In this document: positions 1 to 32,000 of the stretch, piece after piece | How the letters are laid out: the number at the start of each line of letters is the position of its first letter | Numbering within the stretch: the stretch's first letter is position 1 | NCBI GenBank assembly: GCA_964522265.1 | Contig: CAZFVS010000001.1 | Coordinates: forward strand, 34,410-66,409 | From: an uncultured Gammaproteobacteria bacterium | GTDB taxonomy: Bacteria > Patescibacteriota > Microgenomatia > Daviesbacterales > UBA10151 | Length of the DNA stretch: 32,000 nt | Direction: 5' to 3' | Notes under the pieces: model-generated | What the model was told of the DNA's origin: nothing | The model's database searches: none | Seen by the model: the letters and a program-made list of their open reading frames with translations, nothing else | Program-made: the position numbers and the translations under genes

Positions 1-58
1 ACAACACCTAAGACTTTGGTCTGTTGGTTTTTCTGCAGGATGTTTTTAGATATTTGTT

Positions 59-1522
59 TCAAATCAGTTCTGGAAAATGTCTAACATATACTGTTTTCCA
101 TTCTGAATAGATATCTAGCGCTTCTGTGCCGGGTTCCCGAAAACCGTTTCCAGAATTTTTTAATCCACCAAAAGGCATATGAGGTTCACTACCATATGTT
201 GGTCCGTTAACTGAAACAACCCCTGTTTCAATTGACTGTATAAAAATTTGCACCCTGTGAATATTGTTTGTATGGATAGCGGCTGTCAGCCCGAATGGGG
301 AATTATTGGCAAGTTTTATTGCCTCATCAAAATTTTTAACTTTATAAAGACAGGTGATAGGACCAAAAAGTTCTAAATTTGATATCTCTGCATCAGTTGG
401 AACATTTTCCAAAATCGTTGGCTCCATGTAATACCCATTTTTATATCTGGTGCCAACTTTTCTCCTACCGCCTATTAAAATTTTACTACCTTCTTTTTTG
501 GCATTTTCAACGGCAGACACCATCTGTTCCAGTTGTGTAAGGTTAATGACGGGTCCAAGATCATCCTCATCCCCTGAACCAAGTTTTAATTTCAGGGTTT
601 TTTGCAATAATAATTTTTTAAACTTGGGGTATATTTTTTCAAAAACTATTATTCTTGAACCTGAAGCACACCTTTGGCCGGCATTGGAAAAAGCCGAAAG
701 GTAAACATCTGTTGCAGCTTTTTCCAAATCAGCATCATTGCAAACGACCAAAGCATTTTTTCCACCTAATTCCAGACAAACTTTGGCAAGCCTTTCGCCT
801 GCAGTTTTTTGTATCCACCTGCCAACTGTTACTGAACCTGTAAAAGAGACCAAATTTACCCTATTATCTTCAACAAGAGGAGCTCCTGTCTCCTCACCAA
901 AACCATGAATAATATTGAAAACTCCATTTGGCAAGCCAGCTTCTTTTAAAATTTTGGCAAACAAATTCGCAGTGTAAGGGGTATCTTCCGATGGTTTCAT
1001 AATTGCAGTATTTCCGCAGAGAAGTGCTGGATAAGCTTTCCATGCAACATTGGCAATCGGGGTATTTGCAGCGATGATTAAAGTACATACCCCGATTGGT
1101 TGTCGAATAGTATATGCAAATCGATTTGGTACACCTGAAGTAGTAGTTTTTCCATAAAACCTTCTTCCCTCTCCGCATATAAAAAATCCCAATTCAATAG
1201 CTGCTCCAACCTCACCCAAAGCATCCTTTTTAGATTTACCGGTTTCAAGGTGTATTATTTCTGCAATTTCTTCATTTCTACTCTGCATTATCTGTGTTGC
1301 TGCTCTTAAAATTTCTGCTCTTTTTGTAATTTGAGTATTTTTCCAATTTTGAAAAGCTTCGGTTGCTGAAGATAATGATATTTCGCAGTCTTTAATGCTA
1401 CTTCTTGCAACTTTACCAAGGATTTTACCGGTATCAGGATTGAGTTTTTCAAAATATTGTTGATCGGCAGAAGACCTTTCCTTATTATCAACCCAGTTTA
1501 AGACTTTTTCCGGATAAAACAT
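59..1522 (-). CDS. NAD(P)-dependent aldehyde dehydrogenase family protein
   Basis: 487-aa ORF of typical family length. ALDH hallmarks are present: CLELGGKNA and the catalytic-Cys motif FSNAGQRCASGSR. Confidence 0.9.
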   Translation of the reverse strand: MFYPEKVLNWVDNKERSSADQQYFEKLNPDTGKILGKVARSSIKDCEISLSSATEAFQNWKNTQITKRAEILRAATQIMQSRNEEIAEIIHLETGKSKKDALGEVGAAIELGFFICGEGRRFYGKTTTSGVPNRFAYTIRQPIGVCTLIIAANTPIANVAWKAYPALLCGNTAIMKPSEDTPYTANLFAKILKEAGLPNGVFNIIHGFGEETGAPLVEDNRVNLVSFTGSVTVGRWIQKTAGERLAKVCLELGGKNALVVCNDADLEKAATDVYLSAFSNAGQRCASGSRIIVFEKIYPKFKKLLLQKTLKLKLGSGDEDDLGPVINLTQLEQMVSAVENAKKEGSKILIGGRRKVGTRYKNGYYMEPTILENVPTDAEISNLELFGPITCLYKVKNFDEAIKLANNSPFGLTAAIHTNNIHRVQIFIQSIETGVVSVNGPTYGSEPHMPFGGLKNSGNGFREPGTEALDIYSEWKTVYVRHFPELI

Positions 1523-1530
1523 ATGTTGAA

Positions 1531-2340
1531 TTATAGCACAGTTATTCCACCGTCAATCTGGATATTTTGGCCAGTGATATATTTTGATGCATCTGACGCA
1601 AGAAATACCAAAGATCCTGGCAGGTCGTCATCAAAAGCCATCCTACCTAAAGGAATTTTGGCTATAATTTTTCTTCTGAATCTTATGTCCTGATTATTAA
1701 AAACGGCTCCAGGAGAAATTGCATTGACTCTAATATTATTTTTACCCCAATGAACTGCTGTATATTTTGTTAAATTTAACAAAGCTGCTTTTGACGGTCC
1801 GTATAAAGGTGGTTTTAAAAACGGTGGATCAGTTTTTATGTGTGTGTAATTTTTAGGATCTGGGACTATTTCGGCATACATAGAAGCAATATTTATAATG
1901 GAACCATTTTTTATTTTTGACATCTCTGATCCAAAGACTTGTGTCATTAAAAAGGTTCCTAAAACGTTTACCTCTAAGATTTTTTTTCCTACCTCAAATG
2001 GGATATGTTCAAAATAATAAGTTTTTGCCGTTGTTGATGGGGGTTGATCAATTCCCGCATTATTAACCAATATTGTCGGAATACCCAAGTCATTTTTAAT
2101 TTTTTCCAGAACTTTTTCAACCTGTTTTCTTTTGGTGATATCTGCTTTGTAAAGTTTCAATAGATTATTTTTAAACTCGGTTGTTAATTTTAAAAAATTT
2201 TCTTTAACCCTTGTTTTTGACAGATCAATTGCGGCAACAACCGCTCCCGCCTCAAGTAATCCCCGGATCCAAACCGGTCCTAAAAGACCAAGAGCACCTG
2301 TTACAACGGCAATTTTTCCATCAAGTCTAAATTTGTCCAT
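1531..2340 (-). CDS. Short-chain dehydrogenase/reductase (SDR) family oxidoreductase
   Basis: 269 aa. Has the Rossmann motif VVTGALGLLG, NNAG, and a catalytic YGPSK (YxxxK). Confidence 0.85.
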   Translation of the reverse strand: MDKFRLDGKIAVVTGALGLLGPVWIRGLLEAGAVVAAIDLSKTRVKENFLKLTTEFKNNLLKLYKADITKRKQVEKVLEKIKNDLGIPTILVNNAGIDQPPSTTAKTYYFEHIPFEVGKKILEVNVLGTFLMTQVFGSEMSKIKNGSIINIASMYAEIVPDPKNYTHIKTDPPFLKPPLYGPSKAALLNLTKYTAVHWGKNNIRVNAISPGAVFNNQDIRFRRKIIAKIPLGRMAFDDDLPGSLVFLASDASKYITGQNIQIDGGITVL

Positions 2341-3229
2341 AATTTGACTGCTGTATAATCAATATTAAATCCGTTAAATTTCGAATCACATGATCACCAC
2401 GTTTTTTAGGCAATATAAGGTTAACAGTTGTCAGTACAAGTGGATGTGCATCATTGGGACATGTAGAAAAACCTACCTTTTTTAATAATGGAATATCATT
2501 TATATCATCTCCAATAAAACAAACCTCACTGAAGTTTAATTTCCATCGTTCAATTAATTTATGGGCTTGAGAAATTTTATCATCAATCCCAATAAAGCAT
2601 TCTATCTTTAATTTTTTCGCTCTTGCTGTAGCAATTGAAACTTTCTCTTTTGAAATCATCCCGATTTTGAAATTAGCTTTTTGCATCTGCTCTAATCCTA
2701 AGCTATCTATTCTTGAAAAACTGGCAAATTCCTCACCGTCTTGATTAACCCAAACTTTTCCATCTGTCATAGTCCCGTCAACATCCATAATAATACCTTT
2801 AATATTTTTTATCTTCTTTTTTAAATCAGCAGATAATTTCTCCGATTCGATATAATCCGACAGGTAATTTTTATATGTGATAAATGATAGGGCTTGTTTG
2901 GGTGCTAAACGATGGGGGATACCGGAATTTATTGTAATCATATCACCTTTTTTAACCACAATCTTTTCGGGATTTATTAGGTTTGTACCCCTCCATTCAT
3001 GTATTGATCTAAATGTTTTTTCTTCTATCTCCCCGCCCTTTTCCAATATTCCACTACCAGAAATTATATAACTTAAATCTACTGCCATATCATGTTGCTC
3101 AACCTTTAAAGGTTTCTTGGCAAGATTTAACGATAACAGAGGTCTTCCAAATCGGTCGGTTTTTAACACCATTGTTTTTTTGCCATTTTTTTGAATGACC
3201 TTGGTTAATTTGGAGAGGTTATCTATCAT
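2327..3229 (-). CDS. Fusion protein: N-terminal cupin domain plus C-terminal KdsC-family HAD-IIIA sugar-acid phosphate phosphatase (KDO-8-P / KDN-9-P / Neu5Ac-9-P phosphatase type)
   Basis: 300 aa. The C-terminal half (IIMDVDGTMTDG...GEEFASFSRIDSLG...FIGDDINDIPLLKKVGFSTCPNDAHP...KKRGDHVIRNLTDLIL) follows the KdsC pattern. The N-terminal ~130 aa looks like a small cupin barrel (ISGSGILEKGGE...GDMITINSGIPHRL). It shares an ATGA overlap (3226-3229) with the NeuB-family gene. Confidence 0.75.
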   Translation of the reverse strand: MIDNLSKLTKVIQKNGKKTMVLKTDRFGRPLLSLNLAKKPLKVEQHDMAVDLSYIISGSGILEKGGEIEEKTFRSIHEWRGTNLINPEKIVVKKGDMITINSGIPHRLAPKQALSFITYKNYLSDYIESEKLSADLKKKIKNIKGIIMDVDGTMTDGKVWVNQDGEEFASFSRIDSLGLEQMQKANFKIGMISKEKVSIATARAKKLKIECFIGIDDKISQAHKLIERWKLNFSEVCFIGDDINDIPLLKKVGFSTCPNDAHPLVLTTVNLILPKKRGDHVIRNLTDLILIIQQSNYGQI

Positions 3230-4290
3230 GGAAGAATTTCAATATATCCAAAATCCAGCGGTTGATCCTTTTTTAATGGAGTTTTCAGGATCTTACCGTA
3301 GAATTTTTCAATGTGGTAGGGGAGTATGCCCTCGCAGGGAGATTTCAAAGTTAAGTCATTTTTAGTAATTTTATGGCCTTGAGGTAATTGTTTTGCAGCC
3401 ACAATGCATTTACCCATTTTGAATCTTGCCGGTTCTTCTTCCTTAAACATTTTTTTTATGCCATCCCCTAGCGCTAATCTGATGCGCCGCAGATCCCTAA
3501 CGAGTTTTTTCATACCGACCGGTTCTAAAGAAAACGCATGGTCTGAACCCTTCATTGATCTGTCAAGCGTAAAATGTTTTTCAATAACTCTTACTCCGAG
3601 ACAATATGCTACAGGATCGACAGAAATCCCGTTAAAGTGGTTTGAGAACCCAATTACTGTATTAGGAAATTTCTTCCTAAAGGTTTCAATAACCCTCATA
3701 TTCAGATATTGCGCCGGTGCCGGATAGACTGCGGTGCACTGCATTAAAACCAACTTATTGTTTATATCTGTTATTTCATCATGTGCTCTTATAACGTCAT
3801 CTAAATTTGCTGTCCCTGTTGATACGATCATAGGTTTTTTAAATTTAGCAACATACTTTAAAAGAGGGATATTGATTATGTCTGAAGATGCAATTTTGAA
3901 ACAATCAACGTTGAGATCATTTAAAAAATCAGCACTTTGAAAATCCCAGGCTGTTGCAAAAAATATAAGCCCCAATTTTTCTGCGTAGCGTTTTAGTTTT
4001 TTGTATTCCTTTTTACTAAACTCTAATGCTTGTCTGTGAAGACCATAGGTCGGACCGAATGCATGTTCTGAATTATATGGTGTGTCAAAAAACTTTTTTG
4101 TAAAGACCGCTCTATTGTTTCTTTTTTGTATCTTTACAGCATCAACACCGCAGAACCTGGCCATTTCAAACATTCTCTTGCAAATTTCTACATCACCTTG
4201 GTGGTTTTGGCCAATCTCAGCTATTACAAAACAATCACTTGAATCGGAAATTACTTTATCGGCGATCTTTATTTGCCTTAAATAAGACAT
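3226..4290 (-). CDS. NeuB-family nonulosonic acid (sialic acid/KDN-type) synthase with C-terminal SAF domain
   Basis: 354 aa. The N-terminal motif FVIAEIGQNHQGD is typical of NeuB/PseI/LegI aldolase-type synthases. The C-terminal ~60 aa is SAF/antifreeze-like. The exact substrate cannot be read from the sequence. Confidence 0.85.
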   Translation of the reverse strand: MSYLRQIKIADKVISDSSDCFVIAEIGQNHQGDVEICKRMFEMARFCGVDAVKIQKRNNRAVFTKKFFDTPYNSEHAFGPTYGLHRQALEFSKKEYKKLKRYAEKLGLIFFATAWDFQSADFLNDLNVDCFKIASSDIINIPLLKYVAKFKKPMIVSTGTANLDDVIRAHDEITDINNKLVLMQCTAVYPAPAQYLNMRVIETFRKKFPNTVIGFSNHFNGISVDPVAYCLGVRVIEKHFTLDRSMKGSDHAFSLEPVGMKKLVRDLRRIRLALGDGIKKMFKEEEPARFKMGKCIVAAKQLPQGHKITKNDLTLKSPCEGILPYHIEKFYGKILKTPLKKDQPLDFGYIEILP

Positions 4291-4389
4291 TTTTAAAGGA
4301 TAATATCACAATAAAATATTTCCAAAAAAAAAGCAATATATCAATTTTTTTCATACCCTAGCCGTAAGTGAAAGCTTAAAATATAAAAT

Positions 4390-4953
4390 TTACTTCATGA
4401 AGAAATTGGATTCCTTGCGTTTAAGCCAAGCGTCTAAGGTTTGTGCATTTTTATCTTTTTCAGATTGGATAGGTTTTACATTAATCGGCCATTTAATATC
4501 AATTTTGGGGTCGTTCCATAAAATACCTGATTCACAGTTAGGATTATATATGCTTGTGCACAAATACTGAATCTCTGCCCACGGGCTTAATACTAAAAAA
4601 CCTCTGGCAAAACCTGCAGGAGCATAAAGCATTTTTTTATTGTCTGAACTTGCTTCTATCCCGAACCATTTTCCTAGTGTTTTTGATTGTTTTCTAATAT
4701 CAACTGCAACTATGAATGCCTTACCTAAGGAAACCCGCATTAGTTTAGCCATAGGGGGGGTCCATTGAAAGTGCAGCCCTCGGACTACTCCTCTTTTTGA
4801 TCTGGAATGATTTTCTTGGACAAATTCTGCTGTAATTCCTGCTTCAAAGAGTTTATCTTTTCTATAAACCTCCATAAAAAAACCTCTATTGTCACCTAAA
4901 ACATTAGGGGTTAATACAAAAAGATCCTTGATTTCTGTTTTTTCTATAGTCAT
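4390..4953 (-). CDS. rmlC: dTDP-4-dehydrorhamnose 3,5-epimerase family (RmlC-type NDP-4-keto-6-deoxyhexose 3,5-epimerase)
   Basis: 187 aa. Canonical RmlC pattern: GDNRGFFME, VQENHSRS, VVRGLHFQ, AKLMRV, VAVDIRKQSKTLGKW, PAGFARGF, WNDP.I.I.WP. Confidence 0.9.
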   Translation of the reverse strand: MTIEKTEIKDLFVLTPNVLGDNRGFFMEVYRKDKLFEAGITAEFVQENHSRSKRGVVRGLHFQWTPPMAKLMRVSLGKAFIVAVDIRKQSKTLGKWFGIEASSDNKKMLYAPAGFARGFLVLSPWAEIQYLCTSIYNPNCESGILWNDPKIDIKWPINVKPIQSEKDKNAQTLDAWLKRKESNFFMK

Positions 4954-4981
4954 TTATTTTAACTTATTTATGTCCTCTTAT

Positions 4982-5010
4982 ATTATAATATTTATCATCC
5001 TTAAAATCAA
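4982..5010 (-). promoter_or_regulatory. Candidate sigma70-type promoter upstream of rmlC (TTGATT - 17 nt - TATAAT on the minus strand)
   Basis: On the minus strand the -35 TTGATT lies at 5010-5005, the spacer is 17 nt, and the -10 TATAAT lies at 4987-4982. It sits inside an 83-nt intergenic gap about 28 nt upstream of the rmlC ATG. AT-rich DNA yields such matches by chance, so this is a weak call. Confidence 0.3.
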
Positions 5011-5036
5011 AATACAATCTTGAGCAATCTGATTCT

Positions 5037-6032
5037 TCATTGTTGATAAGAGTTGTTTTTAGTTAATTGATTTAAAATTTTATTGACCATTTTAATTTCG
5101 TTATTTGGATTATTGTTTGATCTTGTCATTCCTCTTAGATGAAATCCGAAAGGTTTATTATGCCAAATAAACTCTTCAAATCCTAGTATTGCAACATCAG
5201 GTAAGCCATAATTTTTAAAACCGTTTTCGGTATAAGATAGTGAATCCTTGGGAAGAAAACATAAATTTTCAGGAAGCATTGTCTCAAAAAAAATATTTAA
5301 TGAGGAAACTGCATATTTAGGATTTAGAAAGTCACTTTTCTTGAAAACAGGTGTAATGCATTCAAACCTTGATCCTAAAAATTTCTTATAAATACGGTAA
5401 CCTGTATCTTTTGATTGTAAAATTATCTTCCTGTCGATAAATGTAATTGCCTGAAGTAACGTGATGAGTGGTGATTTTGGTTTTAAATTTCCTTTAAACA
5501 GAATTTTCCCAAATCCGTGAGTTTTTACTGTTATCTCTTTATTGTTATATCCGGGTAAGAAATTAATTTTATTTTTATCAACACTTTTTAAGTCAATGAA
5601 AAGGCAGTGTACTGCAGGGAAATATCTGTATTTTGTGTACCATTTAGGATGCCAAGGGGTACCCAAAAAAGATAATTTTTGCAAACGCATATATTCGATA
5701 ACGCTTTTGAGCAAGCCGGTTGTAATTATATAAAAATCAGGGTCTAAAATCAGGGCATACCGCGTCCTAACATTTTTAATAGCTTTATTGAGTGCAGCTC
5801 CATGGTGGTAGCTACCTCTAAAATATGAAGGAATATTATCCGGATAGCTCTCACCTTTAATTATTCGTAAACCCTTGGAAGTTTTTGAATAATTTTCTTG
5901 ACCGGAATTATTAACTATAAACCATCTGATTTCTATAGATTTATTTAATTTTTTTAAAAGATCTATATTCAGTTTCAGAAATCCTAAATGGTCACTAGAG
6001 AAATAAACAGAACATACAGTTAATTTTGTCAT
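5037..6032 (-). CDS. Putative GT-A fold glycosyltransferase (GT2-like), specificity unknown
   Basis: 331 aa. GSYHHGAALNKAI followed by YALILDPDFY (a DxD-like DPD) resembles the GT2 nucleotide-sugar binding core. No closer family is recognisable by eye. ATGA overlap with the upstream gene (6029-6032). Confidence 0.5.
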   Translation of the reverse strand: MTKLTVCSVYFSSDHLGFLKLNIDLLKKLNKSIEIRWFIVNNSGQENYSKTSKGLRIIKGESYPDNIPSYFRGSYHHGAALNKAIKNVRTRYALILDPDFYIITTGLLKSVIEYMRLQKLSFLGTPWHPKWYTKYRYFPAVHCLFIDLKSVDKNKINFLPGYNNKEITVKTHGFGKILFKGNLKPKSPLITLLQAITFIDRKIILQSKDTGYRIYKKFLGSRFECITPVFKKSDFLNPKYAVSSLNIFFETMLPENLCFLPKDSLSYTENGFKNYGLPDVAILGFEEFIWHNKPFGFHLRGMTRSNNNPNNEIKMVNKILNQLTKNNSYQQ

Positions 6033-7090
6033 TTTAGTAATGTTCCAAGTAAATGCTTATATCGGTACAATGAATTCCGATGCCGGTTTTTTGTAAAAGC
6101 TGAATATAATGAGGTTATCAGTTGCGATAATCTGGTTTTTGTGGAAACATTCAGCTGGGTATAAGGGATAGCGAATTGATTAATCTCTTTTGTGTTGTAA
6201 TATTTTTTCATGATATCCTCAACAGATGTAAGTTGGCTATTGTGAGGCGAACAATTACGGTTGAGGCTATATACAAAAGGGCATTTCCAATCGGCACACT
6301 TTTTTATGTAATCAGTGACTTGTTTTGTTGTCATTTCCTGAAAAGAAACCATATTAATAATCAAATCAGGGCGCTGAAATTTTAATTTTTTCCAAAGATA
6401 ATTGGGTATAAAAACAAAGTCATACGCAATAATATCTTTGATCTGAACTTTTTGGAAATTATCAAAAAATAATATTTTTTTATTTGGAAATAGTGTTATT
6501 AAATATGTTGCAGAAAATAATAAAGCCTGAGGTAAATCTACTACAACATAAGTGATATCGGGAAAAAGTGTTTTAAACTGGTATGCAAACCCACCCCAAC
6601 CAGAACCAATTTCTAAAATTATTTTTGACTTTTCTTTTTTAAAGCAATTGAGCTGATCGTTATAGTCAAGTGTTATTAAACATTCGTAAAATTTTAAAGT
6701 GTCTAAATTATATAATTTTCCATTAATAATATGTCCAAAACCACCTAACAAAGGTGACTCCGGTACTAGCAGGGAATTTTTATCTTTGGACTTTAAATAT
6801 TTCAACTTATTTTTTAACAAGGTGCTACTATGAGCATGGTGCTGACGATATTGATATTCATGCAATCCTGTTAAGTGGTAGGAATGGTGTCTTAAATTGT
6901 AAATTATCAAAGGTGAAGCCTTCAGCATATAATCAAAACCCCGAAGTTCTTCCTGCCAGTAAAGGCTTAATTTTTGATCGGTATTGTTATTGAGCATTGA
7001 GAGAACTGCCTTTCTTACTATTTGATAATTCTTATACCCTTTACTATTTGATAACCTGATTAGATATTTCTGGAATTTAGAATTAGACAT
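6029..7090 (-). CDS. Class I SAM-dependent methyltransferase (putative sugar O-methyltransferase)
   Basis: 353 aa. SAM-binding motif I is ILEIGSGWGGFAY, followed by an acidic loop VVVDLP. It sits in a glycan cluster. Confidence 0.65.
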   Translation of the reverse strand: MSNSKFQKYLIRLSNSKGYKNYQIVRKAVLSMLNNNTDQKLSLYWQEELRGFDYMLKASPLIIYNLRHHSYHLTGLHEYQYRQHHAHSSTLLKNKLKYLKSKDKNSLLVPESPLLGGFGHIINGKLYNLDTLKFYECLITLDYNDQLNCFKKEKSKIILEIGSGWGGFAYQFKTLFPDITYVVVDLPQALLFSATYLITLFPNKKILFFDNFQKVQIKDIIAYDFVFIPNYLWKKLKFQRPDLIINMVSFQEMTTKQVTDYIKKCADWKCPFVYSLNRNCSPHNSQLTSVEDIMKKYYNTKEINQFAIPYTQLNVSTKTRLSQLITSLYSAFTKNRHRNSLYRYKHLLGTLLK

Positions 7091-7104
7091 TTTTTTAAAA
7101 AGCC

Positions 7105-8466
7105 CTATACCAACATTTTCTCAATCTGATTAGCCATAACTTCTCCGGCTGTATTTTTAAAGCCCAAAGGATTTATATAAAGGCTTACAAAGTTTTCCCT
7201 TTTTTTCTTTAAATTATCTTTTCCATTAAGAACATCAAGAAACTTTTTCAAAAACTGGTTTTTTGAATATGCCAGTTCCATAACATTATTTTTAAGTAAA
7301 TGCTGAAAATGTTGTGCTTCCTGCTGGGTTTGGCGGTATTTTTCTGACATCATTGCTATAATGGGCTTATTTATGATTACGGCATCTATCATCGCACTGG
7401 TGTTAATACCAACTACTGCAGACGCGTAGTATAAAGTATCATAGAAAATTTGTAATTTCTCGTTTGTTGAAGGAAGTGATCCTCCTTTTGGGTATATAAT
7501 TAGTTTAGGTTTACTGATTTTTTGGTATATTTTAGCGTTTGCAGGATGAGGTCGTATAATCAGTTGAGTTCTATTTAAGCGGTTGTCTTTTGCCTGATCG
7601 AGAGATTGACGGATTTCTTGAATCAGCCAAGTTTCATCGGATGCTATGTTGCCGGAGGAGCCGAGATATAATAAAATAGGATCGTTAGGATTTAACCCTA
7701 ATTTTGTACAAAAAACAGTTCTATTTATCGATGGTTTTAAGTTTCCGAACCATTTGTCAAAAAATGGTGAACCAGCAATTTTTATATTTTTCTTATTTAT
7801 TTTTTGATGAATAATAGCTTCTTTTTCCTGCGACTTATTCCAAACCAAAAGTAAATCAGGTGTGATATGAATTAATCCTTTAGTGGTAAGATTATCCCAG
7901 GATAGAACAGGTATAACAGTAGGTATATTTATTTTTTTTGCAGCTTTTATATATTCTATTTCTTCGGAAAAACGCATATTTGCCGGTCCTGCAATAACTA
8001 TCGCTGGTTTAAAGTTTTTAATATCAATTAAAATATTTTTATCAGCAGGGGTATAAAATTCAATTTGACTTAAAATATGTCCAAAAAGATTAGATTTTAT
8101 CATACTGTTTACAAATTCATATTTGGTTAAAAATGGTAAAGGTGGTATTAAATAGCTTCGCCATCTCTTTTTGTAATAATCGGATTGGTTTTTAATAAGT
8201 AAATACCGTCTATAACTTAACAACTCTCGCAGAGGGAATATATACATTCTTATCCAATTCTTTCTGATTTTAGACCAGCCAAATTCAAAATTTTTATTTT
8301 CTTTTTGAAAATTTTTTATTTGTGTTGGAATATTTCTGCCCCAATTCTTATTAAATAAAATCTTAGTTTTGATATTTTTATCACAGAGAGCTTTTATGAT
8401 AGATTCATAATAGGTAAAATGTTCCGTTGATCTTATTATAAAAAGAACTTTTTTAATTTTATGCAT
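7105..8466 (-). CDS. Uncharacterised 453-aa protein with a GT-B-like layout (putative glycosyl/sugar-acid transferase); intact paralog of the broken gene at 10145-11571
   Basis: The long ORF is colinear with and similar to the two ORF fragments at 10927-11571 and 10145-10813 (shared blocks RELLSYRRYLL, VIAGP..MRFSEE..YIKAAKK..IPT, SWDNLT, GSPFFDKWFGNLKP, LLYLGSS, IIRPHP, VGINTS.MIDAVI.NKP). The order of LYLGSS / RPHP / GINTS / NKPI blocks recalls TagF/KpsS-like GT-B enzymes. I cannot name a family. Confidence 0.45.
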   Translation of the reverse strand: MHKIKKVLFIIRSTEHFTYYESIIKALCDKNIKTKILFNKNWGRNIPTQIKNFQKENKNFEFGWSKIRKNWIRMYIFPLRELLSYRRYLLIKNQSDYYKKRWRSYLIPPLPFLTKYEFVNSMIKSNLFGHILSQIEFYTPADKNILIDIKNFKPAIVIAGPANMRFSEEIEYIKAAKKINIPTVIPVLSWDNLTTKGLIHITPDLLLVWNKSQEKEAIIHQKINKKNIKIAGSPFFDKWFGNLKPSINRTVFCTKLGLNPNDPILLYLGSSGNIASDETWLIQEIRQSLDQAKDNRLNRTQLIIRPHPANAKIYQKISKPKLIIYPKGGSLPSTNEKLQIFYDTLYYASAVVGINTSAMIDAVIINKPIIAMMSEKYRQTQQEAQHFQHLLKNNVMELAYSKNQFLKKFLDVLNGKDNLKKKRENFVSLYINPLGFKNTAGEVMANQIEKMLV

Positions 8467-9177
8467 TTATAAAATCTTAAGAGCATTGTTATATCTTTCT
8501 GGTGTACCAATATCAACGACGTCGCTTTCTGCCAAAAAACCGAAACAGTTAATATTTGGTAAATTTGGGAAAACGTCATTTTCTATAGAAAAACTTTCTT
8601 CGCGAGGAAAATATTTGATGAAATCTTGATTCATCAAATAAATTCCTGCATTGATTAAAGAAATTCCTTTTTGATAGGATTTTTCTTTAAATGAAATAAT
8701 TTTTTGTCTAGAATCGATTGCTATATTACCATAATCCTTTGCATTATTGGAAAAGGTTAATACTATGGAGCATGTAGACTTTTTAATAATATGAAAATTA
8801 AAAAAATCCATAAGATTAATCTTGCAGATAGAGTCACCGTTTAATATAAAAAATGAATTACCCTTTATAAGGGAGTTTGCTTTTTTTAAAGCCCCACCCG
8901 TTCCCAACGGTTTATTTTCTTCTGAAAAGATAAAATCAAAGTCCCCGTAGTATTTTTTACAGTAATTTTTAATCTGTTCTTTCATTACCCCAACGCAAAG
9001 TATTACTCTTTTTATATTATGGAGTTTTAGAAAAGTTAAAAGAATATCAAAAAAAGTTTTGTCACCAAATTTTACTAATATCTTGGGTGTTTTTGGAATA
9101 ATAGGTTTTAACCTGGATCCCACTCCTCCACAAAGAATTATGGTATCAATAGATTTTAAATCTTGAATGGAATCCAT
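8467..9177 (-). CDS. Sugar-1-phosphate nucleotidylyltransferase (HddC/RmlA-like NTP transferase)
   Basis: 236 aa. N-terminal ILCGGVGSRLKP...PKILV signature of sugar-phosphate nucleotidyltransferases. Its size matches the heptose-1-P guanylyltransferase type. It directly abuts the GHMP kinase gene. Confidence 0.85.
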   Translation of the reverse strand: MDSIQDLKSIDTIILCGGVGSRLKPIIPKTPKILVKFGDKTFFDILLTFLKLHNIKRVILCVGVMKEQIKNYCKKYYGDFDFIFSEENKPLGTGGALKKANSLIKGNSFFILNGDSICKINLMDFFNFHIIKKSTCSIVLTFSNNAKDYGNIAIDSRQKIISFKEKSYQKGISLINAGIYLMNQDFIKYFPREESFSIENDVFPNLPNINCFGFLAESDVVDIGTPERYNNALKIL

Positions 9178-10170
9178 TTAAGTCTCAGGCATTCTATAGA
9201 TAATTTTGCTTCCTTGGTATTCAAAACTAAACGGGACATATAGCAATTTTTTAAGTTTTTTTCTGATTGTCTCATGAGAATCCGGTTTGACGTAAAAAAG
9301 CATGAAGCCTCCTCCGCCTGCTCCCAATAATTTCCCTCCAATCGCCCCGGCAGATAGAGCGGAGTTATAAATTAAATCAATAGTTTCATTGGTGATTTTA
9401 TGGGTGAGACTACGCTTGATCTTCCAGTTTTCATTTAAAAGTTTTCCGAACTGGTCGAGCTTCGTATCTTTACTGGTTAGTATCTTATATGCTTTGTCTA
9501 CTATCTGAAGCATAGCCTTTAACTCTTTACTCTTTTTTGGAGTAGACTTTATTTGTGTTCCAGCTATACCAGAGGCTTGTCTGGTTATACCTGTAAAAAA
9601 AAGCATAAGATGATTTTGCAAATAATTTAAGCGCTTTTTGCCAATATTTATAGGCATAATTTTGATTTCATCCTTTCCTCCGAATAAGATTTTATTAAAT
9701 CCGCCATAAGAAGCTAGTGTTTGATCTTGGGAGCCCACGTTTTCTTTAATCATATTTTGTTCTATATGTATTGCATCCTTTGCTAATTTCTTTTTGTCAA
9801 CCCTATTTCCGAATAGTCCGTATAGACTATTGAGTAGTCCGACTGTAAATGCCGAACTAGTACCAAGGCCGGTAAAAGCAGGTAAATCAGCATTATGTTG
9901 TATTTCTAAGGAACTATTAATTTTAAGAAAATTTAAGCACTCCCGTACAGAAGGATGTTTTATTTGGGAAATTTTTTTTGTATACTCTTGTTTAGTATAT
10001 CGTATCCTGTAGTTATATTTAAAAAAAGGAGGTAGAATACGGCATGTAACATAACAAAATTTGTTTATGGAAGTACCGATCACCGCACCTCTATTTTTTC
10101 TGTACCATATAGGGTAATCAGTTCCTCCGCCAAAGAATGAGATTCTAAAAGGGGTTCGTGTGATAACCAT
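9178..10170 (-). CDS. GHMP-family sugar kinase (HddA-like D-glycero-D-manno-heptose 7-phosphate kinase type)
   Basis: 330 aa. The N-terminus MVITRTPFRISFFGGGTDYP is typical of the HddA-like subgroup. GHMP motif II is PAFTGLGTSSAFTVG and motif III is GAGGGGFMLF. Confidence 0.85.
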   Translation of the reverse strand: MVITRTPFRISFFGGGTDYPIWYRKNRGAVIGTSINKFCYVTCRILPPFFKYNYRIRYTKQEYTKKISQIKHPSVRECLNFLKINSSLEIQHNADLPAFTGLGTSSAFTVGLLNSLYGLFGNRVDKKKLAKDAIHIEQNMIKENVGSQDQTLASYGGFNKILFGGKDEIKIMPINIGKKRLNYLQNHLMLFFTGITRQASGIAGTQIKSTPKKSKELKAMLQIVDKAYKILTSKDTKLDQFGKLLNENWKIKRSLTHKITNETIDLIYNSALSAGAIGGKLLGAGGGGFMLFYVKPDSHETIRKKLKKLLYVPFSFEYQGSKIIYRMPET

Positions 10171-11571
10171 TAGCCCTTTGGATTTTAGTATGATTTTTAA
10201 GTTTGGTCAAGGTTATAACTTTTCCCAATGCAGTATTTTCTATAATTTCTGCCGTCTTTTCTCCGGCCGATTTTTCCAGCCCGAATGGCCTAATAAATTT
10301 TTTCACAAACTTAATTCTTTGTTTCTTTTTTTTGTCGATACCTTTTGCTAATAAACTGATAATTTTACTTAGCTCCTGCAGGGATTTTACTGTTTCAATA
10401 ACGTCATTTTTCACAAGATGTTGAAAATGCAAGGCCAATTCCTGTGTATTTTTGTATTCATCAACCATAAATGCAACTACTGGTTTATTCAAAATTACAG
10501 CGTCTATCATGCCACTGGTATTGATTCCCACTGTAGCAATGCTGTGGTATATAGTATCAAAAAATAACTGGATATCATTATTGGTCCCAGGTAAATTTCC
10601 TCCCTTAGGGAATACGATAAAACCATTAGCGCCTAATTTATCAAAAATTGCAGCATTCATTGGATGAGGTCTTATGATAATTTGGATTTTTCTTAAAAGT
10701 ATATTTTTAGATGACTTTAAATAATTATTTATATTTTTAATTAGTCCTGTTTCATCCTTTGCAATTGTTGCAGAAGAGCCAAGGTATAAAAGTATCAGGT
10801 TCTTTGGATCCAAATTTAATTTATTGCAAAAAGCCTCTTTTGTAAGCTTTGGTTTTAAATTTCCAAACCACTTATCAAAGAAAGGAGATCCGATAATTTC
10901 TATATTTTGCTTTGGGACTTTATGGATTATTTCTGCCTCTTGGGATTGGGTTTTATTCCAGACAAGGACTTTATCGGGAATGTTAGGTTATCCCATGATG
11001 AGATTGGGATTATTGTCGGTATTCCCATTTTTTTTGCCGCCTTTATATAAGCTAATTCCTCAGAGAAACGCATGCTACAAGGTCCTGCGATAACTACATC
11101 CGGATTAAATTTTTCAATATTATGTTTTATTTTTTGACACACGGGAGCGGACTGTTCAATAAGCCTTAGTATTATTTCAGTAAACCTAGTTTTTATAATA
11201 TTATCTACAAAGGGGATTCTTACTGCTATTCTTACAGCTGATGGTAGATATTTTTTGGCTCTGTTGAGATAATAATAAGACTGTTGATTAAACAAAAGAT
11301 ACCGTCTGTAGGACAGTAATTCTCTGGAAAAAAAAAGAAGATTTCTCCATACGTCATCCCTTCTTAAAAGCCAGTCCTGACTCATGTTTTTTATCCCCTT
11401 TGAAGATTGATTAAAAGATACAATGTTTAGTTCCTTGCTCCATCCGCTATCAAAAAGTATTAATGTCTTATGCCCCCTTTTTGATAAATTTTCCACAATG
11501 CTTTTGTAATGGGTAAATACATTTATAGCACTGATAGCAAATAAAATTCTTAATTCATTTTTCTTTTTCAT
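10145..11571 (-). pseudogene. Frameshifted paralog of the 7105-8466 GT-B-like gene
   Basis: ORF 10927-11571 aligns to the N-terminal half of the 453-aa paralog up to SWDNLT. Translation continues in another frame (open from ~10987 down to 10145) as IPDKVLVWNK...GSPFFDKWFGNLKP...LLYLGSS..., which aligns to the C-terminal half. About 6-7 residues (TKGLIH in the paralog) are missing at the junction near 10981-10990. This indicates a deletion whose length is not a multiple of three. Confidence 0.8.
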
Positions 11572-11615
11572 AATACGTGCCCAGCATTATTCAAAATTTT
11601 TACTTTCCTTGTAGA

Positions 11616-12551
11616 TTAACTTAAACTGTTATCCCAAACCGCCGGAATTTTTTTCTTCTTTAATTTGTTCAGATTTTTTTTATTAATGTTTAATGTAAGT
11701 TTAAGATATAAATATGGCATTATTAGATTTTTCATAATTTGAAAAGAAAATAACTTATTGTAATATATGTAATAGTTTTCTTTTAATATTCTAATATACT
11801 CGAAAAGCAATGTTTTTAAGTAAAATCTTTTACTGCAATAATCTTTGATGAGGTTTAATCTATTCCAATACATCTCATTTTTCCTTAGGATTACATAACT
11901 GTGGTTCAGTATAGGATGTATAAATAAATTTATACGGCAAAATTTAACAGAAACATCTCTTTTTACGCATTCTAAAATAAAAGCTGGATCAGCAGCACCA
12001 ATAAGGGGTATGAGGCCTATTTTAGAAAACACCCTTCTCCGCATAAGGAATCCAATTCCGCATGCACCGTATCTGATTACATTTTCTGGATTATTGGTAT
12101 ATTCAATACCTTTGGGGATGTAATAAAGTTTTGAACCATTAGGGTATATCTTTGTACCTCCGCATACCATCACATCTACTGATGGATTTTCTTCCATAAT
12201 TTTAAGAGCCTGTTCCATAGCCTTAGGATAAATAACGTCGTCATCTGCTAAATTCTTAATGTATTTACCTTTGGCTAGCAAAATACCTTTGTTAAATGCA
12301 TGTGCCACAATAACATCAGGTTCAGATACAAAAATATCAATAAATTTTTTATACTTTTTTATTACCTGATAGGTTTTATCGGTAGAACCTCCGTCTATAA
12401 CAATTAACTCATCTTTTGGAGTAAGTAATTTAATGTACTGCTTTAAAGCCTTTTCAAGATGCTTCGCTCTGTTTTTAGTTGGCAAAATATACGAACATCT
12501 TTTTGGAAGATAATCTTCGAAATTTTTGCGGGGAGTTTTTGTGGCAACCAT
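11616..12551 (-). CDS. Family 2 glycosyltransferase (GT-A)
   Basis: 311 aa. SYILPTKNRAKHLEKAL, VIDGGSTDKT and a DDD motif (LADDDVIYP) are typical of GT2. Confidence 0.85.
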   Translation of the reverse strand: MVATKTPRKNFEDYLPKRCSYILPTKNRAKHLEKALKQYIKLLTPKDELIVIDGGSTDKTYQVIKKYKKFIDIFVSEPDVIVAHAFNKGILLAKGKYIKNLADDDVIYPKAMEQALKIMEENPSVDVMVCGGTKIYPNGSKLYYIPKGIEYTNNPENVIRYGACGIGFLMRRRVFSKIGLIPLIGAADPAFILECVKRDVSVKFCRINLFIHPILNHSYVILRKNEMYWNRLNLIKDYCSKRFYLKTLLFEYIRILKENYYIYYNKLFSFQIMKNLIMPYLYLKLTLNINKKNLNKLKKKKIPAVWDNSLS

Positions 12552-12609
12552 CGGTTATTGAATTCTAATATTAAAACGTTGACAAAAACAATATACGCAA
12601 AATGCTTAA

Positions 12610-13475
12610 TTAAGGATCATTGACAAATTGATTTCTTTTTATGACTTGATAACCTTTTATGAGTTCAGAGATACCTTTCTGAATTGATATTTTGGCAAAA
12701 AACCCCTTTTTCCAATTTTTTCACTCGTCACAACGTAATCCCTTTTATCTGGATCTTCGGAAATGAGAGATTCAAGATATACAAAACCTGGTACCTATTT
12801 TTTAATTTCCTCACAGAGCTGAAATTTCGTTAAGTTAATGTCATGTAGTTTAACATTATAAACCGCTTCTTTCAAATGTTTAAAATTATTCAGGCAAAAA
12901 ATAAAGGCTTTAGAAACGTCTTTGATATGAAGATAAGCTCTTCTAAAACTGGACTCAAAAAGTACGATAAATCGATCGTTTAAGGCTTGGTATGTGAAAT
13001 CATTAACTAAAAGATCCAGTCTCATATGTGGACTGATGCCAAAAACTGTAGCAAACCTGAATAAGATCCAATTTTTGGATTCACTAATATATTTTTCAGC
13101 AGAGACCTTAAGTTTTGAATATAAAGATATGGGAGGAGGAAAAGCAGCATCAACTTTTTTAAGTTGTTCTTTGGTTAACCTATCATCCCTTGCATCTCCC
13201 CTGATAATCTTCAGATTTTTATTGTACCTTCGCAATACCACGAGTGTAAACTCGTGGATGAAGGAGGTTCCGACGAAGTCGGACTCCGCGAAGCGGAGAA
13301 CAAGAAGATATCACGGGCGTTAGCCCGTGGAAGATTCATTATTACAAACATCCAGTAGGGAAGTTTGGTTATATAAAAATTTATCTAAAACTATTACCTG
13401 ATGCTCCTGTTTTAAAAGTTCCGGTACAAGTATGGAACCGATGTATCCGGCCCCGCCCGTAACTAAGATTTTCAT
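12610..13475 (-). pseudogene. Decayed NAD-dependent epimerase/dehydratase (extended SDR) with multiple lesions
   Basis: My own translation from the ATG at 13475 gives [21 protein letters not shown]..., a Rossmann start. It is interrupted by the 93-nt element, which carries in-frame TAA (13320-13322) and TGA (13311-13313). It resumes in the same frame as LRRYNKNLKIIRGDARD... About 75-90 aa are missing between KKVDA and PISLYSKLK (near 13135-13148). There is an in-frame TAG at 12795-12797 and a frameshift near 12680-12690. After that, QKGISELIKGYQVIKRNQF continues to a stop at 12610. Confidence 0.8.
13238..13330. repeat. 93-nt GC-rich four-hairpin palindromic element (REP/MITE-like) inserted in the dead epimerase gene
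   Basis: Four perfect hairpins on the plus strand. (1) CCACGAG-TGTAAA-CTCGTGG at 13238-13257. (2) TCCGAC-GAA-GTCGGA at 13269-13283. (3) CTCCGC-GAA-GCGGAG at 13284-13298. (4) CACGGGC-GTTA-GCCCGTG at 13312-13329. The ends are inverted (CCACG...CGTGG). Local GC is far above the flanks. Confidence 0.65.
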
Positions 13476-13477
13476 AA

Positions 13478-14233
13478 TCAAAACCCTAGTCTTTTAGCAC
13501 ACCCGTCGAAGAAAAGGCCTTCTTTTAGATATTCTTTCCCAAATAATTTCATGAATTTTATTCTTGGAAGAGCTAACTTCTTACCTGTTTCTGTCCACAT
13601 CATATCATACCATTCGCTTACCCATTCTATTGAATGGAATATGGTACCTTTTTGTTTCTGAGGTAGTATCCCGCTTCTAAATTCTGCATAACATGGTAGT
13701 TGCCAGTTCATTGCAGTTGATCGTACAACCATATTGGCACCCATTCCATCTATCCGGTCAGCATCCATTAAAACTTTTATCAGCTCCGTTTCTCGAACTT
13801 CATGATTTAAAAGAGGATGATCTTCTATGGCAGTTAGTATTAAATTTTTTTCATCTCTGCTGACGCCTTTTAGGCCATCAACGAAATTAGCTATTATTTC
13901 AGCAGAAAGTTGTCCGTGTAGTTTGTTATGAGCCCTCGGGTCATCTATAACCCGACCAACATCATGTTGAAGTCCTGCTAAAGTTGCATGGTAGGGAGAC
14001 ACTTTTTCTAAAATTGCTATATTGCCTGCCAAATAAGCAACTCTTGTCCAATGATCAAGGCCATGTCCACCAATCCTTAAAGGGCCTTTGTTGCAAGCAT
14101 CCTGGAATATTTGGTTTATGTATGATTTAGTCTTAATAAGCGTAGCTCGTTCGTGATCTTTAAAATAAATATCATGCGGAAGAGCGTTTTCTATATCTTT
14201 TAAGCCTATTCCTGAAGTATCTTCGATGTTCAT
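13478..14233 (-). CDS. HD-domain metal-dependent phosphohydrolase superfamily protein
   Basis: 251 aa. H...HD...D signature: [33 protein letters not shown] overlap with the upstream SDR (14230-14233). Confidence 0.75.
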
Positions 14234-15024
14234 TCTGCGAAATTTTTGTTCAAAAAACGGTTATCTAAAAAATAACCGCCATTTGGGTGTAACTCTGACC
14301 CGGTTGTGTGTTGTGACAGAGCTGATGCTAAGTATAAAACTGTATTGGCGACTTCTTGCACATTCGTAAACCTTTTTCCCAACGGTATTTTGGATTCTAA
14401 GTAATTTTTTAGAGCCTGACCTTGAGGGTTTTTTGTAACCGCCTCTTCAGCAAGTGGAGTCCAAACTTGTGCCGGGATAACGGAATTAACCCTTATTCCA
14501 TACTTTGCTAAATCCAGCGCCCACTCTTTCGTTAATGCCAGAATTCCTCCTTTGGCTGCAGCATAGCCTGAAGTATGCCCTTCGCCCATTAAAGCGACTT
14601 TGGATGATATGTTTACAATTACACCTTTAGATTGGATGAGATAGGGGAGGGCATAATGGGCTGTATAAAAGTAGTGAAAAAGATTCTTTTCTAAGGATGT
14701 GATAAATTTATTAGGATCATCTTCCAGCCCAATAAAATCATTTACTCCGGCATTATTGACCAAAATATCTATTTTGTTAAATTGATTGATGGTTCTTTCA
14801 ATAAAATCAACAACCGTTGAGCTTTTCATAAGGTCACCATGGAAGAAAAAAGTATTATAACCCAGCTCGTTTAATTCTTGACTCAAAGAAACACCTAGAA
14901 TTTTATTAATATCAATAAAAGAAACAGCTGCCCCTTCTTCTGAAAATTTTCTGACAACTGCTTCACCAATCCCCCTTGCCCCACCTGTAACTATTGCAAT
15001 TTTATCCGCCAGTAATTTTTCCAT
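14230..15024 (-). CDS. Classical SDR family oxidoreductase
   Basis: 264 aa. Has VTGGARGIG, NNAG, and a catalytic YAAAKGG (YxxxK). Confidence 0.9.
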   Translation of the reverse strand: MEKLLADKIAIVTGGARGIGEAVVRKFSEEGAAVSFIDINKILGVSLSQELNELGYNTFFFHGDLMKSSTVVDFIERTINQFNKIDILVNNAGVNDFIGLEDDPNKFITSLEKNLFHYFYTAHYALPYLIQSKGVIVNISSKVALMGEGHTSGYAAAKGGILALTKEWALDLAKYGIRVNSVIPAQVWTPLAEEAVTKNPQGQALKNYLESKIPLGKRFTNVQEVANTVLYLASALSQHTTGSELHPNGGYFLDNRFLNKNFAE

Positions 15025-15051
15025 TGCAGGAATTATAACATAGGAGTTAAC

Positions 15052-15990
15052 TCAGTCAAGCCCGTTTTTACGGTACCATAAAACGGTTTTTTTCAACCCT
15101 TCTTTCAAAGAAGTTTTTGGAGTAAAGCCTAATAGTTTTTTGGCTTTGGAGATATTAATTAACCTGATTGGGATCATAGTAGGTTTTGAAGAATTAAAGA
15201 TAATTTCCGGATTTTTAAAATTATCGATGCTAACTAGTGTTTTTAAAACTTGGAAAATACTGATAGGTTTGCCGCCACCAATATTAATGGGTTGGAAACC
15301 ATCCATTTTTTCAATTGCGAGAAGTAGCCCGTTTACCAAATCCTCAACATAGATAAAATCCTTAATATCTTTTCCATCGCCCCAAACCTCTAAAGGTTTG
15401 TGTCTTTCAACAACTTTCCTCACCAGAGCCGGTATAACATGTGAGGTTTCCCATGCAAAATCATCAAATGGTCCGTAAATATTTCCCGGTCTAACCACAA
15501 TAGTTTGCATAGGGTTCTTAATTTTAATTGCATACATCTCACATAATTTTTCCGTAAATAATTTCATCCACCCGACTGGGAAATATTTTTCATAAAATTC
15601 ATAATTAACATCAGTTTCCCTGACAGGGTAATTTGTTAGTGGGTAAACAGTATTGCTGGAGATAAATAAAAATTTTTTTACCCCGGCTTGATGTGCTGCC
15701 TCCAGCATCAGGCTATTCATAATTACATTAGGGGTTACATGGCTCAGCGGAGTTTTTTCAATAACCGCAGCGCCAGAGGTATTAGCAGCGCACATAAAAA
15801 CAAGATCCACATTCTTGACTGCTTTTTTGCAATCTGATTTTTGGCTAAGATCTGCTTTAATAAATTTGACCCTGTGGTTACTGATTTGCGGCGGTTTTTT
15901 ATGTATCGTTGCTGAAACTTTAGCACCCTTTTTCAGTAGTTTGAGAATTAGATTTGTTCCGACAAATCCCGCACCGCCAGCTATCAACAC
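15052..15990 (-). CDS. Fcl-like extended SDR (NAD-dependent epimerase/dehydratase family), paralog A
   Basis: Rossmann motif LIAGGAGFVGTNL, FISSNTVYP and NIYGPFDDF resemble GDP-fucose-synthase-type enzymes. The ORF track extends to 16227, but that extension overlaps the upstream cupin gene and reads through a GC-rich palindrome. I prefer the GTG at 15990 (giving MLIAGGAGFVG). An ATG at 16074 is the alternative start. Confidence 0.75.
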   Translation of the reverse strand: MLIAGGAGFVGTNLILKLLKKGAKVSATIHKKPPQISNHRVKFIKADLSQKSDCKKAVKNVDLVFMCAANTSGAAVIEKTPLSHVTPNVIMNSLMLEAAHQAGVKKFLFISSNTVYPLTNYPVRETDVNYEFYEKYFPVGWMKLFTEKLCEMYAIKIKNPMQTIVVRPGNIYGPFDDFAWETSHVIPALVRKVVERHKPLEVWGDGKDIKDFIYVEDLVNGLLLAIEKMDGFQPINIGGGKPISIFQVLKTLVSIDNFKNPEIIFNSSKPTMIPIRLINISKAKKLLGFTPKTSLKEGLKKTVLWYRKNGLD

Positions 15991-16013
15991 ACTTTTATTC
16001 TGGAAATAATTTG

Positions 16014-16033
16014 ATTCCCGCTTTCGCGGGAAT
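16014..16033. repeat. GC-rich perfect palindrome (8-bp stem, GAAA loop on the minus strand) between the cupin gene stop and the paralog-A start; REP-like element or intrinsic-terminator-like hairpin
   Basis: Plus strand is ATTCCCGC-TTTC-GCGGGAAT. On the minus strand it reads GTC ATT CCC GCG AAA GCG GGA ATC. This is the palindrome class that yields spurious VIPAKAGI / SFPRKRES / PAFAGMT peptides in ORF calls of many genomes. It lies 18 nt after the stop at 16052. Confidence 0.6.
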
Positions 16034-16051
16034 GACGGGGTGTGGTAAAAA

Positions 16052-16603
16052 TTAAAATCTTCTGCCTGTTTCATCTCGCATGGATAATATTGGGTTTTTA
16101 GTCGGCCACCAGATTTTAAATTCCGGATCGTCCCATTTAATGGTAAATTGGCTATCTGGGTCATAGTATGCAGTTTGTTTATAATAGTAAATATCATAGT
16201 CCGATAAAACCAGATGTCCGTTACCATGGTTAGGCGGAATTAAAACTTGCAGTCTGTTAGTTCCCGACAGTGTAAATGATTCCCACTTTCCGTAATCTTT
16301 TGAATTTTTATCAAAATTTAAAACAACAAGATAAAATTTTCCATACAGACATGAAACCATCTTCCAGGTTTTGATATCACCATGAATACCTTTTAAAACA
16401 CCTTTAGTGCCGGTTGAAATATCATCTTCTACAAATTTTAAGTTAAGGGCATCTTTTGCGTATGGGGTTCCTTTTAATGCATCTGTAAGCGTTTCCTTGT
16501 ATAATTTTTCATTGTACAGTCCAACATATTCTCCCCTAAAATCTTCATAAGAATCCAGTTTTATAAGGAGTACTCCCTCAAGTTTTGTTTTAGATACTTT
16601 CAT
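16052..16603 (-). CDS. Divergent RmlC-like cupin (putative NDP-keto-sugar epimerase/isomerase)
   Basis: The motif order DFRGEY..., VLKGIHGD, KMVSCLYGKFYLVVLNFD, YGKW, IPPNHGNGHLVLSD, WDDP...IWWP parallels RmlC. The start is taken at the ATG at 16603, which forms an ATGA overlap with the upstream stop. Confidence 0.7.
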   Translation of the reverse strand: MKVSKTKLEGVLLIKLDSYEDFRGEYVGLYNEKLYKETLTDALKGTPYAKDALNLKFVEDDISTGTKGVLKGIHGDIKTWKMVSCLYGKFYLVVLNFDKNSKDYGKWESFTLSGTNRLQVLIPPNHGNGHLVLSDYDIYYYKQTAYYDPDSQFTIKWDDPEFKIWWPTKNPILSMRDETGRRF

Positions 16604-17589
16604 TTGAAGTAATTTTTCTTTTTTAAATAATCCTTCCGGTTGTTTATAAACCAATTCCAGGTTTTCTGCAACCCTGTTTTTAATGGGGTAGTCGGATTAT
16701 AATGGATTATTTTTTTAGCAAGGGATAAATCCATCACTCTTTTGGGAAAACCTGAAGGTTTGGTTGCATCAAATCTATAGTTAAAATCTAAAAAGGTATG
16801 CAAAGCGTTAACAAGTTGTTTGATCGAATACCCTTTTCCGCTGCCTAAATTTACAAAACTGCCTTTGGTTCCGTAATGCAAAGCCAGAATAATTCCCTCA
16901 GCTACATCTTTGGAATAAGCAAAATCCCTTATAGCTTTTCCATCCCCCCAAACTACTACAGGATCCTCTTTTTGATAAATCCTATACATTAGGGAAGGGA
17001 TGACCATGGCATTATTCGGGTCAAAATTATCCCCAGGCCCATATACGTTGCAGGGCCTGACAACAGCAAAATTCTCAAGCCCGTACTGTATTTTATAAGA
17101 TTGTATTTGCAGTTCTGATATCCTTTTTGCCCAACCAGGAAACATATCCATCGGCGGCCCATCCTGGTTTTGATTTTCTTTAAAAACTGCAGCCGGTGTG
17201 TAAGCACCAATGGATGAAGTGTAGACAACTTTTTTCACATTGTTAATTCTGCATGCTTCCAGTACATTTGTATTGAACATCAGTAGTGGTACAAAAAAGC
17301 TGGCAGGTTTTGTTTTTGTGACTTCAATAGATCCCTTTATTCCCGCTAAATGAAAAACAAAATCTGTATTATTAGTAACTTTTTTACAAAAATCAAAACT
17401 TGTTAAATCACCATAAATATGCCTGGCCTTTTTATTTACGTTAACTTTATCCAAAGAAACAATTTTAACCTTAGCGCCGGATTCGATCAATATGTCAACT
17501 ACCTGCCTGCCGATTAAACCGGTTCCACCGGTCACCAAACATTTTTTATTCCTGAAGTTTCTTAAAACTTTGCGATCAATCATAGACAA
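16600..17589 (-). CDS. Fcl-like extended SDR (NAD-dependent epimerase/dehydratase family), paralog B
   Basis: 329 aa. Has LVTGGTGLIG, YTSSIGAY, NVYGPGDNFDP and VWGDGKAIRDF. Confidence 0.85.
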   Translation of the reverse strand: MSMIDRKVLRNFRNKKCLVTGGTGLIGRQVVDILIESGAKVKIVSLDKVNVNKKARHIYGDLTSFDFCKKVTNNTDFVFHLAGIKGSIEVTKTKPASFFVPLLMFNTNVLEACRINNVKKVVYTSSIGAYTPAAVFKENQNQDGPPMDMFPGWAKRISELQIQSYKIQYGLENFAVVRPCNVYGPGDNFDPNNAMVIPSLMYRIYQKEDPVVVWGDGKAIRDFAYSKDVAEGIILALHYGTKGSFVNLGSGKGYSIKQLVNALHTFLDFNYRFDATKPSGFPKRVMDLSLAKKIIHYNPTTPLKTGLQKTWNWFINNRKDYLKKKNYFK

Positions 17590-18334
17590 AATATGAGACC
17601 CTTGATGTAAATTTATGCCTTTTTAATTTAATATTATTTAGCCCAAAAACCTCACTTAAGGCAATAGTTTCTCCGGGGCTATCTGCGTCATTTAGCTCGT
17701 CGAATGCAAGCAAGCTTCCTTTAATAAGGTGAGGCTTTATAGCTTCGAGGCATTTTTTAGTAGGCTTATACAGGTCAAAATCGAAATAAGCCAGTGAAAT
17801 TATTGTTTCAGGATATTTTTTTAAGTATTTAATTATTTCTATTGTTGCATCTCCAGCTATTAATTCATATTTTTTGATGTGAGAAAGAGGATTTTCCTGT
17901 TCATGGTAATCCATGATTTTTTCAAGATAATTCTGATAATTTTTTGTTAGAGCCAACCCTCTTTTTACCATCATTTTTGATGTACCATCCTTGGAACTGA
18001 TTTGGGGAAATCCTTTAAAAGTGTCAAACCCGACAATTTTTCTGTGTCTGTTAAATGGGTCATAGATTCCTCGTAGAGCCGAAAATAGAGCCAAATTTTG
18101 TCCCCACCTGGTTCCAAACTCAAAAACAACTCCTGGAATATCAACAATTTTTTGAAAGATGTGGTCCATAAATAAAATCCTGGACAAATTTTTAGAATTT
18201 AGGAAAAGCCCTAAATTAGATAAAATCTGTTCATCGGGAATGGGACAGTTTTTTAAATAACCAATAATCTCTTCCCGTATTTTTTTCTCTGTAGCACTCT
18301 CGTAAGTTAAAATTTTTTGAAGATCTTTTTTCAT
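17576..18334 (-). CDS. TylF/macrocin-type SAM-dependent O-methyltransferase
   Basis: PGVVFEFGTRWGQNL...IVGFDTFKGFP and LAYFDFDLYKPTKKCLE...GSLLAFDE match the TylF-family pattern (GxxxExGxxxG, DxFxGxP, DxDxYxxT). The start is taken at the ATG at 18334, just after the upstream stop. Confidence 0.75.
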   Translation of the reverse strand: MKKDLQKILTYESATEKKIREEIIGYLKNCPIPDEQILSNLGLFLNSKNLSRILFMDHIFQKIVDIPGVVFEFGTRWGQNLALFSALRGIYDPFNRHRKIVGFDTFKGFPQISSKDGTSKMMVKRGLALTKNYQNYLEKIMDYHEQENPLSHIKKYELIAGDATIEIIKYLKKYPETIISLAYFDFDLYKPTKKCLEAIKPHLIKGSLLAFDELNDADSPGETIALSEVFGLNNIKLKRHKFTSRVSYFVYD

Positions 18335-18335
18335 T

Positions 18336-19433
18336 TTATTCAACAATTGCTGAAATGGGTTTTTTGCCTTTGTGTGCAATTACCCAGGCCCAGTACCTGA
18401 TACGTCCTCCTACAAGGTCGTATTTGTATTTTCCGCTTTCAGATTTTTGCAATTTGACAGGTTTTAAAAAATCCCCTTTGTATACTTCTTCAGATAGCAT
18501 GAGGGGTGAAGGGAAAAAATTCAATTTATTGGATAAGGCCTGTTGTAGTGTCTGATAGGCCTTGTGGTTTCCACTAGTTAAAACATTGATATCCTGTACG
18601 GGTACATAAATAATGTTTTGCTTGAAAACATTGTTTAACATAAATTTATCGCTTGCTGATAATTTAAAATACAGACTGCCGAAGTTTTCTTTGACATGGC
18701 CGATGTTAGTAGTACCAGGTATGGCAATGACATTTTTATGTGAAACGATCCAGTTTAGTATAATCTGGCTTGCTGTGACGGAATATTTTTTTGATAATGA
18801 ATTTAATTTTTCCAGATATTGAGGATTCTTCAAAATGGCGCCCGCGTTTAAAGGGCTGTAGGAAATTAAGGTGATATTATTTTTTTGGCAATATGGCAAA
18901 ATGAAATCTTCTACAGTTCTGTCCAATAGGTTATACTCTGTTTGTAATGATACAAGAGGGGCAAATTTTAATACCCCCCTCACTATTTTTAACTGCCTTA
19001 GCGAAAAATTGCTGATTCCGACATATCTGATTTTACCAATCTTGACTAGCTTTTCCATGGCAGCAACTGTTTCTTCTATATCGGTATTAGGATTTGGCCA
19101 GTGTATCTGGTATAGGTCAATATAGTCAGTCTGAAGCCTTCTTAGACTTTCTTCACATGAGCGGATAACATCTTTATACGAGTTATGTTGCGGAGAAAAT
19201 TTTGTAGCGATAAATATTTTTTTTCTGATCTTTTTTAAAGCAGTTCCGATTAAGACTTCGGCATGACCGTCAAAATACACTTCAGCAGTGTCTATTAATT
19301 TAAGACCCAGGTTTACTGATCCACGGATAAGTGATATTAATTTTTTATCGCGGTATTTATTCTGAGACTCGAAACCGGTTCCGGTACCGAGGCCTATTTT
19401 AGGGATTTTTGAAAAGGGATTTTTGAGTGACAT
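18336..19433 (-). CDS. Aldo/keto reductase with a ~100-aa C-terminal ParB/Srx-like extension
   Basis: 365 aa. The AKR core runs IGLGTGTG, IDTAEVY, GHAE, DYIDLYQIHWP, VGISNF through about residue 262. The tail IIYVPVQDINV...GDFLKPVKLQKSESGKYKYDLVGGRIRYWAWVIAHKGKKPISAIV resembles the ParB N-terminal domain pattern (G.L.P..V....G.YELVAGERRYRAA). Confidence 0.8.
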   Translation of the reverse strand: MSLKNPFSKIPKIGLGTGTGFESQNKYRDKKLISLIRGSVNLGLKLIDTAEVYFDGHAEVLIGTALKKIRKKIFIATKFSPQHNSYKDVIRSCEESLRRLQTDYIDLYQIHWPNPNTDIEETVAAMEKLVKIGKIRYVGISNFSLRQLKIVRGVLKFAPLVSLQTEYNLLDRTVEDFILPYCQKNNITLISYSPLNAGAILKNPQYLEKLNSLSKKYSVTASQIILNWIVSHKNVIAIPGTTNIGHVKENFGSLYFKLSASDKFMLNNVFKQNIIYVPVQDINVLTSGNHKAYQTLQQALSNKLNFFPSPLMLSEEVYKGDFLKPVKLQKSESGKYKYDLVGGRIRYWAWVIAHKGKKPISAIVE

Positions 19434-19438
19434 CGGAT

Positions 19439-19864
19439 TTATTTAGGATCTATATTCCAACCTTTTAAATCATCGGTTTCAATATTGGTACGTTTTAAAC
19501 TCGGTTCTTTGTCGCCGAACTCTTCGAGTAATAAATTTTTCATCCTGTTTCTGATTCCATTAAGTTGGTGAGCCATTTTCAGCAGCTTATCATATTGATC
19601 AGGTTTTTCTTGCAGCTGATCTTTATTGTTCCAAATATAAACATTGATTTGTGCGATTGTAGTAACCAGTCTAATAATTTTAGCTGTTATTTTTGGATTC
19701 TTCTTTTCTTCTAAAATAAACTCGATATCATGGGAGATTTTCCCTAATTCTTTTGAATAACTGTCTTTATTTTTTGATAATTTAATCTCTTTGATCTGGT
19801 CAATAGTCAGTGCGTCTATCAGATCGGCTAAAGTCGGAAGAAATTGTCTTGTTTTATGGCTCAT
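19439..19864 (-). CDS. Hypothetical 141-aa protein, predicted mostly helical, no recognisable family
   Basis: The ORF fills the gap exactly between two genes. It has an ATGA overlap with the upstream SDR gene (19861-19864). Its composition matches its neighbours. No motif was recognised. Confidence 0.6.
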   Translation of the reverse strand: MSHKTRQFLPTLADLIDALTIDQIKEIKLSKNKDSYSKELGKISHDIEFILEEKKNPKITAKIIRLVTTIAQINVYIWNNKDQLQEKPDQYDKLLKMAHQLNGIRNRMKNLLLEEFGDKEPSLKRTNIETDDLKGWNIDPK

Positions 19865-20844
19865 CTTTTAAATTTTTGATAATCACTTACATACCAATTA
19901 ATAGTTTTTAAAATTGCCTGTTCTAAACTGTGCTTAGGCTTAAAGCCCAGAATGTCGGTAGCCCGTTTTACAGAAAGAAGCCTAATTGGGTCTCCGGTTG
20001 GTTTGGTGGTGTCCCAATCAATTTTTTGTTTTTGGGGGACATTTCGGGCAATTGTTTGAGCTATTTTTTTGATGATGTATTTTTTGCCGGTTCCCAGGTT
20101 TATTGGCAAGCAAGTTGGGGCTTTTTCTAATGCAAGAATCATCCCGTCTGCTGCGTCATCAACAAAAATAAAATCCCTGATAGCGCTTCCGTCTCCCCAG
20201 ATTTTGACCGGGTTTTCTCCGTTTATCATTCTGGCAATTAACGCTGGAATAACCTGAGCAGTTTTTGGATTAAAATCATCAAAAGGACCAAAGACGTTAG
20301 AGGGTCTGACAATCTTTACAGCATCCCAGCCGTATTCCTTAAGATAAGTTTCACCCTGCAACTCGCCGACCCTTTTGGCAATGCCGGGAATCCTGTCATT
20401 TTGTTTAGGCATACCATCCCAGACTGTTTCTTCTTCTTTGGGTTTATTTGACTGTGGATAAGCGCAGATGCTGGAAACAAACAAAAACTTTTGAACATTA
20501 TTTTTAAAGCTTGCATCCATCAGATTTGTCTGAAACCTTAGCATTGGTACGAAATAACTTGCAACTTTTGTTTCATCTATACCTACAGATCCTTTAATTC
20601 CAACCAGATTAAAAACATAATCTTTGCCTTTGGTAACTTTTAGGCAGTTATTTAAGTCAGTTAGATCTTTATGGATAAATTCAACCTGTTTTTGGAAAAC
20701 TTCATCAACAAATTTTTTATCATCAAGCGATACTATAATAATTTTTGCACCGATTTTAAGCAGTTTATTGACCAGAGAAATGCCAATCATGCCGGAGCCG
20801 CCTGCCACTAAAATTTTCTTATCTTTATAAAAACTATTGGACAT
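19861..20844 (-). CDS. Fcl-like extended SDR (NAD-dependent epimerase/dehydratase family), paralog C
   Basis: 327 aa. Has LVAGGSGMIG, FVSSICAYP, NVFGPFDDFNP and IWGDGSAIRDF. Confidence 0.85.
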   Translation of the reverse strand: MSNSFYKDKKILVAGGSGMIGISLVNKLLKIGAKIIIVSLDDKKFVDEVFQKQVEFIHKDLTDLNNCLKVTKGKDYVFNLVGIKGSVGIDETKVASYFVPMLRFQTNLMDASFKNNVQKFLFVSSICAYPQSNKPKEEETVWDGMPKQNDRIPGIAKRVGELQGETYLKEYGWDAVKIVRPSNVFGPFDDFNPKTAQVIPALIARMINGENPVKIWGDGSAIRDFIFVDDAADGMILALEKAPTCLPINLGTGKKYIIKKIAQTIARNVPQKQKIDWDTTKPTGDPIRLLSVKRATDILGFKPKHSLEQAILKTINWYVSDYQKFKR

Positions 20845-21808
20845 TATTTTTTTTGTTGTTAGTCCATCGCCTTATATTTTTTATCAAGGTCTGATTGTTG
20901 AGTCTTAGCGATGAAAGCATATAATCTCTATCGCCATATGTAAAGCAATGACCATCGGAGAACCCAAATCTTAAAAACTTTACAGGTAGATTATGGTCAG
21001 TTAAGAAATCACTGATGATTGTTCCAACACCACTGTAAGATAAATGTTCATCAAGCGTTATAACAAAAGGGTATCTTTTTATCAAAGAATACAGCAGCTT
21101 TTCGTTTAAAGGTTTTAACCGATAAACATCAATAACACCAAGTTTTAAGTTGTTAGTTTCTAAAGCCTTAGTAATTTCAATTGCTTTATGTACAAATACA
21201 CCTGTTGTAACAATTACTCCATCATTGCCTTTTTGAACTTCCTTTAGTCCGTCCAAAAAATTATCTTTTTTGTCATAAAGCTCAGGATAGTTGCCTTTAT
21301 CAAAACGTATATAGGTAAGTCCTGGATATTTATATACTAAATGAGGGAAAACAGATAAACTAATATTATCCGAAGCATTTAAAATCCTCATATGCGGAAT
21401 TGCCCTCATTGCCGCAAGATCTTGGTTGGCATGATGGGTTGGACCGTCACTTCCGTAAGTTAATCCTCCGCCTATTCCTGCAATTACAACAGGCAGGTTC
21501 ATTAAAGACAAATTAACTTTAATCTGTTCCAAACAGCGGATAGTGGCAAAGTTGACAATTGCATGGACAAAAACTTTTTTACCCGAAAGTGCCAGTCCTG
21601 CTGCCACATTGATCATATTTTGTTCCGCAATTCCCGCATTTATAATCTGCGTTGGTATTTCTTTGTAAAATTTTTCAAAAGAACGAACTCCCTGGTCTGC
21701 ATGGAGAAGGATTACATCCTTATCTTTTTTTGCAATAACAAAAAGCTCTTCAAAAAAAGCATCCCTCATATCTGAATATTTTGTATTTGGTGCGGTTATT
21801 TTTTTCAT
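20834..21808 (-). CDS. Transketolase, C-terminal (pyrimidine-binding) subunit of a split transketolase
   Basis: 324 aa. Has NAGIAEQNMINVAAGLALSGK and GPTHHANQDLAAMRAIP. Its start ATG overlaps the stop of the N-subunit gene by 1 nt (TAATG at 21806-21810). Confidence 0.9.
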   Translation of the reverse strand: MKKITAPNTKYSDMRDAFFEELFVIAKKDKDVILLHADQGVRSFEKFYKEIPTQIINAGIAEQNMINVAAGLALSGKKVFVHAIVNFATIRCLEQIKVNLSLMNLPVVIAGIGGGLTYGSDGPTHHANQDLAAMRAIPHMRILNASDNISLSVFPHLVYKYPGLTYIRFDKGNYPELYDKKDNFLDGLKEVQKGNDGVIVTTGVFVHKAIEITKALETNNLKLGVIDVYRLKPLNEKLLYSLIKRYPFVITLDEHLSYSGVGTIISDFLTDHNLPVKFLRFGFSDGHCFTYGDRDYMLSSLRLNNQTLIKNIRRWTNNKKNNVQ

Positions 21809-22623
21809 TAAAGCCCCAGTTCTTTTTCTGCTTTTATTTTCTGATCAGGGTTTGGAACACCGTGGTGCCAATGGGGGTTGTTTTCCATGAATGATACTCC
21901 TTTCCCCTTGATTGTGTTTGCGATGATTGCCAGCGGTTTGATTCTTTTTTTTTGCTTTGCTTTTTTGATTGCGTTTATGATCTGCTTAAAATTATGCCCA
22001 TCTATGTTAACTGTTTCCCAGCCAAAAGCTGCCCATCTGCCTTCCATTGGTGAGTTGCCTGCAAAATCTTTCGTATTTGTTGTTGCGGCAATGGAATTAT
22101 TATCTACGAAGACCGTTAAATTATTCAATTTTTGTGAGGATGCAAAGTTGGCAGCTTCCCAGACAGACCCTTCAGCGCATTCGCCGTCTCCTAAAATAAC
22201 AAAAGTGATAAAATTTTTTCTGTCCAGTTTGGCACCCAAAGCAAGTCCTGCACCAATACCCAACCCGTGGCCCAGAGATCCTGAGGATATTTCGATCCCC
22301 GGTATAAAATGGTCAGGGTGTCCGCCCAAGATTGAGCCATTTTGCCCGTATGTGTTTAATACCTCTTTTTTGAAAAAACCAGCATCTGCAAGTACTGCAT
22401 AAAGTGCCAGACAGGCATGACCTTTGCTGAGTATGATCCGGTCGCGGTTAGGGTCATTTTGGTTTTTAGCAGATATTTTTAGAAGTTTTGAAAAATAAAG
22501 AGATACTAAAATCTCGGTAACTGAAAAAGCTCCTCCAAGATGTCCTTTCCCTGCCTGGGATTGCATCCTGAAAGCTTGTTGTCTGACCCATTCCGCTTTT
22601 TGTACCAGCTTCTCATTCATCAA
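21808..22623 (-). CDS. Transketolase, N-terminal (ThDP-binding) subunit of a split transketolase
   Basis: 271 aa. Has GHLGGAFS, LSKGHA, and the ThDP motif LGDGECAEGSVWEA...NN. Confidence 0.9.
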   Translation of the reverse strand: MMNEKLVQKAEWVRQQAFRMQSQAGKGHLGGAFSVTEILVSLYFSKLLKISAKNQNDPNRDRIILSKGHACLALYAVLADAGFFKKEVLNTYGQNGSILGGHPDHFIPGIEISSGSLGHGLGIGAGLALGAKLDRKNFITFVILGDGECAEGSVWEAANFASSQKLNNLTVFVDNNSIAATTNTKDFAGNSPMEGRWAAFGWETVNIDGHNFKQIINAIKKAKQKKRIKPLAIIANTIKGKGVSFMENNPHWHHGVPNPDQKIKAEKELGL

Positions 22624-23693
22624 AAAGGTCCTTTAAATTTATTTTCATAACTGTAGAACTGCTCGTTGCTTAAATCTGTTGGTTGGAAAAGCTTTTCTTC
22701 AATCGCCCTGATGATTGTTACTGCATTAGGATAAAACTCATTTTCTAAGGGTCTGGTGCAGGGGCAGGGTGTGGGTGCAAAACCGATTCTTTTAACCGCT
22801 GATTTTAGGATTTTATAGCATTGATCATAAACCCGGGTAGCCACTTCAGCGCTAAAACCGCAATTTATCCAGTCGTAGTCCGCAATAATAAGATGCCCTG
22901 TTTTTTTAACTGAGTTGATGATTATCCCCTCATCCAGAGGGGAAATTGTCCTGGGGTCAATTACCTCTACCGATACCCCTCTTCTTTCAAGTATCTCTGC
23001 AGCCTTGAGTGCCTCCACATTCATATAGGATGTGGCAACAATTGTTACATCTTTCCCCTCATGTAAAATTTTGCCCTGGCCCATGGGTAGGGGATCTGGG
23101 TTTTCATCAACCTCTCCCATGACATCATAGAGCATCCTGTGTTCCAAAAAAACCACAGGATTATTATCTCTGATTGCAGCTTTCAACAGCCCTTTGGTAT
23201 CTGATGGAGTAGTGGGCATAATAACTTTCAGGCCCGGAATATGGGCAAAAAAAGACTGAAGACTTTTACTATGTTGGTAGGACTGGCCCCAGCCTTTGCC
23301 AATGACAGCTCGGATAACAAGAGGGATTTTATATCTGCCGTTTGAACCGTAACCATAACTTGAGACCATATTTACAAGCTGGTTCATGGCCAAGAGTAAG
23401 AAATCCAACCTAATATGTACATTAACCGGCCGCATCCCGTTTATTGCTGCCCCGAGTCCGAACCCTAAAAGAGCCTCTTCCGATAAGGGAGTTGAAAAAA
23501 TCCTTTCAGGCCCAAATTCCTCCAGGAGTCCCGAAGTTGAGCCGAATATTCTTTTATGGTCAGCGGCATCAATTCCGTATACGAAGACATTTGGATCCAA
23601 CCTCATCTCTTCAGCAAGTGCTTCAGCAATAGCCTGGCGGTAACTGATCAAACGGGTTTTAGAGTTTAAGTTGTTTGTTTTGGTACTTTTCAT
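22620..23693 (-). CDS. 2-oxoacid (pyruvate/acetoin-type) dehydrogenase E1 component, beta subunit-like
   Basis: 357 aa. Has FSTPLSEEALLGFGLGAAINGMRPV and a C-terminal transketolase-C-like domain. ATGA overlaps on both sides. Confidence 0.88.
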   Translation of the reverse strand: MKSTKTNNLNSKTRLISYRQAIAEALAEEMRLDPNVFVYGIDAADHKRIFGSTSGLLEEFGPERIFSTPLSEEALLGFGLGAAINGMRPVNVHIRLDFLLLAMNQLVNMVSSYGYGSNGRYKIPLVIRAVIGKGWGQSYQHSKSLQSFFAHIPGLKVIMPTTPSDTKGLLKAAIRDNNPVVFLEHRMLYDVMGEVDENPDPLPMGQGKILHEGKDVTIVATSYMNVEALKAAEILERRGVSVEVIDPRTISPLDEGIIINSVKKTGHLIIADYDWINCGFSAEVATRVYDQCYKILKSAVKRIGFAPTPCPCTRPLENEFYPNAVTIIRAIEEKLFQPTDLSNEQFYSYENKFKGPF

Positions 23694-24661
23694 TCTTGGT
23701 AAACATTATTGTATAGATCTTCTTTTTGGGGAAACGGGGTTTTTTGGGCAGATTCCAGGCTTTTGTATATTTTTTCCGAAATCTGCGCTTCTAATTCTTG
23801 GATCTGTTTTTCTGTAAACTTAAGACCTAACAGTTTTTTCCTTTGAATTAAGTATGGGTCGATTCTTTTCCATTTTTCAAACTCATCCTTGCTTCTGTAA
23901 CCTGCTTGAAAATCCTCATGTACTCCGACATGTTCAAGATAGCGGTAGTATTTTAACTGTATAAATGCCGGTGTTTTATCTTTTTCAATTTTAGCAATGG
24001 CATTTAGTGTCAGGTTATAAATTACTTCCGGGTCAGTTGTATTTTCTTCAAAAAAATTGATTTTATATTGGGATATAATTTTTGTTAAAGAATCATAGCC
24101 GCGCCTTAAATGAGTAGCTGTGTGGACTGCCAAACCATTATCCTCGCAAATGAACAGGACAGGAAGCTTCATCAGGCAGGCTATGTTGAGGCTTTCCCAA
24201 AACACGCCTTCATCTGTTGCCCCATCCCCGAAAAAAACAGCAACAACTTTGCCGTTTTTTTTCTGTTTATTGACAAACGCAGCCCCTAGAGCAAGCGGGA
24301 TTGTGCTTGCCACAATTGCAGATACACCCAGGAGGTTATGTTCTGGCGAAATCAGGTGCATTGATCCGCCCTTACCTTTGACAACACCAGTAGTCTTACC
24401 GTACATTTCCCCAAAAAACCCTTCCACATCACCTGTTTTTGCAAGATACAACCCATGGCTTCTGTAAGTTCCGAAAGCTTGGTGGTTTGTACCAAGGGCA
24501 AGGCAGCAACCTGCAGAAATTGCCTCAGAACCCATTGACATGTGCATTGGTGTTTTCATCTCATCAGATTCATAATTTTCAATAATAAGCTCTTCACTCC
24601 GTCGTATCAGGTAAACAGTTTTATATAAATTAAGATTTAAATTCTTCCTATCAGATGGCAT
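23690..24661 (-). CDS. 2-oxoacid (pyruvate/acetoin-type) dehydrogenase E1 component, alpha subunit-like (ThDP-binding)
   Basis: Has MHMSMGSEA, the ThDP motif FFGDGATDEG...EDN, and YRYLEH. The start is taken at the internal ATG at 24661 (MPSDRKNL), because the longer ORF runs 62 nt into the upstream gene. Confidence 0.88.
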   Translation of the reverse strand: MPSDRKNLNLNLYKTVYLIRRSEELIIENYESDEMKTPMHMSMGSEAISAGCCLALGTNHQAFGTYRSHGLYLAKTGDVEGFFGEMYGKTTGVVKGKGGSMHLISPEHNLLGVSAIVASTIPLALGAAFVNKQKKNGKVVAVFFGDGATDEGVFWESLNIACLMKLPVLFICEDNGLAVHTATHLRRGYDSLTKIISQYKINFFEENTTDPEVIYNLTLNAIAKIEKDKTPAFIQLKYYRYLEHVGVHEDFQAGYRSKDEFEKWKRIDPYLIQRKKLLGLKFTEKQIQELEAQISEKIYKSLESAQKTPFPQKEDLYNNVYQE

Positions 24662-25640
24662 TTTTGTAGTAATCCCTCCAATAGTTAAGCATGTCCAAAA
24701 GCGTGTCATCAAACTTATAAAGCGGTTTCCAGCCAGTAGCTTTTATGAATTTATCAACGGAGGGGATTTGCAATGTTACATCTGAAGGCCTCAGTCTTTT
24801 GGGATCATCTTTTATCCCGACACCCTTTTTGGTGGAGAATGAGATAAGTTTATTTAACATCTCCCCTACAGTCATGGTTTCAACTCCGCCGATATTGTAA
24901 ACTTCTCCGTCCTTGCACTTGTTTACCAGAAGCCAATAAGCCCTAACAGCATCCCGCACATCCATAAAAGTACGTATGCTATTTAAATTGCCTACCATCA
25001 CTGTAGGTTTTTGTTTCCCTACCTCTATAGCTGCTATCTGTTTTGCAAAATTGGAAGGTGCAAAAACCTCGCCGCGTCTTGGACCTTCATGGGTGAACAT
25101 CCTTGTCCTGATTGTTTTTAAACCCCATGATAAAAAATATTGATATGCAATCATATCCTCACCAACTTTTGATACCGCATAAGGGGAGGCAGGCCGCAAC
25201 GGGTTTGTTTCTTTAATAGGTATCTCATTTTTTGTCACCTGACCATAAACTTCCGAAGAACTACAAATATGAATAATGGGGTCATAACCGGATTTACGTT
25301 TATTTTGTAAAATAGCCTCCAATAAATTACATGTTCCAATAGTATTTATTTCAAGTGTTGATGAAGGGGCAAGAAAACTGAAGTCAACATAAGATTGGGC
25401 TGCCAGATGAAATATGACGTCGGGTTTTTCCTCACTTATAGTTTTGTTTAAAGAATGGGAATCTAAAAGGTCGCCGTGGATCAGTTTTATTTTATGCAAT
25501 ACATGAGAGATGTTATTCTTTGGGGATCGCCACCTGACCAATCCTGAAATTTTTACTTTAGGGTGATTCTCTAAAATATAATCGACAAGATGACTACCGA
25601 CAAAACCGGTGATGCCGGTGATTAACGCCTTTTTATACAT
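24651..25640 (-). CDS. gmd: GDP-mannose 4,6-dehydratase family NDP-sugar 4,6-dehydratase
   Basis: 329 aa. Has ALITGITGFVGSHL, HLAAQSYVDFSF, a catalytic YAVSK, and FTHEGPRRGEVF (compare NHESPRRG of Gmd). The true sugar substrate (mannose or heptose) is not readable from the sequence. Confidence 0.8.
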   Translation of the reverse strand: MYKKALITGITGFVGSHLVDYILENHPKVKISGLVRWRSPKNNISHVLHKIKLIHGDLLDSHSLNKTISEEKPDVIFHLAAQSYVDFSFLAPSSTLEINTIGTCNLLEAILQNKRKSGYDPIIHICSSSEVYGQVTKNEIPIKETNPLRPASPYAVSKVGEDMIAYQYFLSWGLKTIRTRMFTHEGPRRGEVFAPSNFAKQIAAIEVGKQKPTVMVGNLNSIRTFMDVRDAVRAYWLLVNKCKDGEVYNIGGVETMTVGEMLNKLISFSTKKGVGIKDDPKRLRPSDVTLQIPSVDKFIKATGWKPLYKFDDTLLDMLNYWRDYYKNAI

Positions 25641-25684
25641 TCGGGACTATTTTGATAGCAGTTTAATTTTTCTGATCCGTTTTG

Positions 25685-26611
25685 TCAACGCGTGCACAAT
25701 AAATTTGTAAATATTATTTTTGAAGTTTCAGCAGGATAAATTTTTAGTAATTTACTAGCGGAGGTGTAAATTAATTTTTGTGAGCCCTCATTAATATCAT
25801 AAAGTTTAAAATGGTTGAATGCTAAAAATTTTAGGTAATTTTTTGGTTTACTTTCTGCGGCAATTAACCCTTGAGGCCAAAATTCGGTAATAATTTTTAT
25901 ATCATGATTATTATTAATTAAATTAACGCCGCTTGTTAATGCCTGAAGTTCTCCGCCCTGGATATCGATTTTTATAAGGTTTACTTTTTGGGTTTGTTTA
26001 AAAAAACTATCAAGAGTTACAGATTTGACACTGATGGTTTTTATTCTATCTTTGAATTTATAAGACCGATGATCGGTTGTATTTGATGGAATGCTTAAGT
26101 AAAATTTTGATATTCCGTTTCTGTCCGTTACAGCTTGGTTGATTAATATAACATTTTGATATCCGTTAGCCGCAACATTCTTCTTCAGTAATTGAAAATT
26201 TTTTGGATCAGGTTCAAAAGCATAAACCTTGCCCTTTTTCCCGACAATTTTTGCAGCGATCAGGGTATAATAACCAATATGTGCGCCTATATCGATTACT
26301 ACATCACCTTTTTTAACATTCTTTCTGAAAACCTCTGTTTCAAAAGGTTCCCAAACTTTATATACTAATAACTGTTTTGATAAAATATCATCAGTTTTAT
26401 CAATATGCATTTTGTTGCCTAGGATAGTGATAAACTCAGGTTTTAAAAAATTTGTGATTAATTTTACTATTTTTTTTGAGTATGAATCTTTAGGTAACCA
26501 ATCCAAAAGTGAATATGTGAGGCCCTTAATTCGTAGATCCTTTCTTATTTTAAAAAAAGTGCGTTTTGTTTTTATGTAAGCTTGATGTATTAATTTTTTG
26601 ATTGATTGCAT
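25685..26611 (-). CDS. FkbM-family methyltransferase
   Basis: VVIDIGAHIGYYT...VYAFEPDPKNF...IKIDIQGGE is the FkbM pattern. I prefer the ATG at 26611. The ORF track starts at a TTG at 26620. Confidence 0.85.
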   Translation of the reverse strand: MQSIKKLIHQAYIKTKRTFFKIRKDLRIKGLTYSLLDWLPKDSYSKKIVKLITNFLKPEFITILGNKMHIDKTDDILSKQLLVYKVWEPFETEVFRKNVKKGDVVIDIGAHIGYYTLIAAKIVGKKGKVYAFEPDPKNFQLLKKNVAANGYQNVILINQAVTDRNGISKFYLSIPSNTTDHRSYKFKDRIKTISVKSVTLDSFFKQTQKVNLIKIDIQGGELQALTSGVNLINNNHDIKIITEFWPQGLIAAESKPKNYLKFLAFNHFKLYDINEGSQKLIYTSASKLLKIYPAETSKIIFTNLLCTR

Positions 26612-26652
26612 ATTTTGCAAAATAGATAAACTATATTATAAACTTGTTTGCA

Positions 26653-26955
26653 ATGATATATAAATTTTTAGGCAAAACAGATCTTAGAATTTCAGCAGTA
26701 GGACAGGGGACAACCGGTACAGGAGGGTATATTAATGCAGATTCAGCGAAAGATAAAAACAGGATAAAAGTTTTAAGATATGGTATTAGTTTAGGAATGA
26801 ACTTTATTGATACTGCTGAGCTTTATGGGGGGGGGACATGCAGAAGAGATAGTAGGCAAGACGACAAGGGAACTTCGGAAAAAAATTATTATTGCCTCAA
26901 AATTTAATCCAGGAAATGCCAATAGAATTAGCAAAGCTTTGGAGGGAAGTTTGGG
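26653..26955 (+). pseudogene. Truncated, frameshifted aldo/keto reductase remnant (N-terminal ~100 codons only)
   Basis: MIYKFLGKTDLRISAVGQGTTG...FIDTAELYGGG is in one frame. HAEEIVGKTTRELRKKIIIASKFNPGNANRISKALEGSL continues in the +1 frame after a G9 run (26827-26835). It resembles the N-terminus of the AKR at 18336-19433. Similarity stops near 26955, 20 nt before the convergent gene end. Confidence 0.7.
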
Positions 26956-26975
26956 ACGGGGGATTCAGTTAAAAT

Positions 26976-28115
26976 TCATTTTACGTAAGTTGTTTTTAAT
27001 GTTGCATCTATTGAGTTTCTTAAAAAAAGCAGAACTTGAAATACAGATTTACGCAAAAAAAGCGGGAATAAGATCTTTAAAACAGACAATAGTCTACTAT
27101 ATAAAATTAATTGTTTTTGTTTTTGTTTTTCTATTTGTTGACTGGATAAAAATTTTAAGCTTGAGAGATATTGATTATAATTTACTACGCGGCCATTTAT
27201 CGTAGGAGTAAGTAGGTTAATGTATGCCTGGCTTTGGTATTTTTCTAAAACGCCTTTTTTTTCGGCTTCCTGTAAAAGTTCAACTGCACAGTCTTGAAGT
27301 TTGATGATTTCCATAAAACTTGCAAGCTTCAGGATTCTTTTTTCGTTCCAAAATTTTCTCCAACCTAATTTTTGCATTTGAGAGACTGCATCCTTTAAAT
27401 ATACGGCTTGCCCTATTATTGCTTGGCCAAATTCCGTAGGACTGGTTTTTTTTGAAAAAAGATTAGGAGATAAACCTCTTCTTCCATATCTGTACATGCT
27501 TAAATCAAAAAATGTAAATCCCAGTGATGATAAGAGTGAGTCTAATTGGCTAAAGGTTGGTCTATTGATGTGTAATGGGTTAAACGAGATCTCAATGCTT
27601 AGGCCGAAAACAGACTTTTTCAAAATCTCTTTAGCACCTTTTAAAACATCTAATTCTGCGCCTTCTATATCAAGTTTGATAAAATCTATCTTGCTTGTCT
27701 TGTTTTTTTTAAGAAAAGAATCCAGAGTTATGGTTTTTATTGTTACAATTTTCCTAATACTCATATTTTTTTCTGAGGGTAACCTTTTATAGAATTCCAT
27801 ATTGGGTTTATAAAAGCCTGAAGAAGCCGGGTAATTTGTAATATAAAATTTTCTTTTTCCTGCAGTTTTGCTTAAAGCAATAGGGTAAAATTTATGTTGA
27901 GAGCTTTTATATTTTTTATTTAACCTAGTACACTCCTTTAGATCTGGCTCAAATCCGATAATTTGAAATTGATCATTAAATGCACGCCATTGTTTTCGAA
28001 ACCCCCCTCTTGCCCCCACGTCTATAATTATAAATTTATCATCATCAAATGTTTTTTGTCTTACTAAAGTATTAGTAAGTTTTGTGTTCTGTTCGATATT
28101 TTTTAATGCGCACAT
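26976..28115 (-). CDS. FkbM-family methyltransferase with a ~170-aa C-terminal extension
   Basis: 379 aa. Has IIIDVGARGG...IIGFEPD...IKLDIEGAE. The C-terminal extension ends in a KQKQKQ tract and a hydrophobic/amphipathic stretch, LILYSRLLSVLKILFPLFL. Confidence 0.8.
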   Translation of the reverse strand: MCALKNIEQNTKLTNTLVRQKTFDDDKFIIIDVGARGGFRKQWRAFNDQFQIIGFEPDLKECTRLNKKYKSSQHKFYPIALSKTAGKRKFYITNYPASSGFYKPNMEFYKRLPSEKNMSIRKIVTIKTITLDSFLKKNKTSKIDFIKLDIEGAELDVLKGAKEILKKSVFGLSIEISFNPLHINRPTFSQLDSLLSSLGFTFFDLSMYRYGRRGLSPNLFSKKTSPTEFGQAIIGQAVYLKDAVSQMQKLGWRKFWNEKRILKLASFMEIIKLQDCAVELLQEAEKKGVLEKYQSQAYINLLTPTINGRVVNYNQYLSSLKFLSSQQIEKQKQKQLILYSRLLSVLKILFPLFLRKSVFQVLLFLRNSIDATLKTTYVK

Positions 28116-28118
28116 AGC

Positions 28119-29381
28119 CTAGGTTCCTATAAATTCTTTTGACCAATCAAGCTTAGGTCTGACAATTCCTGGGAAAAATCCAGTTGAAGAACCCCTAACA
28201 GAGTCTCCTTCAATGGTGTCAATGACTCGGAAAGTAATAGCCTCATTGAAATGAACTGCAGGATATCTTTTTTCAATAAAACCGTCAAGTGAAGCTCTAA
28301 TAACAAAAACACCTTCTGCGAGAAAATTTCCTGGTATCCAGCAAGTACTTTTATATATACCAGATTTTTGGGGTGCATTGCTTCGAATATGTTTAACATC
28401 CTCCGGTGAATTAAATATTACAATTCCAGTTTCATTTGTGAGTTGAATATTACAGGAAAAATAGATTTTTGATTTTATAACCTTATAAAAAATCTCCACA
28501 CCCAGAGGTTTTCTGATATCAAAACTTTTGTTCACTTGGCCATCTTTATTAATAATCCTAACTCTTGTCATCTGAACCGCGTCGTTTCGAAAATTTAAAT
28601 TTTGGCAGTTTACTTCGGGAGTTAATCCAATGCCTGCATTCAGGTATTCGGAAACAACTTTTTGTGCAGGACCTGATTTCACAATTTTTCCTTCGTCTAA
28701 TAAATAAACCTTTTGACATAGGGAGGTTATAGCATGCATGTTATGGGAAACAAATAACACTGTTCTTCCTTTCTCGCTGACATCCTGCATTTTTCCCAAG
28801 CTTTTTTTCTGGAATGCCGCATCTCCTACCGATAGAACTTCGTCCACAATCAGGATCTCAGGTTCAAGATGAGCTGCTACAGAAAAAGCAAGCCTCATAT
28901 ACATTCCCGATGAATAGTGTTTGACAGGAGTATCAAGAAACTGATCTATCTCCGCAAAGGTTACAATTTCATCAAATCTTAAATTAATCTCTTTTTTGGT
29001 CATGCCAAGCAGAGTTCCATTTAAATAAATATTCTCTCTGCCTGTAAGTTCCGGATGGAATCCTGTTCCAATCTCAAGTAAGCTGGCAACCCGGCCCCGG
29101 AGAATTGTTTTACCTTTTGTGGGAGGGGTTATTTGGCTTAAAATTTTTAGAAGAGTACTTTTTCCGGAGCCGTTTTTACCGATAATTCCTATTACCTCAC
29201 CTGGGTATACATCAAAGGATATATTTTTTAACGCCCAAAATTCCTCGCTTCTGTTTTTTTTCAAGACGGATAATGGGTTTTTAACGATATCAGTCAATAT
29301 ATCACGGAATGAATAATAGCCTTTTTGTTCCATAATCCGGTACTTCTTTGAGATTTTTTTTATTTGAATAATAGGTTTCAT
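28119..29381 (-). CDS. wzt: Polysaccharide/O-antigen ABC exporter ATP-binding protein (Wzt/TagH type) with C-terminal extra domain
   Basis: 420 aa. Walker A is GKNGSGKST, the signature is YSSGMYMRLAFS, and Walker B is ILIVDE. A further ~170 aa beta-rich C-terminal domain follows, as in Wzt proteins that carry a glycan-binding module. Confidence 0.88.
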   Translation of the reverse strand: MKPIIQIKKISKKYRIMEQKGYYSFRDILTDIVKNPLSVLKKNRSEEFWALKNISFDVYPGEVIGIIGKNGSGKSTLLKILSQITPPTKGKTILRGRVASLLEIGTGFHPELTGRENIYLNGTLLGMTKKEINLRFDEIVTFAEIDQFLDTPVKHYSSGMYMRLAFSVAAHLEPEILIVDEVLSVGDAAFQKKSLGKMQDVSEKGRTVLFVSHNMHAITSLCQKVYLLDEGKIVKSGPAQKVVSEYLNAGIGLTPEVNCQNLNFRNDAVQMTRVRIINKDGQVNKSFDIRKPLGVEIFYKVIKSKIYFSCNIQLTNETGIVIFNSPEDVKHIRSNAPQKSGIYKSTCWIPGNFLAEGVFVIRASLDGFIEKRYPAVHFNEAITFRVIDTIEGDSVRGSSTGFFPGIVRPKLDWSKEFIGT

Positions 29382-30196
29382 ACTGTATCGGCGAAAAAAT
29401 TCTCGGTTCTTTTAAAGTAATACAATCCCGCAATAAATATTATGACGGATATAAAACAGGATATAAAAAGCATCGGATAGTCAAAAGAAGAAGAACCCTT
29501 AAATGCAACACGCATTGATTCTATCACACCGGTCATGGGGTTTAAGGCAAAGAGGTATCTTAATGAATCCCGCAGGACTGAGCTTGGATAAATGACAGGA
29601 GTTAGAAATAATAGAATCTGTATAAAGTAGGGTAAAATATACCGTATATCACGGTACTTAACGTTAATCGAAGCCAAGAAAAAACCTAAGCCAGAGGCTG
29701 TAAAAATAGTTATTAATACACAAAAGGGCAGTAGGGCCAGTATATAGAGTGAAGGGGTAAATCCATAATAAAGAGCCATAATAATAATTACTACAAAATT
29801 GATTGCAAGATCAACAAAGCTTGTGACAACGGCAGATAAAGGCAAAATCTCCTTAGGGAAATAAATCTTTTTGATAATATTTGCATTATCAACCATTGAA
29901 TTACTGGTGTGAGTTAAACTGCTTGAAAAAAAGGTCCAGAAGACAAGACCGATAAAAACAAAAAGTTCGTAAGGGAGTCCCTCGGAGGGAATTTTTGCAA
30001 TTTTTCCAAAAAAAATAGTAAAAATACCCATTGACATTAGGGGTTGGAATATTACCCAGGTAATTCCTAAAAAAGTTTGTTTATAACGGACCTTTATATC
30101 CCGCCAGGTAAATATAAAAAAGAGTTCCCGGTATCTCCAAAGTCCTTGGAAGTCTAAAAGCTTCCATTTTTTTCTTGGTTTTATTACAATCTCCAT
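29378..30196 (-). CDS. wzm: ABC-2 type polysaccharide exporter permease (Wzm/TagG type)
   Basis: 272 aa. Multiple hydrophobic segments. The N-terminal LWRYRELFFIFTWRDIKVRYKQTFLGI is typical of ABC-2 permeases. ATGA overlap with wzt. Confidence 0.88.
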   Translation of the reverse strand: MEIVIKPRKKWKLLDFQGLWRYRELFFIFTWRDIKVRYKQTFLGITWVIFQPLMSMGIFTIFFGKIAKIPSEGLPYELFVFIGLVFWTFFSSSLTHTSNSMVDNANIIKKIYFPKEILPLSAVVTSFVDLAINFVVIIIMALYYGFTPSLYILALLPFCVLITIFTASGLGFFLASINVKYRDIRYILPYFIQILLFLTPVIYPSSVLRDSLRYLFALNPMTGVIESMRVAFKGSSSFDYPMLFISCFISVIIFIAGLYYFKRTENFFADTV

Positions 30197-30244
30197 AACT
30201 TTTTAGAGATGATACCAGAATTTATAGTAATTTGAAATTCAAAC

Positions 30245-30901
30245 TTAAGTTTTTACGGAGTAGCAGGAAATGTAACTAGCCTTAAATGGAACATAATTAA
30301 ATAAAGTATTTCCCCGCAAGAGTAATCGGGCTAACCCAAATGGTATTTGTAATATACCTCCTTCTTGACCCATTTTAACTAGTTTAAACCTATGTTTTTG
30401 TAAAATTACCTTCAGACTTAGAGGGGTATAGAAATTAACGTGCGTTTCTTCCTTAATACATTTTATAAAATCAGGAAGCCTGATACATAACAACCCACCC
30501 TTTTTTAATAGTCGATGGGCTTCTCTGAGGGCATGTTGTGGATTCTCTATATGCTCTAATGAATCAATCATTGTTACTACATCAAAATAATTATTAGGAA
30601 AGGGAAGTTTATCGTTTGATAAATCAGCTTTGTATAAATCTTTTGAACCCAAGTAGCTTTTTGCAGCTTTGACAATATAATCTGAAATATCAACACCAAA
30701 TACCTGGAACCCATTTTTCCTGCAAATTTCTAAAAAATATCCTTTTGCACATCCAATATCTAAAATTTTACCTTTAAAGCCCAAAAAAATTATCTCTGCA
30801 GCAACCTTATTAAATGTTGGGTTATTTTTATACTCTTGATAATTTATTTTTCCAGATCCATAATGTTTGAAATATTTTTTGGTATAAGTATACTTCCTCA
30901 C
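30245..30901 (-). CDS. Class I SAM-dependent methyltransferase (Methyltransf_11-like)
   Basis: 218 aa. Motif I is ILDIGCAKGYF, followed by VFGVDIS, and post-II DVVTMIDSLEHI. Confidence 0.85.
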   Translation of the reverse strand: MRKYTYTKKYFKHYGSGKINYQEYKNNPTFNKVAAEIIFLGFKGKILDIGCAKGYFLEICRKNGFQVFGVDISDYIVKAAKSYLGSKDLYKADLSNDKLPFPNNYFDVVTMIDSLEHIENPQHALREAHRLLKKGGLLCIRLPDFIKCIKEETHVNFYTPLSLKVILQKHRFKLVKMGQEGGILQIPFGLARLLLRGNTLFNYVPFKASYISCYSVKT

Positions 30902-31989
30902 TTGCAGACCTTTCCGATAATTCTTAACAAATTCTTTTCTAGAATTGGCAAAGAAAAATTTTTTAGTACAGTATCTCTTGCATTTAATCCTATTTTATCA
31001 ACAATTTTTTTATTTTTCTTATAATCTATTAATATGTTCTCCAATTTATTAACTAAGGCGTCAGCGTTAGATCTTTGAATAATATAACCATTGGATCCAT
31101 CCCTAATGAATTTTTTAATTTCCGGACAATTACCTACCACTACCGGTAGAGACATTGCCATGGCAGCTATCATGTTTGATGATAAAGCCCGTTCGCCTTG
31201 AATCCCTTTTCCCAATGATCCTACCCAAATATCGGCGAGCGAGAGATATTTTGGTAAATCAATATATTTTACAAAAGATATGGAAACAACGTTTTTAGCG
31301 GTATAAGGTAATTTTTGACCTAGTATAAAAAAAATAACATTTTTATTTTTAATTTTTTTTGCAGCTTTAAGAATTATGTCAACTCCGTGGTAAGGATGGA
31401 AATACCCATGGTACATGATCACAATTTTATTTTTTAGTTTTTTACTGATATTGGGTATAGGTTGAGTATTATTTTTGGTAAATAATTCACTATCCACGCA
31501 GCTATAAGTTACAAAAACTTTATTTTTAGAGATTGCATAATATTGAACTATTAAATTCTTCATATTTTGAGTATGAGTTATTACTAAATCAAATAATTTA
31601 TATAAATAAGGATCAATATATTTAAATAAATATTTTAATTTATTATCTGTTACCTCATAGTTATAAATTGAAGTAGTGAAGTGGTCTAAAACAAGCTTTT
31701 TTCCAAAAATTTTTGCAATTGGAGCAAATAAAAACCAAGAAATAGATGTATATATGATTACCACATCACACAATGCGATTTCAGTTAATATCTTTGGTAG
31801 AAGGAAGAATAAACGAAATACCCTTATTACCAAAGCAGACTTTTCTAATTGGTAATCGGTAATTGATATAGGGGAAATTACATTGACAGCATACTGTTTA
31901 GATAATATCATTAATTCCTGATCGGCACGAAAATAGTAAGCTGATGAGGCTTTTTCTCTCGGTGGGAAAAGTATCAATATTTTTTTCAT
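30898..31989 (-). CDS. GT-B glycosyltransferase (GT4/GT1-like)
   Basis: 363 aa. The C-terminal half (GERALSSNMIAAMAMSLPVVVGNCPEIKKFI.DG.NGY) is typical of GT4 retaining transferases. ATGA overlap with the downstream methyltransferase. Confidence 0.8.
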   Translation of the reverse strand: MKKILILFPPREKASSAYYFRADQELMILSKQYAVNVISPISITDYQLEKSALVIRVFRLFFLLPKILTEIALCDVVIIYTSISWFLFAPIAKIFGKKLVLDHFTTSIYNYEVTDNKLKYLFKYIDPYLYKLFDLVITHTQNMKNLIVQYYAISKNKVFVTYSCVDSELFTKNNTQPIPNISKKLKNKIVIMYHGYFHPYHGVDIILKAAKKIKNKNVIFFILGQKLPYTAKNVVSISFVKYIDLPKYLSLADIWVGSLGKGIQGERALSSNMIAAMAMSLPVVVGNCPEIKKFIRDGSNGYIIQRSNADALVNKLENILIDYKKNKKIVDKIGLNARDTVLKNFSLPILEKNLLRIIGKVCK

Positions 31990-32000
31990 ATTAAAGTTAG

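What the first reader, a model, noticed from the sequence alone, without database searches (positions are those of the whole stretch)
20834..24661. Two different heteromeric ThDP enzymes (E1 alpha/beta pair and split transketolase) embedded in a nucleotide-sugar tailoring operon, with no E2/E3
Four genes sit between the Gmd-family 4,6-dehydratase (24651-25640) and an Fcl-like SDR (19861-20844). They encode two unrelated thiamine-diphosphate systems.
- The first is an E1 alpha subunit (GDGATDEG) plus an E1 beta subunit of the pyruvate/acetoin dehydrogenase type.
- The second is a split transketolase (GHLGGAFS and GDGECAEG in the N-subunit, plus a pyrimidine-binding C-subunit).

All junctions are 1-11 nt overlaps, so the genes look translationally coupled to the sugar genes. 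No lipoyl-E2 or E3 gene is in the window, so this is not a dehydrogenase complex operon.

There is a precedent. E1 alpha/beta-like pairs without E2/E3 in deoxysugar clusters (for example AviB1/AviB2 of avilamycin, and the aldgarose pathway) are proposed to add two-carbon branches from pyruvate to NDP-4-keto sugars.

Two carboligase-type systems next to a 4,6-dehydratase therefore suggest C-C bond formation on an activated sugar, giving a C-branched or chain-extended sugar. Alternatively, the transketolase may act as a dedicated sedoheptulose-7-P supply for the HddA/HddC-like module. I cannot map this combination onto a described surface-glycan pathway.
Basis: partly seen in the sequence, partly recalled or inferred. 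Interest (0 to 1): 0.7.

Follow-up and report, generated by a model that had tools for sequence, protein, structure and literature searches.

The report
Two thiamine enzymes in heptose-sugar operon
A surface-sugar operon carries two thiamine-dependent carbon-carbon bond-forming enzyme pairs right after a GDP-heptose dehydratase, as part of a gene cassette shared by hundreds of mostly uncultured microbes, and probably builds a carbon-branched heptose that nobody has yet described.

Summary
Four overlapping minus-strand genes encode E1 alpha, E1 beta, and transketolase N and C subunits. No E2/E3 gene lies in the window or in 87 related loci.

- **Conserved cassette.** E1 beta relatives at 58-78% identity occur in at least 80 inspected genomes (574 candidates) across many phyla, almost all MAGs. 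They always sit in glycan loci next to a 4,6-dehydratase.
- **Heptose pathway.** That dehydratase's best solved relative is the Campylobacter GDP-D-glycero-D-manno-heptose 4,6-dehydratase. Heptose-type epimerase, kinase and nucleotidyltransferase genes accompany it.
- **E1 pair is the core.** These E1 betas form one clade apart from the three E2/E3-linked E1 betas compared. They carry an extra C-terminal tail ending F(K/R)GPF.
- **Transketolase pair is optional.** It is present in 22 of 58 loci and travels with an aldo-keto reductase and a methyltransferase. It keeps the catalytic histidines, but a conserved phosphate-site His is Gly and an Arg is Lys. This argues against a housekeeping or sedoheptulose-7-P supply role.

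Best reading: both pairs add two-carbon units to a GDP-keto-deoxyheptose. This is inferred from context, not shown biochemically. It is a new variant of known ThDP-dependent sugar branching.

The parts
24651..25640 (-). NDP-sugar 4,6-dehydratase of the GDP-D-glycero-D-manno-heptose type. It probably makes the GDP-4-keto-6-deoxyheptose acceptor.
   Evidence: PF16363 7.2e-77. Best solved relative is 7US5, the GDP-D-glycero-D-manno-heptose 4,6-dehydratase, at 1.7e-81; GDP-mannose dehydratases score about 1e-38. A relative was found in 47 of 58 related loci, directly upstream of E1 alpha in most.
23690..24661 (-). E1 alpha-like ThDP subunit (323 aa from the ATG at 24661; the ORF also opens at a TTG at 24712).
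   Evidence: PF00676 5.3e-47. TIGR03182 scores 252 bits against a cut-off of 394. GDG...DN ThDP motif is in the translation. Present with E1 beta in 58 of 58 loci.
22620..23693 (-). E1 beta-like subunit with a family-specific C-terminal tail of about 25 aa ending FKGPF.
   Evidence: PF02779 plus PF02780. NF006667 scores 303 bits against a cut-off of 321. Listed relatives are 58-78% identical across many phyla. The tail is absent from the two full-length E2/E3-linked E1 betas compared. The clade is monophyletic.
21808..22623 (-). Transketolase N-terminal (diphosphate-binding) subunit.
   Evidence: PF00456 8.8e-43. Nearest solved chain is 6YAK, the split transketolase, at 1.8e-68. The residues matching human His37, His77, His110 and His258 are all His, and the GDG motif is kept. 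The Mg/ThDP ligands Asp155 and Asn185 are kept in all 26 cassette sequences, the window included.
20834..21808 (-). Transketolase C-terminal (pyrimidine-binding) subunit with an altered phosphate-binding site.
   Evidence: PF02779 plus PF02780. In human numbering, His416 is Gly113, Arg474 is Lys171 and Ser345 is Arg42, while Arg318, Glu366 and Asp424 are kept. Gly and Lys are shared by all 19 correctly extracted cassette copies. Gly is found in all 150 best representatives.
19861..20844 (-). Fcl-like extended SDR (SDR_A). Pairs with the 141-aa protein in a subset of transketolase-containing loci.
   Evidence: PF01370 1.7e-45. GDP-L-fucose synthase model scores 175 bits against a cut-off of 500. 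Co-occurrence.
19439..19864 (-). 141-aa protein of unknown function; predicted four-helix bundle.
   Evidence: No Pfam or NCBIfam hit. Small family of 212 proteins. Model pLDDT 82.9. No fold match at E <= 0.001.
18336..19433 (-). Aldo-keto reductase with about 100 extra C-terminal residues. Candidate reductase of the transketolase-derived keto branch.
   Evidence: PF00248 9.5e-68 covering residues 12-262 of 365. Found in 11 of 22 transketolase-containing loci and 1 of 36 loci without it, Fisher p = 3e-5.
17576..18379 (-). TylF/Methyltransf_24-like protein, probably a methyltransferase. The true start is probably the ATG at 18334.
   Evidence: Weak Pfam hits: PF13578 0.0054 and PF05711 0.026. 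A homologue in L004 carries precomputed 'TylF (weak)'. Found in 12 of 22 transketolase-containing loci and 1 of 36 without it, p = 8e-6.
16600..17589 (-). Fcl-like extended SDR (SDR_B). Conserved cassette member at 58-75% identity.
   Evidence: PF01370 6.6e-46. Best solved relatives include GDP-fucose synthases. Present in 31 of 58 loci.
16052..16654 (-). RmlC-like cupin of the GDP-4-keto-heptose 3,5-epimerase type.
   Evidence: PF00908 4.8e-38. Best solved relatives are the C. jejuni GDP-D-glycero-4-keto-D-lyxo-heptose 3,5-epimerases 8DB5, 8DCO and 7M14, at about 1e-32.
15052..16227 (-). Fcl-like extended SDR (SDR_C). The ORF's first ~50 codons overlap the epimerase gene, so the true start is probably near 16074.
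   Evidence: PF01370 5.8e-47, with the domain starting at residue 80. Present in 44 of 58 loci.
9178..10170 (-). GHMP kinase, HddA-like (heptose 7-phosphate kinase type).
   Evidence: Best NCBIfam hit is NF049969 HddA at 5.6e-43, 148 bits, below the cut-off of 600. Present in 39 of 58 loci.
8467..9177 (-). Sugar-1-phosphate nucleotidyltransferase, HddC-like.
   Evidence: Best NCBIfam hit is NF049965 HddC at 9.1e-48, 163 bits, below the cut-off of 300.

Best explanation
**Proposed function.** The four genes belong to a horizontally spread cassette that tailors a GDP-activated heptose for a surface glycan. In this window the glycan is exported by a Wzm/Wzt ABC transporter.

**Proposed steps.**
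1. The HddA/HddC-like kinase and nucleotidyltransferase make a GDP-heptose.
2. The 4,6-dehydratase converts it to GDP-4-keto-6-deoxyheptose.
3. The E2-less E1 alpha/beta pair acts as a carboligase. It decarboxylates pyruvate on ThDP and adds the hydroxyethyl anion equivalent to the sugar ketone. This gives a C-acetyl branch on a tertiary alcohol, as proposed for AviB1/B2 and shown with sugar analogues for KbDH-alpha/beta.
4. The split transketolase keeps the residues that hold a glycolaldehyde-ThDP intermediate but has a remodelled phosphate pocket. It adds a second two-carbon (hydroxyacetyl) unit to a ketone, either on the ring or on the new acetyl branch.
5. The co-occurring aldo-keto reductase reduces the resulting ketone, and the TylF-like methyltransferase methylates it.
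6. The heptose-type 3,5-epimerase and the Fcl-like reductases set the ring stereochemistry.

**Shown.** Domain identities, gene coupling, absence of E2/E3, cassette conservation, module co-occurrence and active-site substitutions.

**Inferred.** Every chemical step, the donors, the carbon attacked and the order of the steps.
For: **Genes and coupling**
- Domain assignments and overlapping genes.

**Not a dehydrogenase complex**
- No E2/E3 homologue in the window or in 87 related loci, 1.46 Mb in all. No such Pfam domain in the window.
- E1 alpha and E1 beta score below the PDH equivalog cut-offs.

**Conserved cassette**
- The same gene order recurs in Daviesbacteria, Omnitrophota and a 1.08 Mb metagenome contig.
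- It is seen in 80 genome loci from many phyla, out of 574 confirmed candidates.
- The 75 cassette E1 betas are monophyletic. A glycan-locus E1 beta from Azospirillum is their sister, and E2/E3-linked E1 betas lie outside.
- The C-terminal tail ending F(K/R)GPF occurs only in the E2-less group.

**Heptose pathway**
- The dehydratase and epimerase match C. jejuni GDP-heptose enzymes best.
- The kinase and nucleotidyltransferase hit HddA and HddC best.

**Transketolase**
- The window's N subunit keeps all four catalytic His; across the 26 cassette copies each is kept in most (19-25 of 26). The Mg/ThDP ligands are kept in all 26.
- In the C subunit, His416 is Gly in every member of the clade. Arg474 is Lys and Ser345 is variable.
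- The pair co-occurs with the AKR and the TylF-like gene (p = 3e-5 and 8e-6).
- The C subunit is fused to a SAM-methyltransferase-like domain in four loci.

**Literature**
- E1 alpha/beta (alpha-KADH2) enzymes and split transketolases are the two non-YerE classes proposed to C-branch keto sugars (PMC12247030).
- Cultured relatives place the E1 pair next to DegT aminotransferases. This mirrors the transaminated branch of kibdelomycin.
Against: - No biochemical data exist for any member of this clade.
- I could not obtain AviB1/B2, KbDH or AlmDI/DII sequences, so grouping with proven sugar-branching E1 pairs is untested.
- Both catalytic His of dehydrogenase-type E1 are retained. The active site therefore does not by itself exclude a lipoyl acceptor.
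- The cassette carries two or three Fcl-like reductases. That is more than needed if C4 becomes a tertiary alcohol, so the branch position, or even a second unbranched product, is open.
- No C-branched heptose has been reported in the papers I could search.
- The rest of the genome is not visible, so a distant E2/E3 or the lack of another transketolase cannot be excluded.
- The NJ tree has few outgroups and no bootstrap support.
Confidence: 0.55

Rival explanations
1. The transketolase pair is an ordinary pentose-phosphate transketolase. It is either the organism's housekeeping copy or a dedicated supplier of sedoheptulose-7-P for the GDP-heptose pathway. Only the E1 pair, if anything, touches the sugar nucleotide.
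For: - Heptose synthesis starts from sedoheptulose-7-P.
- The N subunit keeps all catalytic His and the ThDP/Mg ligands.
- The nearest solved structure is a genuine split transketolase, 6YAK/6YAJ.
- To my knowledge, split transketolases serve as the housekeeping form in some bacteria and archaea.
- The rest of the genome is not visible.
Against: - His416 (human numbering) is Gly in the window, in every correctly extracted cassette copy and in all 150 best 50%-cluster representatives. The canonical split enzyme 6YAJ keeps His.
- Arg474 is Lys and Ser345 is not conserved.
- 36 of 58 heptose/E1 cassettes have no transketolase.
- Transketolase presence tracks the AKR and TylF-like genes rather than the kinase.
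- The C subunit is fused to a methyltransferase-like domain in four loci.
Confidence: 0.1
2. The E1 alpha/beta pair is the E1 component of a pyruvate, acetoin or branched-chain 2-oxoacid dehydrogenase complex whose E2 and E3 are encoded elsewhere. Its place in the sugar operon is incidental.
For: - The best family hits are PDH E1 alpha and beta models.
- The residue matching His128 of the G. stearothermophilus beta subunit, and the alpha-subunit loop His, are conserved.
Against: - Scores fall below the curated cut-offs.
- No E2/E3 lies within 10 kb in any of 87 loci. Genuine complexes keep E2 and E3 adjacent, as in Priestia and Phaeobacter.
- The pair is always found in glycan loci, next to the 4,6-dehydratase in most.
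- Its clade is distinct and carries an extra C-terminal tail.
- Hosts include Patescibacteria, which to my knowledge generally lack such complexes.
Confidence: 0.03
3. One or both ThDP enzymes make a small non-sugar building block, such as an acyloin, an aldehyde or a hydroxy-keto compound. This is then attached to the glycan through oxygen or nitrogen, or serves as donor for another enzyme. They do not form a C-C bond on the sugar nucleotide itself.
For: - Locus L006 also holds a YerE/ErwE-type ThDP enzyme with an aldolase and an acetaldehyde dehydrogenase. This arrangement is known to prepare a keto-acid donor for erwiniose (PMC9306805). Donor-supply roles therefore exist in such clusters.
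- The number of Fcl-like reductases would suit an ordinary ring pathway.
Against: - The E1 pair sits directly after the enzyme that makes the keto sugar in most loci.
- Known E2-less E1 pairs in sugar clusters are assigned to direct branching.
- No acyl- or alkyl-transferase is conserved in the cassette.
Confidence: 0.15

Closest known systems
alpha-KADH2-type sugar-branching E1 alpha/beta pairs: AviB1/AviB2 (avilamycin), Pau11/Pau12 (paulomycin), the aldgamycin pair and KbDH-alpha/beta (kibdelomycin)
   Same: - Two-subunit E1 architecture without E2/E3.
- Encoded among NDP-sugar 4,6-dehydratase and tailoring genes.
- Expected to use pyruvate to add a C2 branch to a keto sugar, which a reductase or aminotransferase then modifies (PMC12247030, PMC4753412).
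   Different: - The known ones sit in actinomycete antibiotic clusters and act on 6-deoxyhexose or pentose nucleotides.
- This one sits in surface-glycan loci of many, mostly uncultured, phyla, with GDP-heptose-type enzymes.
- It has its own C-terminal tail.
- It is often followed by a second ThDP system.
- Sequence relatedness to the proven enzymes was not tested.
Split-gene transketolases proposed to add a hydroxyacetyl branch in miharamycin and amipurimycin biosynthesis
   Same: - Separate N and C subunit genes inside a sugar-tailoring cluster.
- A ketone acceptor is proposed (PMC12247030).
   Different: - Those are reported only from Streptomyces, 13 sequences according to the review, and their function is itself unproven.
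- Here the pair lies in glycan loci, always alongside an E1 pair in the loci I sampled, and belongs to a large clade with Gly at the conserved His416 position.
YerE/YerF (yersiniose A) and ErwE/ErwF/ErwI/ErwJ (erwiniose)
   Same: - ThDP-dependent branching of an NDP-4-keto-deoxysugar for an O-antigen, followed by ketoreduction.
- Related locus L006 even carries a YerE-type enzyme with an ErwI/J-like aldolase and dehydrogenase (PMC9306805).
   Different: - YerE and ErwE are single-chain decarboxylase-family enzymes acting on CDP-3,6-dideoxy-4-keto-glucose.
- The window uses E1-type and transketolase-type enzymes on a GDP-heptose scaffold.
Campylobacter jejuni GDP-heptose modification pathway (4,6-dehydratase, 3- or 3,5-epimerases, C4 reductases)
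   Same: - The dehydratase and the cupin epimerase have these enzymes as their best solved relatives.
- The kinase and nucleotidyltransferase resemble HddA and HddC.
   Different: - The ThDP enzymes are not part of the C. jejuni heptose pathway as I know it, and my literature searches linked no ThDP enzyme to it.
- The kinase and transferase here score far below the equivalog cut-offs.
Canonical split transketolase of Carboxydothermus hydrogenoformans (PDB 6YAK/6YAJ)
   Same: - Best solved match for both subunits (1.8e-68 and 7.9e-39).
- Same fold and same cofactor residues.
   Different: 6YAJ keeps the conserved His and Arg of the phosphate site. The window protein and its whole clade have Gly, and mostly Lys.

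Membership tests
E2-less sugar-branching E1 alpha/beta (alpha-KADH2 type: AviB1/B2, KbDH) | Separate E1 alpha (PF00676) and E1 beta (PF02779 + PF02780) subunits encoded side by side | tested here: met
   The genes overlap by 4 nt.
E2-less sugar-branching E1 alpha/beta (alpha-KADH2 type: AviB1/B2, KbDH) | No lipoyl-E2 or E3 partner in the cluster | tested here: met
   No such Pfam domain in the window. tblastn with E2/E3 proteins found nothing in the window plus 87 loci.
E2-less sugar-branching E1 alpha/beta (alpha-KADH2 type: AviB1/B2, KbDH) | Embedded among NDP-sugar 4,6-dehydratase and keto-sugar tailoring genes | tested here: met
   Window gene order. A dehydratase relative is present in 47 of 58 related loci.
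E2-less sugar-branching E1 alpha/beta (alpha-KADH2 type: AviB1/B2, KbDH) | Groups in a tree with experimentally supported members | not tested
   Sequences of AviB1/B2, KbDH, AlmDI/DII and Pau11/12 were not obtainable with the tools. Only glycan-locus and complex-type comparators were used.
E2-less sugar-branching E1 alpha/beta (alpha-KADH2 type: AviB1/B2, KbDH) | Transfers a pyruvate-derived C2 unit to a keto sugar | not testable with these tools
   Needs an enzyme assay.
E1 component of a 2-oxoacid or acetoin dehydrogenase complex | Reaches the curated family score | tested here: not met
   TIGR03182 scores 252 bits against a cut-off of 394. NF006667 scores 303 bits against 321.
E1 component of a 2-oxoacid or acetoin dehydrogenase complex | E2 and E3 genes adjacent | tested here: not met
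   Contrast Priestia and Phaeobacter, where E2 and E3 follow E1 beta.
E1 component of a 2-oxoacid or acetoin dehydrogenase complex | Catalytic His of the beta subunit and of the alpha loop present | tested here: met
   This does not discriminate, because a carboligase could use the same residues.
Canonical transketolase (EC 2.2.1.1), split form | N subunit with the ThDP/Mg motif and four catalytic His | tested here: met
   Window. Across the 26 cassette sequences: His37 25, His77 24, His110 19, His258 24, Asp155 26 and Asn185 26 of 26.
Canonical transketolase (EC 2.2.1.1), split form | Phosphate-binding residues of the C half (human Arg318, Ser345, His416, Arg474) | tested here: not met
   Only Arg318 is kept. 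His416 is Gly, Arg474 is Lys and Ser345 is Arg or variable.
Canonical transketolase (EC 2.2.1.1), split form | Reaches the curated family score | tested here: inconclusive
   Scores are 274 and 148 bits against a cut-off of 488. The models describe the fused full-length enzyme, so a single subunit cannot reach the cut-off.
Split transketolases of keto-sugar branching (miharamycin/amipurimycin type) | Split genes inside a sugar-tailoring cluster | tested here: met
Split transketolases of keto-sugar branching (miharamycin/amipurimycin type) | Sequence relatedness to those enzymes, and hydroxyacetyl transfer to a ketone | not tested
According to PMC12247030 the activity is unproven even for the named enzymes.
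GDP-heptose modification pathway (C. jejuni type) | Heptose-specific 4,6-dehydratase and 3,5-epimerase | tested here: met
   Best solved relatives are 7US5 (1.7e-81) and 8DB5, 8DCO and 7M14 (about 1e-32). This rests on similarity only.
GDP-heptose modification pathway (C. jejuni type) | HddA kinase and HddC guanylyltransferase | tested here: inconclusive
   These are the best NCBIfam hits, but far below the cut-offs: 148 against 600 and 163 against 300.

The most novel reading that the evidence does not exclude
The cassette builds a so far undescribed higher-carbon sugar by using ThDP chemistry twice. An E1 pair first puts an acetyl branch on GDP-4-keto-6-deoxyheptose. A phosphate-independent transketolase clade then extends or duplicates the branch with a glycolaldehyde unit. 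Reduction and methylation follow, giving a C9 to C11 branched heptose on the cell surface. In related loci the same scaffold accepts further modules, such as a YerE-type enzyme with an aldolase, B12-radical SAM enzymes or aminotransferases. It would then be a widespread combinatorial system for carbon-branched heptoses in Patescibacteria, Omnitrophota and many other uncultured lineages.
Probability: 0.3. Interest if true: 0.8.

Novelty: new variant of a known kind. Interest (0 to 1): 0.62.

Why it matters
ThDP-dependent C-branching of sugars is known from a few O-antigens (YerE type) and from actinomycete antibiotics (E1 type). Transketolase-type branching has only been proposed.

If this reading is right, it matters in four ways.
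- An E1-type brancher would be one of the most widely shared glycan-tailoring modules in uncultured bacteria and some archaea.
- It would act on heptose nucleotides, for which I found no C-branched product described.
- The associated transketolase clade would be a natural source of enzymes that accept ketones and non-phosphorylated partners, which biocatalysis groups are looking for.
- It would give a concrete, testable handle on the unknown cell-surface chemistry of Patescibacteria and Omnitrophota.

Cultured carriers of related E1 pairs, Azospirillum lipoferum 4B and Solidesulfovibrio magneticus RS-1, make experiments possible.

Tried and rejected
- **Exact-sequence look-ups.** The nearest loci are Microgenomates-group genomes.
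- **E1 active-site comparison.** The beta His128 equivalent and the alpha loop His are both kept. This does not separate carboligase from dehydrogenase.
- **The 141-aa protein.** A homologue search, a confident four-helix model (pLDDT 82.9) and a PDB fold search gave no match at E <= 0.001. Its function stays open.
- **Literature searches.** Searches for heptose plus thiamine or transketolase found no described pathway. Searches for KbDH or aldgarose genes found nothing beyond the 2025 review. The key in-silico study (Krug et al. 2024) is not held, and one query was rejected for syntax.
- **Leptospira.** I recalled that Leptospira rfb loci might carry such genes. No Leptospira appeared among the best 80 genome hits, so I dropped the idea as unverified.
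- **Stetter-type addition.** I considered addition to the 4-keto-5,6-ene intermediate of the dehydratase as a route to chain extension. Nothing tests it, so it is not part of the main explanation.
- **The short-chain SDR at 14230-15024.** It matches the SDRs that follow E1 beta in other loci only at 23-30% identity. It cannot be equated with them.

Full report
**1. What is in the window**

All ORFs of the 32 kb window lie on the minus strand and form one long glycan locus. Read 5' to 3' on that strand, it holds these genes:
- a GT1 glycosyltransferase and a methyltransferase;
- Wzm and Wzt ABC-transporter genes;
- two FkbM methyltransferases;
- a 4,6-dehydratase (25640-24651);
- E1 alpha (24661-23690) and E1 beta (23693-22620);
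- transketolase N (22623-21808) and C (21808-20834);
- an Fcl-like SDR, a 141-aa protein and an aldo-keto reductase;
- a TylF-like protein, a second Fcl-like SDR and an RmlC-like cupin;
- a third Fcl-like SDR, a short-chain SDR, an HD protein and a GT2;
- further on, an HddA-like kinase and an HddC-like nucleotidyltransferase;
- finally a NeuB/KdsC-like module.

The domain hits for the four ThDP genes are very strong (PF00676 5.3e-47; PF02779/PF02780 about 1e-33; PF00456 8.8e-43; PF02779 1.3e-27). The junctions overlap by 11, 4, 4 (or 1), 1 and 11 nt.

**2. No dehydrogenase complex**

- No lipoyl, E2 or E3 domain was found in any window ORF scanned.
- I took E2 and E3 proteins from two genuine complexes that turned up as distant plasmid hits, Priestia and Phaeobacter, where E2 and E3 follow E1 beta directly.
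- A tblastn with them against the window plus 87 related loci (1.46 Mb) gave no hit at E <= 1e-5.
- E1 alpha and E1 beta score below the NCBIfam PDH cut-offs: 252 against 394, and 303 against 321.

**3. The genes belong to a conserved, widely spread cassette**

- E1 beta has thousands of relatives, and the best 120 are 68-78% identical. The named ones come from Daviesbacteria, Levybacteria, Microgenomates and Omnitrophota.
- Three sets of contigs show the same order: dehydratase, E1 alpha, E1 beta, TK_N, TK_C, AKR, a ~250-aa TylF-like protein, Fcl-like SDR, RmlC-like cupin, Fcl-like SDR, GHMP kinase. In the Daviesbacteria loci (L002, L003) a ~312-aa methyltransferase-like gene, an Fcl-like SDR and a ~145-aa protein sit between TK_C and the AKR, and the kinase was not seen within the flank.
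- A scan of one genome per species used two family-specific peptide patterns. It found more than 600 stretches, of which 574 were confirmed by tblastn.
- The best 80 are 58-70% identical. They come from Patescibacteria, Omnitrophota, Elusimicrobia, Planctomycetota, Chloroflexota, several proteobacterial classes, Bacteroidota, Verrucomicrobiota, Terriglobia, Gemmatimonadota and Nitrospirota. Two are archaeal MAGs. Only one, Magnetococcales HHB-1, is not labelled a MAG.
Its closest loci are Microgenomates-group genomes, with 70-77% identity for several cassette proteins.

**4. Core and optional modules**

I compared every window protein with all loci by tblastn. Among the 58 loci with enough flanking sequence:

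| Gene | Loci with it |
|---|---|
| E1 alpha | 58 |
| 4,6-dehydratase | 47 |
| Fcl-like SDR_C | 44 |
| GHMP kinase | 39 |
| Transketolase pair | 22 |

- The AKR occurs in 11 of 22 transketolase-containing loci and 1 of 36 others (Fisher p = 3e-5).
- The TylF-like protein occurs in 12 of 22 against 1 of 36 (p = 8e-6).
- The kinase looks less frequent in transketolase-containing loci. This is probably because the longer cassette pushes it beyond the 10 kb flank.

The E1 pair is therefore the invariant core. The transketolase, AKR and methyltransferase form an optional add-on.

A further ~310-aa protein with weak methyltransferase hits (best E = 3e-4) follows E1 beta or TK_C in about 37 distinct loci. 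It is fused to TK_C in four of them and is absent from the window.

**5. The sugar is a heptose nucleotide**

- The dehydratase's best solved relative is the C. jejuni GDP-D-glycero-D-manno-heptose 4,6-dehydratase (7US5, 1.7e-81). GDP-mannose dehydratases score about 1e-38.
- The cupin's best relatives are C. jejuni GDP-4-keto-heptose 3,5-epimerases.
- The kinase and nucleotidyltransferase hit HddA and HddC best, though far below the cut-offs.
- Related loci add a GmhB-like phosphatase and an SIS-domain protein.

The likely acceptor for the ThDP enzymes is thus GDP-4-keto-6-deoxyheptose. This is an inference from similarity.

**6. What distinguishes the E1 pair**

- The residue matching beta-subunit His128 of the G. 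stearothermophilus enzyme is conserved, and so is the alpha-loop His. The active site is therefore not diagnostic.
- All cassette E1 betas carry a ~25-residue C-terminal extension ending F(K/R)GPF.
- An Azospirillum lipoferum 4B plasmid E1 beta (49% identical), which lies in a glycan locus without E2/E3, shares the tail.
- The two full-length E2/E3-linked E1 betas (Priestia, Phaeobacter) lack it.
- In a neighbour-joining tree the 75 cassette sequences are monophyletic. Azospirillum is their sister, and the complex-type E1 betas lie outside. The tree has few outgroups and no bootstrap support.
- In Azospirillum the E1 pair is directly followed by a DegT aminotransferase. In Solidesulfovibrio magneticus RS-1 an Fcl-like SDR lies between the E1 pair and the DegT gene. 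Both recall the transaminated C2 branch of kibdelomycin described in PMC12247030.

**7. What distinguishes the transketolase**

- The window's N subunit keeps the four catalytic His of human transketolase (His37, 77, 110, 258) and the GDG motif. Most cassette copies do too. The Mg/ThDP ligands Asp155 and Asn185 are kept in all 26 cassette sequences.
- In the C subunit, Arg318, Glu366 and Asp424 are kept.
- His416 is Gly, Arg474 is Lys and Ser345 is Arg or variable.
- The canonical split enzyme of C. hydrogenoformans keeps His and Arg.
- All 150 best representatives from a 1.84-billion-protein library have Gly at the His416 position, and 88 also have Lys at the Arg474 position.
- From my knowledge of transketolase structures, these residues bind the phosphate of the sugar-phosphate substrates.

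This is a large, separate clade whose phosphate pocket is remodelled.

**8. Comparison with what is known**

- A 2025 review (PMC12247030) lists three ThDP enzyme classes that branch keto sugars.
  - YerE-like decarboxylase-family enzymes act in O-antigens.
  - E1 alpha/beta "alpha-KADH2" enzymes act in actinomycete antibiotics. They always add C2 from pyruvate. About 120 clusters are predicted, and KbDH has been tested on sugar analogues.
  - Split transketolases are proposed for miharamycin and amipurimycin. They are untested, and the 13 predicted sequences are all from Streptomyces.
- PMC4753412 gives the AviB1/B2 and Pau11/12 precedent.
- PMC9306805 describes ErwE with an aldolase and an acetaldehyde dehydrogenase. 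Locus L006 carries that very trio in addition to the E1 and transketolase pairs.
- A methyltransferase, TK_N, TK_C and aminotransferase set is noted, without an assigned function, in an Actinoplanes exopolysaccharide cluster (PMC13390465).
- I found no paper linking ThDP enzymes to heptose nucleotides.

**9. Conclusion**

The best-supported reading is that the E1 pair, and where present the transketolase pair, add two-carbon units to a GDP-keto-deoxyheptose. Reduction by the AKR or an SDR, and methylation, would follow.

The sedoheptulose-7-P supply idea and the PDH idea are both disfavoured. The position attacked, the donors and the product remain unknown.

This is a new variant of a known kind of chemistry. 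It is notable for its very wide distribution, its heptose scaffold and its use of two ThDP systems in one operon.

Noticed in passing
window 59-4290 (-): A second sugar module lies at the 3' end of the operon. It holds a NeuB-like synthase (3226-4290), a cupin fused to a KdsC/KDN-9-P-phosphatase-like HAD domain (2327-3229), an SDR and an aldehyde dehydrogenase. This suggests a nonulosonic or KDN-like acid is also made. NeuB is not a regular part of the E1 cassette in other loci.
   Followed up: partly
window 10145-10813 and 10927-11571 (-): Two adjacent ORFs of 222 and 214 aa resemble the C-terminal and N-terminal halves of the 453-aa unknown protein at 7105-8466. They look like a paralogue broken by a frameshift or stop. 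This is judged by eye from the translations.
   Followed up: no
window 12795-13241 (-): A 148-aa ORF reads like the C-terminal part of an extended SDR/epimerase without its Rossmann fold. It is probably a gene remnant between the GT2 and HD genes.
   Followed up: no
window 22001-25000: G+C is 0.41-0.42 over the E1 genes and part of the transketolase genes. Most of the locus is at 0.27-0.39. This fits strong protein conservation or recent transfer of this block.
   Followed up: no
L006 11043-12740 and 16424-18388: A related cassette on a 1.08 Mb metagenome contig carries a third ThDP enzyme, of the YerE/acetolactate-synthase type, between E1 beta and TK_N. It also carries an acetaldehyde dehydrogenase and an HMGL-type aldolase. 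This is the gene set described for the erwiniose branch donor.
   Followed up: partly
L025, L030, L033, L084 (TK_C genes, about 628-647 aa): The transketolase C subunit is fused to a ~310-aa class I SAM-methyltransferase-like domain. The same protein is free-standing after E1 beta or TK_C in about 37 distinct loci and is missing from the window.
   Followed up: partly
L004 14884-16209 and 19443-20819; L060 13956-15338: Radical SAM genes, two of them with a B12-binding domain, sit inside some cassettes. They may perform C-methylation on the same sugar.
   Followed up: no
window 19439-19864 (-): The 141-aa protein belongs to a small family of 212 proteins with no Pfam domain and about 22 invariant residues. 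It has a confident four-helix model but no fold match. In most loci where it was seen it follows the Fcl-like SDR_A directly.
   Followed up: yes
window 18336-19433 (-): The aldo-keto reductase has about 100 residues beyond the Pfam domain. The homologues are of the same length (364-396 aa), so this is a conserved extra C-terminal region of unknown role.
   Followed up: no
L087 (Azospirillum lipoferum 4B plasmid p6) and L088 (Solidesulfovibrio magneticus RS-1 pDMC1): Cultured bacteria carry E2-less E1 alpha/beta pairs, 44-49% identical, in plasmid-borne glycan loci. A DegT aminotransferase lies next to the pair or one gene away. In RS-1 there are also a kinase, a nucleotidyltransferase and an SIS-domain protein. 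These strains are usable experimental entry points.
   Followed up: partly
L072 (Gemmatimonadetes MAG): This locus holds two E1 alpha/beta pairs. One is of the cassette type (E1 beta 63% identical) and the second is more distant (E1 alpha 38%, E1 beta 45%). The second pair lies near the AKR-like and TylF-like genes.
   Followed up: no
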